From Candidatus Fimenecus stercoravium (GTDB lineage: Bacteria; Bacillota; Clostridia; Oscillospirales; Acutalibacteraceae): a stretch of 64,000 bases of DNA. Within the stretch, counting starts at the first letter, position 1. Each line of letters begins with the position of its first letter. Below are positions 1 through 64,000 of the stretch, piece after piece. The notes beneath the pieces are model-generated. The model did not search any database. It saw nothing but the letters and a program-made list of their open reading frames with translations, and was not told the origin of the DNA. The position numbers were made by a program, and so were the translations under genes. The stretch is taken from the NCBI GenBank assembly GCA_018711545.1, contig DVIC01000029.1, positions 900 to 64,899 on the forward strand, in the 5' to 3' direction.

Positions 1-366
1 ATGGCGCGCGTCAAATCCCAGATCCGCCGCTATGCGACGTTCGGGAGCCTTGAAACACGTGAGAACGTGCTGACCACAGGCGGTCTTACGCTCGACCCCG
101 ACTCCAAGGAGGTCACGCTCGACGGCGAGCCCGTGCGCCTGACCGCCACGGAATACGGGATTCTGGAGTTTTTGATGAAAAATATGGGCAGGGTGCTTTC
201 CACGAACCAGATCTATGAAGCGGTCTGGAACGAGCCCGCCTTTTCCACCGAGAAAACCGTGACCGTACACATCCGCCGCATCCGCGAAAAAATCGAGATC
301 AATCCCAAGGACCCAAAGTATCTGAAGGTGGTGTGGGGCATTGGCTACAAAATTGAAAAATATTAA
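1..366 (+). CDS. OmpR/PhoB-family response regulator, C-terminal winged-helix effector domain only (5' part outside window)
   Basis: Frame is open from base 1. Translation ...VRLTATEYGILEFLMKNMGRVLS...VTVHIRRIREKIE...YLKVVWGIGYKIE fits the Trans_reg_C pattern. Stop TAA at 364-366. The cognate kinase follows with an overlap. Confidence 0.85.
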   Translation: MARVKSQIRRYATFGSLETRENVLTTGGLTLDPDSKEVTLDGEPVRLTATEYGILEFLMKNMGRVLSTNQIYEAVWNEPAFSTEKTVTVHIRRIREKIEINPKDPKYLKVVWGIGYKIEKY

Positions 367-2854
367 ATACGCCTATGGCTTGAAAACCGTAGCGTTCCTG
401 CTGGCAGCGGCATGCGTGTTTTCGGGCGCATGGAGCGCGGGCAGCATCGTGAATATCCTCAACGATTTCGGCTGGGAAAACACCATGGTGCGCGAAAAGC
501 CTGTGTTCACGGACACCGCACTGTTCCAAAACGAGGTGGACAGCGCATCGCAAAACCTATGCAGCGCTTACATTTACAACGACTGGGAGACCGATGCGCT
601 GCCGAATTATGCCACCCTTGCAGAAGAGCAGGCTGCCGCCGAACAGGTGCGCCGGCAGCTGCGCGAGAGCGTATACAACGAGCTTTCGGGCGAATATTCC
701 TATCTTTATAACGAATACGGCGAGCCTGTGACCGCTGTATCCGGCAGCGAGACGCAAACCTACACGCCCACCGAGGAGGAGCTTGAGGAAGCATACAGCA
801 CCGCGTCCTCCTTCTATTCACTGCGCGACTTTGACGTAGATGTCTATATCAATGCGTCGATGACCGCCGAGGAGCTGGCGGCGGATGTGGCGGAACTTTA
901 CACCGCACAGCTCAATTACGCACAGCGCTCGTTCCGCGCGGGCGTACTGCGCGCAGAGGAAGCGATTTCTTCGCTTCGCAATTTCCGCTATCTGCTTGTC
1001 AACACGCAGACCGGCGAAGTGCTGACGAACATGGCGGGTGTTTCTACCGCCGCCGACTTTTTCAATGCGTTTTCCGACGATGATTGGTACTTTGGCTACA
1101 CGGTCGAAAGCGGGCTGATCCGCTATTCCGAATCGGCGGCACAAATGGCGCAGGACAGCACCCAAAGCAGCGGTATGAACAGCTTTTTGATGCCCTTCCT
1201 GGATTCCAATTTTTCAGAGGAAGGCTTTGACGTCTATTTCGGCGTATCGCAGCAGCTTTCAGAGGGCGACAGCTTTTGGACGGCTGCACAGACCTTTGAA
1301 ACGAGCTCCGCACAGATCGACCGCTTGATGGCGGTGCTCGTTTGCACGCTGACTGCCGCGCTGGCGCTTTCCGTCTACCTGCTTTTGACCGCCGGACGTG
1401 TGCGCGGCAGCGATGAGATCCAATTTCTGCCGCAGGACCGTCTGCCCTGCGACATACACCTTTTCCTCTCCGGTGTGATTTGTCTCGGCTTGACGATCCT
1501 TGCCCTTTGGCTTATGGACGGCTTTATCGGCACCTCGGACACCTCTTACCAGATCCGCAGCGTCTCACTGCTGCAGCTCGGCGCCTCTTTCTGCGCGGCG
1601 CTGTTGTATGCCTTTTTGGCGGAATGGGTGCTGTCGGTCACAAAATATGCAAAATCCCGCCGACCGTATTTCGGCTCGATGCTGCTTGTACGCGGGGCAC
1701 GGCGTTTTGCCGCCTGGGTACGCCGCACGCGGCACCGTATGACGCACATCTCCAAGAAAGCGATCGTGCTCGCGTGCGTGTATCTGCTCGTGAACTTCCT
1801 GCTGTTTGCGACCGGCAATTCCGTGATGCTGCTGCCGGCGATCGTATTCAATGTGATCGCGCTGGTCCTCATTTGGAAATACCTTTCTTCGCTTGACAAG
1901 ATCATGGATGCTGCCGAGGCCGGCAAGCGCGGCGAAAAAACCGCGCCGCTCAACGCCGACCGCATGCCGGAACCGCTGGGGAGCTTAGCGCGCAATCTGA
2001 CCGTTACGCAGGAGGAAATGCAGAAAGCCGTGCAGGAAGCGGTCAAAGGCGAGCGCATGAAAGCGGAGCTGATCACCAACGTCTCGCACGATTTGAAAAC
2101 GCCGCTGACCTCGATCATTTCCTATGTAGATCTGCTCAAGAAATGTGACATTGACGACCCGAACGCGCAAAGCTATATCACGGTGCTCGACGAAAAATCC
2201 ACCCGCTTAAAGCGGCTCATTGAAGATCTGGTCGAAGCGTCAAAGGCGTCTTCCGGTGCGGTGACCCTGCACAAAATGCACGTCAACCTGTATGAATTGG
2301 CGGTGCAGGCGATCGGCGAGATGGAGGACAGTTTTGCCGAGCGCGATCTGCAGATCGTGCTGAACACCCCGGAAGAAGCTCCCGTTGTATTCGCCGACAG
2401 CCAAAAGACCTGGCGCGTCATTGATAATCTGCTGAGCAACGCACGCAAATACTCCCTGCCCGGCTCACGGGTCTACGTGGATGTGTTCCCCGATGGTTCG
2501 AACGGCGTGTTCCGCATCAAGAACGTATCGGGCGAGCCGCTGAACATCGACCCCGACGAGCTGACCCAGCGCTTCGTGCGCGGCGACGCTTCGCGAACGC
2601 TCGAGGGCAGCGGGCTGGGGCTCTCCATTGCAAAAGACCTGTGTGCGCTGCAGGGCGGCAAGCTGAAGCTTGAGATCGACGGGGATCTGTTTAAGGCGAC
2701 CGTTTCGCTTCCCGCTTCGGGCGCAGCCCGGCTTGCAGAAGCCGTGCAGGCGCAGCAGGCACAGATGCCGCCGACCCCCGCGCAGGAAAATCCATCTGCA
2801 GCGGATACGTCCCCCACGACCGCCGACGCACCGTCGGCAGAAAGGCAGGTATGA
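341..2854 (+). CDS. membrane sensor histidine kinase (HisKA + HATPase_c) with a long N-terminal extracytoplasmic region and several TM segments
   Basis: H-box ELITNVSHDLKTPLTSIISYVDLL; N box NLLSNARKYS; G box GSGLGLSIAKD. TTG start at 341 lies ~8 nt after AAGGTGG. The gene overlaps the regulator stop. Confidence 0.9.
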   Translation: MATKLKNIKYAYGLKTVAFLLAAACVFSGAWSAGSIVNILNDFGWENTMVREKPVFTDTALFQNEVDSASQNLCSAYIYNDWETDALPNYATLAEEQAAAEQVRRQLRESVYNELSGEYSYLYNEYGEPVTAVSGSETQTYTPTEEELEEAYSTASSFYSLRDFDVDVYINASMTAEELAADVAELYTAQLNYAQRSFRAGVLRAEEAISSLRNFRYLLVNTQTGEVLTNMAGVSTAADFFNAFSDDDWYFGYTVESGLIRYSESAAQMAQDSTQSSGMNSFLMPFLDSNFSEEGFDVYFGVSQQLSEGDSFWTAAQTFETSSAQIDRLMAVLVCTLTAALALSVYLLLTAGRVRGSDEIQFLPQDRLPCDIHLFLSGVICLGLTILALWLMDGFIGTSDTSYQIRSVSLLQLGASFCAALLYAFLAEWVLSVTKYAKSRRPYFGSMLLVRGARRFAAWVRRTRHRMTHISKKAIVLACVYLLVNFLLFATGNSVMLLPAIVFNVIALVLIWKYLSSLDKIMDAAEAGKRGEKTAPLNADRMPEPLGSLARNLTVTQEEMQKAVQEAVKGERMKAELITNVSHDLKTPLTSIISYVDLLKKCDIDDPNAQSYITVLDEKSTRLKRLIEDLVEASKASSGAVTLHKMHVNLYELAVQAIGEMEDSFAERDLQIVLNTPEEAPVVFADSQKTWRVIDNLLSNARKYSLPGSRVYVDVFPDGSNGVFRIKNVSGEPLNIDPDELTQRFVRGDASRTLEGSGLGLSIAKDLCALQGGKLKLEIDGDLFKATVSLPASGAARLAEAVQAQQAQMPPTPAQENPSAADTSPTTADAPSAERQV

Positions 2855-3054
2855 CCATGCTGATTTCCCTAAGTGTTTTTGTCATTCTCAGCGGCGCAGC
2901 AGCTGCGCTGCTCATTGCCCGCCGTTTGCGCCGCAGCCCCTCGGAGGGTGTGGTTTGTGAAGTTTTGGAGGGCGTGCAGTTTTGCAGCTATTGTATGGTC
3001 GCGTTAGGCCTTGTGGCGCTGTATGGGCTTTTGTCGGGGCAGATCCGGTTTTGA
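2851..3054 (+). CDS. small hydrophobic protein (two predicted TM segments), start overlaps kinase stop (ATGA)
   Basis: 67-aa ORF MTMLISLSVFVILSGAAAALLIARRLRR...VALGLVALYGLLSG. The only support is translational coupling to the kinase. Confidence 0.35.
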   Translation: MTMLISLSVFVILSGAAAALLIARRLRRSPSEGVVCEVLEGVQFCSYCMVALGLVALYGLLSGQIRF

Positions 3055-3085
3055 AGTTAGATATATTCACAAATAAATTGACACA

Positions 3086-3123
3086 GCAAAACACAGGGCG
3101 CAGTCGTTTGACTGCGCCCTGTG
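3086..3123 (-). terminator. intrinsic terminator after the 224-aa membrane protein gene
   Basis: Perfect palindrome CACAGGGCGCAGTC-gttt-GACTGCGCCCTGTG (3092-3123), followed on the minus strand by TTTTGCTGTG. Confidence 0.55.
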
Positions 3124-3148
3124 GATCTGTATACGCTTCTGTTTTGGT

Positions 3149-3823
3149 TTACGCCGCTTTTTCCTTTTTCACCTTCGGCGGCTTGTCGCCGAGTTCCACC
3201 AGCTTGTTTGCCCCCGCCCACAAAAGCATGGCGATGAACAGGAACAGCTCGATGAAATACCCCGTTGTCAAGCGGAACACCGTGACCGTGATCAGCCCGC
3301 CGAGCAGCGTCCCGACGACGGACTCCGGCAAAAACGAAGACAGCGTGATCGTCCCGTCCAAAAACGGCGCCGCTACATAGTGGAACGAGATATACATGGC
3401 GATCATCACTAAGATCCCCGCGCCCGCAATGCACATCGGCACGGTCTTTTTCTTGGACACGATCGCGAACGCCAGCAGCACCACGGCGAGCACCACCGCG
3501 AGCACAAAGCATACGGCGAAGGCGATCGCTGCGGGCTTGATCGCGTTCAGGGATTCGGGCAGCGACACCGAATCGCCGCCGAAATAGCTCTCGAGCATCG
3601 GCAGGAATTCCGTGCGCAGCTCGTGCAGACTCAAGGATTCCACCGTCTCGCCCGTATCTTCGGAATCCCCCATGAGCTGCGAAAGCAGCTGAAACGCAGA
3701 GGACTGTGTCAAAACATATATATAGTCGCAAAAATATGCCGCGATCGGCACGCACACGGCGAGTACCGCCATCACCAGACGGTACAGGATCTCCTTGCCG
3801 CCTTTTTGCTTGACCTTAGCCAT
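3149..3823 (-). CDS. polytopic membrane protein, family not recognised
   Basis: 224-aa ORF with about 5 hydrophobic segments and a Lys-rich C-terminus. It sits directly downstream of glnS on the same strand. Confidence 0.6.
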   Translation of the reverse strand: MAKVKQKGGKEILYRLVMAVLAVCVPIAAYFCDYIYVLTQSSAFQLLSQLMGDSEDTGETVESLSLHELRTEFLPMLESYFGGDSVSLPESLNAIKPAAIAFAVCFVLAVVLAVVLLAFAIVSKKKTVPMCIAGAGILVMIAMYISFHYVAAPFLDGTITLSSFLPESVVGTLLGGLITVTVFRLTTGYFIELFLFIAMLLWAGANKLVELGDKPPKVKKEKAA

Positions 3824-3866
3824 ATTCGATTCTCCTTTATCGCACCTTTTTCACCGCACAGCCCGT

Positions 3867-5555
<1,689 letters not shown>

Positions 5556-5602
5556 TCGTCAAAACCTCCTTCGCGCCGCAAAGCGCGCTGTATATGTCAA
5601 AA

Positions 5603-7270
5603 TCAAATACCCTTGTAATACGCAGCGGCTGCCGAAAGCCGTGTGCACACGGTCTCGCGTCCCAAAAGCCGCAGAATCGTGCAAAGATCCGGGGTGTTGG
5701 TGCGGCCCGTGACCGCCACGCGGATCACCGTAGACACGTCGCTGACGTTGCCCTTATAGCTTTCCGGATCCGCTTTCCAATCACGCATTTCTGCGGCAAA
5801 GCCCAGCGGCGCGCAGATGGATTTGACTTTCGCAAACCACGTGTCCTTGTCGTCCTCGGGCGACCAGACCGTTACATACTGCTCCAGAATCGCCGCTGCG
5901 TCGCGCGGGTCGATGTGTTCGGGCAGGGTGTAATCCGCTTTGTACAGATCGTCATACATATAGGAAAAATACGGCTGTACTTCCGAAAACGCCGCCAGAT
6001 CCTTGCGCGGCTTTTTGCCGCCGCGGTCGAGGGCAAGCATGCCGAGCGCCTTTTCGCGGTCTGCTTCAAGCCGCTGTGCAAACGCTTCGTCATAGACCTT
6101 TGCCCACGCGAGCGTGCGTTCGTACACCTCTTCGGCAGTCATGCGGGAGATGCACAGCTTGCTGACGTCGCGCAATTTTACCATGTCGAACAGGGCGCCC
6201 GACACAGACAGTTTTTTGAGGTTAAAGGGGAACGCAGTCAGTTCTGCGGTCGGATTCGCGCGCCGCCAGTCCTCGAAATTGGAGTTAAGCAGCGTCAACA
6301 GGTATTCTTTGACACTTTGGGCCGGATACCCCTCCGCCGCAAAATGGCTGACCGCCGCCTCCGGGTCCTTGCGCTTGGAAATTTTGCGCTTGCCGCCGGT
6401 TTCCTCGTCGATCTTCATGATCTGCGGGGTGTGGGCGTATTTCGGCACGCGGAAGCCGCATGCCCGAAACAGCGCGATATGCTTCGGCAAAGAGGGCAGC
6501 CACTCCTCGCCGCGAATGACGTGCGTGGTGCGCATAAAGTGGTCATCGCAGACGTGCGCGAAATGGTAGGTCGGCACGCCGTCGCTTTTTAACAGCACCT
6601 CGTCAATGATGTTTTCGGGCATTTCGAGCTTTCCCCGCGCCATATCTTCGATCACGATACGGCGCGCTTCGTCGCCGTCGGAACGCAGCCGCAGCACATA
6701 GGGCTTGCCGGCTTTCAGGTTCGCCTCGATCTCTTCGTCCGAAAGGTCGCGGCACCTGGCATATTTGCCGAAGTAGCCGCGCAAAAGCGCACCCTCGCGT
6801 TCCTGCCGGTCGCGCAATTCCGCAAGCTCTTCCGCCGTGCAGAAGCACGGGTATGCAAGCCCGCGGCGCACGAGGTCTTTCGCCATGATCTGATAAATTT
6901 CCACACGCGCGCTCTGCGTGTACGGCCCGTATGTACCGTTCTCGCCGTCTTTGGTCACACCCTCGTCAAAGGTGATGCCGAAGGCTTCAAGCCCGTCTAA
7001 GATCGCTGCCACGCCGTCGCCGATCTCGCGTTTCTTGTCGGTGTCCTCGATGCGTAAATATACAACGCCGCCGGACTGCCGCGCGGTCATATAGTCCGCC
7101 AGCGCGCCGAACAGCCCGCCGATGTGCAGATACCCCGTGGGGCTCGGCGAAAAGCGGGTCACGCGCGCGCCCTCGGGAAGCTGACGCGGCGGGTATTGCG
7201 CCTCCAAATCGGCAGGCGTTTTTTGGATGTGCGGGAACAGAAGCTCCGCGATTTTTGCACAGTCGGTCAA
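5603..7270 (-). CDS. gltX: glutamyl-tRNA synthetase
   Basis: RFSPSPTGYLHIGG (HIGH) and KISKRK (KMSKS) motifs. TTG start follows GGGAGGA. Confidence 0.93.
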   Translation of the reverse strand: MTDCAKIAELLFPHIQKTPADLEAQYPPRQLPEGARVTRFSPSPTGYLHIGGLFGALADYMTARQSGGVVYLRIEDTDKKREIGDGVAAILDGLEAFGITFDEGVTKDGENGTYGPYTQSARVEIYQIMAKDLVRRGLAYPCFCTAEELAELRDRQEREGALLRGYFGKYARCRDLSDEEIEANLKAGKPYVLRLRSDGDEARRIVIEDMARGKLEMPENIIDEVLLKSDGVPTYHFAHVCDDHFMRTTHVIRGEEWLPSLPKHIALFRACGFRVPKYAHTPQIMKIDEETGGKRKISKRKDPEAAVSHFAAEGYPAQSVKEYLLTLLNSNFEDWRRANPTAELTAFPFNLKKLSVSGALFDMVKLRDVSKLCISRMTAEEVYERTLAWAKVYDEAFAQRLEADREKALGMLALDRGGKKPRKDLAAFSEVQPYFSYMYDDLYKADYTLPEHIDPRDAAAILEQYVTVWSPEDDKDTWFAKVKSICAPLGFAAEMRDWKADPESYKGNVSDVSTVIRVAVTGRTNTPDLCTILRLLGRETVCTRLSAAAAYYKGI

Positions 7271-7399
7271 AAGAATTCCTCCCGGGCGGCATTTGCCGTC
7301 GGTTCAAAATGTATGCGTCTATTATCGCAGAAATCGGCGCAAGTATCAACAGTTTTTTCACTTTCAAAGGATTTTTTTGCGAAAACGCGCCGTTCTATC

Positions 7400-7436
7400 G
7401 CAAAAAGCAGCAGCCCGCATACGCAGACTGCTGCTT
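7400..7436 (-). terminator. intrinsic terminator closing the rimP...ribF-adh transcription unit
   Basis: AGCAGCAG-N14-CTGCTGCT hairpin (7406-7435), followed on the minus strand by TTTTTG. Confidence 0.6.
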
Positions 7437-7449
7437 GAAAAAATTCGTC

Positions 7450-8658
7450 TTATTCCTCGATCTTCAGCTTGCGGACGATGTCGCACAGGTGTTCTTTCGT
7501 GAAGATCACCGGCGTGGGATACAGCGGGTGCGCTTCTTTCATGGCGCGTTCGACGATCAGATCGATATCCTCATCGCGGATCTGTGTAAAGCCCGTGGGG
7601 ATGTTCATGCGCGTGTTCATACCCTTGATCGCTTCAATGAATTTGCACGCTTTATCCGCTTCGCTCACGCCGGGGACGCCCGCGATATCGGCAAACTTTG
7701 CCAAGCGCGGATAGATCGCGCTGCCGTACTCCTCCAGCACGACGGGCAATATCACGGCATTTGCAAGCCCGTGCGGAATACCGTACATGCCGCCGAGGTT
7801 GTGCGCAATGGCGTGGACATAGCCGACGTAAGCGCGCGTGAACGCCATGCCGGCATAGAACGACGCAAGCAGCATATTGTTGCGCGCTTCTATGTTCTTG
7901 CCGTCGTTGTAGGCGGTCTCCAGATTTTCAAAGATGAGCTTCGTCGCCTTTTCGGCATATTCGGAGGTAGATTTCACATTGCTCTTGCCGATATACGCCT
8001 CTACCGCGTGGGTGAGCGCGTCCAACCCCGTTGTCGAGGTGATGTGCGGAGGAAGCCCCACGGTAAGCTCGGGGTCGAGGACCGCGAATTTCGGACGGAG
8101 CGAGGGGTCGTTGATGGCATATTTTTCATGCGTCTGCGTGTTGGAGACGACCGCCGCAAGCGTTGTTTCCGAGCCTGTGCCCGCCGTCGTGGGCACGGCA
8201 TAGAACGGCGGCAGCTTGTGCATGACCTTTAAGACGCCGCGCATCTGCGGGATGGATTTGTTCGGACGCGCCACACGCGCCGCAGCAGCTTTTGCACAAT
8301 CCATGGGGCTGCCGCCGCCGAAAGCGATGATCCCCTCGCAGTTGTTCTGCAAGAACAGCTCGCGTGCTTCCTCGATATTCTCAATGGAGGGATTCGGCTG
8401 CACGCCGTCGTAAACAACATAGTGGATGTTCTTCGCCTTCAGCTCTTCAAACAGGCCGTCGAGCAGATGCAGATTCATCAGTCCCTTATCCGTAACGATC
8501 AGGATATTCTGGATACCCTTATCCGCGATCACGCCCGGCAGCTGCCGAATGCAGCCGGGGCCGGTCAGCAGCTGCGGCTCCGACCAGTCGAGGAAGTACA
8601 TAAACACCTTCATGATTTTTTGGAACGCGCGGTAATACGCAACTTTCAAAGCCCACAT
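7450..8658 (-). CDS. iron-containing (group III) alcohol dehydrogenase
   Basis: Fe-ADH pattern: GGGSPMDCAKA, VPTTAGTGSE, and His-rich metal site HAIAHNLGGMYGIPHG. The ATG at 8658 (MWALKVAYYRAF...) is preferred over the TTG at 8703, which has no SD. Confidence 0.88.
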   Translation of the reverse strand: MWALKVAYYRAFQKIMKVFMYFLDWSEPQLLTGPGCIRQLPGVIADKGIQNILIVTDKGLMNLHLLDGLFEELKAKNIHYVVYDGVQPNPSIENIEEARELFLQNNCEGIIAFGGGSPMDCAKAAAARVARPNKSIPQMRGVLKVMHKLPPFYAVPTTAGTGSETTLAAVVSNTQTHEKYAINDPSLRPKFAVLDPELTVGLPPHITSTTGLDALTHAVEAYIGKSNVKSTSEYAEKATKLIFENLETAYNDGKNIEARNNMLLASFYAGMAFTRAYVGYVHAIAHNLGGMYGIPHGLANAVILPVVLEEYGSAIYPRLAKFADIAGVPGVSEADKACKFIEAIKGMNTRMNIPTGFTQIRDEDIDLIVERAMKEAHPLYPTPVIFTKEHLCDIVRKLKIEE

Positions 8659-8711
8659 AGCTTCGCACCGTCCTTTATTGATTTTGGCAGAAACATTTGC
8701 CAATATGGTAT

Positions 8712-9614
8712 TTATTTTACAGGATTTTCACAAAGATTGCAACCCTTTTCCAAATATTCCCGTGCACATTGCGCGTCGCGGCCGATAGCTGCGGAAAGCG
8801 CGTCGAGCGACGAAAACCTCTGTTCCGGGCGCAGATACTTTAAAAGCTCCACGCGTATGCGCTGCCCGTACAGGTCGCCCTCGTAATCAAGAATACACGT
8901 CTCGCTGCGCGCGGTCAAAGTGCCGATGGTCGGGCGCATGCCGAAATTTGTCACGGCGGGGTGATAATCACCGTCTATGCTTACACGCGCGGCATACACA
9001 CCGTATTTCGGGCGCACGAAGCCCTCGGGGAAAAACTGATTGATCGTCGGGAAATGCAGCAGCCTGCCGCGCCGGTCGCCGTGCACGACCTTGAACGCAT
9101 ACGAAAAAGGTCTGCCGAGCATAGCGTTCGCCTGCTCCACTTCGCCGTTTTCGAGCGCGCGGCGGATGCGCGACGAGGATACGGGCGCGCCGGCAAAGCA
9201 GGCGGTACGCGCTACGCGCAGTTCTACGCCCGCTGCTTCGCAGAAGCGGCGCAGGATTTCCGTGTTGCCGGCTTTGTCTTTGCCGAATGTGTAGTTTTCG
9301 CCGCAGCAAAGCTCGCCTGCCGAAAACCGTTTCAGCAGAATCTCTTCAAAAAAATCCCGCGCGGAAAGCGCATGGATAGCGCGAAAATCCACATACAAAG
9401 GCGTGATCCCGTTTTGCCGCAGCAGCGCTTCGCGGTCCTCGGAAGTCAAAAGCGCAGGGGGCGCAGCGCCAAACAAGACCTTGGCGGGGTGTTCGGGGAA
9501 CAGCAGCGCACAAGGCGCACCGCCGCCGCGTTTGGTCAATTCGAGCACCTGCCTGTGGCCGCGATGCAGCCCGTCAAAGGTGCCCAGCGCGATGCAGTTT
9601 TTTTGTTCAGCCAT
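8712..9614 (-). CDS. ribF: bifunctional riboflavin kinase / FMN adenylyltransferase
   Basis: N-terminal ALGTFDGLHRGH nucleotidyltransferase motif and C-terminal PTINQ...GVY riboflavin-kinase block. ATG at 9614 lies 7 nt after AGAGGGTG. Confidence 0.9.
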   Translation of the reverse strand: MAEQKNCIALGTFDGLHRGHRQVLELTKRGGGAPCALLFPEHPAKVLFGAAPPALLTSEDREALLRQNGITPLYVDFRAIHALSARDFFEEILLKRFSAGELCCGENYTFGKDKAGNTEILRRFCEAAGVELRVARTACFAGAPVSSSRIRRALENGEVEQANAMLGRPFSYAFKVVHGDRRGRLLHFPTINQFFPEGFVRPKYGVYAARVSIDGDYHPAVTNFGMRPTIGTLTARSETCILDYEGDLYGQRIRVELLKYLRPEQRFSSLDALSAAIGRDAQCAREYLEKGCNLCENPVK

Positions 9615-10497
9615 CGACAAACACCCTCTTTACAAGCAGGCTTTCGCCGTTTTCAGGCAGTTCGCCGAGCCCCAAAAAGCGGTTTTCCGGCGCATACACG
9701 CGGTAAAGCCCCGCTTGTTCCAACCCTTTGACGCGCGCGGCGAGCAGCTCGCCGCCGTTTTGAAAGCGCACGCCCTGCGCCGCCGTCACCGTCAGCGCGG
9801 GGTACGCGGACAGGCACGCATCCACGGGGCGCAGGACTTCACCGAGACGGTTTTCATCACGCAGGCATTCGAGTTCTTCAAGGGTAACGCAGTCCTTTTC
9901 CGTAAACCCGTTCGCCGCCGTGCGGCGCAGCGCCGTCAGCACCGCACCGGTTCCAAGCTTCTGCCCGATGTCGTGTGCAAGCGAGCGGATATAAGTTCCC
10001 GCCGAGCAGGTGACGCGCAGGGTAAATTCCGCAGCCGTCATATCTGAAAGCACGAGCTCGGAAATACGGATGTGCCGCGGCTTGCGCTCGACCGTCTCCC
10101 CGCGGCGCGCCAATTCGTAAAGCCGCACGCCGTTTTGCGACACGGCGGAATACATCGGCGGAAGCTGCTCGCTCTCGCCGAGGAAGCTTTGCACCGTTTT
10201 TTGCACCTGTTCTTTCGTGACGTTTACGGGACATTCGCCCGTCACCTCGCCTGTGATGTCCAGCGTGTCGGTCGTGATCCCTAAGCGCACGCGCGCAATA
10301 TAAGTCTTTTCGTGCTCGGGCAGGAGCGCTATAAAACGCGAAGCGCCCGAAAGCGCCACGGGGAGCACCCCGGTCGCCATCGGGTCGAGCGTGCCGGTAT
10401 GCCCGGCTTTTTTTGCACCGAGGATCGCCCTCGCGCGGTTCGTCGCGGTAAAGGAGGTGAGCCCCTGTGGTTTGTCTATGCAGATAAATCCTGTCAT
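9607..10497 (-). CDS. truB: tRNA pseudouridine(55) synthase
   Basis: GFICIDKPQGLTS...GHTGTLDPMATGVLPV catalytic Asp motif. Canonical position after rbfA/nrnA. Confidence 0.93.
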   Translation of the reverse strand: MTGFICIDKPQGLTSFTATNRARAILGAKKAGHTGTLDPMATGVLPVALSGASRFIALLPEHEKTYIARVRLGITTDTLDITGEVTGECPVNVTKEQVQKTVQSFLGESEQLPPMYSAVSQNGVRLYELARRGETVERKPRHIRISELVLSDMTAAEFTLRVTCSAGTYIRSLAHDIGQKLGTGAVLTALRRTAANGFTEKDCVTLEELECLRDENRLGEVLRPVDACLSAYPALTVTAAQGVRFQNGGELLAARVKGLEQAGLYRVYAPENRFLGLGELPENGESLLVKRVFVDG

Positions 10498-11456
10498 TGT
10501 GTTTCCAATTCTGTTCTGACCGCGTCTAAAAGCCGGTCCTTCCCTGTTTTGAGCGCGCCTGCCTCGATCTCACAGCCCGCCGCACGCGCGTGGCCGCCGC
10601 CGCCCATTTTCGCACAAATCGCGGAAGCGTCATACGGGGCATAGGTGCGCACCGACACCTTAAAGCTGCCGTCCTCGCGCTCGCGCAAAGTAAGCCCCAC
10701 CGAAACGCCCTCGATCTTGCGCGGTAAGGAGGCGATGCCGTCGCACTCCGTTTCGTTCGAGCCGCTTTGGCGGAACATCTCCTGCGTGATGGTCACAAGC
10801 GCGCAGCGCCCGCCGAACAGCAGTTCGAGCGAGTCGAGCACCAGTGCTTCGAGCTTTAAATACGTCCTGGTTTTGGTTTCAAACATGACGCGGTTGATAT
10901 CGTCAAAATTTGCGCCGCTTCGCAGCATGTCGGCGGCAAGCTCGAGCGTTTCGGGCGTGACGTTGGAATAACGGAAGCAGCCCGTGTCGGTGGAAAGCCC
11001 GGTGTAAATGCAGTCGGCAATCACGGGCGTAATCTCGACACCCAGCGCCGCGATCACACGGTAGATGAGCTCGCAGGTCGCCGCACACTCCTCTAAAAAC
11101 AGCGCGTCTGCGTATTTCGTGTTGGAAAGGTGGTGGTCGATGCACAGATCGACCCGTTCGCCGTATGCCGCTTCGAGCCGCGCGCCGAGGAGCTTTGTAT
11201 CGGCAATATCCACCGCGACGACAAACGCTTCCTGAAAGTCCGCTTCGCCTTGGAGGTCGCGGCGCATATAGTCGTATTTCGGCGGGATCTTGTCGCCGCA
11301 GACGACGCGCGCCGTTTTGCCGAGATGTTGCAGCGCGTGCAGCAGTGCAAACCCGCTGCCGAGCGTGTCGCCGTCCGGATTGAGGTGCGTCAAAATCAGA
11401 ATGCGGTCTTTGGAACGAAGCAGCGCTGCCGCCTGTTCTGCGGTCACGTTACGCAT
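10494..11456 (-). CDS. nrnA: DHH/DHHA1 phosphoesterase (NrnA-type oligoribonuclease / pAp phosphatase)
   Basis: Motifs HLNPDGDTLGS, DIAD, IDHH and GGGGHARAAG. Confidence 0.85.
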   Translation of the reverse strand: MRNVTAEQAAALLRSKDRILILTHLNPDGDTLGSGFALLHALQHLGKTARVVCGDKIPPKYDYMRRDLQGEADFQEAFVVAVDIADTKLLGARLEAAYGERVDLCIDHHLSNTKYADALFLEECAATCELIYRVIAALGVEITPVIADCIYTGLSTDTGCFRYSNVTPETLELAADMLRSGANFDDINRVMFETKTRTYLKLEALVLDSLELLFGGRCALVTITQEMFRQSGSNETECDGIASLPRKIEGVSVGLTLREREDGSFKVSVRTYAPYDASAICAKMGGGGHARAAGCEIEAGALKTGKDRLLDAVRTELETQ

Positions 11457-11811
11457 CTTCCCCTCCCGAGATGTGCTTCATCTTCTCAAAGATTTCCATG
11501 CCGCGTTCCACGGAATCGTCCGCAATGAAGCGCAGCTCGGGCGTTTTGCGAAGCCCAAGCCGCCTGCCGACCTCGCGGCGCAGATACCCCGTCGCGCTTT
11601 TTAAGCCCTCCACCGCCGCTTTGGCGGTCGAAAGCCCCTCAAGCGCACTGACGTACACTTTCGCTACCGAAAGGTCACGGCTGACCTCCACACGCACGAC
11701 CGTGAGCATTTTATCCTTGACGCGCGGGTCCTTGAGCTCGCGCAGGAGCGCGACCAGCTCGCGCTTGATATCCTCGGAGGTCCTGTCTGTTTTATATCCT
11801 GCCATTGTCAT
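11449..11811 (-). CDS. rbfA: ribosome-binding factor A
   Basis: RTSEDIKRELVALL...VVRVEVSRDLSVAKVYVS...LRKTPELRF pattern. The second ATG at 11805 is an equally possible start. Confidence 0.9.
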   Translation of the reverse strand: MTMAGYKTDRTSEDIKRELVALLRELKDPRVKDKMLTVVRVEVSRDLSVAKVYVSALEGLSTAKAAVEGLKSATGYLRREVGRRLGLRKTPELRFIADDSVERGMEIFEKMKHISGGEDA

Positions 11812-11850
11812 CCCCTGCCGCCCGTAATATCGATTGTAGTTTGCGCGGCG

Positions 11851-14166
11851 TTAATCGCGGTATTCTTCCATGACGAAGGCTTCGAGCACGTCGCCCTCTT
11901 TGATGTCATTGAACTTTTCAAGCCCTATGCCGCATTCATAGCCCTGTGCGACCTCTTTGACATCGTCCTTGAAGCGCTTGAGCGATGCGATGGCGTCCTC
12001 GGTAATAACGACGCCGTCGCGCACGACGCGGATCTGCGCGTTGCGGGTGATCTTGCCGTCGAGCACATAGGAGCCCGCGATGGTACCCGCGGAGGAAAGC
12101 TTGAACACATTGCGCACCTCGGCGCGGCCGAGCTGCACCTCACGGTATTTCGGCGCAAGCATGCCCTTGATGGCAGCCTCGATCTCCTCAATGCAGTCAT
12201 AAATGACACGGTACATGCGCATATCAATGCCGTCGCGTTCGGCAAGCTGCGTTGCCACCGGATCAGGGCGCACATTGAACCCGACGATGATGGCGTTCGA
12301 AGCGTTGGCGAGCATCACATCGGATTCGCTGACCGCGCCGACGCCGCCGTGGATGACCTTGACGTGCACCTCGTCGTTCGACAGCTTTTCGAGACTTTGG
12401 CGAACCGCCTCCACGGAGCCCTGCACATCCGCCTTGACGATGATGTCGAGTTCCTTGACCTCGCCCTCGTTGATAGAAGCGAACAGGTTGTCAAGCGTGA
12501 CTTTGTGGAACTGCTTGAATTCCTCTTCCTTGGCGTCGTGCTTTCTCTGCTCCACAAGCTCACGCGCAAGCCGTTCGTCGGAAACCGCGTCAAAGGCGTC
12601 GCCTGCCTGCGGGACGTCCACAAGGCCGGTGATCTCCACAGGAACAGAGGGTCCCGCCGTTTCCACGCGCTGCCCGCGGTCGTTGGTCATGACGCGCACG
12701 CGGCCGACCGCCATGCCCGCGACGATGGTATCGCCCGCTTTGAGCGTACCGTTCTGCACGAGCAGCGTCGCTACGGGGCCGCGGCCCTTGTCGAGCCGCG
12801 CCTCAATGACTACGCCCTTACCGGGACGGTTCGGGTTGGCCTTGAGTTCTTTCATCTCCGCCACAAGCAGGATGGATTCAAGCAGCTTGTCAATGTTCAT
12901 GCCCGTTTTTGCCGAGACCGGTACGCAGATCACGTCGCCACCCCATTCTTCGGGGATAAGCTCGTATTCGGTGAGCTGCTGCATGATCTTTTCGGTCGAA
13001 GCGCCGGGCTTATCCATTTTATTGATCGCAACAATGATGCTGACGTCCGCAGCTTTCGCGTGGTTGATGGCCTCTATGGTCTGCGGCATGATGCCGTCGT
13101 CCGCCGCCACCACCAGCACGGCGATGTCCGTCGCCTGTGCGCCGCGCGCACGCATCGCGGTAAACGCCGCGTGGCCGGGGGTGTCGAGGAAGGTGATCTT
13201 CTGCCCGCCCACATCGACACGGTATGCGCCGATGTGCTGCGTGATGCCGCCCGCCTCGGTCTCGGTGACCGCAGTATGGCGGATCGTATCAAGCAGGGAG
13301 GTCTTGCCGTGGTCGACGTGGCCCATGACCACCACGACCGGATCGCGCGGAAGCAGGTCTTCTTCGGCGTCCTCGGTATCGTCAATGATGCGTTCCTCGA
13401 TGGTCACAACGACCTCTTTTTCGACTTTTGCGCCAAGCTCGGATGCGACGATCGCCGCCGTCTCGTAGTCAATGACCTCATTGACCGAAGCCATCTGCCC
13501 CAAAGAGAACAGCTTTTTGATGACCTCCGCCGCCGTCATTTTCAGGCGGGAGGCAAGCTCGCCGACGGTGATCTCATCGGGGATCGTAACTTTGATGGGC
13601 TTCTTCGCACGCTCGGCGGCGATACGCGCCATGCGCTCCTTTTCGGTCTCGCGCTTGCGCGAACGCATGCCCTGACGGCGGTACTGCTGCGACTTCTGTT
13701 TAAGCTTTTGCTTGTGTACGACATTGTCGCCGTTGTTGCGGTTGTTGACAGGCGCGATGTTCTCATAGCGCTCGTTGTATTTGTCCAGCTCAACGTTGCC
13801 CGCACGAGTATCCACGTGGCGCACCTCGCCTTTGGTGCGGGATTGCATGGGTTTCGCGGGGTCCTTTGCTTTTTTCGCGGGTGCAGGTGCAGCATCCGCC
13901 TTTTTGCTCGCCGCAGCCGGTTTCTCGGCGGCGGGAGCTTTTTCTTTTTTCGGCGCGGAAGTGCGCTGCATGGCAAAATAGCTGTCCAGAGATTCCACCG
14001 CGTTTTCGGCGGTCAGCACATCGAACAGCACATCCAATTCTTTTTCTTCAAGCGCCGTCTGGGATTTCTTTTCGCCGGGGAAATATTTGCCCAGCAGATC
14101 CGCCAGCTTTTTGCTGGGGACATTGAAATCCTTTGCGGCTTCGTGGAGTTTATATTTTTTCGTCAT
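11851..14166 (-). CDS. infB: translation initiation factor IF-2
   Basis: G-domain motifs [22 protein letters not shown] and NKMD. Start is set at ATG 14166 ([14 protein letters not shown]), 6 nt after GGGAGGGA. The 85 codons upstream in the ORF track are Arg/Cys-rich and judged non-coding. Confidence 0.95.
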
Positions 14167-14170
14167 CCTG

Positions 14171-14488
14171 TCATTCCCTCCCGATGTGGTCTTGTATGCG
14201 CGCGGCAAAACCGGCATCGTTGACGGTGAGCACCGCCGTAGGTTTTGCACCGATCGTTTTGCCGAGCTCCTGCATGGTAAAGGTGCCGCGTACCGTCGCG
14301 GCATTCGGGGAAAAGCGGGCAGCGGCGCGTTCCATTTCCGCCTGCAAGCGCGCGGACGCATCCGCTGCGAGCAGGCACAGGCATGCAGACCCGTTTTGTA
14401 TCGCGCCGAGCGCCGCGTCATGTCCGGCGCTCAAAAGCCCTGCGCGGCGGGCGATCCCCAGCAGCCCGCCTGCTTTGTTATCCGTCAC
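14171..14488 (-). CDS. ylxQ: L7Ae/L30e-family RNA-binding protein (YlxQ-type)
   Basis: [26 protein letters not shown]...LLLAADAS pattern between ylxR and infB. A GTG start at 14488 overlapping the ylxR stop was chosen; the start is uncertain. Confidence 0.75.
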
Positions 14489-14747
14489 GCTGCAGCGCCT
14501 CCTCCAATTCGGCGTACACGGCGTCGGGGACGGCACAGCCGAACACGCGTTCGAGCCGCTTCGCTTTTTTCGCTTTCAAAAGGCAGCCGACGTCGGGGCA
14601 GATATACGCGCCCCTTCCGGGCATTTTCCCGGTCGTGTCGAGCGAGATGACGCCCTCTTTCGAACGCACCACACGCACAAGCTCACGCTTCGGCTTCTGC
14701 GTACCGCAGCCCGTGCACAGACGCATCGGTATGTTTTTGGTCTTCAC
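14478..14747 (-). CDS. ylxR: YlxR/RnpM-family (DUF448) RNA-binding protein
   Basis: IPMRLCTGCGTQKPKRELVRVV...GRGAYIC motif. GTG start lies 5 nt after AAGGGAG. Confidence 0.85.
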   Translation of the reverse strand: MKTKNIPMRLCTGCGTQKPKRELVRVVRSKEGVISLDTTGKMPGRGAYICPDVGCLLKAKKAKRLERVFGCAVPDAVYAELEEALQRDG

Positions 14748-14786
14748 GCTGTCAGCTCCCTTGTTGCCTGTAAGTCCTTTTGGGCT

Positions 14787-15836
14787 TTAGCCCTCGTAAA
14801 AGCCGCTTTCGGGCTTGATATCGATCTTCCAGCCGGTAAGGCGCGCCGCAAGGCGGGCGTTCTGACCCTTATTGCCGATAGCAAGCGAAAGCTGGTTATC
14901 GGGCACGGTCGCCTGGCAGGAACGCGCTTCGGCATCCACGATCTCGACGCCCAGCACCTTTGCGGGTGCAAGCGCTGCGGCGACGAACTGCTGCGGGTCC
15001 TCACTGTATACGACGATATCGATCTTCTCGCCGCCGAGCTCCTCGACGATCTTATTCACACGCGCGCTGCGCGGGCCGATGCACGCGCCGACGGCGTCCA
15101 CGTTTTCATCCTTGCTGTGCACGGCGATCTTCGTGCGCGCGCCCGCTTCGCGCGAGACGGCCTCGATCGTCACGGTGCCGTCGTAAATTTCGGGCACCTC
15201 CGTTTCAAACAGCCGCTTGACAAGGCCCGGATGCGTGCGGGAGATCATAGCCTTCGGACCCTTTTCGGTCTCGCGGACATCCACGATGAACACCTTGGTA
15301 AGGCTGCCTTCGGTGAAGGTCTCGCCGGGGACCTGCTCGCCTTTCGGGAGGATCGCCTCCGCCTTGCCGATCTCAAGCGTCACGTTGCCCGTCACGGGGT
15401 CGATGCGCTGCACCTTGGCGGTGACCAGCTCCTGCTGCTTGGACTGGAATTCCATCATGATCTGCCCGCGCTCCGCGTCGCGGATGCCCTGGCGGATGAC
15501 GTGCTTCGCGGTCTGTGCCGCGATCCGGCCGAAGTCCTTGGCTTCGAGCGCGATTTGGATCTCGTCGCCCACCGCCGCGTCGGATTTGAACTGCTGTGCT
15601 TCCTCAACGGTCATTTCGCAGTCGGGATCTTCCACCGTTTCCACGACCGTTTTATGGAGAAATACATTCATGATGCTACTCTCGGGATCGATCTCGCAGG
15701 AGATGACGTCCTTGCCGTTGTAGTCCTTTTTGACCGCGACCAAAATCGCCGCCTTGATCTTTTCATACAGGTATTCGGCGGGGATGCCCTTTTCCTTTTC
15801 CAGCGCCTTGACCGCCTCGAAAAACTCCTTGTTCAT
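14787..15836 (-). CDS. nusA: transcription termination/antitermination factor NusA
   Basis: N-terminal domain, S1 domain and two KH domains (ARTKIAV...VGACIGPRSARV; AIGNKGQNARLAARLTGWKIDI). ATG at 15836 follows GGAGG. Confidence 0.95.
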   Translation of the reverse strand: MNKEFFEAVKALEKEKGIPAEYLYEKIKAAILVAVKKDYNGKDVISCEIDPESSIMNVFLHKTVVETVEDPDCEMTVEEAQQFKSDAAVGDEIQIALEAKDFGRIAAQTAKHVIRQGIRDAERGQIMMEFQSKQQELVTAKVQRIDPVTGNVTLEIGKAEAILPKGEQVPGETFTEGSLTKVFIVDVRETEKGPKAMISRTHPGLVKRLFETEVPEIYDGTVTIEAVSREAGARTKIAVHSKDENVDAVGACIGPRSARVNKIVEELGGEKIDIVVYSEDPQQFVAAALAPAKVLGVEIVDAEARSCQATVPDNQLSLAIGNKGQNARLAARLTGWKIDIKPESGFYEG

Positions 15837-15839
15837 CAC

Positions 15840-16319
15840 TTAAAAACCTCCAAAATCATCGAGCTTTATCCACGATGCTTCTTTTTTGTCAAACATGCGC
15901 GTCGCGCCGTCGTCACACCGGACGGTCACCGTGCCGTCCGCGTAATCTTCCAAAACGCCCTTGTATTCACGTCTGCCGTCCACGGCGCGGATGAACCGCA
16001 CCATAACGTTTTCGCCCAAATACCGTTTAAAATGGAAGTCGCGCGTCAGTTCGCGCTCGATCCCCGGGGACTGCACCTGTAAGCTGTAACTGCGGTCGAT
16101 GGGATCGGCTTCGTCCAGCGGCGCATCGAGCGCCTGGCTCATCGCCACGCAGTCCTCAATAGAGACGGGCTCATTTTCCTTGTCAATAATAATGCGCAAA
16201 TACCACTCGGTGCCCTCTTTTAAAAAGCGCACGTCCCAAAGCAGCAGACCGAGCGATTCTGCGAGCGGTTCGGCGATCTCCCAGACCACCGCCGCCGTAT
16301 TCTGCTTTTTTTCTGCCAT
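15840..16319 (-). CDS. rimP: ribosome maturation factor RimP
   Basis: VWEIAEPLAESLGLLLWDVRFLKEG..WYLRIIID pattern, first gene of the nusA operon. ATG at 16319 was chosen but has no nearby SD, so the start is uncertain. Confidence 0.85.
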   Translation of the reverse strand: MAEKKQNTAAVVWEIAEPLAESLGLLLWDVRFLKEGTEWYLRIIIDKENEPVSIEDCVAMSQALDAPLDEADPIDRSYSLQVQSPGIERELTRDFHFKRYLGENVMVRFIRAVDGRREYKGVLEDYADGTVTVRCDDGATRMFDKKEASWIKLDDFGGF

Positions 16320-16375
16320 ATTGGTTTGCGGCGCGCCGAGCTGTCGGCGCGGCACTCCTTTCCGCCGCGAAGTCC

Positions 16376-16410
16376 GCACAAAACGAGGAGAGCGGGTCGC
16401 CCCACTCTCC
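16376..16410 (-). promoter_or_regulatory. terminator-like hairpin in the rimP-nusA leader (candidate attenuator)
   Basis: Minus-strand GGAGAGUGGG-GCGA-CCCGCUCUCC: a 10-bp stem with a GNRA loop, followed by UCGUUUUGUG. It lies between the predicted promoter and rimP. Confidence 0.4.
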
Positions 16411-16437
16411 AATCGCAGCCTGTATTCTTACGCTGCA

Positions 16438-16466
16438 ATCATAGCACAAGTGCAAAAGAATTGCAA
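16438..16466 (-). promoter_or_regulatory. sigma-A-type promoter of the rimP-nusA-infB operon
   Basis: Minus strand reads TTGCAA-17 nt-TATGAT. Confidence 0.45.
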
Positions 16467-16480
16467 GCCTTTTTTCCCGT

Positions 16481-16669
16481 TTACAGGTCGTCGGCGTCCT
16501 GTACGGGATTTGCCGTGTGATCCGTCGGCGTACCCGTGTAGCTGCCGAGCACGTCGGTATCGGTTCCCTCGTTGTCAAAGCCGTGCCAGATGTCGGCGAT
16601 CTCTTCGGTGACCTCGCTGATCTTTTCGACCGCACGCTGCGACGGTTTTTTCTTCTTGTCCTTCGGCAT
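16481..16669 (-). CDS. small acidic protein (62 aa), family not recognised
   Basis: ATG at 16669 lies 7 nt after AAAGGAG. Translation MPKDKKKKPSQRAVEKISEVTEEIADIWHGF...PVQDADDL. Confidence 0.45.
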   Translation of the reverse strand: MPKDKKKKPSQRAVEKISEVTEEIADIWHGFDNEGTDTDVLGSYTGTPTDHTANPVQDADDL

Positions 16670-16881
16670 GTTTGCGCTCCTTTCCGCTTTTGCGCGATTT
16701 CGGGCGGCTGCCCGAAGGTAGTTTTTGCGGAAAAGGTGCAAAAATTCGATATTGTTTTATTTCTGCCGAATCTGAAAAAGATTGGTTTTATCGGCAAGGG
16801 CGGCTTTGGCGGCACCGAAAAAGGCAAACCCTGTTTAAGAGGTCTGCCGTTTGCGCACCGAACCACAGCGCAGCGCATCTC

Positions 16882-17051
16882 GTAGGGACAGCCCTTGCGG
16901 CTGTCCGCGAGCAGAAGCCGGATGTGTGGGGAGACGGCGCGAGCAAGCCCGCGCCCTACCGAAAATCATACGGCGCTCCCGGCGGACCATAACCATGTAC
17001 ACGTTCGGCTTTGCACATCTAATATCTAATGTCTAACATCTAAAATCTAAT
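16882..17051. repeat. composite intergenic repeat: two GTAGGG/CCCTAC hairpin boxes plus a 5-unit heptamer array
   Basis: GTAGGGACAGCCCTTGCGGCTGTCC (16882-16905); GGCGCGAGCAAGCCCGCGCCCTAC (16935-16959); ATCTAAT ATCTAAT GTCTAAC ATCTAAA ATCTAAT (17017-17051). The same modules recur at six other loci in the window. Confidence 0.8.
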
Positions 17052-17769
17052 CCATATATACGTCCACAACGTTTTCATCCGCCTGTAAGGTGGAGACGAT
17101 GATCTTCAGCGCGTTGTCCGTTTTCGGGAAAATAAGCGCCTTGATGGTGGCGGTATCCTTTTTCTTGCGGAATTTCGAGTCGTTGTCGTAAAGGATCTCC
17201 ATGGAGTGCACCACCGTGCCCGTGCGCTTGATGAGCCCCGAGATCTTCGGCACCTGCTCGGCGAGATCCTTGACCTCGATATACAGCGCCTTGCCCGCTT
17301 TGCCGCGGACGATGACCTTTTTGAGCGAATTGAGCGTCATGTAGATGACAAAGGTCGCAACGATCGCGCCCGTTACAAAGCCTGCGCCGACGGCGATGCC
17401 GATGCACGAGACCGCCCACAGGCTTGCCGCCGTGGTGAGGCCCTTGACGGAAAAGCCCTCGCGCAAGATCGTGCCCGCGCCCAAAAAGCCGATACCGCTG
17501 ACGACCTGCGCCGCCATGCGGGTGATGTCCACATTTGCCTGCCCCTCATAGGTCTTGGATATGTATACGGAGGTCAGCATGATAAGCGTTGAGCCGACCG
17601 CCACGAGGATGTGCGTACGGAAGCCTGCGGGGCGGTGCGAATGCTCGCGTTCAAAGCCGATGATCCCGCTGAGCAGCACGCTTAACGCCAGCTTCCACGC
17701 CGCGTCGATCACAAAGCGGAACTCCTGGTTGTTCCAAAGCCACAGCGCGGCTTCCTTGAGCCATTCCAT
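17047..17769 (-). CDS. mgtC: MgtC/SapB-family membrane protein with C-terminal soluble domain
   Basis: GIIGFEREHSHRPAGFRTHILVAVGSTLIM... is the MgtC signature. ATG follows AAAGGAGG. The stop TAG lies inside the heptamer array. Confidence 0.85.
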   Translation of the reverse strand: MEWLKEAALWLWNNQEFRFVIDAAWKLALSVLLSGIIGFEREHSHRPAGFRTHILVAVGSTLIMLTSVYISKTYEGQANVDITRMAAQVVSGIGFLGAGTILREGFSVKGLTTAASLWAVSCIGIAVGAGFVTGAIVATFVIYMTLNSLKKVIVRGKAGKALYIEVKDLAEQVPKISGLIKRTGTVVHSMEILYDNDSKFRKKKDTATIKALIFPKTDNALKIIVSTLQADENVVDVYMD

Positions 17770-17782
17770 TCGTGCGCCTCCT

Positions 17783-20782
17783 TTACACTTTTTTGAATTT
17801 CGGAATGAGCAGCACGACCGCTGCCCAGAAAAGCTCGAAGATCAGGATCTCGGCAATCCCCGCCTGCCCGAGGCTTGAAAAGAAACTGAGCACCGCCATG
17901 AGCAATACGCTAAGCCCCACACCGATATACAATAAGACCTGTGAAAGCCTGTATTTTTCTTCCAGCACGAACGCCGCCAGAAACGCGCGCAGGGCGGCGG
18001 CGGTCGAGCCGCTGTGCAAAATGGCGCAGGGCTCCGGGCGCGGGGGTTCCTCGCAAAGCTCGCGGAACATGTCGCCCGCGACGGGGTTGATGATCTTAAC
18101 AAGGTTGTGCGGCAGGTCAAAGTACTGCTCCACAAGGGCTTCGGTAATATTCGGGTCGGAGGTGCGCAGCAAAATCGTGACGCCGTATTTTTCGAGCCGC
18201 TGCAAATAAACGGAGATTTGTTTGTCGGACGCATATTCCACCACGAACAACGCGGCGGTCTTGCCCTCGACCGCCAAATACAGCACCTCGCAGCCGTCCT
18301 TTTTGAAGCGCTGCTCTTCCTCGCGCGAGGGGGCGTCCACATTGTGCTTCAAAAGCAGGTCGCGGCTGCCCACGAGCACACGCTGGTTATAGATCCAGCC
18401 CGAACAGCCCAGCCGCTCTTCATAGGCAAGCGACTCGACAGGCGGCAGGATCTCACGTTTTTTAAGGATCACTGCATCGAACACGTCGGACAGCGTGCCC
18501 CCAGAGCGGATGGTCATCGCCGCCGTGTATAAGAGCGCCTCGTCCACACGCATTTTATGGTAGGTCTTCATGCCGCAAAGCCGGCAGCGGCAGCCGTCAA
18601 ACAGCTCGGCGGCGTCGAGCACCACGGCGTTCGCCGTGACCGCATCAAAGGCGGCGTCATAGCTGCTCAACAGCGAATTCTGCGCGCGCAGGCGGCGGTT
18701 GACACCGCCAAGCGCTGCGGCAGAGCCGGGCACGGCGGCAACAGGCAGCCCCACAAGCACCGTGGCAGCAATAGCGGAAATGCCCGCAAACACATCGTTT
18801 CGTATAAAGCTCGTGACCGCGCCGATGAGGAAAGCGGCGATAAGCACCGCAGGCAGCGCGTTTGTATATACATCAAAATCGCGGTCGTTGGTTTTGGACA
18901 CGCGCACAAAATCTGTCGGGAACGCGATCTTTTTGGAATAGCGAACGTCCGGATCACCGAGCAGCAGCCCGCGCCCGATCTCAAACGCCGTTTCGGGCGA
19001 TTCAATGCGCGCGACACTCGAAAAACGGCTGCTGCGCTCGGCAACCAGCATAAAGTCCTGGATATCCTCTTTTAAGCCACGGCGCCTGCCTGCATAATAC
19101 AAGGTCAGCAGCAAAAATGCCGGGGCAGAATACAGGGGGATCTCGGTAAGCCGTTCGGGGTACGCCAGCGAAACGGCTGCCTGCACGAGCGCGAACAGCA
19201 GCGCGACCAAAAGCCCGGTTTCCGCTGTGGTGCGGCGGTGCACGATCCCCGAAAAGGCAATTTTCATTTGCGGCAGGCTAACGAGAAAGCCGCAAACCAG
19301 CAGCACCAGATGCAAAGCGCTGTATACTGCGGGATCGCCCCCCAGAAGTGAAAAACCTCCCGTAAAGCGTACGAGCAGCGCCGATGCGGCGGCGGCAAGC
19401 AAAAAGATGAGGCTCAACCACATGCGCACGGTAAAGCCGCGCTTTTCGGATACAAAAATATCAAAGACCGCCTGCGCGTCTTTCGGCCCGTAAAATTCAC
19501 GCAGCACACGTATCGGTGCCCGTTCCGGCTTTGGCGCGCGGCGTCTGCGGCGGCGCGGGGCTTCCTCTTCCTCTTCAAAGGGTTCATCGGTGTCGGCACC
19601 CGCCTGCGTTTCGGGCAGCTCCGGCACGGCGCGGGTGCGCGCTTCCGCTTCATCGGACGGTGCTTCGGCGAGCTCGCCGTTCTGTGCGGCATTTTCGGCA
19701 TTCTCCGCCGCCGAAAGCCCCGGGAACAGGCGAAAATCCTTTGCCCGCTCGCGGCGGCGGCGGCGAAGCGACGCTTCGGCAACTTCCTCGTCGATCTGCT
19801 CCACAGGCTCTTCGTGGGTATCATAGCCGTCGAGCATCATCTGATTCTCCAGCGGCGCTTCTTTATCTTCCGCTGCGAATGCACTGAAATTCCCCGCCTG
19901 TTGTTCGGGGTGTGCTTTCTGATCCTTGAGCACATCCTCCGGGGTCACAAGCGTCGGGATCGCTTGCAGGTCGCCCTGTGCCGCCTCCTCCGCCTTGCGC
20001 ACGATCACGCCCGGCTTTTCGATCGTTTTCGGCGGCATCTGCTCCAGAAGCCGTTTATGCTCCTGTGTTTTTTCCAATTTTTGCTGCGGCCGATTCAAGA
20101 AACGGTCGCGCTTTTCATCCGTCTCCATGACGCGCCGTTTGGGTACGACGGCGTCAAATTCGCCCGTTGTGGTGCGCAAAACGCGGTTGCCGATCTGGTG
20201 TTCGATCCCGCTGCGGTGCACCGCGTGCGACTCCACCTCGTTGAACACACGGGTCTTTTCAATGGAGATCTGCCCGGGCAGATCCTCCGGCAAAGGCTTT
20301 GCTTCTTCTTGGTTCGGCGTCTCCGCCTGCGGGGTCGCGCCCGTAAGCAGCGGCTCGATCTCACCGTCCGCCGCCTGCGGCGGGGCTTCAGGCGACAGTT
20401 CGTCTGCGGACTCCATCCGCGCCGCACGACGCGCAGCCTCTTTGAGCGACACACCCTTTTTCGGCGGTTCACGCTTTTCAAGCTGCGGGGAAACCGTTTC
20501 TTTTCGAGCGGCAGGTTCGGGGACTGCCGCAGGTGCTTCGATTGGTTTTTCCGGCTGTGCTTCGGGCTTTGCACCCGCCGCAGGGTTTTGCGGCATGTCG
20601 GACAAAACGGGGCGCGGCGAAGCCTCCCCGCCGTTTTTTGCGGCGGGCTTTTCTTCGTCGGAAAGCAGCGCATCCACCTCGGAAAGCGACCAGAGCCTGC
20701 TCCCTTTTTCCCCTTGCAGGTGCTTGACGTCGTCTAAAATCTTATCTACCGCAAGCCCCGACAGAATGTCCTTTTGCGACAT
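17783..20782 (-). CDS. P-type-ATPase-like membrane protein lacking all catalytic motifs, with a ~440-aa low-complexity N-terminal extension
   Basis: The C-terminal ~545 aa follow P1B-ATPase order (TM pairs, actuator-like GRGLLLGDPDVRY, P/N-domain-like blocks). At the aligned positions DKTGT is LDAAE, TGD is TSD, GDGxND is HSGSTA, and no CPC is present. Confidence 0.8.
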   Translation of the reverse strand: MSQKDILSGLAVDKILDDVKHLQGEKGSRLWSLSEVDALLSDEEKPAAKNGGEASPRPVLSDMPQNPAAGAKPEAQPEKPIEAPAAVPEPAARKETVSPQLEKREPPKKGVSLKEAARRAARMESADELSPEAPPQAADGEIEPLLTGATPQAETPNQEEAKPLPEDLPGQISIEKTRVFNEVESHAVHRSGIEHQIGNRVLRTTTGEFDAVVPKRRVMETDEKRDRFLNRPQQKLEKTQEHKRLLEQMPPKTIEKPGVIVRKAEEAAQGDLQAIPTLVTPEDVLKDQKAHPEQQAGNFSAFAAEDKEAPLENQMMLDGYDTHEEPVEQIDEEVAEASLRRRRRERAKDFRLFPGLSAAENAENAAQNGELAEAPSDEAEARTRAVPELPETQAGADTDEPFEEEEEAPRRRRRRAPKPERAPIRVLREFYGPKDAQAVFDIFVSEKRGFTVRMWLSLIFLLAAAASALLVRFTGGFSLLGGDPAVYSALHLVLLVCGFLVSLPQMKIAFSGIVHRRTTAETGLLVALLFALVQAAVSLAYPERLTEIPLYSAPAFLLLTLYYAGRRRGLKEDIQDFMLVAERSSRFSSVARIESPETAFEIGRGLLLGDPDVRYSKKIAFPTDFVRVSKTNDRDFDVYTNALPAVLIAAFLIGAVTSFIRNDVFAGISAIAATVLVGLPVAAVPGSAAALGGVNRRLRAQNSLLSSYDAAFDAVTANAVVLDAAELFDGCRCRLCGMKTYHKMRVDEALLYTAAMTIRSGGTLSDVFDAVILKKREILPPVESLAYEERLGCSGWIYNQRVLVGSRDLLLKHNVDAPSREEEQRFKKDGCEVLYLAVEGKTAALFVVEYASDKQISVYLQRLEKYGVTILLRTSDPNITEALVEQYFDLPHNLVKIINPVAGDMFRELCEEPPRPEPCAILHSGSTAAALRAFLAAFVLEEKYRLSQVLLYIGVGLSVLLMAVLSFFSSLGQAGIAEILIFELFWAAVVLLIPKFKKV

Positions 20783-20785
20783 GCC

Positions 20786-21547
20786 TTACACCTCAGCCTC
20801 CAAAGATCTGTGTGAAGAGATTTCATACAGCAAAATGCCCGCCGCCACCGAAGCGTTGAGCGAATTGATCTTCCCTTTCATGGGCAGGGACACGATAAAA
20901 TCGCATTTTTCCCGCACGAGCCGCCCAAGACCCTTGCCCTCCGCACCGACGACCAGCGCGACGCCGCCGGAAAAATCCGTTTTTTTGTAATCCGTGCCGT
21001 CCATGTCCGCACCATAGACCCAGCAGCCGTGCGCCTTGAGTTCGTCGAGCGCCGCGGGCAGATTCGGTACGCGCGCGACGGGGATGTATTCAAGCGCACC
21101 CGCCGAAGTCTTGGCGACCGTCGCGGAAAGCTGTGCACTGCGGCGTTTGGGGATGACCACCCCGTGCGCGCCCGCCGCCTCCGCCGTGCGCAAAACCGCG
21201 CCGAGGTTGTGCGGGTCCTCCAATTCGTCACAAACGACCACGAACGGCGGTTCGCCGCGCGCTTCGGCAACGGCGAGAATATCCGAAAGGCTCGCGTAAT
21301 CGTGCGCGGCGGTGAACGCCGCCACGCCCTGGTGCACCCCGCCGCCGCAGAGGGTATCCAGCTTTTTACGGTCAACCTCTTTGACGACAGCGCCGCTTTC
21401 GCGGCAGGCGGCAGCCAGCCGGCGCACTGCCGGTGCGCGTTCCCCGGCGAGCACATACAGCGTGTCGATCGTGCGGTCGGCGCGCAGCGCCTCCGCTACG
21501 GCGTTGCGCCCGATGATGAGATCTTGATTTTTCGCATCCCGCGGCAT
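20786..21547 (-). CDS. rlmB: 23S rRNA (guanosine-2'-O)-methyltransferase, SpoU/TrmH family (RlmB-type)
   Basis: N-terminal substrate-binding domain (IIGRNAVAEAL) and SpoU motifs DELEDPHNLGAVLRTAEAAG, LVVGAEGKGL and SLNASVAAGILLYE. Confidence 0.9.
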   Translation of the reverse strand: MPRDAKNQDLIIGRNAVAEALRADRTIDTLYVLAGERAPAVRRLAAACRESGAVVKEVDRKKLDTLCGGGVHQGVAAFTAAHDYASLSDILAVAEARGEPPFVVVCDELEDPHNLGAVLRTAEAAGAHGVVIPKRRSAQLSATVAKTSAGALEYIPVARVPNLPAALDELKAHGCWVYGADMDGTDYKKTDFSGGVALVVGAEGKGLGRLVREKCDFIVSLPMKGKINSLNASVAAGILLYEISSHRSLEAEV

Positions 21548-21702
21548 AGCCCGCCCCTTTCACGCCTGTGCGGCACATAGGCATAGTTATTATAAAATTA
21601 TACCATATCTTGTGTGCTTGTACAACTGTTTTTTATACTTTGTTTTCCGGCTGCGCTGCGCGCCGCCCCTGCGAATTGACAGTGCGGAAGAATTCGGATA
21701 GA

Positions 21703-22221
21703 ATGGAGAAAAAAAGGGGGGCGTTTTGCGTGTTTCAATACCGAACGGTGACAGAAAAAGAGCTTCGCCGCCTTTGGAACCGAAGCATTTTGGAGCATCC
21801 GTTCGACCGCCGGTACCGCGCGTGGAAGCGGGTGTTTTTGCAGCTCAACCGCAACGGTACGGGCGCGACTTTCGCGGTCCTGCGCAACGGGAAGCCCGTC
21901 GGCGAGGGAACGCTGTTGTTTTCGCCGCAAGCGGACGCCGTGCGCGGACGGAAATGGCTTGCCGACGGCGTGCATACGGCGAACATCAACGCCCTGCGCA
22001 TCCGCAAGCCTTACGAAGGGCAGGGACATATTTCAGCCCTTATAAAAGAAATGGAGCGGTATGCCGCCACGCGAGGCTTTACGCGCCTGACCATCGGTGT
22101 AGAAAAGCACGAGATGCGCAGCCGCGCCATTTACCGGCACTGGGGCTATACGGAATTTCTGGGGGAAGCAATTGAGAACGGGGAAATCGTCTTGTACTAT
22201 GTCAAAACGCTATTCCCATAG
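21703..22221 (+). CDS. GNAT-family N-acetyltransferase
   Basis: LRIRKPYEGQGHISALIKEMERYA (Q/RxxGxG acetyl-CoA loop). ATG at 21703 was chosen; the start is uncertain. Confidence 0.7.
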   Translation: MEKKRGAFCVFQYRTVTEKELRRLWNRSILEHPFDRRYRAWKRVFLQLNRNGTGATFAVLRNGKPVGEGTLLFSPQADAVRGRKWLADGVHTANINALRIRKPYEGQGHISALIKEMERYAATRGFTRLTIGVEKHEMRSRAIYRHWGYTEFLGEAIENGEIVLYYVKTLFP

Positions 22222-22263
22222 AGCGTATGGGATGGGTCGGTTCCTTTTGCGCTCACTACAATT

Positions 22264-22345
22264 GTAGGGCGGGGACAAGCCCCCGCCCTACATCGTGTAA
22301 TTTTAATTTTCCGTGAAGCCGCAAGGGCTGTCCCCCTGCGGCACG
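22264..22345. repeat. REP-like repeat fragment (two hairpin boxes, no heptamer array)
   Basis: GTAGGGCGGGGACAAGCCCCCGCCCTAC palindrome (22264-22291) and GCCGCAAGGGCTGTCCCC box (22318-22336), matching modules at 16.9, 30.1 and 35.7 kb. Confidence 0.7.
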
Positions 22346-22367
22346 CATATTGCTCTCCTAAATGCAA

Positions 22368-22408
22368 GGACGGTTCTGTTTTCAACGGAACCGTCTTTTG
22401 CTTTTTTG
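22368..22408. terminator. hairpin with flanking T/A tracts between the convergent GNAT and phoR genes (probably bidirectional)
   Basis: GACGGTTC-N11-GAACCGTC (22369-22395), followed by TTTTGCTTTTTTGC on the plus strand. phoR ends at 22411 on the other strand. Confidence 0.6.
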
Positions 22409-22410
22409 CT

Positions 22411-23667
22411 TTATTCTTTTTCTCTCGCCTGCGCGCGGAACAGCACGCGGATGGTCGTGCCCACGCCGGGTGTGCTGTCTACAGACAGCTGTGCGTCGTG
22501 CAGCTGCGCGTCGTGCTTGACGATCGAAAGCCCGAGCCCCGTGCCGCCCGTATCCTTGGAATGGCTTTTGTCCACGCGGTAGAACCGCTCAAAGATCCGT
22601 CCGAGGTGCTCGGGTGCGATACCGATGCCGTCATCCGCGACCGAAAGCTGCGGCCTGCCGTCCACCGTCTCCAGCGCAACGCGCACCCCGCCGCCCGGAC
22701 GGTTGTACGCAATCGCATTGTCGCAGAGGTTGTGCACCATTTCATAAAGCGCGGGTTCGAAGCCGCTGACGACCGTCGCCTTGCCCGTAAGCGAAAGCGT
22801 CACCTGCGATTTTTCGGCTTTTGCGGCAAGCTCGCCGAGCACTGCTTCGCACAGCCCGTGCAGCTCGACGGGCGCGAATTCCGCGCGCAATTCATCTTCA
22901 TCCAACCGTGAAAGCTTGATGATATCCTCGATGAGCGTCAAAAGCCGGGCAGCCTCCTTGCGGATGCGCCCCGCGAATTTCGGGATGTCCTCCGGCTTTA
23001 CAAGCCCGTTGCCGATGATCTCGGCATAGCCGAGGATGGAGGTCAGGGGCGTTTTCAATTCGTGTGAGACATTGGCGGAAAATTCGCGGCGCATTTTTTT
23101 GGAAAGCTCCGCGTCCGTGATGTCTACGATAAACAGCACGGCGGCGGTGTCGCCTTTCGTCCCCGTTGCCGGCGCCGCCGACAGCGAATACACCCGCCCC
23201 GCGCGCTTCATTTTTTTTGTCTTTGTTTCGCCGGCCAGCGCGCTTTCCACCACGGAAAGATAATGCTTTTCGCGGCTGAGGGATTGATACCCGCCCGTCG
23301 TATCGCCCGCCAAAATCTCCCGCGCGGCGGGATTGGCGGAGACGATAGAACCGTCGGCGGCAAAAACGACCAGCCCGTCGGGCATGCCCGCGATGATCGC
23401 GTTGAACTCCTCTACGCTCTGCGCAAGCTGCTTTTCGCGCTGCGCGGCTTCCTCGTCGTGCGCTTGCAGCTGCTTCGTGTAATCCGCTTCCAGCTTGAAG
23501 CAATAGCGCATGAGCGCCAGCATCATGCAGGAAAACAGCGCCAAAACGCCCGCGCACACCAAAGCCCAAACATCATAGAGCGGCAGCGCCAAAAGGATGA
23601 GCCCCGCGATACCGGGCAGCAGCGCTACGATATAGGTCAGAACGATTTTTATCGGGCCCTGCCGCAT
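22411..23667 (-). CDS. phoR: phosphate-regulon sensor histidine kinase (PAS + HisKA + HATPase_c)
   Basis: H-box FSANVSHELKTPLTSILGYAEI; HNLCDNAIAY; GTGLGLSIVKH. Last gene of the pst-pho operon; start overlaps the regulator stop (TGATG). Confidence 0.88.
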   Translation of the reverse strand: MRQGPIKIVLTYIVALLPGIAGLILLALPLYDVWALVCAGVLALFSCMMLALMRYCFKLEADYTKQLQAHDEEAAQREKQLAQSVEEFNAIIAGMPDGLVVFAADGSIVSANPAAREILAGDTTGGYQSLSREKHYLSVVESALAGETKTKKMKRAGRVYSLSAAPATGTKGDTAAVLFIVDITDAELSKKMRREFSANVSHELKTPLTSILGYAEIIGNGLVKPEDIPKFAGRIRKEAARLLTLIEDIIKLSRLDEDELRAEFAPVELHGLCEAVLGELAAKAEKSQVTLSLTGKATVVSGFEPALYEMVHNLCDNAIAYNRPGGGVRVALETVDGRPQLSVADDGIGIAPEHLGRIFERFYRVDKSHSKDTGGTGLGLSIVKHDAQLHDAQLSVDSTPGVGTTIRVLFRAQAREKE

Positions 23668-24341
23668 CAGCCTTCACCGCCGATCCGATAGCCGACCCCG
23701 CGGACAGTCTCGACATATTTCCCCGCGTCGCCGAGCTTTGCGCGCAGGGTGCGGATATGTACATCGGCGGTGCGCGTTTCCCCGTCAAAGTCGTAGCCCC
23801 AGATTTTTTCCAACAGCATATCGCGCGTGAGCGCGATGCCCTCGTTTTGCAAAAGGTACTTGAGCAGGGCAAATTCCTTATACGTCAGTTCCACCGGCGC
23901 GCCGTCGACATACACGCGGTGCGTTTTGACGTTCAGTTCAATCGGCCCGCAGCGATAAACCTCGCCGTCTTCGCGGCGCTGTGCACGCCGCAGCACGGCG
24001 CGCACGCGCGAAACGGTCTCCATCATGCCAAAGGGCTTGGTGATGTAGTCGTCTGCACCGCAATCCAGCCCCTTGACCTTGTCGTATTCCGAGCCCTTTG
24101 CCGTCAGCAGGATCACGGGGATGTCCTTTGTTTCGTCGTTTGCACGCAGCTTTTTGAGAATCGAGATGCCGTCCTCGCCGGGCAGCATGATGTCCAACAG
24201 GATCAGCTCCGGGGACTGTTCGCGGATCGCCGCAAACAGCGCCTCACCGTTTTCAACACCCCGCGCTTCGTACCCCGTGCTTTGCAGCGTATACACCACA
24301 AGCTCGCGGATGCTTTTGTCGTCCTCGGCGTAATAGATCAT
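23667..24341 (-). CDS. phoP: phosphate-regulon response regulator (OmpR family)
   Basis: [14 protein letters not shown]...LILLDIMLPGEDG receiver domain plus winged-helix LTYKEFALLKYLLQN...VETVRGVGYRI. ATG at 24341 overlaps the phoU stop. Confidence 0.9.
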   Translation of the reverse strand: MIYYAEDDKSIRELVVYTLQSTGYEARGVENGEALFAAIREQSPELILLDIMLPGEDGISILKKLRANDETKDIPVILLTAKGSEYDKVKGLDCGADDYITKPFGMMETVSRVRAVLRRAQRREDGEVYRCGPIELNVKTHRVYVDGAPVELTYKEFALLKYLLQNEGIALTRDMLLEKIWGYDFDGETRTADVHIRTLRAKLGDAGKYVETVRGVGYRIGGEG

Positions 24342-25027
24342 ACGTTTCCTTTCTCTGTGCCCGGCGCTGCCGCCGAGCCGTCGTCGGGGCGTTCGCCCGT
24401 TATGGTGAACAGCGCCCATTCCGCGATATTTTCGGCGTGGTCGCCGATGCGTTCGAGGTATTTTGCGACCATCAGAAGATCCACCGCCTCCTCGCCGCCG
24501 GCGGGATTTTGGGAGATCATTTCTATTATATCACTTCGCAGCTTGAAAAACAAGCGATCCACCTCGTCATCGCTTGCAAGCACCTTGCGCGCCAGCGGCT
24601 CGTCCTCGCGCACGAAGGCGTCGATGCTCTCGGTCACCATCGCTTTGACGGCGTCAGCCATTTTGGAGATATGCCGTTCGCTCGCAGGGTTTTGCGGCAA
24701 GCGGAAGTGCTGGGTGATCTCGGCAATATCCGCCGCCTGGTCGCCGATACGCTCCATATCCGTGATCATTTTCAATGCGGCCGAGATATGCCGCAGATCG
24801 CGCGCCACGGGCTGCTGCTGCAGCAAAAGGCGCAGGCAAAGCCCTTCGATCTCATGCTCCTTACGGTCGATATCTCGATCGCCGTACACCACCTGCCGGG
24901 CGGCTTCCCGGTCGGCGGCAAACAGGACACGCACCGCTTCACCGATCGCCGCTTCGCACAGTGCGCCCATGGCGATCATATCCTCATGCAGCTCGTTTAG
25001 CTGTCTTTCAAATCTGCTTCGCATCAT
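24338..25027 (-). CDS. phoU: phosphate signalling complex protein PhoU
   Basis: Two PhoU repeats ([25 protein letters not shown]; [22 protein letters not shown]). Confidence 0.9.
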
Positions 25028-25776
25028 CCGAACCTCCCTGTGATATAGTCCTCCGTGCGCCGGTCACGCGGCGTCGCAAAAAGCTGCTCGGTCGAATCCG
25101 CCTCCACAAGTTCCCCCAAAAGGAAGAACGCCGTGCGGTCTGAAATCCGCGTCGCCTGCTGCATATTGTGCGTCACAATGACGATGGTATACGTTTTCCG
25201 AAGCGAAAGCGCGAGCTCTTCGATTTTCCCCGTTGAAATGGGGTCGAGCGCGCTTGTAGGCTCATCCATCAAAAGCACCTCGGGCTCGACGGCGAGTGCA
25301 CGCGCTATGCACAGGCGCTGCTGCTGCCCGCCCGAAAGCCCCAGCGCCGATTTTTTCAATCTGTCCTTGACCTCGTCGAAGATCGCCGCGGCAGTGAGCG
25401 CGCGCTCCACGATCTCGTCGAGTTCCGCCTTTTTGCGCACGCCGTGGGTGCGCGGCCCGTAGGCGATGTTGTCGTAGACGCTCATCGGGAAGGGGTTGGG
25501 CTTTTGGAACACCATGCCTACGCGGCGGCGCAGGACGTTCGGATCCATCTGTCGGATGTTATCGCCGTCGAGTGTGATGTCGCCGGTCGTGCGGCAGCCC
25601 TCCACAAGGTCATTCATACGGTTGAGGGATTTTAAGAGGGTGGATTTCCCGCAGCCGGACGGTCCGATGAATGCCGTGATGCGCTGCTTCGGGATCTGCA
25701 GGCTGACATTTTTGAGCGCTTGAAAATCCCCGTAAAACAGGTCAAATTTTTGTATATCGATGCAAACGTTATCCAT
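25024..25776 (-). CDS. pstB: phosphate ABC transporter ATP-binding protein
   Basis: Walker [10 protein letters not shown], signature [14 protein letters not shown], Walker [12 protein letters not shown]. The PstB-specific N-terminus is present. Confidence 0.95.
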
Positions 25777-26638
25777 TTTTGTTTCCTTTCGTCCATTTGG
25801 AGGCGAGCACCGAAGAAAGCGTGTTGATGCCCGCCACGAGCACCAGCAGGATCACCGCCGTGGCATACGCCTTTTCGGTTGCAAGCCCCTCGTTCCACAA
25901 CGCATATAGATGCACCGCGAGCGTGCGTCCCGAGCCCAAGAGGCTGTCGGGCGTCTGCGCCACCGTACCTGCCGTGAAAATGAGCGCCGCCGTTTCGCCG
26001 ACGAGCCGTCCGACGGCAAGGATCACGCCCGCGAGAATACCGGGCGCGGCAGAGGGCAGCACGATGCGGAACACGGTCCGCAGCTTACCCGCGCCAAGGC
26101 CGAACGAGCCCTCGCGGTAGAGATCGGGCACGCTTTGCAGCGCTTCTTCGGTGGTGCGCAGAATAACAGGCAGGATCATAATGCTCAACGTCAGCGCCCC
26201 TGCAAGCAGGGAATAGCCGAAGCCCAGCGTCGTGACGAACAGCAGATAGCCGAACAGCCCGTATACGATGGAGGGGATCCCCGCAAGCGTTTCCGCCGTA
26301 ACGCGCACGACTTTCACAAAGCGGTTGCCCTTTTTGGCGTATTCCACCAGATAGATCGCAGAAAAGATCCCGAGCGGGACGGCGATCGCAAGGGAGAGCA
26401 CCACAATGACCAGCGTATTGAGAAGCGCCGGCACGACGGAGGCGTTTTCCGAGGTGTACTGTAGCGAGAACAGCTCCGGCGTGAGGTTCGGCACGCCTTT
26501 TACTAAAATATAGACAAGGATCCCGGCAAGCACGGCAACACAGATCCCGGCGCCCGCATACACCGCCGCACGCAAGGCTGCCGCATTGCGTTTGGCGCGG
26601 CGCGCCGCCTGATCTTTGGAGCACGAAGAATTGCGCAT
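25769..26638 (-). CDS. pstA: phosphate ABC transporter permease PstA
   Basis: Second permease of the operon. EAA-loop region [31 protein letters not shown]. Confidence 0.9.
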
Positions 26639-27489
26639 CAGCCCTTCCTCCTTTTCACGGCGGAAAACGACAGGTTGATAAGCAGTACAAACACGAACAG
26701 CACCACCGCCGTCGCGATGAGCGCCTCGCGGTGCAGGTCTGTAGCGTAGCCCATTTCCAGCACGATATTCGCCGTCAGCGTGCGAAGTCCTTTGGTAAGC
26801 GACGACGGCATGACTGCCTGGTTGCCTGCGACCATGATGACGGCCATCGTCTCGCCGACCGCACGCCCCACCCCAAGGATGATCGCGGAAAGCACTCCCG
26901 AGCCCGCGGCGGGCAGCATGGTGCGAAACACACTGCGCTCATGCGTTGCGCCCAAAGCAAGGCTGCCCTCATAATAGCTTTTCGGCACGGCACGCAGCGC
27001 CGCTTCGGACACGCCGATGACCGTGGGCAAAATCATGATCCCTAACACTAAGCTTGCCGCCAACCAGCTTGTGCCGCTGCCGCCGAAGGTGTTGCGGATA
27101 AACGGTACGATCACCATCAGCCCAAAAAAGCCGTAGACCACCGAGGGGATCCCCGCAAGCAGATCTACAGCCGGTTTCAAGAAACGATAGATGCGCCCCG
27201 GGCAGAAAAAAGCAAGGAAGATCGCAGTCAAAAGCCCTATGGGCACGCCGACGGCGATCGCCCCCGCCGTAACATATAAGCTGCCGATGATCATGGGAAA
27301 AATGCCGTACAGATCGGAAGAGGGCTTCCAGACCTTGCCCAGCAGGAATTCCTGCACCCCGATTTCGTGTATGGCGGGTATGCCGCGCGAAAACAAAAAG
27401 ATGCAGATCAGCAAAACGGCGGCGATGCTCACGCCCGCCGAAAGGAAGAAGAGGAGGTGCATACCGCGCTCCCGTATTTTTTGAAGCAT
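26638..27489 (-). CDS. pstC: phosphate ABC transporter permease PstC
   Basis: First permease of the operon. EAALRAVPKSYYEGSLALGATHERSVFRTMLP. Confidence 0.9.
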   Translation of the reverse strand: MLQKIRERGMHLLFFLSAGVSIAAVLLICIFLFSRGIPAIHEIGVQEFLLGKVWKPSSDLYGIFPMIIGSLYVTAGAIAVGVPIGLLTAIFLAFFCPGRIYRFLKPAVDLLAGIPSVVYGFFGLMVIVPFIRNTFGGSGTSWLAASLVLGIMILPTVIGVSEAALRAVPKSYYEGSLALGATHERSVFRTMLPAAGSGVLSAIILGVGRAVGETMAVIMVAGNQAVMPSSLTKGLRTLTANIVLEMGYATDLHREALIATAVVLFVFVLLINLSFSAVKRRKG

Positions 27490-27564
27490 AGGCTATCCTT
27501 TCCGAAAAACGCACAGGGCTCCCGCCGCGCTTTTTCGCGCGGCGGGAGCGCAGGTGTACAATTT

Positions 27565-28440
27565 TTACGCCATCACATCCGCCCAAACGGTCGCGTCGCC
27601 GACATAGATCGATTTGACCTGTTCGCCGGAAAGAGAGGTCAGCGGATTTTCGGGGTTGACGATCACCGCGATGCCGTCCAGTGCGATCTGCGTGTCGGTA
27701 AGGCCCGAAGAAAGCTCACTGTCTTTGAGCGCACGGCTCGCCATACCGATGTCGCAGTTGCCGCTTGCCGCATCCGTCATGCCGGTGGTGGAATCGCTCA
27801 TATTGACCTCTACGGTAATATTCGCGTTCACAGCGGCAAACGCTTCCTTGAGCTTTTCCATGACCGGTGTCACCGAGGACGAGCCCGACACCGTCACCGT
27901 GCCCGAAGCGCCCGAAGAAGCAAAGGCCGCAGCGTTTTCCGAAACGGGGATATAGCCCGCTTCTTCTACGATCTGCTGTCCTTCGGCCGAGAGGATGTAA
28001 GCAATGAACTCACGCGCCGCGTCGGAGAGCGACGCCTCGTTATACGCAATATTAAAGGGTCGCGCGATCTTGTAGCTGCCGTCCTTGACCGCCGCTACGG
28101 AGGGCGCTACGCCGTCGATCTGCAGTGCCTTGACCGTATCGTTCAAGGAACCCAGTGAAATGTAGCCGATGGCGTTGCGGTTGCCGGAAACGCTGGTGAG
28201 CACCACGCCCGTGCTGGTCTGCACATCGGCGGTCGCCACGGTGCGGTCCACCTTTTCGCCGGATTCGTCCTCTTCCTCCACGCCGAACAGCTCTACGAAT
28301 GCGCCGCGCGTTCCCGAGCCTTCCTCGCGGGAAATGACCGTGATCTCATCCGCCGCATCAAACGCACCGCCCGTGCAGCCTGCAAACAATACAGTGAGCG
28401 CCAGCACGCCCGCTAAAACACCTAAAACTGTTTTTTTCAT
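27565..28440 (-). CDS. pstS: phosphate-binding lipoprotein PstS
   Basis: Lipobox LFAGC; SREEGSGTRGAF and SGSSSVTP phosphate-binding blocks. ATG follows AAAGGAG. Confidence 0.9.
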   Translation of the reverse strand: MKKTVLGVLAGVLALTVLFAGCTGGAFDAADEITVISREEGSGTRGAFVELFGVEEEDESGEKVDRTVATADVQTSTGVVLTSVSGNRNAIGYISLGSLNDTVKALQIDGVAPSVAAVKDGSYKIARPFNIAYNEASLSDAAREFIAYILSAEGQQIVEEAGYIPVSENAAAFASSGASGTVTVSGSSSVTPVMEKLKEAFAAVNANITVEVNMSDSTTGMTDAASGNCDIGMASRALKDSELSSGLTDTQIALDGIAVIVNPENPLTSLSGEQVKSIYVGDATVWADVMA

Positions 28441-28514
28441 ACAGATTCTCCTTTTGTTGCTTTCGGTATGGGATTAGCTTATCCGACAAATGTAAAGGCT
28501 GCAAGCACGGTTGC

Positions 28515-28560
28515 GTTAAAAGTGCGTAAAGCAAAACCGCTTGTGTAAAAGCCATGTAAA
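28515..28560 (-). promoter_or_regulatory. candidate Pho-box region upstream of pstS
   Basis: Minus-strand hexamers TTTACA (28560-28555), TTTACA (28549-28544), TTTACG (28530-28525) and TTTAAC (28520-28515), forming two pairs at 11- and 10-bp spacing. The Gram-positive PhoP site is TT(A/T/C)ACA repeated at ~11 bp. Confidence 0.3.
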
Positions 28561-28641
28561 ATCAATTTTAGTATGCGCCGCACAATAACGGGCATACAAA
28601 ACAACCGTTGCCGGGACTTACAGGAAATCGGCGTTCTTTTA

Positions 28642-28670
28642 TTGACAAGCCGCCGCTTTGCGCATATACT
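28642..28670 (+). promoter_or_regulatory. sigma-A-type promoter of the L,D-transpeptidase gene
   Basis: TTGACA-17 nt-TATACT, 38 nt upstream of the ATG. Confidence 0.55.
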
Positions 28671-28707
28671 GTCTTTACAAAGAAATTGACTGCAAAGGAA
28701 GGACACC

Positions 28708-29724
28708 ATGGAATTTTCCTCTACTTATAAAAAGAAAAGCCCGCGTGCGCCGCGCAATCGCAAGCATGGGCTTGATAAGAAGAAAAAAATTGCGCTTATC
28801 GTGCTTGCCGCCGTGCTCGTTGTCGCAGCGGTCGTCACCACGGTGCTTGTCGTGCGCCATAACCGCGCGGCGGATCCTGCCGCGGGTGCGCAGATCGAAA
28901 CACAAACGCAAGCCGTCACGACCACCGCGCCCACCACACAGGCGCCCACCACACAGGCGCCCGCCACACAGGTGCAGGCCGCCGGGGACGTGACGATCAC
29001 GGACATGCAAACAACGATGTATTCCACCGTCGTCACGCTCAATGTGCGCGCGACGCCCTCTGCGGACGGGCAAAGGCTCGGCGCAGTCGGGCAGGATACG
29101 CCGCTTTCCGTCACGGGGCGGTGCTCAAACGGCTGGTACCGCATCGATTATGACGGCGGCGTAGGCTATGTTTCGGGCGAATATGTTGCGGAAGCCCCCG
29201 GCGGCAAGCAGAACGACGACGCGCCGTACCTCATCCGTGTCAACCGGCAGCAGAACATCGTCACCGTTTACAGCAAGGATGCGAACGGCGACTACACCGT
29301 ACCGTACAAGGCGATGGCGTGCTCGGTGGGGCTTGACGGCAAAACGCCCACAGGTACCTACAACACGACCGATAAATACACCTGGCGACTGCTTTCGGGC
29401 AATGTGTACGGGCAGTATGCCACACGCATCACAGGGCACATTTTGTTCCACTCCGTCCCGTATTTCACAAAGGACAAGAGCGACCTTGAATATGAAGAAT
29501 TCAACAAGCTGGGGCAGGCCGCTTCGCTCGGCTGCATCCGTCTGACCGTAGAGGATGCAAAGTGGATCTATGACAACTGCCCGAAGGGCACGACGGTTGT
29601 GATCTATGACAGCGCCGAGGCAGAACCCCTCACCCCGCCTACGCCCGTGCGCATCGACACGAACGACAGCCGCCGCGGCTGGGACCCCACCGACCCGGAC
29701 GAGGATAACCCGTGGAAGCAGTAA
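28708..29724 (+). CDS. membrane-anchored L,D-transpeptidase (SH3 + YkuD domains)
   Basis: N-terminal TM, Thr/Ala/Pro-rich linker, SH3b-like VRATPSADGQRLG..GWYRIDYDGGVGYVSGEYV, and YkuD catalytic HILFHSVP...ASLGCIRL. Confidence 0.9.
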   Translation: MEFSSTYKKKSPRAPRNRKHGLDKKKKIALIVLAAVLVVAAVVTTVLVVRHNRAADPAAGAQIETQTQAVTTTAPTTQAPTTQAPATQVQAAGDVTITDMQTTMYSTVVTLNVRATPSADGQRLGAVGQDTPLSVTGRCSNGWYRIDYDGGVGYVSGEYVAEAPGGKQNDDAPYLIRVNRQQNIVTVYSKDANGDYTVPYKAMACSVGLDGKTPTGTYNTTDKYTWRLLSGNVYGQYATRITGHILFHSVPYFTKDKSDLEYEEFNKLGQAASLGCIRLTVEDAKWIYDNCPKGTTVVIYDSAEAEPLTPPTPVRIDTNDSRRGWDPTDPDEDNPWKQ

Positions 29725-29755
29725 GCGGGCTGTAAAATCAGATGATATAAGGCAC

Positions 29756-29791
29756 CGCGCCCCGTGTGCAAATGCACACGGGGCGCGTTTT
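29756..29791 (+). terminator. intrinsic terminator of the L,D-transpeptidase gene
   Basis: GCGCCCCGTGTGCA/TGCACACGGGGCGC palindrome followed by GTTTTAG. Confidence 0.7.
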
Positions 29792-30266
29792 AGATATCAG
29801 AGATCAGATATTAGAAATCAGATGCGGTGCGGGCGGGTTTCATATACTACTGAGGTTGCGCAGAAAAAAATCTGCAGTAGGGGCGGGTGGTTCCCCTATT
29901 AGGGGAAATGTCCGCGTAGCGGACAAAAGGGTGCCGCGTTCGGTGAATTTCTGTGCCCGCCCGCGGACAGAGTTCAGAATTTAGAAGGCAGAGGTCAGTT
30001 ATGTGGCGGTGCGGCTTTTCGCAAAACCGAAAATCAGCACGCATCCGTAGGGGCGGAGCTTAAGTGCCCGCCCTACATGGTTCGTGCTAACTTTTGGCTG
30101 TGCAGAAAACCCGCCCGTACCACGTCTAATATCTAACGTCTAACATCTAAAATCTAAAAACGGACAGCCCTTGCGGCTGTCCCTACGATTGTTGGAATTT
30201 TTCTGCTTTCCGCAAAGCCGCCCTGTACCGCTTCTAACCTCTAACATCTGATATCTGACATCTAAA
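29791..30266. repeat. largest composite repeat locus: inverted heptamer arrays bracketing GTAGGG hairpin boxes (MITE/BIME-like)
   Basis: Left array TAGATAT CAGAGAT CAGATAT TAGAAAT CAGATGC (29791-29825) followed by GGTGCGGGCGGG. GTAGGGG boxes at 29877 and 30047 (palindrome to 30076). CCCGCCCGTACC followed by array GTCTAAT ATCTAAC GTCTAAC ATCTAAA ATCTAAA (30124-30158). Hairpin GGACAGCCCTTGCGGCTGTCCCTAC (30162-30186). Third array at 30232-30266. Confidence 0.85.
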
Positions 30267-30292
30267 AAAGACCGCCCCTTTCGGGACGGCCT
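30263..30292 (-). terminator. intrinsic terminator of the GGGtGRT operon
   Basis: Minus-strand GGCCGUCCC-GAAA-GGGGCGGUC (includes G-U pairs), followed by UUUUUUAG. Confidence 0.5.
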
Positions 30293-30340
30293 TCGTTATG
30301 GGTTTTGCGTTTTGCTTGTCCGTACAATACAGACAAAAGC

Positions 30341-31348
30341 TTATTTCATCGCTTCTTCCACCGCGACCGCGCAAGCGACCGTAGCGCCGACCATGGGGTT
30401 GTTGCCCATGCCGATAAGGCCCATCATTTCGACGTGCGCCGGCACGGAGGAGGAACCCGCGAACTGCGCGTCGCCGTGCATTCTGCCCATGGAGTCCGTG
30501 AGACCGTAAGAAGCAGGGCCCGCCGCGACGTTGTCGGGGTGGAGCGTTCTGCCCGTGCCGCCGCCGGACGCCACGGAGAAGTACTTGACGCCGTTCTCGT
30601 TCGCCCATTTCTTATACGTGCCCGCGACCAGGTGCTGGAAGCGCGTCGGGTTCGTGGAGTTGCCCGTGATGGAGACATCCACGCCCTCTTTCTTCATGAT
30701 GGCAACGCCTTCGAGCACGTCGTTTGCGCCGTAGCACTTGACCGCCGCGCGCTCACCCTCGGAATACGGCGTTTCGCTCAGCACCGTCAGCTCGCCGGTG
30801 TAGAAATCATAGTCGGTCTTGACATAGGTAAAGCCGTTGATGCGCGAAATGATCATCGCCGCGTCCTTGCCTAAGCCGTTGAGGATGACGCGCAGGGGAT
30901 CTTTGCGGACCTTGTTCGCCGTCTTGGCGATGCCGATGGCGCCCTCCGCCGCAGCGAAGGATTCGTGGCCCGCGAGGAACGCGAAGCACTTGGTATCCTC
31001 GTTCAAAAGCATTGCGCCGAGGTTGCCGTGGCCGAGGCCGACGTTTCTCTGCTCGGCAACAGAACCGGGCACGCAGAATGCCTGCAGGCCCTTGCCGATG
31101 GTCGCCGCCGCTTCGGAAGCGGTCTTGACGCCGGTCTTGAGCGCCAGCGCCACGCCCAGCGTATACGCCCAAACGGCGTTGTCGAACGCGATGGGCTGCA
31201 CGCCCTTGACGATGCTTTCTACGTCGATGCCCTTTTCGGTGCAAAGGGCTTTGGCGTCTTCGAGGCTGGCAATGCCGTATTCGGCAAGGCACTTCTCGAT
31301 TTTCGCCATTCTTCTCTCTTTACCTTCAAACATTACATCGTTTGCCAT
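30341..31348 (-). CDS. GGGtGRT-family protein (uncharacterised family)
   Basis: Contains the family-naming motif in YFSVASGGGTGRTLHPDN. The 335-aa size is typical. ATG follows AGGGAGGGA. Confidence 0.88.
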   Translation of the reverse strand: MANDVMFEGKERRMAKIEKCLAEYGIASLEDAKALCTEKGIDVESIVKGVQPIAFDNAVWAYTLGVALALKTGVKTASEAAATIGKGLQAFCVPGSVAEQRNVGLGHGNLGAMLLNEDTKCFAFLAGHESFAAAEGAIGIAKTANKVRKDPLRVILNGLGKDAAMIISRINGFTYVKTDYDFYTGELTVLSETPYSEGERAAVKCYGANDVLEGVAIMKKEGVDVSITGNSTNPTRFQHLVAGTYKKWANENGVKYFSVASGGGTGRTLHPDNVAAGPASYGLTDSMGRMHGDAQFAGSSSVPAHVEMMGLIGMGNNPMVGATVACAVAVEEAMK

Positions 31349-31363
31349 GTGGAAGTCCCTCCC

Positions 31364-32059
31364 TTATTCTTCACGAGGGTCGATGTATTTTGCAGCGTTT
31401 GCAAAACGACCGTACGTACCTGTATTCTTTTTAAGCGCCTCGTCGGCGGAAACGCCGTGGCGGATATCCTCGAGCATCTTGCCGACCTTGATGAACTCAT
31501 AGCCGATGACCTCGTCGTTCTCGTCGAGCGCCATTCTGGTGACATAGCCTTCCGCCATTTCCATGTAGCGGACGCCTTTCAGCTTCGTGGAGAACATCGT
31601 GCCGACCTGCGAACGAAGGCCTTTGCCGAGATCCTCGAGCGCCGCGCCGATAACCAGACCGTCCTCCGAGAACGCGGACTGCGTTCTGCCGTAAACGAAC
31701 TGCAAAAAGATCTCGCGCATGGCGACGTTGATCGCGTCGCACACAAGGTCGGTATTCAGGCATTCAAGCAGCGTTTTGCCGGGCAGGATCTCCGCCGCCA
31801 TAGCCGCCGAATGGGTCATGCCCGAGCAGCCGATGGTCTCGACCAGCGCTTCCTCAACAATGCCGTTTTTGACGTTGAGCGACAGCTTGCAGGTACCCTG
31901 CTGCGGTGCGCACCAGCCCACACCGTGCGAAAAGCCGGAGATGTCCTTGATCTCATACGCCTTGACCCATTTCCCTTCCTCGGGGATGGGCGCGGGGCCG
32001 TGCTTGGGACCTTTTGCAACACAGCACATTTTTTCAACTTCATGGGAATAATTCATCAT
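31364..32059 (-). CDS. NifU-N/IscU-like iron-sulfur scaffold-type protein with extra C-terminal domain
   Basis: Cys-containing blocks GWCAPQQGTCKLSL and ETIGCSGMTHSAAMAAEIL resemble the IscU/NifU N-terminal fold. ATG at 32059 follows AAAGGAG. Confidence 0.7.
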   Translation of the reverse strand: MMNYSHEVEKMCCVAKGPKHGPAPIPEEGKWVKAYEIKDISGFSHGVGWCAPQQGTCKLSLNVKNGIVEEALVETIGCSGMTHSAAMAAEILPGKTLLECLNTDLVCDAINVAMREIFLQFVYGRTQSAFSEDGLVIGAALEDLGKGLRSQVGTMFSTKLKGVRYMEMAEGYVTRMALDENDEVIGYEFIKVGKMLEDIRHGVSADEALKKNTGTYGRFANAAKYIDPREE

Positions 32060-32143
32060 GTTTTTTGGAACTCCTTTCTCAACAGGACTGCATATATTAT
32101 ACTGATTTGCCGCTCGATTATCAATAGAAAAAATCACAAACTG

Positions 32144-32398
32144 CTAATTCTTTCCATAAAAAAATTGTCGATTATCGCGGTAAACGCGCCGTTTCGCGCA
32201 GTCCGTATAATAGGATTCCAAAAGCCCCGCCGTCATGCGCACGTCGCGGCGCATTTCGTAAAGGCAGGCAAGGCGGCGGTATGCCTCGTGCCGTTTCTCA
32301 CCCGAAAGGGACTTGGCATACGGCAAAAAGCGGTCGATCTGCCGCGTCAAGGTCTCTTCATCCTGCCGGTAGGTTTGTGCCATTTGTGTCAAAGTCAT
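32144..32398 (-). CDS. small hypothetical protein (84 aa), first gene of the GGGtGRT unit
   Basis: ATG at 32398 follows GAGAGGGAG. Translation MTLTQMAQTYRQDEETLTRQIDRFLPYAK...; no recognisable motif. Confidence 0.45.
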   Translation of the reverse strand: MTLTQMAQTYRQDEETLTRQIDRFLPYAKSLSGEKRHEAYRRLACLYEMRRDVRMTAGLLESYYTDCAKRRVYRDNRQFFYGKN

Positions 32399-32448
32399 GC
32401 GCTCCCTCTCTTCCAAAATAACAGAACAAATGTTCGTTTCTGTGTTCG

Positions 32449-32477
32449 ATTGTAACATTCCGACGCACCTTTGACAA
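32449..32477 (-). promoter_or_regulatory. candidate sigma-A-type promoter of the GGGtGRT unit
   Basis: Minus strand reads TTGTCA-17 nt-TACAAT, ~50 nt upstream of the 84-aa ORF. Confidence 0.4.
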
Positions 32478-32678
32478 GGCTTGTCCGCAAGAAAAGTCCG
32501 TTTTTTTGGACTTTGTTTGTGCTTGCGGTGTATTTTGCAGCGTTTTGCTTATATTTTCGCCCGATTTTATAGACATTTGTTGAGAATCCCCTCTTCCCTT
32601 TTGGGCGGATGTGTGTTACTATTATCACAGATTCGACATGTGCGCCGACTGTGCGCATACAAGAAAGGAGCTGCACAA

Positions 32679-32888
32679 GTGGATTTTTCAGACGTGTTCC
32701 GCTTTTTTTCGGAAGCGGCGGAATTGACCCCCGAGCGCCGCGCGGCGGAGCTCGTTTGCGTCGCAGCGGCGGCTGTGCTGCTTGGCATCCTGTTCGGCGC
32801 GCTGCTTGTGCGGCGGATCCGGAAATATAAAGCGGAGGAACATCATGCCCACACCCCGGAAGAACCAGACCCTCACGCTGAAAATTGA
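32679..32888 (+). CDS. possible small single-TM protein (69 aa) overlapping the rlmD start
   Basis: GTG lies 8 nt after AAAGGAG. Translation VDFSDVFRFF...LVCVAAAAVLLGILFGALLVRRIRKYK. It overlaps rlmD by 44 nt, which lowers confidence. Confidence 0.3.
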   Translation: MDFSDVFRFFSEAAELTPERRAAELVCVAAAAVLLGILFGALLVRRIRKYKAEEHHAHTPEEPDPHAEN

Positions 32889-34215
32889 AGCGCTCACCGC
32901 CGAGGGAAGCGGCGTGGGGCGTTCGGAGGGTTTTGCAGTATTCGTGCGCGGGGGCGTACCCGGCGACGAAGTGGAAGCCCATGTGATCAAGGCAAAAAAG
33001 CACTATGCGGTCGCCAAGGTCACACGTGTCTTGTCCGCGTCGCCGCACCGTATTCCAAACGACTGTCCGCTGTTCCCGCGCTGTGGCGGCTGCGCGCTTC
33101 GCGAGCTCGAATACGGCTTTGAAGCGGAAGAAAAGCAGCGCCGTGTGGAGGACGCCTTTCGCCGCCTTGCGCATATGGAAGTCCCGTGCGAGGAGATCCT
33201 CACCTCGGCTGCTGCCGAACGCTACCGCAACAAGGCGCAATATCCGGTCGCCTGTGCGGACAAAAAGGTGCAGATCGGCTTTTACGCCCCGCGCTCGCAC
33301 CGTGTGATCGACTGTACGGACTGCCTTTTGCAGCCTGCGGAATTTGCAGAGATCGTGCGGGTGTTCCGCACATTTTTAGAAGAATTTGACATTTCGGTAT
33401 ATAATGCCGACACGCATAAGGGGCTTATTCGCCATTTGTATTTGCGCAAGGGCTTTGTGAGCGGCGAGATCATGGTCTGTGTTGTGATAAACGGCGGCGC
33501 ACTCCCGCATGCCGACGTGCTCATAACACGCCTTTTAGAGCTGCATGCCGGTATTGCGAGCATACAGCTCAACCGCAATACCGAGCGCACCAATGTCATC
33601 CTCGGCGCACACTGCACCGTGCTTTGGGGTGCACCGTATATCACGGATACGCTTTGCGGCATCCGCGTGCGGCTTTCGCCACAGTCGTTTTACCAGGTCA
33701 ACCGCGATATGGCGGAGCGTCTTTACGGAAAAGCAGCAGAATTCGCGGGGCTGACGGGACAGGAAACCGTGCTTGACCTCTACTGCGGCACAGGGCTCAT
33801 CGGGCTTTCCATGGCGCGAAGGATCGGCCGGCTGTACGGTGCGGAGATCGTACCCGAAGCGGTGGAGGATGCGCGCCGGAACGCTGCGGAAAACGGGATC
33901 GAAAACGCGGAATTTTTCTGTGGGGATGCAGGTGATGCGTCGGCGCGTTTGCAGACCTTGGGCGTGCATCCCGACGTTGTTTTGATTGACCCGCCGCGCA
34001 AGGGCTGCGGTGAGCAGGTGCTTGAGACGGTCGCCGCCATGCAGCCGCAGAAAATCGTTTATATTTCCTGCGACCCCGCCACGCTTGCACGCGACTGCGC
34101 TCGCTTGCGGTCCCTCGGCTATACGGTGCGCCGGCTTGCCGCCGCAGATCTTTTTCCGCGCACGAGCCATGTGGAAAGCGTATGCCTATTGGTGCGGACG
34201 GGGGATGCGGTATGA
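32845..34215 (+). CDS. rlmD: 23S rRNA (uracil-5-)-methyltransferase, RlmD/RumA type (TRAM + 4Fe-4S Cys cluster + SAM MTase)
   Basis: TRAM domain (LKIEALTAEGSGVGR), CPLFPRCGGC cluster, VLDLYCGTGLIG, DPPRKG and YISCDPATLARD. Confidence 0.9.
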   Translation: MPTPRKNQTLTLKIEALTAEGSGVGRSEGFAVFVRGGVPGDEVEAHVIKAKKHYAVAKVTRVLSASPHRIPNDCPLFPRCGGCALRELEYGFEAEEKQRRVEDAFRRLAHMEVPCEEILTSAAAERYRNKAQYPVACADKKVQIGFYAPRSHRVIDCTDCLLQPAEFAEIVRVFRTFLEEFDISVYNADTHKGLIRHLYLRKGFVSGEIMVCVVINGGALPHADVLITRLLELHAGIASIQLNRNTERTNVILGAHCTVLWGAPYITDTLCGIRVRLSPQSFYQVNRDMAERLYGKAAEFAGLTGQETVLDLYCGTGLIGLSMARRIGRLYGAEIVPEAVEDARRNAAENGIENAEFFCGDAGDASARLQTLGVHPDVVLIDPPRKGCGEQVLETVAAMQPQKIVYISCDPATLARDCARLRSLGYTVRRLAAADLFPRTSHVESVCLLVRTGDAV

Positions 34216-34856
34216 ACACGTGCCAAAACACACCGGTGCTCACAGAAGGCGATCTGCTTCTGCGGCGGTTTACCGAAGGCGATATTCCCGCGCTGTTCGC
34301 GCTTTATGCAGATCGGGAGATAAATAAATTTTTGCCGTGGTTTCCCTTGGAGACACAGGCGCAGGCTGAAGCACTGTTCCGGGAAAAGTATGAGACATTC
34401 TACCGAAACCCGGTCGGTTACCGTTACGCGGTCTGTTTGCAAGCGGATGATCTGCCCATTGGTTATATCCATTTGGAAACGGACGGCGCGCACGACCTCG
34501 GGTATGCCCTGCGGCGGGAATTTTGGGGTCAAGGCATCATGACGCGCGCGGCGCGCATGGTGCTGGCGCAGGCAAAGGCGGACGGCATGCCGTTTGTGAC
34601 CGCCACGCATGACCGCGAAAATCCGCGCAGCGGCGCCGTCATGCAGAGGCTCGGCATGCGCTACGCCTATTCGTACACGGAGCTTTGGCAGCCTAAAAAT
34701 ATCCCTGTGGTGTTTCGCATGTATCAGATCAGCTTTGATCCTGCTGCACCGCTGTACACCGTATATAAGCAGCAAGCAAAGCAGTGGTTTGTGGAAGAGC
34801 CCGTTCCGGCTTTCCAAACGCTGCACAATAAACGGGATGGGAAGGCGTTATTATGA
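34212..34856 (+). CDS. GNAT-family N-acetyltransferase (RimJ/RimL-like)
   Basis: LLLRRFTEGDIPALFALY...REFWGQGIMTRAARMVL. ATGA overlap with the rlmD stop. Confidence 0.85.
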   Translation: MNTCQNTPVLTEGDLLLRRFTEGDIPALFALYADREINKFLPWFPLETQAQAEALFREKYETFYRNPVGYRYAVCLQADDLPIGYIHLETDGAHDLGYALRREFWGQGIMTRAARMVLAQAKADGMPFVTATHDRENPRSGAVMQRLGMRYAYSYTELWQPKNIPVVFRMYQISFDPAAPLYTVYKQQAKQWFVEEPVPAFQTLHNKRDGKALL

Positions 34857-35554
34857 AAAACGGACTTGTAGAATGGAAAGGCGTCAAGGTCGAGACGCTG
34901 CGGCGTCTGGGCATTTCCCTGCTCACGGCGCTCGTCATCTTTTTATTTTGCATCTTCGCCCCGCCGCAGACGGAGCTGTTTGACAAGATCGGCATGGAGC
35001 TTGCCGTGCTTGTGATCGCACTTTTTCTTTGCCGCTTCCCGATCGGTACTTACTTAATGGTGAACCTGTTTCTGATTTTCCCCGCAGCGGGTTCGATTTT
35101 AAAGCTCTATGACCGTTTTCCGGGATATGACCGTGTGGTGCACTATATCAGCGGTCTGCTGCTCGGAGCGATCGGGATATATTTGATCGAATGGATCTTC
35201 AAGCGGCTGAGCCTGCCGCACGAGCCTTTTGTGGTGATCCTGTTCGGCGGCTTCTTTTCCTTTGCAGGCGCGGGATTTTGGGAGATCATTGAGTTTTTGA
35301 CGGACTGCATTCTGCACATGGGCGTCCAGCACGGCAATACCGACACCATGGGCGATATTGTGGCGGGATATCTCGGGAGTGTGAGCTTTCAGCTGTTCAA
35401 ATGCTTTGAATATCGAAAGTATTTTTCTCGCGAGCGCATACGGAACTTTTTCAAAGGGCAGCCTGCAAGCACCGACGGCGACCCGAACCCTGCCGCGGCA
35501 CAAGGCATTTCCGCCGAACACGAGACAGCAACAGCGGAACGCGGAGGCTCTTAG
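34853..35554 (+). CDS. polytopic membrane protein, family not recognised
   Basis: 233-aa ORF with about 6 hydrophobic segments. ATGA overlap with the upstream GNAT gene. Confidence 0.7.
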   Translation: MKNGLVEWKGVKVETLRRLGISLLTALVIFLFCIFAPPQTELFDKIGMELAVLVIALFLCRFPIGTYLMVNLFLIFPAAGSILKLYDRFPGYDRVVHYISGLLLGAIGIYLIEWIFKRLSLPHEPFVVILFGGFFSFAGAGFWEIIEFLTDCILHMGVQHGNTDTMGDIVAGYLGSVSFQLFKCFEYRKYFSRERIRNFFKGQPASTDGDPNPAAAQGISAEHETATAERGGS

Positions 35555-35579
35555 CAGATTTCACAACATATGCAATGCA

Positions 35580-35613
35580 CACACGGGCGCAGTCTAAGGA
35601 CTGCGCCCGTGTG
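35580..35613 (+). terminator. GC-rich perfect hairpin after the membrane protein gene (no clear U tract)
   Basis: CACACGGGCGCAGTC-taag-GACTGCGCCCGTGTG. Confidence 0.4.
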
Positions 35614-35627
35614 CGTATATCAAATCG

Positions 35628-35826
35628 GTTCAAGTTTTCGGCATTTCGCACAGCCACGGCTTTGCGCAGACCCACCTGCCCCACGTCTAACATCTAATAT
35701 CTAACGTCTAAAATCTAAAACGGCCAGCCGCAAGGGCTGTCCCTACGGATTGCGCGCATTTCGGCTTTCCTGCAAGCTTACCAATCCCGCGTCTGATATC
35801 TAATGTCTAACATCTAAAATCTAAAA
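35628..35826. repeat. composite repeat: two heptamer arrays flanking a CCCTAC hairpin box
   Basis: Array GTCTAAC ATCTAAT ATCTAAC GTCTAAA ATCTAAA (35685-35719); GGCCAGCCGCAAGGGCTGTCCCTAC (35722-35746); array GTCTGAT ATCTAAT GTCTAAC ATCTAAA ATCTAAA (35791-35825). Confidence 0.85.
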
Positions 35827-35851
35827 ATCGCCCCGTGCTTCCGCACGGGGC
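35821..35851 (-). terminator. intrinsic terminator closing the ten-gene surface operon
   Basis: Minus-strand GCCCCGUGC-GGAA-GCACGGGGC followed by GAUUUUUAG. It lies 69 nt after the stop of the last gene. Confidence 0.65.
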
Positions 35852-35919
35852 TAAATTAGATCTTACTTCATTTCTGTGCCGTGCGGCAAAATGCCGCGCG
35901 CGGCATGAAACGCCTTACC

Positions 35920-36873
35920 TTACACAGCGGTGTTTTCCTCTTCCTGCTGCTTCTTCTTTCTGCCCAGCAGGAAGAACAGGAACGGAATGCCGCCGAAGAT
36001 CAGCACGAGCGTTGCGCCCGCCGCCACGGGATATTCCCGGATCAGCGCACCGGTCTGGGTGATGATCGGGTTTTCCGTAATGGGCACTTCGGGCTCTGTG
36101 CCGGGGACAAGGGTAACGGTACCGTCGTCATTCACGACGAAGTCAAGCAGGATGCTTTCCGTGCCGGCAGGAACAGTCACAAGCTGTGTCCCGTCGGGGA
36201 GCTTCGTCACGGTGACTTCCGTTGCGGTCTCGCTTTCGGTCACGGAGAAATTCGCCGTGCCCGCCACCGTGCCGTCGGGGTCATAGACGGTCACGGTGTG
36301 GTAGCCGTCTTTGATGTCGTCCACGGCATATTCGCCGTCTTCGTTCGCAGCGGTCTCGATCTCGCCGAAGTCAAAGACCAGCCCCGCGTTCGGATACGGA
36401 TCGTCGCCGCGGTACACGCCGCCGCTTAAGGCGTAATGCACACATTCATCCGCGCCCTTGTTGGGATCCTCGGGGTCATATTCGGGATCAGAGGGGTCGA
36501 GGGGCTTCGCGTCCTCGCACTTTTGGAATGTAAACACGATGTCCACATTCGTATGCACGCCGGAAAGTATCAGCTGCCCATACTGCATCTGATCCGTCAC
36601 GTCCTCGCCGTTGACGGTGACGCTCTGGAGGTGATCCGTCGCCTGACAGATCACGCTGAGCGTAACGTCGTCAAAGCGTTCCACGGTAAGCGTCGCGCCG
36701 CTGGGCAGGACCTCGCCGCCATACAGGACATAACCGCCTTCGTTGTAAGTCACGGTAATTTCATGCTCGCCGGGTACGACCGTGCTTACCTCTACGCTGC
36801 CGAGTCCAAAGACGCCGAGCTGCATCGCGCAGCACAGCAGCAAGGCCAGCACGGCACTGCAAGCTTTTTTCAT
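35920..36873 (-). CDS. secreted protein with C-terminal TM anchor and basic tail (possible atypical sorting signal ITQTG); last gene of operon
   Basis: Signal peptide MKKACSAVLALLLCCAMQLGVFG. Beta-rich modules, including a CarboxypepD_reg-like YRGDDPYPNAGLVFDF...GEYAVDDIKDGYHTVTV. C-terminus ...PIITQTGALIREYPVAAGATLVLIFGGIPFLFFLLGRKKKQQEEE. Confidence 0.8.
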   Translation of the reverse strand: MKKACSAVLALLLCCAMQLGVFGLGSVEVSTVVPGEHEITVTYNEGGYVLYGGEVLPSGATLTVERFDDVTLSVICQATDHLQSVTVNGEDVTDQMQYGQLILSGVHTNVDIVFTFQKCEDAKPLDPSDPEYDPEDPNKGADECVHYALSGGVYRGDDPYPNAGLVFDFGEIETAANEDGEYAVDDIKDGYHTVTVYDPDGTVAGTANFSVTESETATEVTVTKLPDGTQLVTVPAGTESILLDFVVNDDGTVTLVPGTEPEVPITENPIITQTGALIREYPVAAGATLVLIFGGIPFLFFLLGRKKKQQEEENTAV

Positions 36874-36929
36874 GAAATCACCCCTTTCGAGTACTTCAAA
36901 GCCGTTTGTATGCTAAACAGTCGGCGTAC

Positions 36930-37412
36930 TTAAACGGCCGTATAGGTGACGGTGTAGGTCATGGTGCCGGTGTATTCGCCGACTGCAACGCCCTCGAAGG
37001 AAGAAACGGTCGCATCCAGATCTACGGTTTGGGAGGTCACATAGCCGGAGAAAGACTGCGCTTCAGTCGTGCCGGTAAGAGCGAAGGTCAGGGTGTCGTC
37101 GCCGACGGGATCCGTGTTCATCACGCCGCCGTCATTCGCAGCCGCAGCGACCTGAAGCGTCGAGCCTGCCACGAGGTTGCACGATACGGTGTAGTCGGCT
37201 GTGCCGCTGCTGGCGCCGTCGTTGTTCCACGGGATCGCAACGCTTGCGGGAACGGTCACGGTGTAAGTGTCATCCGCCGCATCCACAACGGTGTAAACGT
37301 CGATCGTTTCGGTCTGATCCGTATCCTGGGTGATGGGGTTCGCTGCAAAAGCAAGAACGCTGACAGAGAACATCATTACAACTGCAAGTGCTACTGCTAA
37401 AATCTTTTTCAT
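36930..37412 (-). CDS. small secreted paralog S7 (160 aa) of the operon-specific family
   Basis: MKKILAVALAVVMMFSVSVLAFA signal; YTVTVPASVAIPW...LTFAL...GEYTGTMTYTVTYTAV; own SD. Confidence 0.85.
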   Translation of the reverse strand: MKKILAVALAVVMMFSVSVLAFAANPITQDTDQTETIDVYTVVDAADDTYTVTVPASVAIPWNNDGASSGTADYTVSCNLVAGSTLQVAAAANDGGVMNTDPVGDDTLTFALTGTTEAQSFSGYVTSQTVDLDATVSSFEGVAVGEYTGTMTYTVTYTAV

Positions 37413-37460
37413 GGTTTTACTCCTTTATCAATTTCGATTTGTTCTGTTGAGCGCTTGTAC

Positions 37461-37934
37461 TCAAACGACTTCGACGGTGAAGGTCACGGTGTCGGTATAT
37501 GCCCCAACGGGGACGTCATCCCAGCCGGTGACCGCGATGGCCGTGGAACAGTTGGCGGACTCGACCTCGTCGGTCGTCACGTACGCCGCGTCTGCTGCAT
37601 CGCCCGACAGCGTGTACAGCAGGTTATCCGTGCCGTTGGTCAAGTTGCCGCTCGTCTTATTGAGCGAGATCTGAAGCTGCTCGCCAATGTTAAGCTGCGA
37701 GGTGTACGACCAGTTGATGGAGTCGCCGCCGGTCGTACCGTACCACGGAATGCTTACCGTAGCGGGGATCGTCACCGTAAAGTTCGCGGCAGGCTTGCCG
37801 TTTATGTCCGTCGTGAGGGTCACAACGTCAACCGGCGTTCGACCCGGCTGTGTAATGGTCTGGCTCGCAAAGGCGGGCACACAGACCGCGAACAGCATGA
37901 CAAGTGCAAGCGCAACAGAGAGAACCTTTTTCAT
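37461..37934 (-). CDS. small secreted paralog S6 (157 aa)
   Basis: ATG at 37934 follows AAAGGAG. MKKVLSVALALVMLFAVCVPAFA; FTVTIPATVSIPW...LLYTLSGDA...GWDDVPVGAYTDTVTFTVEVV. Confidence 0.88.
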   Translation of the reverse strand: MKKVLSVALALVMLFAVCVPAFASQTITQPGRTPVDVVTLTTDINGKPAANFTVTIPATVSIPWYGTTGGDSINWSYTSQLNIGEQLQISLNKTSGNLTNGTDNLLYTLSGDAADAAYVTTDEVESANCSTAIAVTGWDDVPVGAYTDTVTFTVEVV

Positions 37935-37973
37935 AGGCCTGCTCCTTTTCAAGAGTTATGTTGCGCCGTGCGA

Positions 37974-38459
37974 TCAGACGATGTCGACAACTTCGACCGT
38001 GAAGGTCAAGGTGTCGGAGTATGCCCCAACCGGAACATCGTCCCAGCCCGAAACAGCGATATTGATCGATTTCTCCGTCAAAGCGCAAACCGCCGCGCCG
38101 GTCGTGAACGCTGCGCCGACGGCATCGCCCGACAGGGTGTATGCCAGGTTATCCGTGCCGTTGGTCAAGCTGCCGCTCGCTTTGTCCACCGAGATGCTCA
38201 GCTGTTTGCCGGCTTCGAGCTGCGAAACATAAGACCAATCCAGCGTGTCGCCTTCGGTAGTGCCGCCCCACGGAATGTCTACGGTAGCGGGGATGGTCAC
38301 GGTGAAGCCTGCAACGGGGTTGCCGTCTTCATCGGTCGTCAGGGTCTGGAGCGTGGTGTCGCCCGTGCCGCCGTTGGTCGCGATATCCGTCGCGAACGCC
38401 GGAACACAGACCGCGAGCATCATAACGAGTGCAAGTGCGATTGCTAAAATCTTTTTCAT
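37974..38459 (-). CDS. small secreted paralog S5 (161 aa)
   Basis: ATG at 38459. MKKILAIALALVMMLAVCVPAFA; FTVTIPATVDIPW...LAYTLSGDA...GWDDVPVGAYSDTLTFTVEVV. It is the closest relative of S6. Confidence 0.88.
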   Translation of the reverse strand: MKKILAIALALVMMLAVCVPAFATDIATNGGTGDTTLQTLTTDEDGNPVAGFTVTIPATVDIPWGGTTEGDTLDWSYVSQLEAGKQLSISVDKASGSLTNGTDNLAYTLSGDAVGAAFTTGAAVCALTEKSINIAVSGWDDVPVGAYSDTLTFTVEVVDIV

Positions 38460-38526
38460 GGTTTTCCCTCTATTCATTCAGAAATTTTTTGTTGTACGCC
38501 AAAGCGCTTTGTTATGCGGTTTCGAT

Positions 38527-39006
38527 TTACACGTCCACGATCGAAGCCGTGAAGGTCAGGGTGTCGGAATACTCGGAAACAGGTGCTGCATCCCAAGCTT
38601 CCGTATCCACGCAAACGGTAAATGTGCAAGCCTGCGCATCCACCACGGGGCCGTCCATGACGGCGAAGCTGTTCTGGATCCAATACGCCAGCGTCAGGCC
38701 GTTTGTATCGGTCATCAAGAGGTCGCCGGTCGGATCATCCACATCTACGCGAACCGCCTTGTTCGGTGCAAGCTGCGAGGTAACGGTGTATTGGAAGTCG
38801 GTGCTGGTCGCGTCCCACGGAACGATGTTTTCCGCCGGGATGGAAACGGTGAAACCTGCGGCTTCCTCGCCGTCTTCGTTCTGCGTCGAAGTCCTGACAA
38901 CTGATTCGCCTGTACCGCCGTCAGCCGCAATATCTACAGCGAACGCCGGAACGCTGACCGCCAGCATCATGACGAGTGCGAGAGCAACTGCTAAAATCTT
39001 TTTCAT
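38527..39006 (-). CDS. small secreted paralog S4 (159 aa)
   Basis: MKKILAVALALVMMLAVSVPAFA; FTVSIPAENIVPW...LAYWI...EAWDAAPVSEYSDTLTFTASIV. Confidence 0.88.
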   Translation of the reverse strand: MKKILAVALALVMMLAVSVPAFAVDIAADGGTGESVVRTSTQNEDGEEAAGFTVSIPAENIVPWDATSTDFQYTVTSQLAPNKAVRVDVDDPTGDLLMTDTNGLTLAYWIQNSFAVMDGPVVDAQACTFTVCVDTEAWDAAPVSEYSDTLTFTASIVDV

Positions 39007-39043
39007 AGGTTTTCTCCTCTTTTCGGATTATGTCGTGCTGCTG

Positions 39044-39523
39044 TTAGATCGCAACAAGCTCTGCCGTGAAGGTCAGCTCGTCGGCATATTCCGAAACAAC
39101 AGCCGCATTCCAAGCCGCTTCTGCAACATTGACCGTGTAGGCAAACGCCTGTGCGTTTACAACGGGTGACGTTGTAATGCCGGTCGTATCCGCCAGCGTA
39201 TATGCCAGCGTGTAGTCGTTCTCGTCGGTCATCACATAAGCCTTGTCGGTATCATCCACCGTGACCTGCACGCCCGTGTTAGGGCCAAGCTGCGAGGTGA
39301 CGGTGTAAGTAAGGCTGGTGCTCTGCGCATCCCAATAGATTGTATTTTCCGCAGGGATGGTCACGGTAAAGCCTGCGCCGTCTTCGCCGCCTGCGGTCTG
39401 GGTAGAGGTCTTGATAATCGCCGTACCCGTGCCGCCGTCCGTTGTGATGTCTGCCGCAAACGCGGGAACGCAAACCGCCAGCATCATAACAACGGCAAGC
39501 GCCATAGCCAAAAGTTTTTTCAT
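39044..39523 (-). CDS. small secreted paralog S3 (159 aa)
   Basis: MKKLLAMALAVVMMLAVCVPAFA; ADITTDGGTG...FTVTIPAENTIYW...LAYTLADT...AAWNAAVVSEYADELTFTAELV. Confidence 0.88.
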   Translation of the reverse strand: MKKLLAMALAVVMMLAVCVPAFAADITTDGGTGTAIIKTSTQTAGGEDGAGFTVTIPAENTIYWDAQSTSLTYTVTSQLGPNTGVQVTVDDTDKAYVMTDENDYTLAYTLADTTGITTSPVVNAQAFAYTVNVAEAAWNAAVVSEYADELTFTAELVAI

Positions 39524-39559
39524 AATGGTTACTCCTCTCTAAGTGTTCTCAAGCAACGC

Positions 39560-40054
39560 TTACCCGACCAAGATCTCTGCCGTAAAGGTCAGGGTGTCGC
39601 TGTAAGTGCCGATCACGGCTTCGTTCCAGTCCTCTTCGGTCACAACCACATTCAGTGGAACGGTCACTGCCGGATAAACGTTGGGCTCCGTAGTCGCATA
39701 GTCCACGCCTTCGCCCATCAGCGCATACGGCAGGGGAAGTTCGACGCCCGCCTCAGGTGAATAGGACATGTAGCCCTGCTCGCCCGCTACGGTGACGGCC
39801 AGCGTCTCGCCGTAAGCAAGGTGGGTCTCCACCTCATAAGAGACGTCATAGGACGCTGCACCCCACGGGATCTCCTGATCCGCCGGGACCGTCACGGTGA
39901 AGCTTCTTGCATCATCGCCGCCGGAGGTCGTGGTCGCGGTCTTGATGATCACGGTGCCCGTGCCGCCGTCCGTCGTGATGTCTGCCGCAAAAGCGGGAAC
40001 GCACACGGCAAGCATCATAACAACAGCAAGCGCAATAGACAATACTTTTTTCAT
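39560..40054 (-). CDS. small secreted paralog S2 (164 aa)
   Basis: MKKVLSIALAVVMMLAVCVPAFA; ADITTDGGTG...FTVTVPADQEIPW...LPYALMGEG...EDWNEAVIGTYSDTLTFTAEIL. Confidence 0.88.
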   Translation of the reverse strand: MKKVLSIALAVVMMLAVCVPAFAADITTDGGTGTVIIKTATTTSGGDDARSFTVTVPADQEIPWGAASYDVSYEVETHLAYGETLAVTVAGEQGYMSYSPEAGVELPLPYALMGEGVDYATTEPNVYPAVTVPLNVVVTEEDWNEAVIGTYSDTLTFTAEILVG

Positions 40055-40092
40055 GGTCTTGCTCCTTTTATAAAGTTTTTTGACTTACGATT

Positions 40093-40545
40093 TTAAGCTG
40101 CGACATATTCGGCGGTGAAGGTCAGCACATCCGCGTGCCTGCCGGCAGCCGCCTGCGCCCACTGATCCTCGCTCACGGCAACGGACAGCGGGTAGACCGT
40201 GTCGATTGCGCCGGGCGCGAACACCATGGCGTCTGCCCCTGAAAGCGTATAGCCGATCGTCTTCGTTGCGTCCGCATCATTGACGAGGTTGAACGCATTC
40301 TGCGAATCGACCGTAACGCGTACGACGTGGTCATACGCAAGCTGCAGCTTGCTTGCCGTGACTTCCCCGAGCGCCTGTTCGGGCGCTTCCCAGGGGATCA
40401 CGGTGTCGGCGGGGATAGAGATCTCATAAGCTGCCTGGTCGCTTTGCGTGGAGATCTGCATGCTGCCGACGTCCTCTGCGAAGGCGGGCAGTGCGCAGAG
40501 CGCCAGCAGTACGACCGCCAGCCCCACGCAAATCATTTTTTTCAT
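40093..40545 (-). CDS. small secreted paralog S1 (150 aa), the most divergent member
   Basis: MKKMICVGLAVVLLALCALPAFA; YEISIPADTVIPW...IGYTLSGAD...DQWAQAAAGRHADVLTFTAEYV. Confidence 0.85.
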   Translation of the reverse strand: MKKMICVGLAVVLLALCALPAFAEDVGSMQISTQSDQAAYEISIPADTVIPWEAPEQALGEVTASKLQLAYDHVVRVTVDSQNAFNLVNDADATKTIGYTLSGADAMVFAPGAIDTVYPLSVAVSEDQWAQAAAGRHADVLTFTAEYVAA

Positions 40546-40618
40546 CCGACATCATCTCCTTTTTCGGAATTTCGTATTTTCATGGCGTATATCGTTAACC
40601 TTTTCAGGTGAACTTGCC

Positions 40619-43600
40619 TTACGGCGTTGTTGTGCCGTCCGAATAGGTGACGGTGTAGGTGATGGCGTCCGTCGCGCGGTATTCGCCGAGGGGTTTGCCC
40701 ACCCACTCGTCATCCTCTATTGTAACCGTGCTATAGCACTGAATCGAACTTCCCGCTCCCGGACCATAGTAAGTGGAGTCCAGATCACTGATGCTGCCGG
40801 AAATGGTATCCGTCGTGCCGGCGTTCGTCATGGTCAGGTTGTTGCCCTCCGCATCGACTGCGTTGGTCGCCGTCCCTTCCACTCGAAGCGTAGCGTCTGC
40901 GCTGAAGTTGTAGGAGGTCTCTGCGTAGTAATTGGTGGTTCTCGCGCCCCACGGGATCTGGACTTCCGCGTCCACCGTGACGGTGTAGAAGTCGCCGGTC
41001 GCGTAGTTGACTGTTAGCTGCTTTACATCGGTCGCTTCACGCAGGATGCCGTTGCGGTCGGTGTACTGGTAGGTGTAGGTCAGCGTCAGCGTATCGCTTA
41101 ATGCGCTGGTGGTCGGCTGTGCATTCGGGACCGTCACGTGCAGGGCGTTGTCCTGTCCCAGCGTTACATTGCTGATGGCTTGCCCGAACGTCACTGCGCT
41201 GCCGCCGAACGTAAGCGTGTACGGAAGGGTGATCGTGCCGTCTGCCGAGGTCAGATTGCCGCCCTTCGACGATGTGATTGTCAAGGTGCCCGTGCCGGAT
41301 GTGTCGGTCAGATAGCGCTCAAACTGTGTGAGTGTGTAAACGGGGTCGTTTGCGCTGTTGACCGCACCGGTCGAGGTGTCTCTATTGTCATACGAGAGAT
41401 CCATGGTGCTCGCCGACAGCGTTGCGGACACAGCGGGCGTCAGATCATACATCTGCTGGATGACGTCATAGAGCTCCGCTACGTCGTGGTAGGTAGCAAT
41501 GAGCGACTCATACTCGGCGATGGTGTTGAGGAGATTTGTGCGGTCGGTCGCCGTGAACGTGCCGTCTGCCATCTTCTGCGCGGCGTCCTCGTACTGCGCC
41601 TGATACTTATCCAAAAGCTGCACCACGCCGCCGTTCACCGGCTGACCGCTTGCATTGGTATAGGTATCGGTATTATTCAGCAGCTTTTCGCATGCCTCGG
41701 AGACATTTTCCACGCCGTCGCGGATGCTGCCGTCCGCCATGAGAACTTTGGCGAAGTAGTTGTTGTTCCGATTGAAATTGGTGAGTGCCGTTTCGAGCGT
41801 TGCAATATTTTCGTCGCTAACGGAAATAAAGAAGCCTTCATTGACCGTCGCACCGTTCTCCGTCCAGGAGCCGTAGGGCTTGGTCTTGTCGTAGGTACCG
41901 CTCGTCGGGTAGACGTTGCCGTCGCCCGCGACGCCGAGACTGCCCGTTGCCGCCCTGTCGGGATACAGCTGCGACATGGTCTGGTACAGGGCGTCTGTGC
42001 CGCCCGTATACAGCGAGCTCAAGAAGGTCAGCGACTGTGTGAGTGCGGGTTCGAGCGAAGCTACACAGCGCATCGCCGCATTGTAGGCGTTGAGGAACTG
42101 CCGGCTCTGCTCAGGGAACTGATCTTTTTGGCTCTGCGTCCATTTCGAGTAAGAGTTATTGTACCACTCGATGATCTGCGCCGCGCTCTCCGCCGTCAAG
42201 CCGTAGGCAGCATAGTTCACCGCGTCCGCCGTACCGTCCGTACCGTCCGTATCGACCACGCCGGGATACGGCAGGTCATATTCGCCGGAGGTATTGCCGT
42301 CCGCGACCGCCAACGTGCCGCTCAAGCCGAGATTGTCAAAATAGGTGTTAAAGAGTGTGGAGGGCGTCCATGCGGCTGTATAAGCCGAAATCTCCTCTGT
42401 GGTGGCGTTTTGATACGCCTGCAGCTGCGTGTACGCCTGCTGCGTAGAGTGGAAGCCCTTTTCCGCGTCGGTCAGCGCATTATACAACAACTGTGCATTG
42501 TTCAGCGCCTGCATGAACTCGGTGCTCCATGCCGTGCTGTTGGCGGCACTCGGTTCGAGCGCGGCAACGGCTTCTTCAAATTCGTTCTGGTACTGGGATT
42601 TGATGCCCAGCACTTCGCCGAAGGTCGAGTGAACCGTCGTACCCGTATTATAGTCCGACGTGTAGCCGAAGCCGATGTTGTCGATGACAAAGGTCTTGCC
42701 CTCGAGTGCGTCCGACGATGCAGCACTGTTGTCCGGGGCGATGCCGATGTTCACGCGGTAAATGCTGTTCAGCCCGGCTGCATATTCGCTGAGCTTGACG
42801 GCGCCCGTGCCGCCAGTGGTCGCCTGCGTCCAGTTGTCCTTGAACTGGTAGAGGGGGATCATGATATATCCCTCGTAGCCGGCGAGCGTCAGGCCGTTGG
42901 TCGTCACGTCGGAGCTAAAGTAGTTTGCGCCGTGCCCGCTGGCGGAGCAGTCGACCCACTCACCGGTGCGCATATCCATCAGATAGATGCTCTTATTGGC
43001 CTCACTGTCGCCCATGGCAAGGGTAAAGTCGTTCGTGCCCGAGCCGTCGCGGTGCGAGCCCGTTGTGATGGACGCGGTCAGCTTGAAGTCGGAAAGCTGC
43101 GAGAAGTCCGCGTAGAATACCAAACCGAGCGGGAAAGTGCTGCTCGCTGCGTTGCCGTTGGGACCCTCCAGCACATCGCCGAGGTTCACAATGCCCATGT
43201 TGTGCGTCATGGCATCGTTGTTATCGCCGTCCAGGGCGGAATAGCTGTCGAGCGAGACACTCAGGATATTATACATGCCGTTCCCGTTGCCGCCGCTGGA
43301 GCCGCTGCCGTTATAATACGAAGAATTGATGGCGACCGCAGCGCCGTGCGTCCCGTTAAAGCCCGCGTCCGTCACCGTCGCCTTGGTGCCGTTAATCAGC
43401 GTGTCCCCTCTTTCGGTGCCGTCCACGATGGTACCGTTCTGCATGGGATCGGCATAATTGCCCGCACTGGGACTGTTCGCATCCAGCTGGCTGTTGTCCC
43501 AAGTGCCGAGGAAGGTGCGGGTGGTGGAGCCATAGGTCAAAAAGCCCTTGGTATAGCGATAGTCGCCGTATCTCCACATACCGTTGGGGTCGTTTTCAAA

Positions 43601-46048
43601 CAAATCGGATTCCGTGCCGATTGAAAGCGATTCAAAATCGTTGAACAGCACAAATTTGTTGCGCGCCAGCGTGTTGCCCGCGACGTCTAAGTCGGTGCTC
43701 GAATCGACACCGACCAGGGCGACGTATTCGAGCAGCTTTTGCTCCTCCGCCAAAGAAAGCGCATTGAGCTGTGCCAAACTCAAACGCGTATAGAGCGAAT
43801 ATGCGCGAACGATCTCGGTCTCCAGCGCGTCGCTGACAGAGGAGACCGTAGAGGGATCGGGCAGCTTTTCAAGGGAACGCACCAGCTGCGCCACAAGCCC
43901 CGTAGCCCCTTCGTCCGCCGCGTTTTCATAGCCCGTGTCGTTGTTGGACGGATAGGTGTAGGTGCCGTCGTCATTTTGAATGATCGTGCCCGCTTCCACG
44001 CACAGGTCGCGCGCCGTGGTGAATTTTGCCCACACGGAGGTAAGCCCCAGCGACGCTGCCGTTGCGGCTAAATTCTCTTCCGAAAGGAAGTCGTTGCCGA
44101 CCGAGGAACCGGCGTAGCCCTGCCGGTAGCCGTCAAGCATCTCGGAAATATACTGCACCGCACGGTAATCGCCCTCGTCCGGGAAGGTGATCAGCGCATC
44201 GATCTGATTGAGGATCGCGCGCGGGATTTCGGTTTTCTGGTCGTAGTAATCGGTCAGCGGGAGACCGTACTCGCCTTCCGTCATGTCGTTCGGATAATTG
44301 CCCTCCGACTTATAGAACATGACGGAATCCATGTAAAAGCTGTGGTTGACGCTGTCGGCGCTCATGTTTGTGTATGAGAAGCCCGCGCCGCAGATGTCGT
44401 CAAGCGCCTTATAGCCGTTTTCGCGGTTTAAAATCACCGCGTTGCCCTCGGCATCCTTATAGACTGTACCGTCAGCGTTTAACTGAACATACGCTTTATT
44501 GGTCATATCCGTGTTGCAGTCGTCTCTGCTCGGTCCGACAGCAAGCATGGAAGCGCCCCAATTGGGCCTTTCCAAAGCCGCATAATGGTTCGCGCCCGTG
44601 CTCGGATAATCATTGTGATACGGCATGGTGTAAACACTGTTGTTCGGATTGCCGGTTTCCTCGTCTGCCGAACTGTTGCCGCCAAACTCATTTACATCTA
44701 CGTCTATGGAAAGCTGGCGGTATTGGAGCAGCAATGCTTCGGAAATCGGTGTGCCCGCCGGGTCAACCAGCACCTGTTCGCTCAACAGGACTTTATTGTC
44801 AAACTGTGCTTTTTTTCCACTCTCGTTGCCGCCGCCGAGATCTTCCGCCAAACCATTTCCGCCGAAGCCGAAGTTATCGTTGCGCGCTTCCGCATACGTG
44901 GGGGTCGTAGAACAGACAAATTGGACAGGCACACGGATATAGCCCTTGTAATTCGCAAGATCAATTCCGCCGTTTTCAAGCGCGACCGACTCCCACGAAC
45001 CGTCGTCTGCCTGAATATAGACATAGCCGTCGTTGCCCGTATATCCTTTGGTGGAATAGGTCACGGTGCTGTAGTCGTCATCATTGATAGAGCCATAGAG
45101 GTATACGACGCCCTGCCCCCACAAGTCGTCCCAATAGTATTCCTCGTACCGCTTGCCCTGCGTTTTCAGTTCAAAGGCAAGACCTTCGACCGAGACCTGG
45201 GAGAAGTCGAACCAGAACCAGATTTCCTCGGCATCCTCCGCGATCCAGTGCTGGCGTGACCATGTCGTGTTAAAGGACTGGTCGCCCGTGCCAACCACCT
45301 GGAAGCGATAGGCGCCCGAGCCGCCGTCGCCCGCATAGGGTGCCTGCCCGTAGAAGCTAAGCTGGTTCGCGCCCGCGCTGCTGGAAGCGATGTAATCCAG
45401 TCTGCCGCCGCCCGCGCCGTTGTCCGAAACATAGCCCATATTATTATTGTTCCGAGCTTCGAACATCAGCATTTCGCGCATGCCCGTCTCGTTTTCGACA
45501 AGCGGGGTATACGCTTCCTCGTCATATTCAAAGCGCGGTACGTCGGAAACGGTGGTCGTGATTGCGTCCGAGACCCAGCCGGTGCTGTCCTGTGCAAGGA
45601 CCTCCACGCTCAGGCGGTGCGTGCCGTCCATTGTGATGCCTGCGGACTCCAGCTGTTCTGCAGGGAAGGTCACTTCAAAGGTGTTCTCTACCGCGAAAGT
45701 GACCGCAGTCGCGTCCCGCGTGATCTTTGCGGAAGGCACATCCTCCGTCGCCGGGTCGTCGTGCACCTGTGTATACACCCCTAAGTCATACAGCGTTATG
45801 TAATAGGTCGCTATAGACTTGGTGATGTACTCGGTGTTCACGGTCGCCTCGGGAACGGAAACCGTCACATCCCCTTCCTCCGTTTCCCACGCCCACAGGG
45901 TCGCGTCCTCCGCGAACGTCGGGGTCGGGTCATACGTCCCCGCGCTCAGAGGTGCCGCAAGTGCCAGGGGCAGGGAAACCGCCACCAGAATTGCACTCAT
46001 CAAAAGCGCGGTGACACGTTTCCAGACTTTCAACCTCTTTTCTTGCAT
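40619..46048 (-). CDS. 1809-aa secreted multidomain giant protein ending in two tandem copies of the small-paralog domain; no recognisable wall or membrane anchor
   Basis: ATG at 46048 follows GGAAAGGAG. Signal peptide MQEKRLKVWKRVTALLMSAILVAVSLPLALAAP. Two internal similar beta-sandwich-like modules and helical segments. C-terminus ...FYTVTVDAEVQIPW...DEWVGKPLGEYRATDAITYTVTYSDGTTTP. No LPXTG motif and no terminal hydrophobic tail. Confidence 0.88.
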   Translation of the reverse strand: MQEKRLKVWKRVTALLMSAILVAVSLPLALAAPLSAGTYDPTPTFAEDATLWAWETEEGDVTVSVPEATVNTEYITKSIATYYITLYDLGVYTQVHDDPATEDVPSAKITRDATAVTFAVENTFEVTFPAEQLESAGITMDGTHRLSVEVLAQDSTGWVSDAITTTVSDVPRFEYDEEAYTPLVENETGMREMLMFEARNNNNMGYVSDNGAGGGRLDYIASSSAGANQLSFYGQAPYAGDGGSGAYRFQVVGTGDQSFNTTWSRQHWIAEDAEEIWFWFDFSQVSVEGLAFELKTQGKRYEEYYWDDLWGQGVVYLYGSINDDDYSTVTYSTKGYTGNDGYVYIQADDGSWESVALENGGIDLANYKGYIRVPVQFVCSTTPTYAEARNDNFGFGGNGLAEDLGGGNESGKKAQFDNKVLLSEQVLVDPAGTPISEALLLQYRQLSIDVDVNEFGGNSSADEETGNPNNSVYTMPYHNDYPSTGANHYAALERPNWGASMLAVGPSRDDCNTDMTNKAYVQLNADGTVYKDAEGNAVILNRENGYKALDDICGAGFSYTNMSADSVNHSFYMDSVMFYKSEGNYPNDMTEGEYGLPLTDYYDQKTEIPRAILNQIDALITFPDEGDYRAVQYISEMLDGYRQGYAGSSVGNDFLSEENLAATAASLGLTSVWAKFTTARDLCVEAGTIIQNDDGTYTYPSNNDTGYENAADEGATGLVAQLVRSLEKLPDPSTVSSVSDALETEIVRAYSLYTRLSLAQLNALSLAEEQKLLEYVALVGVDSSTDLDVAGNTLARNKFVLFNDFESLSIGTESDLFENDPNGMWRYGDYRYTKGFLTYGSTTRTFLGTWDNSQLDANSPSAGNYADPMQNGTIVDGTERGDTLINGTKATVTDAGFNGTHGAAVAINSSYYNGSGSSGGNGNGMYNILSVSLDSYSALDGDNNDAMTHNMGIVNLGDVLEGPNGNAASSTFPLGLVFYADFSQLSDFKLTASITTGSHRDGSGTNDFTLAMGDSEANKSIYLMDMRTGEWVDCSASGHGANYFSSDVTTNGLTLAGYEGYIMIPLYQFKDNWTQATTGGTGAVKLSEYAAGLNSIYRVNIGIAPDNSAASSDALEGKTFVIDNIGFGYTSDYNTGTTVHSTFGEVLGIKSQYQNEFEEAVAALEPSAANSTAWSTEFMQALNNAQLLYNALTDAEKGFHSTQQAYTQLQAYQNATTEEISAYTAAWTPSTLFNTYFDNLGLSGTLAVADGNTSGEYDLPYPGVVDTDGTDGTADAVNYAAYGLTAESAAQIIEWYNNSYSKWTQSQKDQFPEQSRQFLNAYNAAMRCVASLEPALTQSLTFLSSLYTGGTDALYQTMSQLYPDRAATGSLGVAGDGNVYPTSGTYDKTKPYGSWTENGATVNEGFFISVSDENIATLETALTNFNRNNNYFAKVLMADGSIRDGVENVSEACEKLLNNTDTYTNASGQPVNGGVVQLLDKYQAQYEDAAQKMADGTFTATDRTNLLNTIAEYESLIATYHDVAELYDVIQQMYDLTPAVSATLSASTMDLSYDNRDTSTGAVNSANDPVYTLTQFERYLTDTSGTGTLTITSSKGGNLTSADGTITLPYTLTFGGSAVTFGQAISNVTLGQDNALHVTVPNAQPTTSALSDTLTLTYTYQYTDRNGILREATDVKQLTVNYATGDFYTVTVDAEVQIPWGARTTNYYAETSYNFSADATLRVEGTATNAVDAEGNNLTMTNAGTTDTISGSISDLDSTYYGPGAGSSIQCYSTVTIEDDEWVGKPLGEYRATDAITYTVTYSDGTTTP

Positions 46049-46210
46049 CGTCTGAAAGCTCCTTTCCGATTTTGGATTCCGGAGGCCGCAGCCCCGGTCT
46101 ACGAATACCGCCAAAGGCGGAGATATTTGACAAAGTTTGCTTGGATACTGTTTCGTCGGATACGATTGGGCGGGTTTCTGCGCGCCCACGGCTCCTTTGA
46201 AAACCTGATG

Positions 46211-46275
46211 TTTTCTGCTGTAGGGGCGGGGCTGTGCAAAAATTTAATCGTTTTCACAGCCGAAAGTCACCCGGT
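46211..46275. repeat. fragment of the REP-like element inside the operon (between gene 1 and the giant gene)
   Basis: CTGTAGGGGCGGGGCTGTGCAAAAATTTAATCGTTTTCACAGCCGAAAGT matches 47973-48030 and, in reverse complement, 30085-30110 and 60500-60535. Confidence 0.7.
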
Positions 46276-46325
46276 TCATCCGCTTACGCCTGTTCGCGGG
46301 GAAATCGTTTTTCGCTTGCCCCGCC

Positions 46326-47141
46326 TTATTCCGCTTCTTCCGCGATGATGACCGTCTTGAAATCCATTTTGTTCAAGGGGCGCTGCTCGCTGTCAAAGCT
46401 GAAGGTGTCAAAATGCACCACGACGTCATATTCGCCCGCGTCGAGCGCCCGATCCAGCGTGAAGCGGGAGATCGAATAGCCCGGCGGCAGCAGATCCGAC
46501 GTATAGATCGTTTCGCCCGTGTCGGACAGGGTGATCGTGATCCGGAAATAGCAGGGGTTGACCTCGGGGTTGGAGAATATGTAATTCTGCTCGAGCTGCC
46601 CTGCGACGAAGTGCATTTCCGTAATGCCCGTGAACTTAATGTTCGCGCCGGCCGTGTCGATATGCTCGGGGACGTCCAGCTCCCCTTCGCCGAGCTGCGC
46701 GTTCGGGTCGACCACGCCAAGCGGCGCGGTGGTGGTCTCCGGCTGTGTGCTCGCTTCGACCGCCGCGCGGATGCCGAACGCAAGACCTGCGATGAGCGCC
46801 AGCGCCAGCAGCGCGAGCAAGATCCACAAAAGCAGCGTGTCGCGCATGACGGCGATATAATCGTTGCCGCCGACGGGCACGTAGCCCGCCACGCGCTTGT
46901 GCGCGAGCTTCGCGACACTGTAAACGATCTCCTCGCCCTCGCCGCCCGACGAAAGCGTACCGAGCTGCTCGCGTCCCGCGCCGATCTGCCCGCGGACGTT
47001 GAACCCGCCCGACGGGTACAGCGTCTTCATATCCTTGCGCTTGATATAGGAAACGGTAAAGTTTGCAGAAGAATTGTTATACGTCCCGCGCGCCTCGCCC
47101 GCGCCCGAATAATCTGCATGAAACAACAGGGGTTCTGCCAA
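46326..47141 (-). CDS. bitopic membrane protein (cytoplasmic ~100 aa, one TM, extracytoplasmic ~145-aa beta-rich domain); first gene of operon
   Basis: TTG start lies 7 nt after GGAGGT. TM is TLLLWILLALLALALIAGLAFGI (aa 102-124). The external part reads ...NPEVNPCYFRITITLSDTGETIYTSDLLPPGYSISRFTL...GEYDVVVHF. Confidence 0.75.
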   Translation of the reverse strand: MAEPLLFHADYSGAGEARGTYNNSSANFTVSYIKRKDMKTLYPSGGFNVRGQIGAGREQLGTLSSGGEGEEIVYSVAKLAHKRVAGYVPVGGNDYIAVMRDTLLLWILLALLALALIAGLAFGIRAAVEASTQPETTTAPLGVVDPNAQLGEGELDVPEHIDTAGANIKFTGITEMHFVAGQLEQNYIFSNPEVNPCYFRITITLSDTGETIYTSDLLPPGYSISRFTLDRALDAGEYDVVVHFDTFSFDSEQRPLNKMDFKTVIIAEEAE

Positions 47142-47208
47142 GTTGAATACCTCCGAATTCGGTGAAAATAGAAAATTGCGACAATAACCCTATAATTAGG
47201 GATGTATT

Positions 47209-47238
47209 ATTATACCGTCTGCGGAAACAATTTGTCAA
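47209..47238 (-). promoter_or_regulatory. near-consensus sigma-A-type promoter of the surface operon
   Basis: Minus strand reads TTGACA (47238-47233)-18 nt-TATAAT (47214-47209), in a visibly AT-rich 47.16-47.39 kb spacer, ~65 nt upstream of the TTG start. Confidence 0.55.
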
Positions 47239-47493
47239 TAAAATATTAAAAATTTATCGGAAAAAAACACTTATTTTTCGCGGATTGTCGTTTCTAACTG
47301 AGCGATTTGCACAAAGTTCGATGAAGTTTTTTCACAAATCATTCAAACGCCTTGCATTTTATGCACACAAACCGGCAGCGCGCGCCGCAGGGGGTTGGGC
47401 GTGCCGCCGCCGGTTTGCGCCCAGCATCGGACATTTGTGCCCGGTACCGACAAAAGAGCAAGAAACGCAACAAAACGTTACAATAAAGTCAAG

Positions 47494-47727
47494 GTGATAG
47501 GTTTGGTTGGGCTAAAAGAAATCCGCAAGCGCCGGGGCTTGAATCAGCAGAAGGTCGCCATGGACTTGCACATCACGCGCGAAGCGCTCTCGCAGTACGA
47601 GAACGGCAAGCGGGAGCCGGGGCAGAAAATGCTTATTCGTATGTCGGAATACTTCGACGTGTCCATTCAATATCTGATCACAGGGCACGAATTCCAAAAG
47701 AAGCATCCCGACCCGCCCCGGCATTAA
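47494..47727 (+). CDS. XRE-family helix-turn-helix transcriptional regulator (~77 aa), divergent from the surface operon
   Basis: LKEIRKRRGLNQQKVAMDLHITREALSQYENGKREPGQKMLIRMSEYFDVSIQYLITG is a typical HTH_3 domain. Start is GTG 47494 or TTG 47503. Confidence 0.85.
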   Translation: MIGLVGLKEIRKRRGLNQQKVAMDLHITREALSQYENGKREPGQKMLIRMSEYFDVSIQYLITGHEFQKKHPDPPRH

Positions 47728-47896
47728 ACCAGCAATCGGCGTCTTTCCGCACAGGCGGGCGGTTTACGGCGCGCCCTTGTGCACGTTTTCCTGAATTTCC
47801 CAAGGGTCTGTTTTGCATTTTAGCCCCATGGCATGCCGTTTGCAAGGGGCGCGGGGCGAATGACCGTGTTGCGCGTGTGAAAAGCGCGGGCGCCGG

Positions 47897-48099
47897 TCAG
47901 ATGTCAGAAATCAGATGCGGTGCGGGCAGGTCTTCAGCAAAGCCACGGCTTCGCTGAAACAATTTGTTTGCAGTTGTAGGGGCGGGGTTCAGCAGAATTT
48001 GAATTGTTTTCGCAGCCGAAAGGTTGTGCAAACTTTCGGATTTAATGCATCCTTCCCGTACCACTTCTGACCTCTGACCTCTAACCCCTGAAATCTGAA
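47897..48099. repeat. complete ~200-bp MITE-like copy of the repeat family
   Basis: Left array TCAGATG TCAGAAA TCAGATG followed by CGGTGCGGGC. Internal GTAGGGGCGGGG (47976) and ...TTTTCGCAGCCGAAAGG... Right end CCCGTACCAC followed by TTCTGAC CTCTGAC CTCTAAC CCCTGAA ATCTGAA (48065-48099). The ends are inverted repeats of each other. Confidence 0.85.
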
Positions 48100-48137
48100 A
48101 AGGACGGTTTGTGTCGTCTCTGACACAAACCGTCCTT
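48091..48137 (-). terminator. intrinsic terminator after the 269-aa protein / GPH transporter unit
   Basis: 16-bp stem AAGGACGGTTTGTGTC/GACACAAACCGTCCTT (48100-48137), followed on the minus strand by TTTCAGATTTC. Confidence 0.6.
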
Positions 48138-48174
48138 TGCTTTATGCGTATATTGTATTTCGACTGCTTTCCGC

Positions 48175-48984
48175 TTACAGCGTCGTGATGTCCACGTACC
48201 ACTGCATGCCGATCTTCACAAGCGTACAGGTGTAGTCATACGCCTCGCCGTTCGCTGTGTAGCTGTAAGTAACCTCACACACGTCCGCAACGGCGTCCGG
48301 CGAAAGGCCGAACTGCGCATAGGTCGCGCGCGCCTTGTCGGAGAGCGCATCGCGGTACGCGGCGGTCTCCGCATCGGAGTATTCGCGCGTCACTTCCACC
48401 GAAGTCTGCTCGGCGTCCACGCCGTTTGCGGCGCTGTAGACGGCCACACTCGCTTCAAAACAGGTGACAAGGTCATCCTCCACCGCGCTCAGCGCCGGCT
48501 CGCCGAACACCTGTTCATAGGTCTCGACATATTTCGCCACATACAGCGTCAGCACCGTATCCAGTGTCTTGTCGGTGTTGCTCGCGATGATGTCGGCATA
48601 ATACGCGTCCATCACGTCGGACATCTGATGTTCGAGCGCCCCGAGTTCTTCGGGCGTGCGCTCCGTCGTGCTTTCGCCCTCAGGCAGGACGGGCTTGATG
48701 TAATTGTCGCGGAAATAATTGCCGAGATACAGGTTTTGGATAAGCGTTGTGTATTTCAGTGAGTTGAAATCGTCCTTGCCCACGACCGCCGAAGCACAAT
48801 ACTGCTCGGCGACGCGCTCGGGATAGAACATGATGTACCGCGAACGGAAATAGGTCGCGCTCACGGTGACGAGAAACGCGACGACCAGGAGGATCGCCAC
48901 AGCCATATAGCCTTTGTCAAAGCGCGCGGTGGTCATGTCCTTTTCGACGATCTCTTCCGCCGGTTTTTTTGCTTTCTTCGCCAT
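48175..48984 (-). CDS. N-terminally membrane-anchored protein, family not recognised
   Basis: 269 aa. Lys-rich N-terminus, then TM YMAVAILLVVAFLVTVSATYF. SD GGAGGAGG lies within the end of the upstream transporter gene (3-nt gap). Confidence 0.7.
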   Translation of the reverse strand: MAKKAKKPAEEIVEKDMTTARFDKGYMAVAILLVVAFLVTVSATYFRSRYIMFYPERVAEQYCASAVVGKDDFNSLKYTTLIQNLYLGNYFRDNYIKPVLPEGESTTERTPEELGALEHQMSDVMDAYYADIIASNTDKTLDTVLTLYVAKYVETYEQVFGEPALSAVEDDLVTCFEASVAVYSAANGVDAEQTSVEVTREYSDAETAAYRDALSDKARATYAQFGLSPDAVADVCEVTYSYTANGEAYDYTCTLVKIGMQWYVDITTL

Positions 48985-48986
48985 CC

Positions 48987-50444
48987 TTACGCCTCCTCCC
49001 CGTTTGCTGCGGCAAGCGCACGGCGCTCGGCAAGCTCTTTGGTGATCTTTTCTTTCTTCTTGCCTGTCAGGTCATAGAACAGGATCGGCAGCATCTGCCC
49101 GATGACGAAGATCGCGGGGATCAGCGTATAGATGAGCAGCAGCTTGTTGAGCGTGTCATCCGTTTGCGTTGCATACGCGATGTTCATATCCTGCGACTGC
49201 ACATAGCCCGACCAGATGACCAGTGCCGGCCCGAAGGACTTGGTCAGCGCCGCCGCGACCTTTGAGAAGAAGCCGTAGCCCGCGTAGCAAAGCCCCTCCT
49301 GGCGTTTGCCGGTCTTCCATTCGATCTCGTCCACGCAGTCGGCGATCATGACGTTCGGCGTCAGATTGGTGTTGCCGTGCTGGAGGCCGACGAAGAAGTT
49401 GATGATCAAAAACGGGATCATCAGCACGTCGGGGTTGAAGCCGATGACGCGGGAAACGACATACAGGATCGCAAGACTCGCCGAGCCGTACAGGCAGCAG
49501 ACGATATACACCTTGCGCGTATCCCACATTTTGAGAAGCTTTTTGACGATCAGCATCCCGACCGCCGTGCCGACGCCCATCGGCAAAAGCAGCCCGAGCT
49601 TGAGATCCTTCGAGCCCAGCATGTAAACGGCTATGTAAATGCTCACGGTGCTGTAAACGCCGCGGCCGAAGCCCGTGAATTTCGTAAGCGAGACCATCAG
49701 CAGGTTTTTGTTCGTGAACACGAACTTCAGGCTTTCCCACAGGCTGACCTTTTCAGCTGTATAGGGCACGCGCTCGCGGTTGTTCGTGAAAAAGATCATG
49801 CCGAACAGCACAAGCCCCAGCACGCAGACTGCCGTCGAGAGCATAAGGTCAAGGCCCTGCCCTTCCGCAGTTTTGAACTGCTGCTCACCCATGGCGGCTT
49901 TCATGATAAAGCCCACGACCGGCAGCACCACCAGCCCGCCGGACTGCCCGACGGAACGGAAGATGCTCGCGATGGAGATCGCGTCGCTGCGCTCCGACGG
50001 GTTCGGCGTGCAGCACGCGCCGAAGCAGTTGGCGGGACTTTCGACCGCACAGCTGACCGCCGTATACAGCGAATAGATCACAAACATCCAAACAACGGCG
50101 CCGAGGTAGCTGTTGGTGTTCGGCGCGATGAATACGAGCATCGCAACGACCGCAAGCGGGAGGATGCCGAACCCGATCCACGGGCGGATCTTGCCCCACC
50201 TGGTGCGGGTACGGTCTACAAGGATACCGATGACCAGCTCGCACGCCGCGCCCACAATGCCTGCCACGCCCGTGACGTAAGGCAGGATATTCATGATGCG
50301 CGCCGAGTCGATGTCCGTGCCCTTAAAGGCAAAGTCGTTGAAGAACGTGTAGGAATAGTCCGGCATCCAGCCCGTCAAAAGCGCGATGCCGAACAGCCCG
50401 ATGCCGTAAGTCCAGACCTCGGACCGTTTCATGTATTTTTTCAT
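48987..50444 (-). CDS. MFS/GPH-family (glycoside-pentoside-hexuronide:cation symporter-like) transporter
   Basis: About 12 TM segments. GPH-type loop LVDRTRTRWGKIRPWIGFG. ATG at 50444 follows GGAGAAGCGAGG. Confidence 0.82.
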   Translation of the reverse strand: MKKYMKRSEVWTYGIGLFGIALLTGWMPDYSYTFFNDFAFKGTDIDSARIMNILPYVTGVAGIVGAACELVIGILVDRTRTRWGKIRPWIGFGILPLAVVAMLVFIAPNTNSYLGAVVWMFVIYSLYTAVSCAVESPANCFGACCTPNPSERSDAISIASIFRSVGQSGGLVVLPVVGFIMKAAMGEQQFKTAEGQGLDLMLSTAVCVLGLVLFGMIFFTNNRERVPYTAEKVSLWESLKFVFTNKNLLMVSLTKFTGFGRGVYSTVSIYIAVYMLGSKDLKLGLLLPMGVGTAVGMLIVKKLLKMWDTRKVYIVCCLYGSASLAILYVVSRVIGFNPDVLMIPFLIINFFVGLQHGNTNLTPNVMIADCVDEIEWKTGKRQEGLCYAGYGFFSKVAAALTKSFGPALVIWSGYVQSQDMNIAYATQTDDTLNKLLLIYTLIPAIFVIGQMLPILFYDLTGKKKEKITKELAERRALAAANGEEA

Positions 50445-50485
50445 GTACGCCTCGCTTCTCCGAAGCCGCGCTTCGGCAGGAAATA

Positions 50486-50514
50486 GAAAAGAGTGTCGCT
50501 CGGACACTCTTTTC
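50486..50514 (-). promoter_or_regulatory. terminator-like hairpin located downstream of the predicted transporter promoter (leader attenuator, or terminator of the upstream lipid kinase gene)
   Basis: Minus-strand GAAAAGAGUGUC-CGAGC-GACACUCUUUUC followed by UAUUUCC. Confidence 0.45.
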
Positions 50515-50527
50515 CGTTCAATGTATA

Positions 50528-50556
50528 ATTATAAATCTCATTCGTATATCATGCAA
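50528..50556 (-). promoter_or_regulatory. candidate sigma-A-type promoter upstream of the GPH transporter
   Basis: Minus strand reads TTGCAT-17 nt-TATAAT, in an AT-rich spacer. Confidence 0.45.
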
Positions 50557-50596
50557 TACGCATTTTACACAAATTTTACATTTGCTTTACAGCGTT

Positions 50597-51553
50597 TTAA
50601 CGGACCGTGACCGTTTCCGGGTCGCGGTCTGCGCCTACGATCTGCTCATACGCCTGTACGTCCGGCACCACGATGCGTATGGCGCCCGGCAGCAGGGTAA
50701 ACGTGCTTTCCGTCACGTATTCGCACTCGCCGTCCACGTTGACTGCGGCGGGTTTTTTGCTTTCGATCACCATCTTCTTGCCGCGCACAAACGTGGTAAA
50801 ATCCCAGCCGAGATGCTCGCCGCGCTTGTATTTGCCCACCAAGCTTGCGAGCTTGAGCCGACCGAAGTCCTTGCGTACCATCACAAAGTCCAAAAGCCCG
50901 TCGTCAGGCACGGCCTTGGGCGCCCCCTTGTAGCCGCCGCCGTACCAGCGCGCGTTCGCGCAAAGGGCGAAGAGCATTTTGCCCTCGTAGACCTGCTTGT
51001 CGTCGATCGTGATGCGGAACTCGCTGTTGAGCCGCCGGAACAGGCAGTACACGAGCGAGAGCGTATAGGCAAGCTCCCCGGAAACGCCGGGCAGATGCTT
51101 GAAATAGATCTGCTTGGCGCAGACCTCGGCGTCAAGGCCCATCGAGCACTGGTTGATGGCGACCTGCTCGCCCGCCTGGATCAGATCAAAGCAGCGTGTT
51201 TCGCCCTCGACCTGCGCGCCGATATCATAGAGCTTATCGCTCTTGCCCAAAATGCGTGCAAAATCATTGCCGGAGCCGAGCGGGATGATGGCGACTTGGG
51301 CGTTCGGGTACTTGTATGCACCGTTGACGACCTCATACAGCGTGCCGTCGCCGCCGCAGGCGTAAAACCGCACCGGTTCGCCCGTCTGCGCGCGCTCGGC
51401 GACAAAGCGCTGTCCGTCGCCGGCCTCGGTGGTTACATAAATTTCATAGGAAAGCTGCGGGTGGGCGGCAAAATACGCCTCGATCTCGGGGACGATGCGC
51501 GCTTTGGCTTTGCCCTTTCCTGCGGCAGGGTTGACGATAAAAATATGCTGCAT
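50597..51553 (-). CDS. diacylglycerol-kinase-family lipid kinase (YegS/BmrU type)
   Basis: IFIVNPAAGKGKA, ACGGDGTLYEVVNG, IPLGSGNDFAR. Confidence 0.9.
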   Translation of the reverse strand: MQHIFIVNPAAGKGKAKARIVPEIEAYFAAHPQLSYEIYVTTEAGDGQRFVAERAQTGEPVRFYACGGDGTLYEVVNGAYKYPNAQVAIIPLGSGNDFARILGKSDKLYDIGAQVEGETRCFDLIQAGEQVAINQCSMGLDAEVCAKQIYFKHLPGVSGELAYTLSLVYCLFRRLNSEFRITIDDKQVYEGKMLFALCANARWYGGGYKGAPKAVPDDGLLDFVMVRKDFGRLKLASLVGKYKRGEHLGWDFTTFVRGKKMVIESKKPAAVNVDGECEYVTESTFTLLPGAIRIVVPDVQAYEQIVGADRDPETVTVR

Positions 51554-51596
51554 GGATTACACCTTCCTTATGCATAATATGCAGAATTCGGCTTTC

Positions 51597-52712
51597 TTAT
51601 TTATAATACATATACAAACGGCATTTGAGCATACCGTTGTAGAGCTTGCGGCTTTTGTCCGCGCGGCGACCGAACAGCGCTTCAAAATCGGGCTCGGGGC
51701 TGATGACGCTGTAGCTGAAGCCGTGCCGCTGCGGGAACACCCGCCCGAGCGTGCGCAGGATCTCCGCCGCTGCCCGCCGCGTCTGCATGCGTTCCCCGTA
51801 GGGCGGGTTCGTCACGACCGTGCCGTGCTGTGTTGCAGGCGCGAAATCCCGCACGTCGGCGCGTGCCAGATGCACGGTCTCCGAAACACCCGCTCGCCGC
51901 GCGTTTTCGCGTGCGATCTCCAAAGCAGCGCCGTCGATATCCGAGCCGATCGCCGCGAAATCCGGCGCGGGGCGGATCTCGGCCAGCGCGCGGGCGCGTT
52001 CTTCTTTCCAGACCGTTTCGGGGATCTGTTCAAAACGCTCGGCGGCAAACCGGCGCCGCAGCCCCGGCGCAATATTCTGCGCGAGCATTGCACCTTCGAT
52101 CAGGATCGTCCCCGATCCGCACATCGGGTCATACAGCGTGTGGTGCCCGCGCAGGTGTGACAGCGTGCACATCGCCGCCGCAAGCGTTTCTCGGATGGGT
52201 GCTTCGTTCGCCTCGGTGCGGTAGCCGCGCTTGTACAGCGGCTCGCCCGAGGTGTCCAGATACAGATCAACGCGGTTTTTGAGGATGGAAAAGCGAAGCT
52301 GCCGCCGCGCGCCCGTCTCCTCAAACCACGAAATACCGTACTTTTCTTTCAATCGTTCGACCGCCGCCTTTTTGATGATGGACTGGCAGTCGCGCACACT
52401 GAACAGATCGGAATTCAGCGTGTGCCCCGCAACGGGGAATGCGTCGTACCGTCCGATCCAGTTTTCCAGCGGCAGGGCGCGCACGCCTTGGAACAGTTCT
52501 TCAAAGGTGTGCGCCGTGAAGCTGCCGAGTACGACGAAGATGCGTTCGGCATACCGCACGCCGAGGTTCGCGCGCGCCAGCATGTATTCATCGCCCGCAA
52601 AGCGCACACGCCCGTTTTCGGCGGCAACCTTTTCTGCGCCGAGCGCTTTGAGCTCTTTGCTGACCAGACTTTCTAAGCCAAACAGGCACGGCGCGGCAAA
52701 TTCCAGCTCCAT
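51597..52712 (-). CDS. THUMP-domain class I SAM-dependent RNA methyltransferase (RlmL/YpsC-like)
   Basis: THUMP region followed by LYDPMCGSGTILIEGA and VVTNPPYGERM. ATG at 52712 lies 8 nt after GAAAGGAG. Confidence 0.85.
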   Translation of the reverse strand: MELEFAAPCLFGLESLVSKELKALGAEKVAAENGRVRFAGDEYMLARANLGVRYAERIFVVLGSFTAHTFEELFQGVRALPLENWIGRYDAFPVAGHTLNSDLFSVRDCQSIIKKAAVERLKEKYGISWFEETGARRQLRFSILKNRVDLYLDTSGEPLYKRGYRTEANEAPIRETLAAAMCTLSHLRGHHTLYDPMCGSGTILIEGAMLAQNIAPGLRRRFAAERFEQIPETVWKEERARALAEIRPAPDFAAIGSDIDGAALEIARENARRAGVSETVHLARADVRDFAPATQHGTVVTNPPYGERMQTRRAAAEILRTLGRVFPQRHGFSYSVISPEPDFEALFGRRADKSRKLYNGMLKCRLYMYYK

Positions 52713-52928
52713 CGGCACGACTCCTTTCCCAAGTCGCGGGCAACGCCGCAAATTTCGTCGAATGTATCTCAAGTATAAAGGCAACCCGCAAAAAAAGCAA
52801 GCAAAATGTTAGACATTCTGTCGGTTTGTTGGATTTACATGAAACGGACAATTTTGGCAGATCCGGCGTTTGCCCCATACGACAAAGCCGCCGCTGAGGC
52901 GGGCTCGGCGGCGGCGTATACGGCGGTT

Positions 52929-54017
52929 TTATGGTGCGGCGGGCGGGCGCGCGGCGGGCTTCGCGGCAAACAGAGGCTTGTCGATCGCCCCGGTCAGCTT
53001 CTTGAAGCCGACGGCAAGCAGCACGGTCGCTGCAAAGCTGAGAAAGACGAACAGGTACACATTCGTCACGCCGAGGCGCTGCAAAATAAGCATCGGGATG
53101 CGCATCAAAATATATATTTCAAACAGGTGCTTTCCGAAGAAAATGAGGATGGGGTTGCACACGTCCAGCTTCATGGTGGCAAACACCACCACAAGCCCCA
53201 TAAACAGATATTTCAGCACATAGAAGGCAAATGCATCCCGTCTTCGGTAATGCACATACAGGAAGATCGCGGTGCACAAAACGAACAGGACATACCAAAG
53301 CCACTTGTGCTTTTGCAGGGCGCGGTCGATCGCAGGGCGCGCGAGCGAAAACCACATGCCCAACGGATACAAGAGCACCGTGTCATACCACCACGCGCCT
53401 TTGATGTCGAACAGCACGGCGATATAGATTCCTGCAAGCGCCGTGACCGCGCAGGCGGCGGGGATATATTTCCCGCGGCTGCCGAAGACGGCGAAAGAAA
53501 GAACCGTGGCAAGGTACAGCACCAGGACGGCAAAGATGTACCAGTTGCTGTTGCCGACCGCCTCCCAGCCCGTAAACGAGAGCAGGATCTCGCGCAGGCT
53601 GTAATCCTGCAGCGTGCCAAGCGCGGCGTCGAGCGCGATATACAGCAGCACGGCAAGGTCGAAGTGCAGCAAGGTGCGCAGCACACGGTTTTTCGGCATC
53701 GCGCGCACATACGGCTTTCCTTTCTTTTTAATAGATTCCATGACCCCGTAGCCCGAATAAAACAGGAACATCACGACAACGCCCTGTTCCATTTTCTCCT
53801 GCACCCAAAAATACGGTTCGTGCAGCAGCGCGGGGCCCGGGTACGCGGGAATATAGCCGACCACATGGGTCAAAAATACAAGCAAAATAAAAATGCCCTT
53901 CATCGCCGTGGTGCGGTCAAAGTCTAAATAATGTTCGTTGAGCCCGGTAAGCACCGGCCGCGGCAGGCGCAGTTTATAAAAGCAAAGCGCCACGACCAAC
54001 AGCAGAAAGATCGTCAT
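52929..54017 (-). CDS. acyltransferase family 3 integral membrane protein
   Basis: 362 aa, about 10 TM segments. N-terminal block FDRTTAMKGIFILLVFLTHV is typical of Acyl_transf_3. Confidence 0.8.
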   Translation of the reverse strand: MTIFLLLVVALCFYKLRLPRPVLTGLNEHYLDFDRTTAMKGIFILLVFLTHVVGYIPAYPGPALLHEPYFWVQEKMEQGVVVMFLFYSGYGVMESIKKKGKPYVRAMPKNRVLRTLLHFDLAVLLYIALDAALGTLQDYSLREILLSFTGWEAVGNSNWYIFAVLVLYLATVLSFAVFGSRGKYIPAACAVTALAGIYIAVLFDIKGAWWYDTVLLYPLGMWFSLARPAIDRALQKHKWLWYVLFVLCTAIFLYVHYRRRDAFAFYVLKYLFMGLVVVFATMKLDVCNPILIFFGKHLFEIYILMRIPMLILQRLGVTNVYLFVFLSFAATVLLAVGFKKLTGAIDKPLFAAKPAARPPAAP

Positions 54018-54039
54018 CTCATATCCCCTTTATGCTTCA

Positions 54040-54090
54040 AAAGCAAAAACGGAACGGCGTGTTCCCGTTTTGTGGTACCGCCGTTCCGTT
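54040..54090 (-). terminator. intrinsic terminator of rplU-prp-rpmA
   Basis: 11-bp stem ACGGAACGGCG/CGCCGTTCCGT (54049-54089), followed on the minus strand by TTTTTGCTTTTG. Confidence 0.6.
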
Positions 54091-54112
54091 TTTATTCCGA
54101 TTTATTTTGCGC

Positions 54113-54397
54113 TCACTGCTCGAGGGCGTAAACGCTGACCTTTTTGCGGTCCTTGCCCATGCGCTCGAAGCGGACGGTGCCGTCCACCTTTGCGAACAGG
54201 GTGTCATCCGAACCCTTGCCGACGTTCTCGCCGGGGTGGATGTGCGTGCCGCGCTGGCGCACGAGGATGTTCCCCGCAAGCACATACTGCCCGTCGGCGC
54301 GCTTGACGCCAAGGCGTTTGGATTCGGAGTCACGGCCGTTCTTGGTCGAGCCCATACCTTTTTTATGCGCAAAAAGCTGAATGTTGACTTTAAGCAT
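54113..54397 (-). CDS. rpmA: 50S ribosomal protein L27 (with N-terminal propeptide)
   Basis: [32 protein letters not shown]. The [13 protein letters not shown] Prp cleavage site is typical of Firmicutes. Confidence 0.97.
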
Positions 54398-54412
54398 TAC
54401 AAAGCACCTCTT

Positions 54413-54721
54413 TCATTCCATGGTAATGTAGTCGGGATACTGCGTGTATAGCGCCTGCAAATGCAGCCGCAGACCTTGGAGTACCGCCTGCGCCGCCGGC
54501 GCCTCCTTTTCGGAAAGCGAAAGCGAAAGCTTTCCGTCGCGCTCCGAAATCGCGGGAGAAAGCCCCAGCACCTCGGTGACGGTGTTCGCCGCCATGTAAA
54601 CGGCGGAGGAAACTGCCGCGCAGACAATGTCCTTCCCGCTTTCGGCAAACTGTGCGTGCCCGCGCACGTAAAAGCCGGAGAGCTGCCCGTTACGGTCTTG
54701 CGTAAAACGGATGCGGATCAT
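54413..54721 (-). CDS. prp: ribosomal-processing cysteine protease Prp
   Basis: Located between rplU and rpmA. GHAQFAESGKDIVCAAVS contains the catalytic His/Cys. Confidence 0.9.
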   Translation of the reverse strand: MIRIRFTQDRNGQLSGFYVRGHAQFAESGKDIVCAAVSSAVYMAANTVTEVLGLSPAISERDGKLSLSLSEKEAPAAQAVLQGLRLHLQALYTQYPDYITME

Positions 54722-54724
54722 GCC

Positions 54725-55036
54725 TTACGCGTTGACGGCTGTGATCTCGACCTTCGTATACGGCTGACGATGGCCTTTCTTGCGTTTCTCGTTCTTCTTG
54801 GGCTTGTAGGTGAAGACCGTGACCTTCTTTGCCTTGCCGTTCTTGAGAACCTTGGCGGTCACGCCCGCGCCCTCGACATAGGGCTTGCCGACCTTTAAGC
54901 CGTCGTCCGTGGCGACTGCGATCACCTTGTCAAAGGTAACTTCGGCGTCTGCTTCCACAGCCAGCTTTTCGACGTACAACACGTCGCCGGGCTGGACCTT
55001 GTACTGCTTACCGCCGGTTTCGATTACTGCGTACAT
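54725..55036 (-). CDS. rplU: 50S ribosomal protein L21
   Basis: [25 protein letters not shown]. Start is set at ATG 55036, not at the longer ORF. Confidence 0.95.
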
Positions 55037-55125
55037 AGTTTTTCCCTGCTTTCGATCAGTCTCGCTATGAAAGGTGCAGAAGATCTGCTTGCTGCGCCGA
55101 AAGGGCGCACCTTTCCTATGCGGCA
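55037..55125 (-). ncRNA. candidate L21 ribosomal-protein leader
   Basis: The minus-strand 5' UTR folds as GAAAGGUGC[GCGCC-CUUUC-GGCGC]...UGCACCUUUC nested helices between promoter and rplU. The position and shape are those of the Firmicute L21 leader. No covariance model was run. Confidence 0.45.
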
Positions 55126-55131
55126 CATGGT

Positions 55132-55160
55132 ATTTTACCAAAGTCCGCGCCTTCTGTCAA
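55132..55160 (-). promoter_or_regulatory. sigma-A-type promoter of rplU-prp-rpmA
   Basis: Minus strand reads TTGACA-17 nt-TAAAAT. Confidence 0.55.
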
Positions 55161-55196
55161 CCTTTTTTTTGCGGTTTGCGCGGTATAGGGCTTCCG

Positions 55197-55868
55197 TTAT
55201 TTTACAAATACATATAAGTACAGCGCAAGGAAATGCAGCACAGACCCCGCCAATACAAAGAAGTGGAACACGCTGTGGAAATATTTGTGCTTCGCGCCGA
55301 TACCGTATAAAATCGCGCCGAGCGTATACGCCACGCCGCCCGCGATCATCAAATAGGTGCCGGTGCGGTCAAAATGCTCCCAGAGCGTCCTGACCGCGAC
55401 GATGATCATCCAGCCGAGCGCAAGGTATAAGATCATCTGCACAACCTTGGTCTTATTGAAAAGCGTCAGTGTGATGGGCACCGCCGCCGCAACGACCGCC
55501 CACGCCACGCCGAAGATCACCCAGCCGAGCACGGGGCGCACGGGGACGATCACCAGCACTGCGAACGGCGTGATCGTGCCTGCGATCATCGGATAGATCA
55601 TGGCGTGATCTACCAGCCGCATGGCGCGCTTGCCGCGGTTCGGGCGCAGGGCGTGGTACACGGACGAGCAGGCATACATGGCGATCATCGTAAGCCCGTA
55701 CACAAGGCCCAAAAGCGCATAATCCCACCGCCGCGCGAGGATCGCGCGCACCAAACACAAAATCAGCGCGATTACGGAAAGCCCGCCCCCGACCATGTGG
55801 GAAATGGAATTGAGCCAGTCCTCGCTGCGCGAATAGCTTGCCAGCTTGATCTTATCGAGATAGCCCAT
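55197..55868 (-). CDS. hemolysin III / PAQR-family membrane protein
   Basis: Seven TM segments. EDWLNSISHMVG..., SSVYHAL and FHSVFHFFVL motifs. ATG at 55868 follows AAAGGAGA. Confidence 0.88.
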   Translation of the reverse strand: MGYLDKIKLASYSRSEDWLNSISHMVGGGLSVIALILCLVRAILARRWDYALLGLVYGLTMIAMYACSSVYHALRPNRGKRAMRLVDHAMIYPMIAGTITPFAVLVIVPVRPVLGWVIFGVAWAVVAAAVPITLTLFNKTKVVQMILYLALGWMIIVAVRTLWEHFDRTGTYLMIAGGVAYTLGAILYGIGAKHKYFHSVFHFFVLAGSVLHFLALYLYVFVK

Positions 55869-56092
55869 TTTAAGGTCTCCTTTCTTGGCGGCTTTTGCCG
55901 CTTCTGTTCCTAAAGTAGACCGTTTTGCAAATTTACGCCACCTACTTCGGGTTGCAGCGCGCAATTTTCCGCAACCGCAGGTTGCGCTGCCGGCAGCTTT
56001 TAAACACCACACAGTCCAAATGTTGACGAAAGCCTTCCGCGGGCAAAGCGTTACGCCTGCCCGCACCTCATCTGTTCTCTGCTCGCGGAAAG

Positions 56093-57025
56093 CTAAACCC
56101 CTTCCATCACATGCATGGTGCGAAGCTTGCGGTCGCTGATCGAATCCTGCACCGCGAAGGCGTAGGGCTCCAAATAGTTTTCCCCCGCTTTCCGGGCGCA
56201 AAGCCCCTGACGAACGAGCTCCCCGATGATCTGCGATGCGATCTGCTCCATCACTTCCGCCGCATTTTCATCCGCCGGCGACTGCAAAAGTGAAAGCAGC
56301 CGTTCGGGGACTTGCGGCAGCATCCCCGTCTCGCGTGCGGCGCGGAACTGCCACTTATAAAACGGGCTGTACCGCCGCGCGAGCAGAAAGAGCAGGTGCA
56401 GCGCGTGCGTCACAAATTCGTTGCGCGCGAGCGCCGCCGCGCCCGGCTCGCCGTGGCGCAGGCAGCGGCTGAAATTATACTGACCGCTTTGCGCCGCCAA
56501 GCTCAAGGCTGCGGCGATCTTTTTGCGCCGCACGTCCTCCGGATAGCCCTGTAAAAGCGTTGCACGGATCGCGGAAAACGCGCCCTCGCCGTCGTAAAAC
56601 ACCGCGCCGTTGGAGGCGTTCGCCAGCGCGTATTCGGGCGTGTAGAGCCATTCCTCGTTCGTTTCGGGCGCGCGGGGGAGCCCTATGAGCGTGCGGTAAA
56701 AATCCGAGATGCGGAACACCCCGACGCGGCTGTTGCCGTAAATGCTGTGCTGCTGCATTTTGACGCCGAGAAATTCCCGCGGCAATTTATTATATGCGCG
56801 CATCAGGCGGAAACCGAACTCGGCATCCGCTTCGTCGGTCAGCCAAAAGCAAAAGCCCGCCTCAAAATCGTGGTCGTGCGAAAGATCGTCGTCATAGCCG
56901 AAGCACTCCGAACCCAACCCCGCAAGCCCTGCCGCCACACGGGTCTTCTCTGCGGCAAAGTCGTTTTCCAAAAGCGGGATGCCGTAGGCTTCAAAATAGC
57001 GGCGCGAAAGCTCAAGCCCCTGCAT
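56093..57025 (-). CDS. DUF4037-like / nucleotidyltransferase-fold protein
   Basis: GLAGLGSECFGYDDDLSHDHDF resembles the pol-beta NTase G[SG]-x-D-x-D region. Start ATG at 57025 overlaps the upstream TPR gene. Confidence 0.65.
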   Translation of the reverse strand: MQGLELSRRYFEAYGIPLLENDFAAEKTRVAAGLAGLGSECFGYDDDLSHDHDFEAGFCFWLTDEADAEFGFRLMRAYNKLPREFLGVKMQQHSIYGNSRVGVFRISDFYRTLIGLPRAPETNEEWLYTPEYALANASNGAVFYDGEGAFSAIRATLLQGYPEDVRRKKIAAALSLAAQSGQYNFSRCLRHGEPGAAALARNEFVTHALHLLFLLARRYSPFYKWQFRAARETGMLPQVPERLLSLLQSPADENAAEVMEQIASQIIGELVRQGLCARKAGENYLEPYAFAVQDSISDRKLRTMHVMEGV

Positions 57026-57839
57026 AGATGCGGTCCGCCCTTTCGTCGAGATCCTTGCGGACCTTGAAAAATCCATAGTACCCGAACGCCTGCGCCGCCT
57101 TGCGGCAGACAAAGGCATAGTAGCCGTCTCGCACGGTGCGTTCGTCGTCTAAAAGCGCGAGCGCTTCGAAAAGCAGGGCTTCCACCTGCGCCTCGTCCCG
57201 TCCTGCGGCGGCGTACAGATCGGCTAAATTGATCTTCGTCACGGCGCGGTCGGGCTCGGTATGCCCGTTATGCTCCAAAATCGCATACGCGCGCTCATAC
57301 AGTGCTTCGGCTTCGTCAAAACGTTCCAGTTCCGCAAGCGCGGTCGCCTTGTTATTGTAAAGCCCTGCAAGCTGCAAATCATTTTCGGGCAGCTCCTTCT
57401 CATACACCGCTTCGGCGCGCGCATACAGTGTCAGCGCGCGTTCGGGGTCGCCGAACGCCTTGCAGGTCGTCGCCGCGTTCAAAAGGATCGTTGCGGCGGA
57501 CACCAGCCGCCCGAGCCCGAGCGTGTCGATAAGCTCCAACCCGCGCTCCACCGCGCCCATGCCCCAGCCGCGGTCATTCGTCTTGCGCGCAAGCCCCATG
57601 ATCTCGCTTTGCACCGAAAGCTCGCCGCGTTTATCCTTGAGCGCCGCAGCCTCGTCTATCCAATATTTCAGCAGCCGCTTCGCGCCGTCGTAGTCCTCAC
57701 GGGCAAGCAGGCTGTCCAGTTTTTCCGTGATATTGGCGACGGGGATGTGCCCGTCGGGCGCTTCCGCGTCCGGGTAATAAAAATCCTTGCCCGAGCAAAG
57801 CGGGCAGGCAGGTTCCTTGTAATCAAATGCATCGATCAT
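57012..57839 (-). CDS. TPR-repeat protein with an N-terminal Cys pair
   Basis: Repeated A-x-x-L-Y-x-x-A helical pairs (ALTLYARAEAVYEK, AEALYERAYAILEH). N-terminal EPACPLCSG. Confidence 0.7.
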   Translation of the reverse strand: MIDAFDYKEPACPLCSGKDFYYPDAEAPDGHIPVANITEKLDSLLAREDYDGAKRLLKYWIDEAAALKDKRGELSVQSEIMGLARKTNDRGWGMGAVERGLELIDTLGLGRLVSAATILLNAATTCKAFGDPERALTLYARAEAVYEKELPENDLQLAGLYNNKATALAELERFDEAEALYERAYAILEHNGHTEPDRAVTKINLADLYAAAGRDEAQVEALLFEALALLDDERTVRDGYYAFVCRKAAQAFGYYGFFKVRKDLDERADRIYAGA

Positions 57840-58295
57840 CGTGCTGTTTCGCGCCTTTCGGCGCGCTCCTTTCCGGTATTCTGCGGCTTTGTGCGGCGCC
57901 CTGCACGTTTTAGAAAGCACAAACGGCGGGCTTTGCCTTTTCCGCCTTTCATCATACCGAAAATTTCCGCTTTTGTCAACAAATGATAATAGGAACTTTT
58001 ACTGATAATGGATATAGGGATTTTCACTACTGTGCCGGCGCGGTTAAGCAGCGTTGGCTGCGCCCGCCTTTCGGATCAATCAAGGCGGCAGAGCTGCGTG
58101 CAGATCATTTCTGCATCCCCAAAAGGCACCGAAAAGAGGTTCGCGCAGCCGGATGACCGTGCGGCGTCCTGCCCGATCGGTTGCGGTTACCGGTTTGCTT
58201 TTGCAAGCATTTACTTTTCCCGAAAAATGTAGTATAGTAGTATGCAACAAATACGCTGTGCCGTCTGCGGACGGCCGGCATCGGGAGGTCTTGTT

Positions 58296-59189
58296 ATGAG
58301 TTCGGCATGGAAGAAGCTTGCCATGGCAGGTATGGCTGCCGTCGCATCCAGTGCGCTCGGCGGGGCGATTTACCGCCGCATGCGTTACCGGAAGATCAAA
58401 CCAAAGCCCTTAGAGGCGTTTGACGAGCTGCTGCCCGGCGACACACGCGAGCTGCATTTGACCGCACACCGCGGGCTTTCCGCCATCTTCCCCGAAAATA
58501 CCGCCGAAGCGTTCACTGCGGCGGGCAAAGCGGGCTTTTATGCGATCGAGTGTGACACACACTGCACGACGGACGGCGTTTGGGTGGTGCTGCACGACGG
58601 GCAGATCAAGACCATGTTTGACGGCACGGGCGATGTAAAAAGCTATTCCTACCCTGAAATGCTCGAAAAGAAAATGGTCAACGGCGCAAACATCGAAAAC
58701 TACCCGGACGCACACATCTGCACCTTGCAGGAATACATCGACATCTGCAAGACCTACGGCTGCCGCCCGATGATCGAGGTCAAGGACCGGCGGATCGAGA
58801 AAATGCAGTCGCTTTATGATCTGCTCGTGCAAAACGACATCCTCAAAAGCTGTATTATCATTTCGTTCCACATCTCGGTGCTGCGCGCGCTTCGCGAGAT
58901 CGACCAAGCCCTTGAAATGTGGTATCTTGTGGAATACATCACCGACAAGAAGATCGCCGCCGCCAAAGAGATCAACGCCGGCATGGCATTTTGCGCGCAG
59001 TACAATTCCCCGCGTCCCGAGGCGATCGGGAAGATCCACGACGCGGGGCTTACCGCCGCGTGCTGGACGGTAGACTCCAAAGAGCTTCTGGAAAAGATGA
59101 TGGATGCAGGCGTACACTATGTCACGACCAACTCCATTTTGCCCTGCGCTGCGGCGCGGGAAAAAGTCTCGACCGCGGAGAATAGATAA
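58296..59189 (+). CDS. membrane-anchored glycerophosphodiester phosphodiesterase
   Basis: N-terminal TM, then HRGLSAIFPENTAEAF...IECDTH GDPD catalytic motifs. ATG follows GGGAGG. Confidence 0.85.
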   Translation: MSSAWKKLAMAGMAAVASSALGGAIYRRMRYRKIKPKPLEAFDELLPGDTRELHLTAHRGLSAIFPENTAEAFTAAGKAGFYAIECDTHCTTDGVWVVLHDGQIKTMFDGTGDVKSYSYPEMLEKKMVNGANIENYPDAHICTLQEYIDICKTYGCRPMIEVKDRRIEKMQSLYDLLVQNDILKSCIIISFHISVLRALREIDQALEMWYLVEYITDKKIAAAKEINAGMAFCAQYNSPRPEAIGKIHDAGLTAACWTVDSKELLEKMMDAGVHYVTTNSILPCAAAREKVSTAENR

Positions 59190-59192
59190 TTT

Positions 59193-59996
59193 ATGACTAC
59201 CTTTTGTCCCCTGTTTTCTTCCAGCAAAGGCAATTCTATTTACATCGGCGCAGAGGGCGGCGGCGTGCTTGTGGATGTCGGGCGTTCCTGCCGCCAAACA
59301 GAGGCGGCGCTGCACAACATCGGCGTCGCGCCCGACAGCATCCGCGCGGTGTTCGTTACGCATGAGCATTCCGACCATGTCGCGGGGCTGCGCGTATTTG
59401 CCGCAAAATACGATACGCCCGTTTATGCGACGGCGGGTACGCTCGAAGCACTCGACGATATGCGCGTTTTAGACGGGCGCTTTAACACGTTCGTCTTGGG
59501 TGAAGCGGGCACGGATTGCGGCGCGCTGTTCGTGCAGTCGTTTTGCACCCCGCACGACAGCCGGGAGAGCTGCGGCTATGTGCTCACGGCGGAGGACGGT
59601 TCGCGCGTAGCCGTTGCGACAGACCTCGGGGAGATGACCGACACGGTGCTGACGGCGCTCAAGGGCTGTGAAACCGTGCTGCTCGAATCCAACCACGATG
59701 TGCGGATGCTGCAAAGCAACCCGCAGTACCCGTATCCGCTCAAAAAACGCATTCTCGGTACGCATGGGCACCTGTGTAACGAAGCGTGCGCCGAAGCTGC
59801 CTGCACGCTGGTGGAAAACGGGACGCAGCATCTGTTTTTAGGGCATTTAAGCGAGCAAAACAACCTCCCCGCGCTCGCGTACCGCGTGACGTCGGACGCG
59901 CTTCAGGCGCACGGCGCGCAAGCGGATGTGGATTTTACCCTCACGGTGGCAAGCCCCGTCTGGACACAAAAGGCGGTGCAGCTGTGCTCGCGGTAA
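59193..59996 (+). CDS. MBL-fold metallo-hydrolase (YycJ/WalJ-like)
   Basis: VFVTHEHSDHVAGL metal-binding motif. Conserved position upstream of rlmH. Confidence 0.85.
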   Translation: MTTFCPLFSSSKGNSIYIGAEGGGVLVDVGRSCRQTEAALHNIGVAPDSIRAVFVTHEHSDHVAGLRVFAAKYDTPVYATAGTLEALDDMRVLDGRFNTFVLGEAGTDCGALFVQSFCTPHDSRESCGYVLTAEDGSRVAVATDLGEMTDTVLTALKGCETVLLESNHDVRMLQSNPQYPYPLKKRILGTHGHLCNEACAEAACTLVENGTQHLFLGHLSEQNNLPALAYRVTSDALQAHGAQADVDFTLTVASPVWTQKAVQLCSR

Positions 59997-60466
59997 CGAT
60001 TTTGGCGCTCGGCAAATGCCGGGAAACGTATGTTCGCGACTTTTGCACCGAATACGAAAAGCGGCTTTCGGCATTTTGCCGCCTGCGGACGGTCGAGCTT
60101 ACCCCCGAATCGCTGTCCGAGAACCCCTCAAAGGCGCAGATTCAAAAAGCGCTTGACCGCGAAGGCGCGCAGATCCTGGCAAAAATCCCGAAAAGCGCTT
60201 ATGTATTTGCGCTGTGCATTGAGGGCAAAACGCTTTCCAGCGAAGCGTTTAGTCAAAAAATGTCTATGCTCGCTTTGAACGGCAAAAGCGAGCTTGTTTT
60301 TGTGCTCGGCAGCTCTTACGGGCTGTCCGAGGAGGTCAAGCGGCGTGCGGATTTTCGGCTTTCGATGTCGGAAATGACCTTTCCGCACAGGCTCGCGCGC
60401 GTGATGCTCTTAGAGCAGGTCTACCGCGCGTTCCAAATCCAAAGCGGCGGGAAATACCATAAGTAG
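59984..60466 (+). CDS. rlmH: 23S rRNA (pseudouridine1915-N3)-methyltransferase
   Basis: SPOUT family. ...LVFVLGSSYGLSEEVKRRADFRLSMSEMTFPHRLARVMLLEQVYRAF. GTG start at 59984. The stop TAG is the first unit of a heptamer array. Confidence 0.9.
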   Translation: MLAVTILALGKCRETYVRDFCTEYEKRLSAFCRLRTVELTPESLSENPSKAQIQKALDREGAQILAKIPKSAYVFALCIEGKTLSSEAFSQKMSMLALNGKSELVFVLGSSYGLSEEVKRRADFRLSMSEMTFPHRLARVMLLEQVYRAFQIQSGGKYHK

Positions 60467-60733
60467 ATGTTAGACGTTAGATATTAGACATGGTGCGGGC
60501 GGGTTTTCTGCACGACCGAAAGTTAGCCCCGCCCCTACAACTACAGACTATCTTTCTTCCGCGCAGCCGCGGCAATGCGCGAAACCTGCCTAACCGCTTC
60601 TGATTTCTGATTTCTAACGTCTAACCTCTGAACGCAGCCCCCGCCCTACGATTCGCACAGGTCTTCGGCTTTTCGCAAAACCTCCCTATCGCACATCTAA
60701 AACCTAACATCTACCATCTACCGTCTAAAACGG
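60464..60733. repeat. composite repeat: one complete MITE-like copy (60464-60632) plus an additional half element
   Basis: TAGATGT TAGACGT TAGATAT TAGACAT followed by GGTGCGGGCGGG...CCGAAAGTTAGCCCCGCCCCTAC...; then TTCTGAT TTCTGAT TTCTAAC GTCTAAC CTCTGAA (60598-60632); CCCCCGCCCTAC (60639-60650); and ATCTAAA ACCTAAC ATCTACC ATCTACC GTCTAAA (60695-60729). Confidence 0.85.
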
Positions 60734-60800
60734 ACAAATTTTGTTTGCCGTGCGTCTTACTTTACAGAAACCGACTTCTGAAGTTTGAAAGGGGATCACG

Positions 60801-61676
60801 ATGAAATTTCAAAACGTGGCGATCTGCGATCTGCGCAGCTACAACACGCCCGAAGCCGCTTCGTCGGTCGAAGCGGTGCACAACGCGGCGCTGGTGATCC
60901 TGCCGAAAAACTGTGACGAGCAGACCCGCGCGGCACTTGCGAAAATCGACATGAAAAACGTCGCGTCCACTGTCTATGCGGACGCGGACACCACCTTGCT
61001 CACGTTCAACGGCGAAACGGTTTTGAGCGACAACAACCTGCCCGACGGCGACAGCATTTGCATCATCAACGGCACCGCCGTCATTCTGCCGCTTTCCGAA
61101 AACAAACAGGTTTCGTTGATCGTCAACGGCAAAGCGGTCTGTGACAAGGGCAGCCGAAACGGCGGGCAAATCAATCTGTTATGCGTCAACGGCAAGGTGG
61201 ATACCATTGACCTTTCCGGCGTGGAATTTTTGCCGGACGAGGCGATCCTGCCCGCCGAACGCTTTTTAGGCGACGGCAAGAACCGCTACTACGGCAAGCT
61301 CGTTTTTGTGCAGGCGGTCCCCGCAGAGGCGCACGGTGAAATAATGGCAAATCTGGTCGTGGCGCATCCGAGCGTGCAGAAAAGCGCGCTTTCTTTAAGC
61401 GCGGGCGAAGTCGTGTACTCGAATACAGACGGCGCTATCCTTTTTAAAAAGGATCTGCCCGAATTCCGCGTGACCAAGACGCTTTTGGAAAATGTCCCCG
61501 GCAAGCTCGTGCTGATGGACATTGCGAAGCTCTATATTGAAAAGGACGTGACCGCCGAGCTGCTGCTCGAAAAGGTCTGTCTGATCGCAGATGTTGCGCA
61601 GATCCGCGCGACTAAGGAGACGTTTGACGTGGTGCAGCTTTTGGCGCACGACGTTGCGAAGATTCGGAGAAGATGA
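60801..61676 (+). CDS. hypothetical 291-aa protein co-transcribed with an ECF-type sigma factor
   Basis: ATG follows GAAAGGGGA. Reiterated short beta-like segments (IINGTAVILP, LIVNGKAVCD, LLCVNGKVDT). ATGA overlap with the sigma gene. Confidence 0.65.
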   Translation: MKFQNVAICDLRSYNTPEAASSVEAVHNAALVILPKNCDEQTRAALAKIDMKNVASTVYADADTTLLTFNGETVLSDNNLPDGDSICIINGTAVILPLSENKQVSLIVNGKAVCDKGSRNGGQINLLCVNGKVDTIDLSGVEFLPDEAILPAERFLGDGKNRYYGKLVFVQAVPAEAHGEIMANLVVAHPSVQKSALSLSAGEVVYSNTDGAILFKKDLPEFRVTKTLLENVPGKLVLMDIAKLYIEKDVTAELLLEKVCLIADVAQIRATKETFDVVQLLAHDVAKIRRR

Positions 61677-62179
61677 ACGCGCAGAAAAAAAACGAAGCGT
61701 TTGACGCGGTTTACGACGCGCTGTTTCCGGACGTGTTCGCCTATTTCAACGTCTGTTTCGGCGCACAGGAGGCAGAAGACCTCGCGCAGGAGATCTTCCT
61801 GCGGGTATGGCGCGCGATCCAAGACGGCAAAACACCCGACAACTGGCGCGCATGGGTATTCCGCTGCGCTGTGAACCTGAAAAACGACTTCTTGCGGCGC
61901 GCTTATGCTTCGCGCGAGACGCAGCCGCTCGACGAAGCACAGCAAGACCTTTCCGCCGCGCCCGACGATATGACACGCCTGGCGGTACAGCGCGCGTTTG
62001 CGGCGCTGCCGAAAGACTGTGCCGAGCTGCTGACTTTAAAAAGCTTCGGCTTTAAAAGTGAAGAGATCGGGACGATGCTCGGCGTGACGGCTTCTGCCGT
62101 GCGCACGCGGCTGCAAAAGGCGAAGGGCTTGTTTTTGGAAAACTTGGAGCGGGAGGCAAAGACGGATGAACCTGCATGA
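61673..62179 (+). CDS. RNA polymerase sigma-70 family (ECF-type) sigma factor
   Basis: Region 2 AEDLAQEIFLRVWRAI...WRAWVFRCAVNLKNDFLRR. Region 4 LPKDCAELLTLKSFGFKSEEIGTMLGVTASAVRTRLQKAK. Confidence 0.85.
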   Translation: MNAQKKNEAFDAVYDALFPDVFAYFNVCFGAQEAEDLAQEIFLRVWRAIQDGKTPDNWRAWVFRCAVNLKNDFLRRAYASRETQPLDEAQQDLSAAPDDMTRLAVQRAFAALPKDCAELLTLKSFGFKSEEIGTMLGVTASAVRTRLQKAKGLFLENLEREAKTDEPA

Positions 62180-62366
62180 TACGGATGCTCTGATCAAAAC
62201 AGCGGTGGACGCCTACCGCCCGAGCGCACGCATTTTCGAGCGGGTACGCGCACGCATTCGGCGGGAACACAGCGGCGTAAAGGTGCTGTTCGTCAGCGCC
62301 GACAGCGCCAAGATCCTCGAAAAGGTGTTCAAAAAATATGATGCGTGGATGCAGAAAATCGCGTAA
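62166..62366 (+). CDS. small 66-aa ORF overlapping the sigma gene end (possible soluble anti-sigma or partner)
   Basis: 14-nt overlap with the sigma gene. No TM segment and no recognisable motif. Confidence 0.35.
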   Translation: MNLHDTDALIKTAVDAYRPSARIFERVRARIRREHSGVKVLFVSADSAKILEKVFKKYDAWMQKIA

Positions 62367-62531
62367 CGCGCAGGTAAAATCTGCTCGGCAACCAAGGCTT
62401 GCGCAGCGCAACTCCCAAAGGCGTCGTTGCATGCCGCTCCGGGGGCGCGCCCCTCGACCCCGCCGCCTGCCCCCAAGGCAGGCGAAAACTTTTACGTTTT
62501 TTGCTTTATTAAATTTTCTTCAACCTATTAA

Positions 62532-62579
62532 AGGGCAGCAAGCCGATTTCGGCTTGCTGCCCTCTTTTCTTATCTTTTA
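62532..62579 (+). terminator. intrinsic terminator between the sigma module and the convergent ATPase gene
   Basis: 14-bp stem AGGGCAGCAAGCCG/CGGCTTGCTGCCCT followed by CTTTTCTTATCTTTT. Confidence 0.65.
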
Positions 62580-62620
62580 CCCGCAGGCTTTACATCCCTG
62601 CGTGCCGCGTGCCTGCGGCT

Positions 62621-64000
62621 TTATTTTTTCTGTTTTTTTCGCTTGATCGCGGCACGCTCGATCGCCTTGACGATCTCTACAAGCGGCACGATGGCAAACG
62701 CGAGCGCCACAGCGATGACGTATTCGAGCAGGCTGATGTGCTCGAACTCAAACGCCTCGCTCAAGAACGGGATATAGATGACCGCAGTGGTCGTCACAAA
62801 GGAGGCGAGCGTCGAGAGCGCCAGATATTTGTTGTGGCTGCCGTGCACACCCATGGAGAAGATCGAACCGCGCTGCGAGCGCATGTTCAGCGAGTGGAAG
62901 ATCTCGCACAGCGACATCGTCAGGAACGCCATGGTCATGCCGTCGGGGCTGTCTACAATTTCCCATTTCCCCGCTTCAATGAAATGTCCGACGAAGTATG
63001 CCGCAAGGGTCAGCAGCGTAACCAAGAGGCCCTGATAGGCGATGTCGCCGCCCACGCCGCCTGCGAAAATGCCGTCGGTGGTCTTGCGCGGCGGGCGTTT
63101 CATAATGTCCTTTTCGCCCTTTTCCATGCTCAATGCAAGTGCCGGGAAGGAGTCGGTCACGAGGTTGATCCACAACAGGTGCACGGGCTTTAAGATCGTG
63201 AAGCCCATGAGGTTCGCGAAGAAGATCGCCAAAACCTCGCTCAAATTGGAGGCGAGCAGGAACTGGATGGATTTGCGGATGTTGTCATAGATGCGGCGGC
63301 CCTCGCCCACGGCGGAGACGATCGTCGCAAAGTTGTCATCGGCAAGCACCATATCCGCCACGTTTTTCGTTACATCCGTGCCGGTGATGCCCATGCCCAC
63401 GCCGATGTCCGCGCTCTTGATGGACGGCGCGTCGTTCACGCCGTCGCCCGTCATGGCGGTCACCATGCCGCGTGCGCGCCAGGCGTTGACGATACGCACC
63501 TTATGCTCAGGCTGTACGCGCGCGTAAACGGAATACTGCGTGACCTTTTCCTTGAATTCCTCGTCGGAAATGTCGTTGAGCTCCGCGCCCGTAATGGCTT
63601 GCGATGCGTCCTCAATGATGCCGAGCTCCTTCGCGATGGCAACGGCGGTATCCTTATGGTCGCCGGTGATCATGATCGGGCGGATGCCCGCGCTGCGGCA
63701 TTCCTCGATCGCCGCCTTGACCTCCGGGCGCACGGGGTCGATCATACCCGTTAAGCCTACAAAGGTCAGGTCGTGCTCGATCGCCTCGGGGCTTTGATCG
63801 TCGGGCACGGCAGCATGGGTGCGGAACGCCCCGGCAAGCACGCGCAGCGCGCGGTCGGCAAACGCCTTGTTGGCGGCGAGCACTGCTTCGCGGTCTGCTT
63901 CGGTCATGGGGACGGATTCGCCGTTCTTAAAGATGTGCGTGCAATGCCCCAGCACGACGTCGGGCGCGCCTTTGGTGAACTGCAAAACGCCGTCAGCGGT
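62621..64000 (-). CDS. cation (Ca2+-type, P2A-like) P-type ATPase, C-terminal ~460 aa (5' part outside window)
   Basis: KGAPDVVLGHC, MITGDHKDTAVAIAKELGI, MTGDGVNDAPSIKSADIGVGMG, and C-terminal TM bundle. The frame stays open to base 64000. Confidence 0.9.
   Translation of the reverse strand, partial: TADGVLQFTKGAPDVVLGHCTHIFKNGESVPMTEADREAVLAANKAFADRALRVLAGAFRTHAAVPDDQSPEAIEHDLTFVGLTGMIDPVRPEVKAAIEECRSAGIRPIMITGDHKDTAVAIAKELGIIEDASQAITGAELNDISDEEFKEKVTQYSVYARVQPEHKVRIVNAWRARGMVTAMTGDGVNDAPSIKSADIGVGMGITGTDVTKNVADMVLADDNFATIVSAVGEGRRIYDNIRKSIQFLLASNLSEVLAIFFANLMGFTILKPVHLLWINLVTDSFPALALSMEKGEKDIMKRPPRKTTDGIFAGGVGGDIAYQGLLVTLLTLAAYFVGHFIEAGKWEIVDSPDGMTMAFLTMSLCEIFHSLNMRSQRGSIFSMGVHGSHNKYLALSTLASFVTTTAVIYIPFLSEAFEFEHISLLEYVIAVALAFAIVPLVEIVKAIERAAIKRKKQKK

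Follow-up and report, generated by a model that had tools for sequence, protein, structure and literature searches.

A CopA-type pump body without most of its catalytic motifs, a probable pseudo-enzyme retained across one order of Clostridia

The gene described here is best interpreted as a CopA-type (P1B-1) pseudo-enzyme, an ex-pump that has probably been kept for another job, likely that of a non-catalytic membrane scaffold or regulator. It lies on the minus strand (17783–20782) of the window, by which we mean the whole 64,000-nucleotide stretch of Candidatus Fimenecus stercoravium DNA that was analyzed, and encodes 999 amino acids plus a stop codon in an intact frame. Its ATG stands 3 nt past the end of rlmB with a GAGGTG Shine-Dalgarno sequence in between; the spacing and the presence of such a sequence had been described in an earlier note made from the letters of this DNA. 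That note also took the product to be a conserved non-catalytic derivative, a reading borne out by homology, motif loss throughout the family, purifying selection, and near-universal single-copy occurrence, with inactivity itself deduced from sequence. Curated models do not recognize the protein. Over its whole length Pfam returned zero matches at E≤1, TIGR01525 scored 11.6 bits (cut-off 346) and PRK10671 45 (cut-off 1316), so that none of the curated P1B thresholds (Pfam E1-E2_ATPase/Hydrolase, TIGR01525, PRK10671) is reached. Pfam and NCBIfam hold no model for the family and gave nothing usable on the whole protein, and its 3,684 clusters at 50% identity are annotated "hypothetical" throughout.

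The relationship to P1B-ATPases is nonetheless clear from profile and structure comparisons. The C-terminal 567-aa module (residues ~433–999) has the P1B-ATPase order and fold, consistent with the P-type order seen by the earlier note in this part of the protein. A phmmer comparison with Legionella CopA (3rfu) gave E 3e-9. Using hhalign, the family matched the genome's own CopA with 93.9% probability at the first alignment, and alignment of the whole core (1–566) with residues 71–754 of that CopA gave 99.2% probability and E 1.5e-18. The AF2 model is confident (pLDDT ~90 across residues 430–999); its Foldseek comparison with Legionella CopA 4bbj gave E 3.3e-20, and the best PDB matches were CopA, ATP7B, ZntA, CadA and KdpB, which answers favorably the note's proposal to compare a predicted model with CopA and ZntA. 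Eight helices (MA, MB, M1–M6) and the A, P and N domains occur in canonical P1B order, with the A domain reduced to a stub. Along the minus strand, an N-terminal cytoplasmic extension (residues 1–432; 19487–20782) precedes helices MA, MB, M1 and M2 (residues 445–575; 19058–19450), which are AF2 helices aligned to MA–M2 of the genome's CopA. These are followed by the actuator-domain stub (residues 576–634; 18881–19057), helices M3–M4 (residues 635–699; 18686–18880), the first half of the P domain (residues 700–733; 18584–18685), the N-domain homologue (residues 734–853; 18224–18583), the second half of the P domain (residues 854–926; 18005–18223), and helices M5–M6 (residues 927–999; 17786–18004), modeled as helices at 927–969 and 976–996. 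The same genome carries two canonical P1B pumps with all motifs present. In a phylogenetic tree the pseudo-pump clade has 100/100 support and falls inside the CopA type relative to a Cd/Zn-type pump, and the family has a single origin. Its terminal branches measure 1.1–2.1 versus 0.2–0.7 for CopAs (5–10x faster), and its sister among real CopAs, the rlmB-linked ones included, is left as a polytomy with long branches.

Most of the catalytic motifs are gone from this fold, although the claim that every one of them had been replaced is too sweeping: D723, T874 and D876 persist. At the phosphorylation site DKTGT is represented by DAAEL (18602–18616), within the VVLDAAELF segment (18599–18625) to which the motif had been assigned. 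That placement and the loss of the KTGT part are correct, but the Asp has not been replaced: D723 aligns with the phospho-Asp of DKTGT in both phmmer and profile alignments, is invariant in 29 nearer relatives, and is Asp in 83% of 148 representatives, within the family signature NAVV[ILV]D[AS]x[DE][LI]F. Across the order a D-x(1,2)-[DE] arrangement is found in 51 of 62 proteins and the acidic pair is missing in the remaining 11. Similarly, LLRTSDPN (18149–18172) was correctly located as the TGD segment and its Gly is changed to give TSD (18155–18163), but the Thr and Asp persist as T874 and D876, the latter 98–100% conserved and accompanied by N878 (79–90%). Residual phosphate or Mg chemistry is thus conceivable, since this protein and most relatives have an Asp at or beside the phosphorylation position together with a second acidic residue, T874 and D876. 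The hinge motif GDGxND is absent, its region being deleted or unalignable in the profile alignment of the pseudo-pump. The segment ILHSGSTAAAL (17990–18022), earlier read as this hinge, does lie at those positions and has no acidic motif, but its equivalence is uncertain because in the global profile alignment GDGxND falls in a deletion and AILHSG is matched to the strand that follows. The same alignment pairs the catalytic Lys with G902, which rules out K896 for that role. The canonical motifs are not found elsewhere in the protein, and neither DKTGT nor GDGxND occurs in any of 309 proteins of the family or of 61 taken from across the order; the DKTG strings of some relatives all fall in the disordered N-terminal tail and are chance occurrences.

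The remaining functional elements are altered to a comparable extent. The TGE loop aligns to IGR (family consensus [ILM][GAS][RK]) in EIGRG at 18968–18982, which justifies calling this segment actuator-like, but the domain is a stub of ~60 aa versus ~120 in CopA. Loss of the metal-binding CPC in GLPVAAVPGS is confirmed, with LPV (18740–18748) at the aligned position; P680 alone persists, at 96% among representatives and 80% order-wide, between variable, hydrophobic neighbors. No conserved polar metal ligands were found in M5/M6 among the aligned relatives, and W986 is the one notably conserved residue of these two helices. In the N-domain SEHPL has become SGGTL, the HP His being Gly in 82% of representatives, and GxG has become [KR]LG with only the second Gly retained. 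The protein does not show the HAD phosphatase motifs either (I, DxDx[TV]; II, S/T; III, K/R; IV, an acidic pair): it reads D-A-A-E rather than DxD, has no acidic pair for motif IV and has no Lys at the aligned position. Judged from these alignments, the family as a whole lacks the residues with which a pump binds ATP and metal, transfers the phosphoryl group and is dephosphorylated.

Despite these losses the gene is under strong purifying selection. The dN/dS ratio is 0.03–0.19 in the core, 0.15–0.25 overall and 0.23–0.33 in the N-terminal extension, and the orthologues, whose inspection the earlier note had recommended, are intact except for an in-frame stop (TGA) in one of 193 genomes. The pseudo-pump evolves fast yet under constraint, as core identity is ~19% where the neighboring RlmB keeps ~52%. 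Of 201 genomes of the order (Oscillospirales, going by the names of relatives), 193 carry one copy that spans the full profile, and it is found, always as one copy, in 166 of 170 high-quality genomes and in all 30 families, whereas 289 other Clostridia gave no full-length match and only partial matches to canonical pumps. By relatives' names, this order takes in dominant gut genera such as Ruminococcus, Acutalibacter and Oscillospiraceae. Conservation is unevenly distributed along the protein. The N-domain is by far the most conserved part, with 29 of 120 columns conserved at ≥80% versus 0–1 per membrane helix, and in MA–M2 hydrophobic character alone is conserved. G792 and G805 are conserved 100%, and together with D876 they are the only positions invariant or nearly so across the order. 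In the nearer family the conserved polar residues of the N-domain are Y787, E788, S794, R807, H813, E823, Y835 and Y850.

The gene neighborhood offers one constant feature and several variable ones. The gene for the 23S rRNA Gm2251 2′-O-methyltransferase RlmB (20786–21547, minus strand; TIGR00186 247 bits, cut-off 160) immediately precedes the pseudo-pump gene, in the same orientation, at 62 of 62 loci, namely this one and all 61 others. The gap between the two genes has a median of ~20 nt and a 4-nt overlap is common, while the remaining neighbors are reshuffled. In the window an MgtC/SapB-family gene (17047–17769, minus strand; PF02308 E 1.6e-40) begins 13 nt downstream of the pseudo-pump. 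Consensus scans place a promoter-like site with a TG element (TGTACA-16-TATAAT; 21597–21624, minus strand) ahead of rlmB and a terminator-like hairpin with a T-run (16823–16848, minus strand) after mgtC, which would close a putative rlmB-X-mgtC operon. The mgtC linkage is lineage-specific, recurring in only 3 of 61 other loci, and MgtC was therefore rejected as a general conserved partner. An EF-G paralog, above the NF009381 cut-off and below the EF-G equivalog cut-off, is directly downstream in 15 of 61 loci drawn from at least 9 families, and in the clade of the window the rimP-nusA-infB operon follows. In another Clostridia family an intact canonical copA occupies the position directly after rlmB in 4 of 5 genomes. 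This shared slot suggests that the pseudo-pump arose in place from copA, and by the same token the rlmB linkage may reflect inherited gene order.

The long N-terminal extension is a further distinguishing feature. Its length varies by lineage from 1 to 1006 aa, AF2 pLDDT is mostly <50 over residues 1–432, which appear largely disordered with short conserved motifs, and Pfam and PDB searches with it gave no significant match. Near its start is the acidic amphipathic motif LAVDKILDDVKHL (20717–20755, minus strand; family motif [FY]S[ILV]D[DE]IL.E[AVI][KR]), followed by a second, similar copy, LWSLSEVDALLS (20660–20695, minus strand). In 75 of 144 representatives, versus 1% of shuffled tails, the first 80 aa contain this motif, mostly in the first ~25, and it is present in several other families of the order. 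No other protein of the same genome has a convincing N-terminal motif of this DDIL type, and hence there is no clue from that side to a shared partner. A conserved middle block (residues 165–352; 19727–20290, minus strand) has 47 invariant columns among 9 relatives of 48–67% identity, with the succession PGQISIEKTRVFNEVE ... RFLNRP.Q..EKT.EH ... PPKTIEKPGVIV ... NQM.L.GF ... basic helix; its profile found only chance-level similarity in Pfam and PDB (TMA16 E 0.07, bS21 E 0.2). Some families lack the extension altogether (545-aa forms), and so it cannot carry the core function.

Together these observations fit a model in which the pseudo-pump would serve as a membrane-anchored scaffold or regulator without catalysis. 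The former nucleotide-binding domain is the probable surface for a partner or ligand, given that it is the part most strongly conserved. In most lineages a long disordered tether would end in an acidic amphipathic peptide ([FY]S[ILV]D[DE]IL.E..[KR]), which may catch a cytosolic partner at the membrane. The translation apparatus would be the first candidate for that partner because the neighbors are RlmB always and an EF-G paralog often.

How far the last point can be taken is a separate matter. We regard as unlikely the specific proposal that the pseudo-pump is an order-specific membrane organizer of the translation apparatus. In that proposal it would be expressed together with RlmB and, ancestrally, a second EF-G, and its remodeled N-domain surface and tethered peptide would keep ribosomes, a translation GTPase or a late step of 50S assembly at the membrane. 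If true, this would amount to a new cellular use of the P-type ATPase body. More broadly, the protein could be a translation-linked factor that works with RlmB, the EF-G paralog or both, perhaps keeping ribosomes, a step of ribosome assembly or a translation GTPase at the membrane, and the unbroken rlmB-X pairing would then be accounted for; the downstream EF-G paralogs, the rimP-nusA-infB operon of this clade and the Arg- and Lys-rich segments of the tether point the same way. However, rlmB adjacency needs no shared function, since a canonical CopA can occupy the same slot, the EF-G paralog of the window's genome sits on another contig, and the tether's PDB matches to ribosome-associated proteins are not significant (E 0.07–0.2), so this broader version, too, is given a low probability. 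A ligand-sensing switch, in which a remodeled N/P pocket binds a small molecule (nucleotide, second messenger or metal), shifts conformation without turnover and thereby controls a partner in the membrane, such as MgtC or a genuine pump, seems to us just as doubtful. The polar residues conserved in the N-domain of the nearer family, the paired acidic residues kept at the phosphorylation loop with D876 and N878, and the co-operonic mgtC of this clade are consistent with such a switch. Conservation across the order is, however, confined to structural glycines, aromatic residues and D876, which argues against a universal pocket; the canonical His/Glu for binding adenine have disappeared along with GxG, and the mgtC linkage is rare.

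Continued activity as a P-type or HAD-type enzyme or transporter through a non-canonical site (D723 with E726, T874 and D876) appears still less probable. The invariance of D723 among the nearer relatives, the D-x-[DE] pairing of 38 of 62 order-wide proteins, which recalls motif I of HAD enzymes, and the retained P680 in M4 speak for it. On the other hand, the site is without an Asp in 5 of 62 orthologues and without the acidic pair in 11 of 62. Also lost are the catalytic Lys, the hinge that binds Mg, TGE and the His of the ATP site; the actuator domain is half the usual size, and no polar residues are conserved in the membrane helices. We give practically no weight to a decaying pseudogene or mis-called ORF. 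Lost motifs and the in-frame TGA of one relative (G026) are what decay might produce, but the 999-codon frame is intact, the core dN/dS is low, 193 of 201 genomes still carry intact full-length orthologues even though identity has fallen to <20%, and the fold is predicted with confidence. Selection and conservation together rule this reading out. The non-catalytic scaffold or regulator accordingly remains the interpretation we prefer, as the more probable one.

P-type ATPases are among the best-studied membrane enzymes, and literature searches found no bacterial family described as having given up the chemistry of the pump while retaining its entire body. On the evidence of its sequences, the family appears to be undescribed and non-pumping with a retained pump body. 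A large, single-copy, near-universal family of this kind probably serves a core function, now annotated "hypothetical", and it presents a natural experiment on what a P-type ATPase scaffold does without ATP. With copA in the same slot elsewhere, it would also be a clear example of a pseudo-enzyme arising in place. In practical terms the gene is a marker for the order, and "P-type ATPase-like" matches here should not be called metal pumps.

Comparison with known systems clarifies what has been kept and what has been lost. The CopA of Legionella pneumophila (3RFU/4BBJ) and that of the same genome (contig C121) have the eight-helix topology, domain order and fold in common with the pseudo-pump, which also retains the CPC proline, both Thr and Asp from TGD and, in this clade, the DKTGT aspartate. 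Unlike CopA it has no HMA/CxxC domain; CPC has changed to LPV, TGE to IGR, DKTGT to DAAEL and HP to GG/GP, and the catalytic Lys, GDGxND and half of the A-domain are lost. KdpB of KdpFABC is likewise P1-type with a minimal architecture (Foldseek E ~1e-10 to 1e-11) and works via a partner membrane protein. In contrast to the pseudo-pump, it has all catalytic motifs and hydrolyses ATP, and no channel-like partner is encoded adjacent to the pseudo-pump. The Salmonella mgtCB operon pairs MgtC with MgtB/MgtA P-type ATPases, MgtB being an active P3B pump. The likeness to the window is an mgtC-family gene in a putative operon with a P-type-ATPase-like gene; the difference is that this linkage is confined to near relatives. 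Relevant examples also include modules fused to guanylyl cyclases, some of which, e.g., that of GC-beta, have degenerate catalytic motifs. The guanylyl cyclases of Apicomplexa and ciliates with fused P4-ATPase-like modules represent a P-type ATPase body employed beyond simple pumping, and one paper's title states that ATPase activity is essential for P. falciparum GC-alpha (10.1101/2020.09.07.285734, 10.1101/475848, PMC13466520). Such modules are eukaryotic, of flippase (P4) type and fused to an enzyme domain, whereas the pseudo-pump is bacterial, P1B-derived and stand-alone, with its motifs missing family-wide.

The 999-codon ORF at 17783-20782 (minus strand) encodes a homologue of P1B-ATPases, here called the pseudo-pump, and the homology is significant despite the failure of curated models. 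Pfam gave no family match at E≤1, and curated pump models fall far below their cut-offs (PRK10671 CopA, 45 bits against 1316; TIGR01525, 11.6 bits against 346). By phmmer, residues 643-884 nevertheless match Legionella CopA (3rfu) at E 3e-9. Aligned with the canonical CopA of the same genome, a profile of 29 relatives reaches 93.9% probability; a profile of 148 representatives, in global alignment, reaches 99.2% (E 1.5e-18) and pairs the core (residues ~433-999), from its juxtamembrane helix to its last membrane helix, with CopA residues 71-754. The AlphaFold2 model built on the family alignment has pLDDT ~90 over residues 430-999 and mostly <50 over residues 1-430; in the predicted core, two helix pairs come first, then a small beta-rich stub and a further helix pair that breaks at P680, and after an alpha/beta block the chain ends in two long helices. 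Foldseek matches the model in the PDB to CopA (4bbj, E 3.3e-20, and 3rfu), followed by ATP7B, ZntA, CadA and KdpB. The P-type-ATPase shape proposed in an earlier note made from the sequence is thus borne out by sequence search, profile alignment and predicted fold.

The phmmer and profile alignments, combined with column frequencies over the 148 representatives, trace the fate of each pump motif. TGE reads IGR (family [ILM][GAS][RK]) in an actuator domain of ~60 residues versus ~120, and CPC reads LPV, with Pro kept in 96% and flanking positions variable. DKTGT has become DAAEL (D in 83%, then [AS], any residue, [DE] in 90%, [LI] and F), SEHPL has become SGGTL with His replaced by Gly in 82%, and GxG reads RLG, its second Gly kept in 100%. 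TGD reads TSD (D876 100%, N878 90%), the Lys of P..K is lost at G902, and GDGxNDxP has no counterpart, the region being deleted or unalignable with H923-x-G925 as the sole conservation there. DKTGT and GDGxND are absent from every family protein examined, and the few DKTG strings all sit in the disordered tail. Judged from these alignments, the pseudo-pump lacks the residues that bind metal and ATP, transfer the phosphoryl group and remove it again, and the earlier note's view that the catalytic machinery is gone agrees with the pattern across the 148 representatives. Its claim that the phosphorylated Asp had been replaced does not stand, since D723 aligns with that residue and all 29 nearer relatives have it.

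The same genome encodes two canonical P1B pumps with every motif present, an 855-residue CopA with two HMA domains and a 615-residue Cd/Zn-type pump, so that copper and zinc export are covered by other genes. A third P-type ATPase gene runs off the end of the window (~63227-64000; G000:C56:64126-66000 on the genome's contig, minus strand; open frame 896 residues); it matches TIGR01525 weakly (E 4.6e-49, below the cut-off) and presumably encodes a pump of another class than P1B.

The family is large, and in the genomes searched its full-length members lie in one order. A word-indexed search returned at least 130 clusters, none with a name other than "hypothetical", whose sources are Candidatus Fimenecus, Ruminococcus and Oscillospiraceae, and an exhaustive profile search of 1.84 billion representatives gave 3,684 clusters at E≤1e-3, 1,615 of them at E≤1e-30. 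Named relatives comprise an uncultured Oscillospiraceae chromosome (98% identical), Ca. Fimenecus, Ruminococcus sp., Eubacterium sp. CAG:180 and Acutalibacter sp.; judging by these names, the order is GTDB Oscillospirales. Whole genomes were searched with an order-wide profile built from the cores of 17 proteins that represent different families and share 17-29% identity. Of 201 genomes of the window's order, 193 have a single full-length match at E≤1e-45; among high-quality genomes it is 166 of 170, all 30 families have the gene, and so do 119 of the 121 genera. In the class's other orders, 289 genomes gave no full-length match, and the best hits there cover only part of the profile (positions 206-483, E≥1e-38); four that were inspected are canonical CopAs with CPC, DKTGT, TGE, HP, TGD and GDGxND. 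A maximum-likelihood tree gathers the pseudo-pumps in a single clade (100/100), whose stem measures 2.0 substitutions per site and which nests in the CopA type relative to a Cd/Zn-type pump, joining the real CopAs there in a polytomy with long branches; terminal branches of the pseudo-pumps measure 1.1-2.1 versus 0.2-0.7 for real CopAs.

Against orthologues of 81% and 67% identity, dN/dS is 0.15-0.25 for the whole gene, 0.07-0.19 for the pump-like core, 0.03-0.14 for the P/N block and 0.23-0.33 for the N-terminal extension (residues ~1-432). By these values it is not a pseudogene, in line with the earlier note, which saw no obvious one; together with the near-universal single copy, they exclude gene decay. 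The pseudo-pump is a single-copy, near-universal gene of one order under purifying selection. One orthologue (G026:C38:4863-6554) carries a single in-frame TGA, the sole such case among the 193 genomes, for which sequencing error, local loss and recoding are all possible reasons.

Core length is constant (535-596 residues) and its sequence is not: over the same genome pairs, median identity is 19% for the core versus 52% for RlmB. The N-domain homologue is by far its most conserved part, with 29 of 120 columns at ≥80% versus 0-1 per membrane helix. Only G792, G805 and D876 are invariant or nearly so across the order; apart from these, it is glycines, prolines and aromatic residues that are well kept. 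The pattern is that of a fold retained for its shape and surfaces, and for no universal active site.

The extension spans ~10 to 540 residues in sampled loci and 1-1006 among representatives (median 378). An acidic amphipathic motif, [FY]S[ILV]D[DE]IL.E[AVI][KR], lies in the first 80 residues of 75 of 144 representatives (mostly the first ~25), compared with 1% in shuffled-tail controls, and recurs in several families of the order; the window's protein has it at residues 10-22, with a similar second copy at 30-41. Proteins of the nearer clade also share a well-conserved stretch in the middle of the extension (residues 165-352), whose comparison with Pfam and PDB profiles gave no significant match to known proteins. 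Since the 545-residue pseudo-pumps of some families have no extension, the core must carry the basic function.

Upstream of the pseudo-pump lies rlmB (20786-21547; TIGR00186 247 bits, cut-off 160), whose TAA stop is followed by GGC and the ATG of the pseudo-pump, with GAGGTG ahead of the ATG. The two genes share one reading frame split by TAA-GGC alone (junction 20786-20782), and hypothetical read-through would yield a 1,254-residue fusion. An MgtC/SapB-family gene (17047-17769) starts 13 nt downstream. Because a consensus scan finds a promoter-like site before rlmB and a terminator-like hairpin after mgtC, the three genes look like one operon.

In all 61 other loci, which span the order, the gene immediately before the pseudo-pump is rlmB, in the same orientation, with a median gap of ~20 nt and frequent 4-nt overlaps, and no other neighbour is constant across the examined loci. 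MgtC follows in 3 of the 61 as well as in the window, and in the window's clade a rimP-nusA-infB operon comes next. An EF-G paralog (EF-G2) is directly downstream in 15 of the 61, from at least nine families (loci L012, L018, L019, L021, L022, L024, L029, L040, L041, L054, L055, L057, L060, L062 and L066); it scores 811-892 bits with NF009381, above the cut-off, and falls below the TIGR00484 EF-G equivalog cut-off. The order rlmB, pseudo-pump, EF-G2 may be ancestral; in the window's genome the paralog is on another contig.

In genomes outside the order, rlmB is mostly followed by an ORF of ~170 residues and then by one of ~210; the two ORFs that were read resemble a YacP/NYN protein and a SigH-type sigma factor. 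Five loci of other Clostridia (L072, L073, L075, L076 and L087) have, in place of this pair, an 87-103-residue ORF and then a conserved ORF of >330 residues (MGISLLDCC...GVNFIGGFSALVHKG...). In another Clostridia family (f65), 4 of the 5 genomes with data (L101-L104, that is G235:C4, G354:C17, G328:C1 and G380:C46) have after rlmB, in the same orientation, a fully canonical CopA of 736-743 residues, which starts -1 to 59 nt from the rlmB end and carries CxxC, TGE, CPC, DKTGT, HP, TGD and GDGxND. Because a canonical copA occupies this slot, the comparison suggests, short of proof, an origin in place for the pseudo-pump, from a copA that was already linked to rlmB; f65 is possibly a living picture of the ancestral locus.

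We infer for the pseudo-pump a role that needs no turnover, that of a scaffold or regulator anchored in the membrane. Partners would bind mainly at the former N-domain, and in most lineages also at the tethered N-terminal peptide. Among candidate partners the translation apparatus is the most interesting, given the constant rlmB and the recurrent EF-G paralog, and such a link is nonetheless unlikely: with a canonical copA after rlmB in f65, the rlmB linkage alone is not readable as a functional tie to translation. A ligand-sensing switch is equally unlikely. Residual non-canonical catalysis is more improbable still. Among 62 order-wide orthologues the phosphorylation site keeps a D-x(1,2)-[DE] pair in 51 (38 D+2, 13 D+3); 11 lack the pair and 5 have no Asp at all, losses that a catalytic nucleophile would not tolerate. 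The searchable literature yielded no description of a bacterial family of such pseudo-pumps; what comes closest to the idea there is a P4-ATPase-like module that apicomplexan guanylyl cyclases carry.

Follow-up and report, generated by a model that had tools for sequence, protein, structure and literature searches.

The ten-gene operon analyzed here most likely encodes a fibre or complex at the cell surface, assembled without chaperone-usher machinery from subunits predicted to share the fold of Gram-negative fimbrial subunits, a conclusion supported by computation only. We put the chance at about one in two (roughly 0.5) that it belongs to a hitherto undescribed family of surface assemblies formed by strand complementation, in a host that is monoderm by taxonomy. 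The preliminary description of this DNA had proposed a heteromeric surface fibre or complex with a co-assembling giant protein, and this proposal gained support from pilin-fold models, the homology of the last giant domain (D2) to the small subunits, a strand supplied in cis to the preceding domain (D1), and a conserved gene layout, while it remains an inference. Surface location, polymerisation, strand exchange in trans, expression, subunit order, and the roles of the first and last gene products (P1 and P10) are all inferred, and a fibre cannot be separated from a non-fibrous complex on the present computation. The host is an uncultured gut bacterium; since it is a clostridium, it is presumably monoderm.

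The ten consecutive minus-strand ORFs (35920-47141) noticed previously were all recovered, each with its own purine-rich Shine-Dalgarno sequence (SD) 6-10 nt 5' of the start, and the ORF coordinates give intergenic gaps of 36-277 nt (Table 1). The proposed boundaries of the unit were also confirmed, namely a perfect sigma-70 type promoter ~60 nt ahead of the P1 start codon and a strong intrinsic terminator, the hairpin itself of which lies at 35851-35830. A Sec signal peptide is present on each of the nine products other than P1, and a Pfam search revealed no domain of cytoplasmic type in these nine. The signal peptides are of the ordinary Sec type (MKK, a hydrophobic run, and AFA), in line with the earlier statement that prepilin-type signals are lacking. 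The divergent XRE-family gene occupies the same position in all six close-clade loci reaching far enough upstream, and is missing at the distant-clade loci; its product is a candidate regulator of the operon, outside the structure itself.

Table 1. Features of the operon and its upstream flank, numbered within the window (the whole 64-kb stretch of DNA analyzed).
Feature	Coordinates	Strand	Remarks
XRE-family HTH regulator gene	47395..47727	+	Divergent; HTH_3, HTH_19, and HTH_31 matches on orthologue
Operon promoter	47209..47238	-	TTGACA-18-TATAAT; 12/12 consensus matches; best-scoring in region
P1	46326..47141	-	ORF; 271-aa bitopic membrane protein; TTG start, GGAGG SD
Giant	40619..46048	-	1809 aa from ATG; Sec signal peptide; no Pfam or PDB sequence match
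Giant variable module, residues ~200-600	44249..45451	-	33-74% identity to strains otherwise 93-100% identical
Giant D1, residues ~1539-1684	40997..41434	-	Predicted pilin-type fold completed in cis (AF2 and Foldseek)
Giant D2, residues ~1686-1809	40622..40993	-	Small-subunit homologue ending at F-strand-like motif
S1	40093..40545	-	150 aa; conserved paralogue; Sec signal ending AFA
S2-S7	36930..40054	-	Six small paralogues, 157-164 aa; vary between strains
S2	39560-40054	-	ORF, 164 aa
S3	39044-39523	-	ORF, 159 aa
S4	38527-39006	-	ORF, 159 aa
S5	37974-38459	-	ORF, 161 aa
S6	37461-37934	-	ORF, 157 aa
S7	36930-37412	-	ORF, 160 aa
P10	35920..36873	-	ORF, 317 aa; last array gene
P10 sorting signal (predicted)	35920..36063	-	ITQTG, ALIREYP, hydrophobic stretch, RKKK, acidic tail
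Intrinsic terminator	35821..35851	-	9-bp stem (8 GC pairs), 4-nt loop, T-run

The seven signal-peptide proteins of 150-164 aa (S1-S7) are paralogous, as had been claimed, with pairwise identities of 26-49%. AlphaFold modelling followed by Foldseek comparison, a check proposed in the preliminary description, returned chaperone-usher pilins as the top matches for both S5 and D1. For the S5 model (pLDDT 87.9), such pilins account for 28 of the 29 best PDB matches, including the PapG pilin domain, FimA, CsuE, the FimH pilin domain, FimF, Caf1, and EcpA, with probabilities of 0.25-1.0 (at least 0.8 for the first 25) and E-values of 0.009-0.3; a weaker match, at rank 27, is a cannulae chain. The D1 model (pLDDT mostly ~90 or higher) gave eight matches at E <= 1e-3, the best being CfaE (1.4e-4), self-complemented CsuA/B (1.4e-4; TM 0.57), and donor-strand-complemented EcpA; donor-strand-complemented AggA, PsaA, and FimA were matched as well. 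These two independent models reach TM scores of up to 0.58 to chaperone-usher pilins; the groove was not inspected. The fold evidence consists of AlphaFold models only, with Foldseek support that by E-value is marginal in the case of S5 (best 0.009) and modest in that of D1 (1.4e-4).

Each of S1-S7 terminates at an F-strand-like motif (Y-S-D-T-L-T-F-T-x-E-V), the small subunits and D2 stopping 0-6 residues past the F-like strand, and a conserved N-terminal strand (phi-phi-x-T-x-T) is present on each small subunit. No sorting signal was found on the small subunits. Orphan proteins of ~460 aa also carry a C-terminal domain of the small-subunit type, there joined to BspA-type LRR domains.

The giant was previously described as ending in two small-protein domains and as lacking LPXTG. 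The latter agrees with our failure to find a sorting signal on it, and the former holds for the last domain, D2, which matches the small-subunit profile over 113 columns (hhalign probability 98.5%, E 3.2e-15). D1 is related to the small family only weakly by sequence (hhalign probability 27-61%, E 8e-5 at 61%), yet it is confidently modelled with a pilin-type fold. Its last two strands in the AF2 model are formed by LSDTLTLTYTYQYT, the F-like motif of the giant, and, after a hairpin, by LREATDVKQLTVNYA; the segment QLTVNYAT, which lines up with the S1-S7 N-terminal strand, is modelled as the final strand of D1. The D2 model is of low confidence (pLDDT 32-45), which may be due to poor alignment in a variable region. 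The N-terminal part of the giant contains two beta-rich modules that are weakly alike. Homologues of the giant fall into 369 clusters at E <= 0.001, and the best 120 of these (45-99% identity) are nearly all full-length and contain no Pfam domain.

P10 opens with a signal peptide, followed by an Ig-like N-domain and a Pro/Asp/Thr-rich linker that is flanked by a pair of conserved Cys; a second beta domain and a stalk then lead to a sorting signal. A C-terminal TM segment with a KKK tail had been noted for this protein; the tail is present, while the sorting signal with its conserved (I)(T/S)QTG had been overlooked. As judged from its sequence, the C-terminus is a sortase-type sorting signal, in which ITQTG (36049-36063) is followed after ~8 residues by the hydrophobic stretch; the motif reads IISQTG in a clade of 55% identity and IPITG in a homologue of 50% identity (L046). 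This signal implies that P10 probably links the structure to the wall or membrane. In P1, a conserved N-terminal part of ~100 aa on the cytoplasmic side is joined by a single TM helix to an outside domain of ~150 aa; the P1 family is narrow, with 59 clusters, none of which has a functional name. Profile-profile comparison found no homology of either P1 or P10 to the small-subunit family, and their proposed roles therefore rest on position and topology only.

NCBI annotates all ten products as hypothetical proteins of Candidatus Fimenecus stercoravium, and no source consulted gives them any name. Searches of Pfam and NCBIfam produced no match for any of the ten, 150 family members were likewise without an above-threshold Pfam or NCBIfam match, and PDB sequence searches with the small-subunit family and the giant found nothing. 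The HMM check proposed earlier, covering PF13731 WxL, SCPU, fimbrial, and WxLIP domains, gave no above-threshold match, and a confident match of the small proteins to a characterized family, which would have refuted the claim of an undescribed family, was not found. Together with negative WxL/WxLIP profile tests that included a working control, these results uphold that claim. Pfam Fimbrial, SCPU, and DUF4402 models did not reach threshold in the ten proteins or 150 relatives, and only sub-threshold echoes were seen, to DUF4402 (best E 0.02, 6 of 52 members) and SCPU (0.0098-0.15). The small-subunit family itself is large, with 2429 representatives at 50% identity at E <= 1e-3 and 572 at E <= 1e-10.

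In the assembly that we propose, the products would be exported by Sec and held together at the cell surface by beta-strand complementation. S1-S7 would be pilin-like Ig-fold subunits, the N-terminal strand of one inserting into a groove, presumed open but not directly seen, of the subunit before it, and such chaining would give a short heteropolymeric fibre or stalk. The giant may serve as the distal cargo or adhesin, in which D1 would be a pilin fold already closed in cis and D2 an open small-subunit domain accepting the first small subunit. P10 would form the cell-side end, held by its sorting signal or, if uncleaved, by its TM helix. For P1, position and topology alone suggest a membrane-tethered factor for assembly or holding, in place of the absent chaperone and usher.

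A survey of the gene neighbourhood, also among the checks proposed earlier, showed that the layout recurs in related loci: the giant is followed by 5-7 small subunits and then the anchor at every locus long enough to show it, and this is kept across divergent lineages. P1 lies 5' of the giant at every related locus extending upstream of the giant (with a gap of 29 nt in the distant clade), and P10 is the final array gene in each of the nine related loci that continue beyond the small subunits. The neighbourhood differs between clades; the distant-clade operon adjoins genes for an alpha-L-arabinofuranosidase and a LytR_cpsA_psr protein. Between near-identical strains S2-S7 and the giant ends are replaced: P1, S1, and P10 are 97-98% identical, and the giant ends and S3-S7 only 25-55%. 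Compared with one such locus (L009), S2 is 77% and S3-S7 are 39-50% identical, whereas S1 remains 97-99% identical across close strains even where S3-S7 are replaced. The contrast of conserved P1, S1, and P10 with divergent giant ends and S3-S7 is as expected for exposed, selected parts. Sequence comparison also indicates that giant residues ~200-600 are an exchangeable module; residues 300-500 show 79-82% identity to the distant clade, where other segments show 33-68%.

The WxL domain (PF13731) is defined by two Trp-x-Leu motifs, and WxLIP is a DUF916-DUF3324 protein with a C-terminal TM helix. The small domain could similarly be a non-covalent wall-binding or docking module that forms no polymer, through which the giant and the orphan LRR proteins are displayed, P10 taking the WxLIP role of tethering to the membrane. 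We regard such a non-fibrous complex as possible, if somewhat doubtful. The layout of many small proteins, one giant, and membrane partners is indeed shared with Csc/WxL clusters, as had been pointed out: the WxL clusters fetched for comparison (L017-L044) have the same gene order and composition, with a 1100-1640-aa protein ending in a docking domain, 2-4 small paralogues, and a ~340-360-aa Ig-like/TM/RRKKK protein. This is architectural likeness, not homology. The WxL/Csc systems of Lactobacillales, Listeria, and Enterococcus further share with the operon a Firmicute host, Sec export, an order running from large through small to a ~320-370-aa Ig-like TM protein, a large protein whose last domain is that of the small proteins, LRR-bearing members, and an LPXTG-type element in the cluster. 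The trio is known in the literature, and a DUF916 strand is predicted to insert into WxL (PMC9772566; PMC10599100), a strand-insertion contact comparable to that proposed here. The only local likeness to WxL was seen in the last strand, VGxYxDTLTFT versus VGDYQGTLSWQL. The orphan LRR fusions lie far from any such operon, and would be explained no less well by a wall-binding role of the module than by a fibre plug.

Against this, no sequence or profile homology could be detected. PF13731 gave no match at E <= 1 in the ten proteins, which lack W-x-L motifs, and was absent from the 25 most-hit families listed for 52 relatives (E <= 10) and 98 relatives (E <= 0.1); the Pfam WxL, WxLIP_PGBD, and WxLIP_HBD models had no match among the ten proteins or among 150 relatives. 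Comparison by hhalign with 41 small WxL proteins and 10 large-WxL C-termini yielded signal-peptide or 16-column matches only (probability 1-55%), while the positive control, small versus large WxL, reached 97.6%. P10 had no Pfam match to DUF916 (PF06030) or DUF3324 (PF11797), and against 23 WxLIP proteins its TM helix and basic tail alone aligned. The operon subunits are also shorter (~135 aa mature versus ~180 aa), a bitopic P1 is added, the sorting signal is on the anchor protein itself, and the lineage belongs to Clostridia, whereas 99% of Firmicute WxL sequences are found in Bacilli (PMC9772566). The 5-7 small paralogues, as opposed to 2-4 in the fetched clusters, and the pilins as top fold matches suit a chain over a 1:1:1 complex.

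TasA-type matrix fibres are donor-strand polymers that monoderms can make with no dedicated secretion machine. This precedent would also fit a two-dimensional coat (S-layer-like or a sheath) or a matrix scaffold of small Ig-fold proteins instead of a tipped fibre, and abundant, strain-hypervariable, small secreted beta-sandwich paralogues are typical of surface layers as well. We consider a coat very unlikely, given that no SLH, CWB2, or TasA/Peptidase_M73 signal was found with Pfam and NCBIfam, and that the strict layout of one giant and one anchor and the cis-completed giant domain argue for a polar, tipped structure. Even less probable is a secreted carbohydrate-directed set acting mostly off the cell, with the small proteins as soluble binding modules. 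The alpha-L-arabinofuranosidase and LytR_cpsA_psr genes beside the distant-clade operon, the two beta-rich modules of the giant, and the carbohydrate use first proposed for Csc/WxL clusters (PMC1534035) would agree with it, but none of the ten proteins matches a catalytic or CBM family, the neighbourhood varies between clades, and the P10 sorting signal and P1 TM helix keep the system attached to the cell.

Several known surface structures were rejected. Sortase-assembled Gram-positive pili resemble the operon in the monoderm host and in a basal component with an LPXTG-like sorting signal; they were excluded by the single sorting signal, on P10, with none on the small subunits or giant, and by the lack of a pilus-specific sortase in the window, no long ORF of which has the sortase TLxTC signature. 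CnaA/CnaB fold matches were also absent except for a weak one to BcpA (rank 42, D1-region model). Endospore appendages (S/L-ENA and F-ENA) are built from DUF3992 or DUF4183 subunits, which lack signal peptides and are produced in the mother cell (PMC12357932); P10 matches Enas only at E 0.55, DUF4183 is not matched, and all subunits here are Sec-signalled. Type IV pili were rejected on the basis of Sec rather than class III (prepilin) signals and the absence of an assembly ATPase or platform in or beside the cluster.

For the strand-complementation assembly that we prefer, TasA of Bacillus, archaeal bundling pili, threads, and cannulae offer likenesses in Sec export of the subunits and in the usher-free strand donation outside a single membrane that is proposed for the operon. 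They differ in that the operon has a predicted chaperone-usher pilin-like fold class and is heteromeric with a giant tip and a dedicated anchor, and neither TasA/Peptidase_M73 nor a SipW-type signal peptidase was found (Pfam/NCBIfam on the ten proteins; neighbours). The chaperone-usher fimbriae (type 1, P, Csu, CFA/I, and Ecp) agree with the operon in predicted fold and in size of the subunits, self- or donor-strand-complemented pilins being the best fold matches; pilin paralogues with a two-part tip protein bearing a terminal pilin-type domain, the F-strand-like C-terminal motif, and the candidate N-terminal donor strand are further likenesses. The reported absence of a sortase, usher, PapD-type chaperone, or secretion ATPase nearby was borne out: PapD-like chaperone and usher domains were found neither in the ten proteins nor among the neighbours on close- and distant-clade contigs, and precomputed Pfam annotation of related-contig neighbours gave only MFS transporter, XRE, GNAT, RNA methyltransferase, GGGtGRT, PadR, and YkuD. 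The operon differs from these fimbriae in a host without an outer membrane by taxonomy, in its anchoring via a sorting signal or TM helix, and in a tip protein that is 5-6x larger than FimH or PapG.

Exactly ten minus-strand ORFs are present in this region, as claimed in the preliminary description, encoding a bitopic membrane protein (P1), a giant secreted protein, seven small subunits (S1-S7) and an anchor protein (P10) in that order. The genes are separated by 36-277 nt, a purine-rich Shine-Dalgarno sequence lies upstream of every one of the ten starts, the promoter matches the consensus at 12 of 12 positions and is the top-scoring site in the region, and the terminator stem is followed by a T-run, all of which bears out the operon as originally drawn. 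The paralogy of S1-S7 was also upheld (26-49% pairwise identity, with a common signal peptide ending in AFA). The small subunits are not considered lipoproteins, because the Cys of the signal peptide is not conserved (Ser in S4 and S7) and the AFA site is nearly invariant.

Features of the operon and its surroundings
Feature	Position	Strand	Description
P1	46326-47141	minus	271 aa; TTG start
Giant	40619-46048	minus	1809 aa counted from ATG
S1-S7		minus	150, 164, 159, 159, 161, 157 and 160 aa, respectively
P10	35920-36873	minus	317 aa
Promoter	47238-47209		TTGACA-18-TATAAT
Terminator	35851-35830		9-bp stem, 8 GC pairs
P10 linker	36445-36519		residues 119-143
Giant variable module	44249-45451		residues ~200-600
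P1-giant spacer	46049-46325		277 nt
Inverted repeat	47188-47201		CCCTA-TAAT-TAGGG
Unalignable stretch	34766-35640		~875 nt, terminator to GNAT gene
Multi-pass membrane ORF	34853-35554	plus	233 aa
N-terminally anchored membrane protein	48175-48984		269 aa

The operon is real, conserved, and unannotated. P10 (HIS04708.1), P1 (HIS04717.1), and S1 (HIS04715.1) have identical entries in GenBank, all named "hypothetical protein" and assigned to Candidatus Fimenecus stercoravium, a MAG from chicken gut that is classified in Clostridia, and no functional name for any of the ten proteins was found in the database sources searched. All ten proteins were scanned against Pfam and NCBIfam, a check proposed in the preliminary description, without a match above threshold; Pfam scans of 150 relatives likewise gave none, and PDB sequence searches with profiles of the small family and the giant gave no match. 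Some small-family members showed sub-threshold Pfam matches to DUF4402 and SCPU, both of which we take to belong to the fimbrial clan; a literature search on DUF4402 returned no papers, and nothing matching the small-subunit family was found in the literature on donor-strand systems in Gram-positives.

The complete related loci, whose giants are 44% to 85% identical to this one, preserve the order P1, giant, five to seven small subunits, and anchor, and two loci with remoter small-family members carry partial arrays of the same form. The loci come from MAGs of uncultured Clostridia, Eubacteriales, and Oscillospiraceae and from Ca. Fimenecus excrementavium. The small family comprises 2429 representatives at 50% identity with E <= 1e-3 (572 with E <= 1e-10), and the giant matched 369 clusters at E <= 0.001, the best 120 of which are 45-99% identical and nearly all full-length. 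The taxonomic breadth is under-sampled, because the two peptide patterns used in the genome-collection scan, which gave only five loci, were narrow.

An AlphaFold2 model of S5, built on 52 sequences (mean pLDDT 87.9), was compared with the PDB by Foldseek, as had been suggested at the outset, and 28 of the 29 best matches were chaperone-usher pilins or tip-adhesin pilin domains, including the PapG pilin domain, FimA, CsuE, FimH, FimF (TM 0.58), Caf1, EcpA, and PapA (E 0.009-0.3; probability 0.8-1.0 for the first 25 matches). A second, independent model of giant residues 1480-1809 consists of a long helical hairpin, a confident penultimate domain (D1, residues ~1539-1684, pLDDT mostly ~90 or higher), and a last domain (D2) of poor model quality. 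Chaperone-usher pilins were again the best matches, eight of them at E <= 1e-3; CfaE and self-complemented CsuA/B (both 1.4e-4), a CfaE-CfaB fusion, and donor-strand-complemented EcpA and AggA were at the top, followed by self-complemented PsaA, FimA, and CssA at E 0.001-0.007. The earlier claim that the giant ends in two copies of the small-protein domain holds in substance: D2 is a clear homologue (hhalign probability 98.5%, E 3e-15), but D1 is strongly diverged and only weakly related (probability 27-61%). The low confidence of the D2 model fits an open groove or, equally, poor alignment in a hypervariable region, and is not counted as evidence. Internal duplication in the N-terminal part of the giant received only weak support (probability 44%).

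The small subunits and D2 terminate 0-6 residues past the motif (Y)-S-D-T-L-T-F-T-x-E-V, and D2 has no strand after this F-like motif, while a conserved strand-like motif (e.g., VIIKTATT, AIIKTSTQ, TLQTLTT, or TIDVYTVV) opens the small subunits after the signal peptide. D1 bears the same kind of F-like motif, LSDTLTLTYTYQYT, followed by a hairpin and then LREATDVKQLTVNYA. The giant's segment QLTVNYAT lines up with the N-terminal strand of S1-S7, and in the model it forms the final strand of D1 and pairs with the F-like strand; the topology predicted for D1 is that of engineered self-complemented pilins, which are themselves the best structural matches. The simplest reading, which we infer without a multimer prediction or inspected coordinates, is that this strand would complete the preceding domain in cis in the giant, that the same strand of each small subunit would complete the preceding subunit in trans, and that D2 would be the acceptor for the first small subunit.

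P10 is composed of a signal peptide, an Ig-like N-domain, a linker, a second beta domain with only weak matches to CarboxypepD_reg- and SdrD_B-type models, a stalk, and a C-terminus in which PII(T/S)QTGA is followed after ~8 residues by a hydrophobic stretch and RKKK. Judged from its sequence, this C-terminus has the tripartite layout of sortase sorting signals, the putative motif reading IPITG in a 50%-identical homologue. Since no sortase was found in the 64-kb window, a housekeeping sortase would have to be encoded elsewhere; failing that, the TM helix would anchor P10. The linker is rich in Pro, Asp, Glu, and Thr and flanked by two invariant cysteines, which are also found in the homologues of loci L011-L014 and of one remoter locus (L046), and its length ranges from ~24 to ~75 residues via PTTDPDE-type repeats, as would suit a spacer that spans the wall. 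In P1, a conserved N-terminal part in the cytoplasm is followed by a single TM helix and an external domain of ~150 aa; its family is narrow (59 clusters), and it sits before the giant in every related locus reaching upstream of the giant. No pilin-like domain turned up in P1 or P10: hhalign with signal peptides removed found no homology of either to the small family.

Among known systems, the WxL/Csc clusters are closest in layout: a large WxL protein, two to four small WxL proteins, and a WxLIP with a TM helix and basic tail are encoded in the same order as in this operon, and a WxL trio with an AlphaFold-predicted insertion of a DUF916 strand into WxL has been published (PMC9772566, PMC10599100). 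We compared 29 genuine WxL clusters, fetched via a DUF916 motif and confirmed by Pfam (WxL, WxLIP_PGBD, WxLIP_HBD), and homology was rejected, as profile-profile tests matched only the signal peptide, the TM helix with its tail, or 16 columns on the last strand; in the positive control, small versus large WxL proteins scored 97.6% by hhalign. A genuine 1642-aa large WxL protein (L019, 2531-7459) has no Pfam match at E <= 0.001, yet its C-terminus matches small WxL at this same 97.6%; the large-protein form of the domain therefore escapes the Pfam WxL model.

Chaperone-usher fimbriae resemble the operon in the fold predicted by the models and in operon logic, several pilins being combined with a two-part tip protein; the chaperone, the usher, and, by taxonomy of the host, the outer membrane are absent here. 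ENA/F-ENA fibres are defined by DUF3992 and DUF4183 and lack signal peptides (PMC12357932), and were ruled out on those features; TasA, sortase pili, and type IV pili were ruled out because their defining features are missing.

Strain comparison revealed a mosaic. Against the close-clade locus L009, P1, S1, P10, and the flanks show 97-98% protein identity, while the giant shows 73%, S2 77%, and S3-S7 39-50%, and the DNA is unalignable across D1-D2 and across S3-S7. Such mosaicism is as expected of exposed, selected surface parts. The variable modules of the giant are residues 200-600 and 1500-1809, the former being less conserved among close strains (33-74% identity) than any other part; versus a distant clade (L013), conservation peaks at residues 300-500 (79-82%, against 33-68% for other segments), which suggests that a domain cassette was exchanged between lineages.

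We read the operon as representing a new family of surface assemblies held together by strand complementation in Clostridia, monoderm by taxonomy; it unites a WxL-like organisation and a chaperone-usher-pilin-like predicted fold with a distal protein that is giant and variable and an anchor that carries a sorting signal. On computation only, our confidence in a surface assembly in general is fairly high, and we put the chance of a true donor-strand fibre roughly between one in three and one in two. That it is the first fimbria-like fibre of chaperone-usher-type pilin-fold subunits in a monoderm, built by donor-strand exchange without chaperone or usher, with a giant adhesin at the tip and a sortase-sorted anchor at the root, is a tentative proposal, with roughly one chance in three. 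Were it true, Clostridia too would use the pilin fold and the principle of strand exchange seen in Gram-negative fimbriae, and WxL-type clusters might be distant functional relatives built on that idea.

Bacterial surface structures govern adhesion, aggregation, and phage and immune recognition, and to our knowledge those of uncultured gut Clostridia are almost unknown. The small-subunit family is large and unannotated; its operons follow a fixed grammar, and there are clear signs that cassettes are replaced between strains. Should the strand-complementation model prove right, donor-strand assembly of pilin-fold subunits would reach from diderm chaperone-usher systems to a monoderm, which bears on usher-free fibre formation and the origin of the pilin fold, and the similarly organised, mechanistically unclear WxL clusters would gain a structural rationale. 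The small domain may be useful as a display or anchoring module, and the variable modules as strain markers in metagenomes.

The small-subunit domain was also found at the C-terminus of orphan 462-aa proteins with BspA-type LRRs (LRR_5, E 3.8e-87; L015, 10001-11389; L016, 3934-5322) in a cohesin-encoding genome, without a nearby small-subunit array; two sortase genes lie ~8 kb upstream of the orphan gene in L015. Around the operon itself, the inverted repeat is located between the operon promoter and a divergent promoter-like site, the TATAAT of which falls within it. The divergent XRE regulator may use it as an operator; the arms are only 5 bp, and we do not exclude chance. The 269-aa membrane protein upstream of the XRE gene has no Pfam match and is kept at 72-98% identity in the five close-clade loci reaching that far, and the distant clade has a different, unrelated 264-aa protein at the corresponding place (BLASTP E 16). 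Beyond the terminator, the stretch up to the GNAT gene, most of which is filled by the multi-pass membrane ORF, is unalignable to related strains, whose equivalent gap is ~300-500 nt. The P1-giant spacer is a variable insertion site within the operon, measuring ~1.4 kb in L001 (2522-3984), ~0.8 kb in L004 (3225-4028) and L009, where a DUF559-type ORF is called, and only 29 nt in the distant clade.

Follow-up and report, generated by a model that had tools for sequence, protein, structure and literature searches.

The genome of Candidatus Fimenecus stercoravium carries, within the window (the whole 64-kb stretch of DNA that was analyzed), a row of similar genes for small secreted proteins, and the locus raises the question of which family these proteins belong to and whether they are parts of one surface structure. 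A preliminary description, made by reading the sequence alone, had proposed a divergent β-sandwich subunit family of undecidable superfamily. The present analysis adds three points to that reading: the predicted fold matches chaperone-usher pilins, the family is large, and its genes here sit in a conserved four-part operon.

The subunit array and its cassette

Seven paralogous genes (S1–S7) are arrayed in tandem on the minus strand (36930-40545) and encode products of 150-164 aa with 26-58% pairwise identity: S1 (40093-40545; 150 aa; the "first-position" type, whose N-terminal extension, GSMQISTQS, is short), S2 (39560-40054; 164 aa), S3 (39044-39523; 159 aa; the subunit used for modelling), S4 (38527-39006; 159 aa), S5 (37974-38459; 161 aa counted from MKKIL, the listed open reading frame beginning 18 nt further upstream), S6 (37461-37934; 157 aa counted from MKKVL), and S7 (36930-37412; 160 aa; the "last-position" type, with the C-terminus TMTYTVTY). 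The intergenic gaps are 36-67 nt, and a GGAG-type ribosome-binding site precedes every gene (7/7). Identity of the mature sequences is 26-36% with S1 as the reference and 23-54% with S3, the lowest value (23%) being that of the C-terminal domain of a giant protein encoded next to the array. A family HMM scored S1–S7 at E 1e-25 to 1e-43 and, the giant protein aside, matched nothing else in the rest of the 64-kb window at E<0.1. The similarity of S1–S7 is far above chance, and the open reading frames, identities, and HMM confirm the earlier claim of seven tandem paralogs with a four-block signature. The 90% cluster of S6 includes HIS04710.1, a hypothetical protein of Candidatus Fimenecus stercoravium.

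The signal peptides, previously described as nearly identical with cleavage after AFA, fit the pattern MKK(I/V/L)L(A/S)x(A)LA(L/V)VMM..(C/S)V(P/L)AFA in six of the seven proteins, S1 being a variant that ends in LPAFA. With the Sec-type signal peptide removed, the mature proteins comprise 127-141 aa and are very acidic (14-23 Asp plus Glu vs. 0-4 Lys plus Arg). The mature subunit consists of an N-terminal extension, i.e., a short strand motif (e.g., IIKTSTQ) that is polar, Thr-rich, and weakly hydrophobic, followed by a Gly/Asp-rich linker, and of an Ig-like sandwich, whose last strand bears the conserved motif Y-x-D-T-L-T-F-T. Two of the four signature blocks hold in all seven subunits, namely block 1, (F/Y)xVx(I/V)PA...(I/V)(P/Y)W, and the C-terminal block 4, W..A.VG.Y.DTLTFTAE, of which S1 and S7 carry variants; block 3, LxYTL, is present in six and fails in one, and the strict form of block 2, YxVxSxL, is met in four only, S5 and S6 having WSY(V/T)SQL and S1 EVTASKL. 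Across 136 diverged family members, W64 is the sole invariant position, and P57, A58, L79, Y146, and T151 are kept in at least 90%; conservation sits in the core blocks and the terminal strand, and the sequence outside the four blocks has strongly diverged. S1–S7 themselves lack any anchor to the cell wall or the membrane; the chains end at the last β strand without a sorting signal, and no LPXTG signal was found in the subunits.

The array belongs to a cassette on the minus strand that spans from a perfect promoter match to a terminator-like hairpin. The sigma-70-type promoter-like site (47209-47238; TTGACA, 18 nt, TATAAT; 12/12) lies upstream of the first cassette gene and is the sole perfect match within 35700-47800, in a scan restricted to the sigma-70/sigma-A consensus that left sporulation sigma-factor sites aside, and the intrinsic-terminator-like hairpin (35830-35851; 9-bp stem with 8 G-C pairs, T-rich tail) lies 69 nt past the last gene. 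The first gene (46326-47141) encodes a bitopic membrane protein of 271 aa from a TTG start, with a conserved N-terminal part of about 100 aa, presumed to be cytoplasmic, one hydrophobic segment, and a conserved C-terminal part of about 150 aa, presumed to lie outside. Pfam, NCBIfam, and PDB sequence searches gave no match for it; orthologs of 263-278 aa occupy the same position in the cassette loci L003, L010, L011, L014, and L015, with 38-53% identity in the three that were aligned (L003, L010, and L011).

The giant secreted protein (40619-46051; 1810 aa from MQEKRL, with a signal peptide ending in LALA), the proposed distal adhesin, also gave no match in Pfam, NCBIfam, and PDB sequence searches, and counterparts of 1684-1866 aa occur at its position in the other cassettes. 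Two subunit-like copies had been claimed in this protein. With an HMM built without any giant sequence, the C-terminal domain (40631-41032) reached i-E 3.3e-11 and the penultimate partial domain (41057-41284; HMM positions 70-142) only i-E 0.0021; therefore, the former copy is solid and the latter marginal. The strand VKQLTVNY of the C-terminal domain aligns with the N-terminal strand of the subunits. The subunit domain is also C-terminal in orphan BspA-type LRR proteins (LRR_5 E 1e-48 to 1e-87), which are encoded far from any cassette, and the N-terminal strand is retained in these fusions as in the giant protein. By analogy, the giant protein and the LRR fusions appear to share an "adhesin plus pilin domain" layout.

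The last gene (35920-36873) encodes a stalk and anchor protein of 317 aa comprising, in order, a signal peptide, an N-terminal segment, three β-sandwich domains, and the conserved motif NPIIxxTGALIRExP, after which the chain ends in a transmembrane helix and an RKKK tail. The N-terminal segment, (S/K)TVVPxxHEITVTYNEGGY, is invariant and the most conserved part of the protein, and the monomer model leaves it unstructured, at low confidence, a predicted behavior typical of a segment that orders upon binding; its likeness to the subunit extension rests on reading only, without profile support. The stalk model resembles the tandem Ig-like pilin stalks PitA, BcpA, RrgB, and EbpB.

Seven cassette loci from diverged genomes were examined, six of them complete. 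The bitopic membrane protein, the giant secreted protein (~1700-1870 aa), and the tandem small subunits are common to all seven, and each complete cassette has five to nine small subunits plus a stalk of about 320-480 aa. No sortase, usher, chaperone, or ATPase was found in the seven cassettes, and no sortase in the whole window. In L003, L010, and L011, the first small gene and S1 are each other's best match (49-67%), and S7 finds its best matches in the last small gene of L003 and that of L010; the types at the two ends of the array are positional orthologs from cassette to cassette, and the middle types expand. As far as sequence can tell, such position-conserved first and last types would be expected for an ordered hetero-oligomer.

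Predicted fold and profile comparisons

The family is large (628 clusters at 50% identity, E<=1e-10), and yet Pfam and NCBIfam searches gave no match for any of the seven subunits, and no PDB sequence matched the family. A lenient Pfam scan covered two sets of 71 and 136 family members (207 in total). WxL was absent from the 25 most-matched families in either set, SCPU appeared below threshold in 2 of the 136 members (best E 0.0098, 16.7 bits vs. a cut-off of 22.4 bits), and DUF4402 did so in 14 of the 71 and 2 of the 136 (best E 0.0046). TasA-type families were absent from the Pfam scans and from the fold search. In profile–profile comparison, hhalign gave a probability of 4.4% (P 0.009) against SCPU, the top local match being the extreme C-terminal strand, and 0.5% against WxL (124 sequences); neither is significant, and the family is therefore placed in neither. 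A near-100% match to either domain, which would have reclassified the family as a known one, was thus not seen, and on this profile evidence the family appears unnamed, divergent, and assignable to no known family. A greedy profile alignment with SCPU is collinear (IPWG with lDFG, LxYTL with aYxlY, and the last strand), and block shuffles reached the real score in 3/60 trials. The resemblances that had been read between block 4 and the last strand of SCPU/Csu proteins, block 3 and the SCPU segment L.Y.LY, and block 4 and the region of the second WxL motif are real but weak, and do not amount to significant homology.

The AlphaFold2 model of S3 (input alignment of 71 sequences) is a confident, compact, all-β Ig-like sandwich (pLDDT 91.3). 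The subunit idea, which a missing sandwich prediction would have refuted, survives, and the model and the lack of Pfam and NCBIfam matches support the view of a divergent β-sandwich family that reading alone cannot assign. A Foldseek search of the PDB with this model gave no match at E<1e-3 and modest scores (TM 0.39-0.46, i.e., <0.5 as normalized); chaperone-usher pilins dominate the top 50, led by CsuA/B (6fqa_D; E 1.8e-3, probability 1.0) and the CsuE pilin domain (2.0e-3), with the Csu pilus (7zl4), the PapG pilin domain, PapE, CFA/I, FimG, Caf1, and PsaA further down. The predicted fold is hence most like that of chaperone-usher pilins, at these modest scores. Coevolution places the last strand antiparallel beside strand 83-91 (z 5.4), which we take to be the F-strand position of chaperone-usher pilins, and yields no reliable ladder linking the N-terminal segment to the last strand. 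Residues 34-43 of the S3 monomer model, the N-terminal strand, do not form a regular β strand, although their pLDDT is 88-91.

A possible appendage and its alternatives

That the operon is conserved, and that it also encodes a giant adhesin and a membrane-anchored stalk, points to an undescribed cell-surface appendage of a gut Clostridia bacterium taken to be monoderm (Candidatus Fimenecus or a close relative). S1–S7 may be the structural subunits of a chain, ordered and strand-complemented, by which the giant adhesin is held on the anchored stalk; to this tentative reading we give slightly less than an even chance. The modules would join head to tail by β-strand complementation, an inference without a direct test of strand exchange, and the N-terminal strand of each module would complete or extend the sandwich of its distal neighbor. 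The inferred order is the giant adhesin at the tip, S1, the middle subunits, S7, and the anchored stalk, whose invariant N-terminal strand would close off the last subunit. Assembly would proceed without usher, periplasmic-type chaperone, sortase, or ATPase, leaving the bitopic membrane protein as the only candidate assembly factor. In favor of the chain stand the pilin-like fold of the model, the placement of the last strand by coevolution, the reuse of the domain at the C-terminus of the giant and LRR proteins, the shared operon layout, the position-conserved end types, the stalk segment, and, as precedents, the predicted contact of WxLIP with WxL (PMC10599100) and the donor-strand fibers of monoderm CPR bacteria and archaeal threads described below. 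Several findings count against a strand-exchange chain: the N-terminal strand is polar and not regular in the S3 monomer model, coevolution is silent, the Foldseek scores are modest, and the likeness between stalk and subunit N-termini lacks profile support. Classical donor strands are less polar and more hydrophobic. Furthermore, chaperone-usher tip adhesins are not known to carry a donor strand, whereas the adhesin fusions of this family keep their N-terminal strand, which could therefore belong in cis to its own module. Polymerization of the subunits is not demonstrated.

The main alternative, possible but less likely in our estimation, is a non-polymeric complex as proposed for the small WxL, large WxL, and WxLIP proteins of lactic acid bacteria, in which the small proteins and the C-terminal domain of the giant protein would dock singly or in pairs on the 317-aa anchored protein and/or the cell wall, the many paralogs serving as docking platforms, either alternative or redundant. 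In its parts and gene order the cassette matches real WxL clusters (PMC9772566; PMC10599100): the WxL/Csc clusters of Lactobacillales and Bacillales encode a large protein ending in the domain, tandem domain-only small proteins, and a protein of ~320-380 aa (WxLIP = DUF916-DUF3324-TM) in which a signal peptide and Ig-like domains precede a C-terminal transmembrane helix, and a Bacillus tropicus plasmid cluster (L006) has this order. In the WxL domain, too, a long, unstructured, flexible linker carries an N-terminal strand, and the final strand contains a conserved aromatic motif; an AlphaFold2 multimer prediction has a WxLIP strand filling a gap in the WxL sandwich, the same kind of contact as proposed for the subunits (PMC10599100); orphan LRR proteins encoded far from cassettes would also suit a docking module. 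The Fimenecus cassette mirrors the clusters of lactic acid bacteria, but without detectable homology of either the domain or the anchored partner: beyond the null results for WxL given above (7 and 207 proteins scanned), the stalk has no WxLIP_PGBD or WxLIP_HBD match in the Pfam scan and reaches 0.6% against WxLIP in hhalign. The first WxL motif is absent from S1–S7 and the second has F or Y for W, a difference that the preliminary description had already pointed out. WxL clusters typically have one or two small paralogs, and a platform of two fails to explain five to nine with conserved first and last types; they include a small LPXTG protein, which Fimenecus-type cassettes lack, and have no counterpart of the extra bitopic protein; the host class here is Clostridia. 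Finally, the extreme acidity of the subunits is odd for a peptidoglycan binder, and the fold search yields pilins.

That the proteins are independent secreted or loosely surface-associated Ig-like monomers (e.g., variable surface antigens, decoys, or ligand binders) that share no more than a transcript with the giant protein seems improbable. The missing anchors, the confident compact domain of the S3 model, the strong divergence outside the four blocks, and the absence of coevolutionary evidence for an interface would all fit such monomers. By contrast, the four-part cassette is strictly conserved in 7/7 diverged loci, the first and last types are positional orthologs, the C-terminal reuse of the domain in giant and LRR adhesins suggests that it mediates interactions and is not a free effector, and conservation marks the core blocks and terminal strand, not ligand-binding loops. 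An ordinary known family missed by annotation (SCPU/archaic chaperone-usher pilins, WxL, TasA/camelysin, sortase pilins, or spore appendages) is scarcely credible, for the sub-threshold SCPU and DUF4402 matches and the lead of Csu proteins in the fold search are outweighed by the lack of any family over threshold in the 7 + 207 proteins scanned, the low hhalign values, cassettes without chaperone or usher in a Clostridia host, which we take to be monoderm, subunits without LPXTG signal in a window without sortase, and, as regards spore appendages, a sigma-70/sigma-A-type promoter match (within the limits of that scan) and Sec signal peptides, which argue against mother-cell assembly.

Likeness to known fibers

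Csu-type (SCPU) pili, which supply the best structural matches, share with the subunits a similar size (about 130-140 aa mature), an N-terminal extension, a last strand of the form G-x-Y-x-D-T-h-T-h-T, and the collinear profile alignment, and, as in the Fimenecus cassette, a tip adhesin with a C-terminal pilin-type domain and several paralogous subunits per operon. They differ in that the cassette has no chaperone or usher, and there is no outer membrane to house an usher; the SCPU HMM is not matched over threshold; Cys occurs in all eight SCPU subunits fetched, with no conserved counterpart in the present family; and here the adhesin fusions keep the N-terminal strand and a membrane-anchored stalk stands at the base. 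Sortase-assembled pili resemble the cassette in an operon with tip adhesin, shaft subunits, and basal subunit, and the stalk end (I-I-x-x-T-G, a hydrophobic segment, and a basic tail) looks like their sorting signal; however, S1–S7 carry none, and no sortase is present in the cassettes or the 64-kb window.

Donor-strand fibers outside diderms include the chaperone-free TasA/TapA of Bacillus, archaeal threads (PMC9715654), bundling pili, and cannulae, and the Pam pili of monoderm CPR bacteria, for which putative chaperones are reported (bioRxiv 10.64898/2026.03.03.709456). Their subunits are β-rich or Ig-like (the latter reported for Pam pilins) and polymerize by donor strand without an outer membrane. 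No sequence relationship to the subunit family was found, and these fibers are mostly homopolymers, in contrast to the five to nine ordered paralogs, giant tip, and dedicated anchor seen here. If the proposed chain is true, it would be a previously undescribed, ordered, strand-complemented appendage of a gut Clostridia bacterium taken to be monoderm.

Subunit genes and their operon

The seven small secreted paralogs, S1 to S7, are encoded head to tail on the minus strand at 40093-40545 (S1, 150 aa), 39560-40054 (S2, 164 aa), 39044-39523 (S3, 159 aa), 38527-39006 (S4, 159 aa), 37974-38459 (S5, 161 aa), 37461-37934 (S6, 157 aa), and 36930-37412 (S7, 160 aa), with intergenic gaps of 36-67 nt and a GGAG-type ribosome-binding site 5′ of every start codon. 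The MKK starts of S5 (38459) and S6 (37934) are favored because of paralog comparison and the position of the ribosome-binding site; in a mechanical list of open reading frames, these two genes (37974-38477 and 37461-37952) begin six residues earlier, at ATG and TTG, respectively. Aligned over their full length, the proteins are 26-36% identical to S1, and S3 and S4 are up to 54-58% identical to each other. A family HMM recovered S1 to S7 at E-values of 1e-25 to 1e-43 and, as the sole further match in the window, the giant secreted protein of the same cassette; the seven-paralog signature of the preliminary description is therefore confirmed. The near-identical signal peptides claimed there are found in six of the seven proteins, which fit MKK(I/V/L)L..ALA.VMM....V(P/L)AFA, S1 being a variant that ends in LPAFA. 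Among the four conserved blocks, block 1 (FTVTIPA...IPW) and the C-terminal block 4 (W..A.VG.Y.DTLTFTAE) occur in all seven proteins and block 3 in six, and block 2 holds by its strict pattern in only four, the remaining subunits carrying recognizable variants. A lipoprotein reading of the LAVC segment of the signal peptide was rejected, as the cysteine is serine in S4 and S7 and the preceding residue is unlike that required by the lipobox rule. The mature subunits are strongly acidic (D+E 14-23, K+R 0-4), which is only circumstantial with regard to peptidoglycan binding in the absence of binding data, and they lack a C-terminal anchor, the chain stopping 2-6 residues past the last strand.

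On the minus strand, the cassette runs from a perfect sigma-70-type promoter match (TTGACA-18-TATAAT, 47238-47209) through a bitopic membrane protein of 271 aa (46326-47141), the giant of 1810 aa (40619-46051), S1 to S7, and a stalk protein of 317 aa (35920-36873) to a strong terminator-like hairpin (35851-35830). The TTG start of the membrane protein is confirmed because its orthologs align from residue 1. This first-gene product has no family or structure match; it is more strongly conserved than the subunits, with 53% identity to two of three aligned orthologs and 38% to the third (subunits, approximately 30-45%). Conserved parts lie on both sides of its hydrophobic segment, N-terminally approximately 100 aa with YPAGGFNV.GQVGKG..E.GV and C-terminally a stretch in which a cysteine is invariant and PPGYSIS occurs. 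Two subunit copies had been proposed in the giant, and with an HMM containing no giant sequence the copy in the last ~135 residues is clear (i-E 3.3e-11), and the preceding copy is only partial (i-E 0.0021). The central part of the giant has no Pfam match at E<=1; its central third (41600-43000, minus strand) reads as helical repeats, e.g., AWSTEFMQALNNAQLLYNALTDAEKG and LLDKYQAQYEDAAQKMADGTF, which are reminiscent of helical spacer repeats in giant adhesins of Gram-positive bacteria. A small XRE-type HTH gene (47395-47727, plus strand), a possible local regulator, diverges from the cassette, and its promoter-like site (TAGAAA-16-TATAAT, 47169-47196, plus strand) stands back to back with the cassette promoter. 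Regulator genes are also seen elsewhere, an HTH_3 gene adjoining the cassette of locus L010 and a two-component system lying at locus L003.

The stalk protein has 260 relatives of 311-387 aa, none of which has a Pfam match. Conservation is highest at the N-terminus of the mature protein, which reads L(K/S)TVVPxTHEITVTYNEGGY, and the C-terminus consists of NP(I/V)I(S/T)(Q/K)TGALIRE(N/Y)P, a hydrophobic segment, RRKK, and then acidic residues. AlphaFold2 modeled it (pLDDT 85) as β-sandwich domains at residues 36-118, 146-214, and 221-257 with a C-terminal helix at 273-316, residues 23-35 being unstructured and of low confidence. Foldseek matches to this model are generic tandem-Ig stalks (streptococcal protease stalks, the Gram-positive pilins PitA, BcpA, RrgB, and EbpB, and usher soluble domains). 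A role as a PapD-like or WxLIP-like chaperone is not supported, given that no PapD-like Foldseek match was obtained and that hhalign against WxLIP gave a probability of 0.6%; Pfam likewise gave no WxLIP_PGBD or WxLIP_HBD match. The by-eye likeness of the stalk N-terminus to the N-terminal extension of the subunits has no profile support. The NP(I/V)I(S/T)(Q/K)TGALIRE(N/Y)P motif, within the C-terminal part encoded at 35920-36060, is kept in 49 homologs and resembles non-canonical clostridial sorting signals, e.g., NVQTG and SPKTG; against such a signal stand the unusual conserved spacer, the absence of a nearby sortase, and the modeling of residues 273-316 as one long helix.

Modeled fold of the subunits and comparison with SCPU and WxL domains

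The preliminary description had proposed a divergent β-sandwich family whose superfamily could not be decided by reading, and both parts of this proposal are supported by an AlphaFold2 model of an Ig-like sandwich and by profile comparisons that establish no WxL or SCPU homology. The S3 model, computed from a 71-sequence alignment (pLDDT 91.3), comprises strands at 51-55, 68-78, 83-91, 97-99, 105-111, 114-116, and 121-132, followed by a short helix (135-140) and the last strand (150-158). Placement of residues 24-50 is confident (pLDDT 77-91), but they form no regular strand. In a Foldseek search of the PDB with this model, the first-ranked structure was chaperone-bound CsuA/B (6fqa_D, E 1.8e-3, probability 1.0, TM 0.39/0.46, the TM-scores being normalized over 159 residues with the signal helix and extension counted in), followed by the CsuE tip subunit (6fjy_D, 2.0e-3) and then the Csu pilus (7zl4). 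The PapG pilin domain, PapE, CFA/I, PsaA, FimG, FimA, and Caf1 appeared lower in the list, with MSP/PapD-like Ig domains interspersed. No PDB match reached E<1e-3, and a search against viral structures returned nothing useful. Mean-field DCA (266 sequences, Neff 167) revealed one clear ladder, in which residues 153-157 are antiparallel to 86-90 (z 5.4); the last strand lies beside 86-90, which would correspond to the F strand adjoining strand C of chaperone-usher pilins. Noise in the same analysis prevented placement of the N-terminal strand, for which no reliable signal was obtained. As modeled, the subunit adopts an Ig-like sandwich; among solved structures, chaperone-usher pilins come closest, foremost those of the archaic SCPU type, and the structural score is modest.

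Profile comparisons were performed with a 267-sequence family profile, a WxL set from Bacillus tropicus and Pediococcus plasmid clusters (Pfam-confirmed at 72-213 bits and then enlarged to 124 sequences), and an SCPU set of only 8 subunits from the Acinetobacter baumannii csu operon and Pantoea and Burkholderia operons. The WxL domain (PF13731) had no match in S1 to S7 at E<=1 and was outside the 25 most-matched families of 71 (E<=10) and 136 (E<=1) family members. As described previously, the first WxL motif (GWxL) is absent, and in the last strand of all seven subunits W-x-L is replaced by T-F-T or T-Y-T. Alignment of the family with WxL by hhalign gave a probability of 0.5% (P 0.12) over 16 columns, pairing FTVTIPA..IYW with PLSIDYVSNIEFG, and greedy extension was collinear over 114 columns. 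SCPU (PF05229) remained below the gathering score, the best match reaching 16.7 bits (E 0.0098) versus the 22.4-bit cut-off; such sub-threshold matches were limited to 2 of the 136 diverged members, S1 to S7 having none. With the 8 SCPU sequences, hhalign gave a probability of 4.4% (P 0.0092) over 24 columns covering the extreme C-terminal strands of both, and greedy extension was collinear over 120 columns. Reversed controls scored 12.9 versus a real 15.0 for WxL and 11.7 versus a real 20.5 for SCPU, and block shuffles of the SCPU profile reached the real score in 3 of 60 cases; therefore, homology to SCPU or WxL is not established by sequence alone. The resemblances to these domains first noted by eye coincide exactly with the best local hhalign matches, and the probability near 100% that would have reclassified the family as a canonical WxL or SCPU one was not approached. 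Between the WxL (124) and SCPU (8) sets, the best local hhalign match was "..i.FG" with "tlDFG" after the first strand (P 0.046), at the position of the invariant IPW(G) of the S1-S7 family, and all three groups end in G-x-Y-x-x-T-h-T-h-T-h. These patterns, which are not significant, could hint at a deep common origin of the three.

Distribution of the family, cassettes, and fusions

A word-indexed profile search recovered 665 relatives of the family; the 120 of these that were listed are all 140-176 aa in length, and none has a Pfam domain or name. When 1.84 billion representatives were searched exhaustively with HMMER, the clusters obtained numbered 2800 at a cut-off of E<=1e-3, 628 at one of E<=1e-10, and 118 at one of E<=1e-30, the first two counts being clusters at 50% identity. 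The family is present in Clostridia of the human and chicken gut, Fimenecus itself being placed in Clostridia incertae sedis, and "hypothetical protein [Candidatus Fimenecus stercoravium]" was the sole source name obtained. When the ten cassette proteins were all scanned against Pfam and NCBIfam, no family was identified, the weak matches being due to the signal peptide; besides the SCPU traces described above, lenient scans gave DUF4402 matches, likewise sub-threshold, in 14 of 71 and 2 of 136 family members (best E 0.0046). Searched by sequence with the giant, the membrane protein, and the family profile, the PDB yielded nothing beyond signal-peptide matches to Fab constructs, and no earlier description was found in the literature searched. 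All cassette components are unnamed and lack both a Pfam family and a relative of solved structure.

A common layout, with cassette genes lacking Pfam matches, was found at every opened locus with a stand-alone family member. The closest genomes, two "uncultured Clostridia bacterium" MAGs (L001/L002), have giants of 1541+ and 1848 aa, seven small genes, and a 317-319-aa stalk, the membrane protein not being seen because the contigs end. The membrane protein, giant, small genes, and stalk number 263 aa, 1772 aa, five, and 322 aa in the human gut loci L003/L004; 278 aa, 1684 aa, nine, and 480 aa in L010; 264 aa, 1710 aa, six, and 342 aa in L011; and 263 aa, 1699 aa, five, and 325 aa in L014. In L015, a membrane protein of 278 aa and a giant of 1866 aa are accompanied by at least three small genes before the contig ends, and the stalk was not seen. 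These cassettes contain no sortase, signal peptidase, usher, chaperone, or ATPase, and the window has no TLxTC sortase signature in any credible reading frame. The small gene in first position encodes a distinct short type of subunit (147-157 aa), the N-terminus of which reads SMxIST, and the first small genes of four cassettes are reciprocal best matches (49-67%); the last small gene (C-terminus TMTYTVTY) keeps its position in three of four cassettes, and the middle small genes vary in number.

Other family members combine a BspA-type LRR domain (LRR_5, E 1e-48 to 1e-87) with a C-terminal subunit domain, and at least one of these fusions is an orphan gene amid housekeeping genes; therefore, the subunit domain is a reusable C-terminal module for large adhesin-like proteins. 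The LRR fusions P0221, P0226, P0249, and P0204 are about 290-470 aa in length. P0204 was considered as a natural tandem of two subunit domains and was found to comprise an LRR-like domain and one subunit domain. The LRR-fusion locus L012 has two genes for sortases ~8-10 kb upstream and one for a cohesin-domain protein ~3 kb downstream; at L013, the cohesin-domain gene alone falls on the contig.

Proposed assembly, rival explanations, and significance

The established features are Sec-type signal peptides, a modeled pilin-like Ig-fold domain, anchorless subunits, and a self-contained operon, together with a subunit domain at the C-terminus of the giant and of LRR adhesins, a membrane-anchored stalk encoded last, and first and last subunits that are positional orthologs. 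On this basis, an ordered chain of modules held by β-strand complementation, with the giant distal and the stalk at the base, is inferred at somewhat less than even confidence, direct strand-exchange data being absent. The giant adhesin would be distal with S1 as its adaptor, the middle paralogs would form a variable shaft, and S7 would be the adaptor to the stalk, whose invariant N-terminal strand may cap S7; the first-gene membrane protein is the sole candidate assembly factor. Weak points of the chain are that the N-terminal strand of the subunits is polar, is retained in adhesin fusions, and gives no reliable coevolution signal, and that the similarity between the stalk and subunit strands rests on reading by eye only. 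Donor-strand fibers without an outer membrane have precedents in chaperone-free TasA, archaeal threads, and cannulae, and in the Pam pili of CPR bacteria, for which putative chaperones have been reported.

In the main rival, which we regard as rather unlikely, the proteins would not polymerize but would form a WxL-like docking complex on the stalk, the wall, or both. WxL clusters, as described by Hassan and Williamson (PMC9772566, PMC10599100), comprise small WxL proteins (signal peptide and domain), a large WxL protein with a C-terminal domain, and a WxLIP of 320-380 aa, in which a signal peptide precedes two Ig-like domains and a transmembrane helix forms the C-terminus; in AlphaFold2 multimer predictions, a WxLIP strand occupies a gap of the WxL sandwich. 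The gene order of the Bacillus tropicus cluster (L006) is that of the Fimenecus cassette, whereas the latter lies in another class, Clostridia, has many more small paralogs and an extra membrane protein, and is an organizational twin of WxL clusters without detectable homology. The WxL-cluster definition (at least two WxL proteins, small and large, with a DUF916/DUF3324/TM WxLIP) is not met, and the layout is merely analogous. A smaller rival, that the paralogs act as independent monomers, is improbable. Ordinary membership in the SCPU, WxL, TasA, sortase-pilin, or spore-appendage systems is practically excluded: the modeled subunits look like Csu-type pilins, yet a PapD-like chaperone or usher is absent from seven cassettes and from that of the window, the host being a member of Clostridia; S1 to S7 carry no sorting signal and the cassettes no sortase; and TasA/camelysin (Peptidase_M73) has no Pfam or NCBIfam match and the cassettes no peptidase gene. 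Endospore appendages (Ena, F-ENA) were likewise rejected, given that the Enas match of the stalk is faint (E 0.55), the subunits have Sec signal peptides, the promoter match is of the sigma-70/sigma-A consensus type, and the subunit architecture differs (PMC11844507).

The system is rated among strand-complemented Ig-fold surface assemblies with a WxL-like organization, complementation being inferred. That the operon encodes an unrecognized class of pilus-like appendage of monoderm gut Clostridia is a substantial, although less than even, possibility. In such an appendage, donor-strand complementation would link Csu-like Ig-fold subunits into an ordered heteropolymer, which would assemble after Sec export without a chaperone, usher, sortase, or ATPase, carry at its tip the ~1800-aa adhesin or orphan LRR adhesins with the shared domain, and be held in the membrane by a stalk protein dedicated to this role. 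If this is true, the S1-S7 family, SCPU pilins, and perhaps WxL domains would be of common origin, and Gram-negative chaperone-usher pili would be linked to Gram-positive surface complexes.

The family is large, unannotated, and gut-associated, with a pilin-like fold, and the operon that encodes it is conserved, self-contained, and of the surface-display kind. Together, the four blocks and the layout of the cassette provide a usable definition of a new protein family and an aid to annotating thousands of hypothetical proteins. The attachment of abundant uncultured Oscillospirales-like bacteria to food particles, mucus, or other cells is poorly known, and a conserved operon displaying an ~1800-aa adhesin is a direct candidate for such attachment. 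If the subunits polymerize by strand complementation, they would represent a new assembly route for Gram-positive surface fibers and a bridge from chaperone-usher pilins to WxL-type complexes; if they do not, the WxL-type logic of "small + large + anchored partner" would extend to Clostridia with unrelated sequences.
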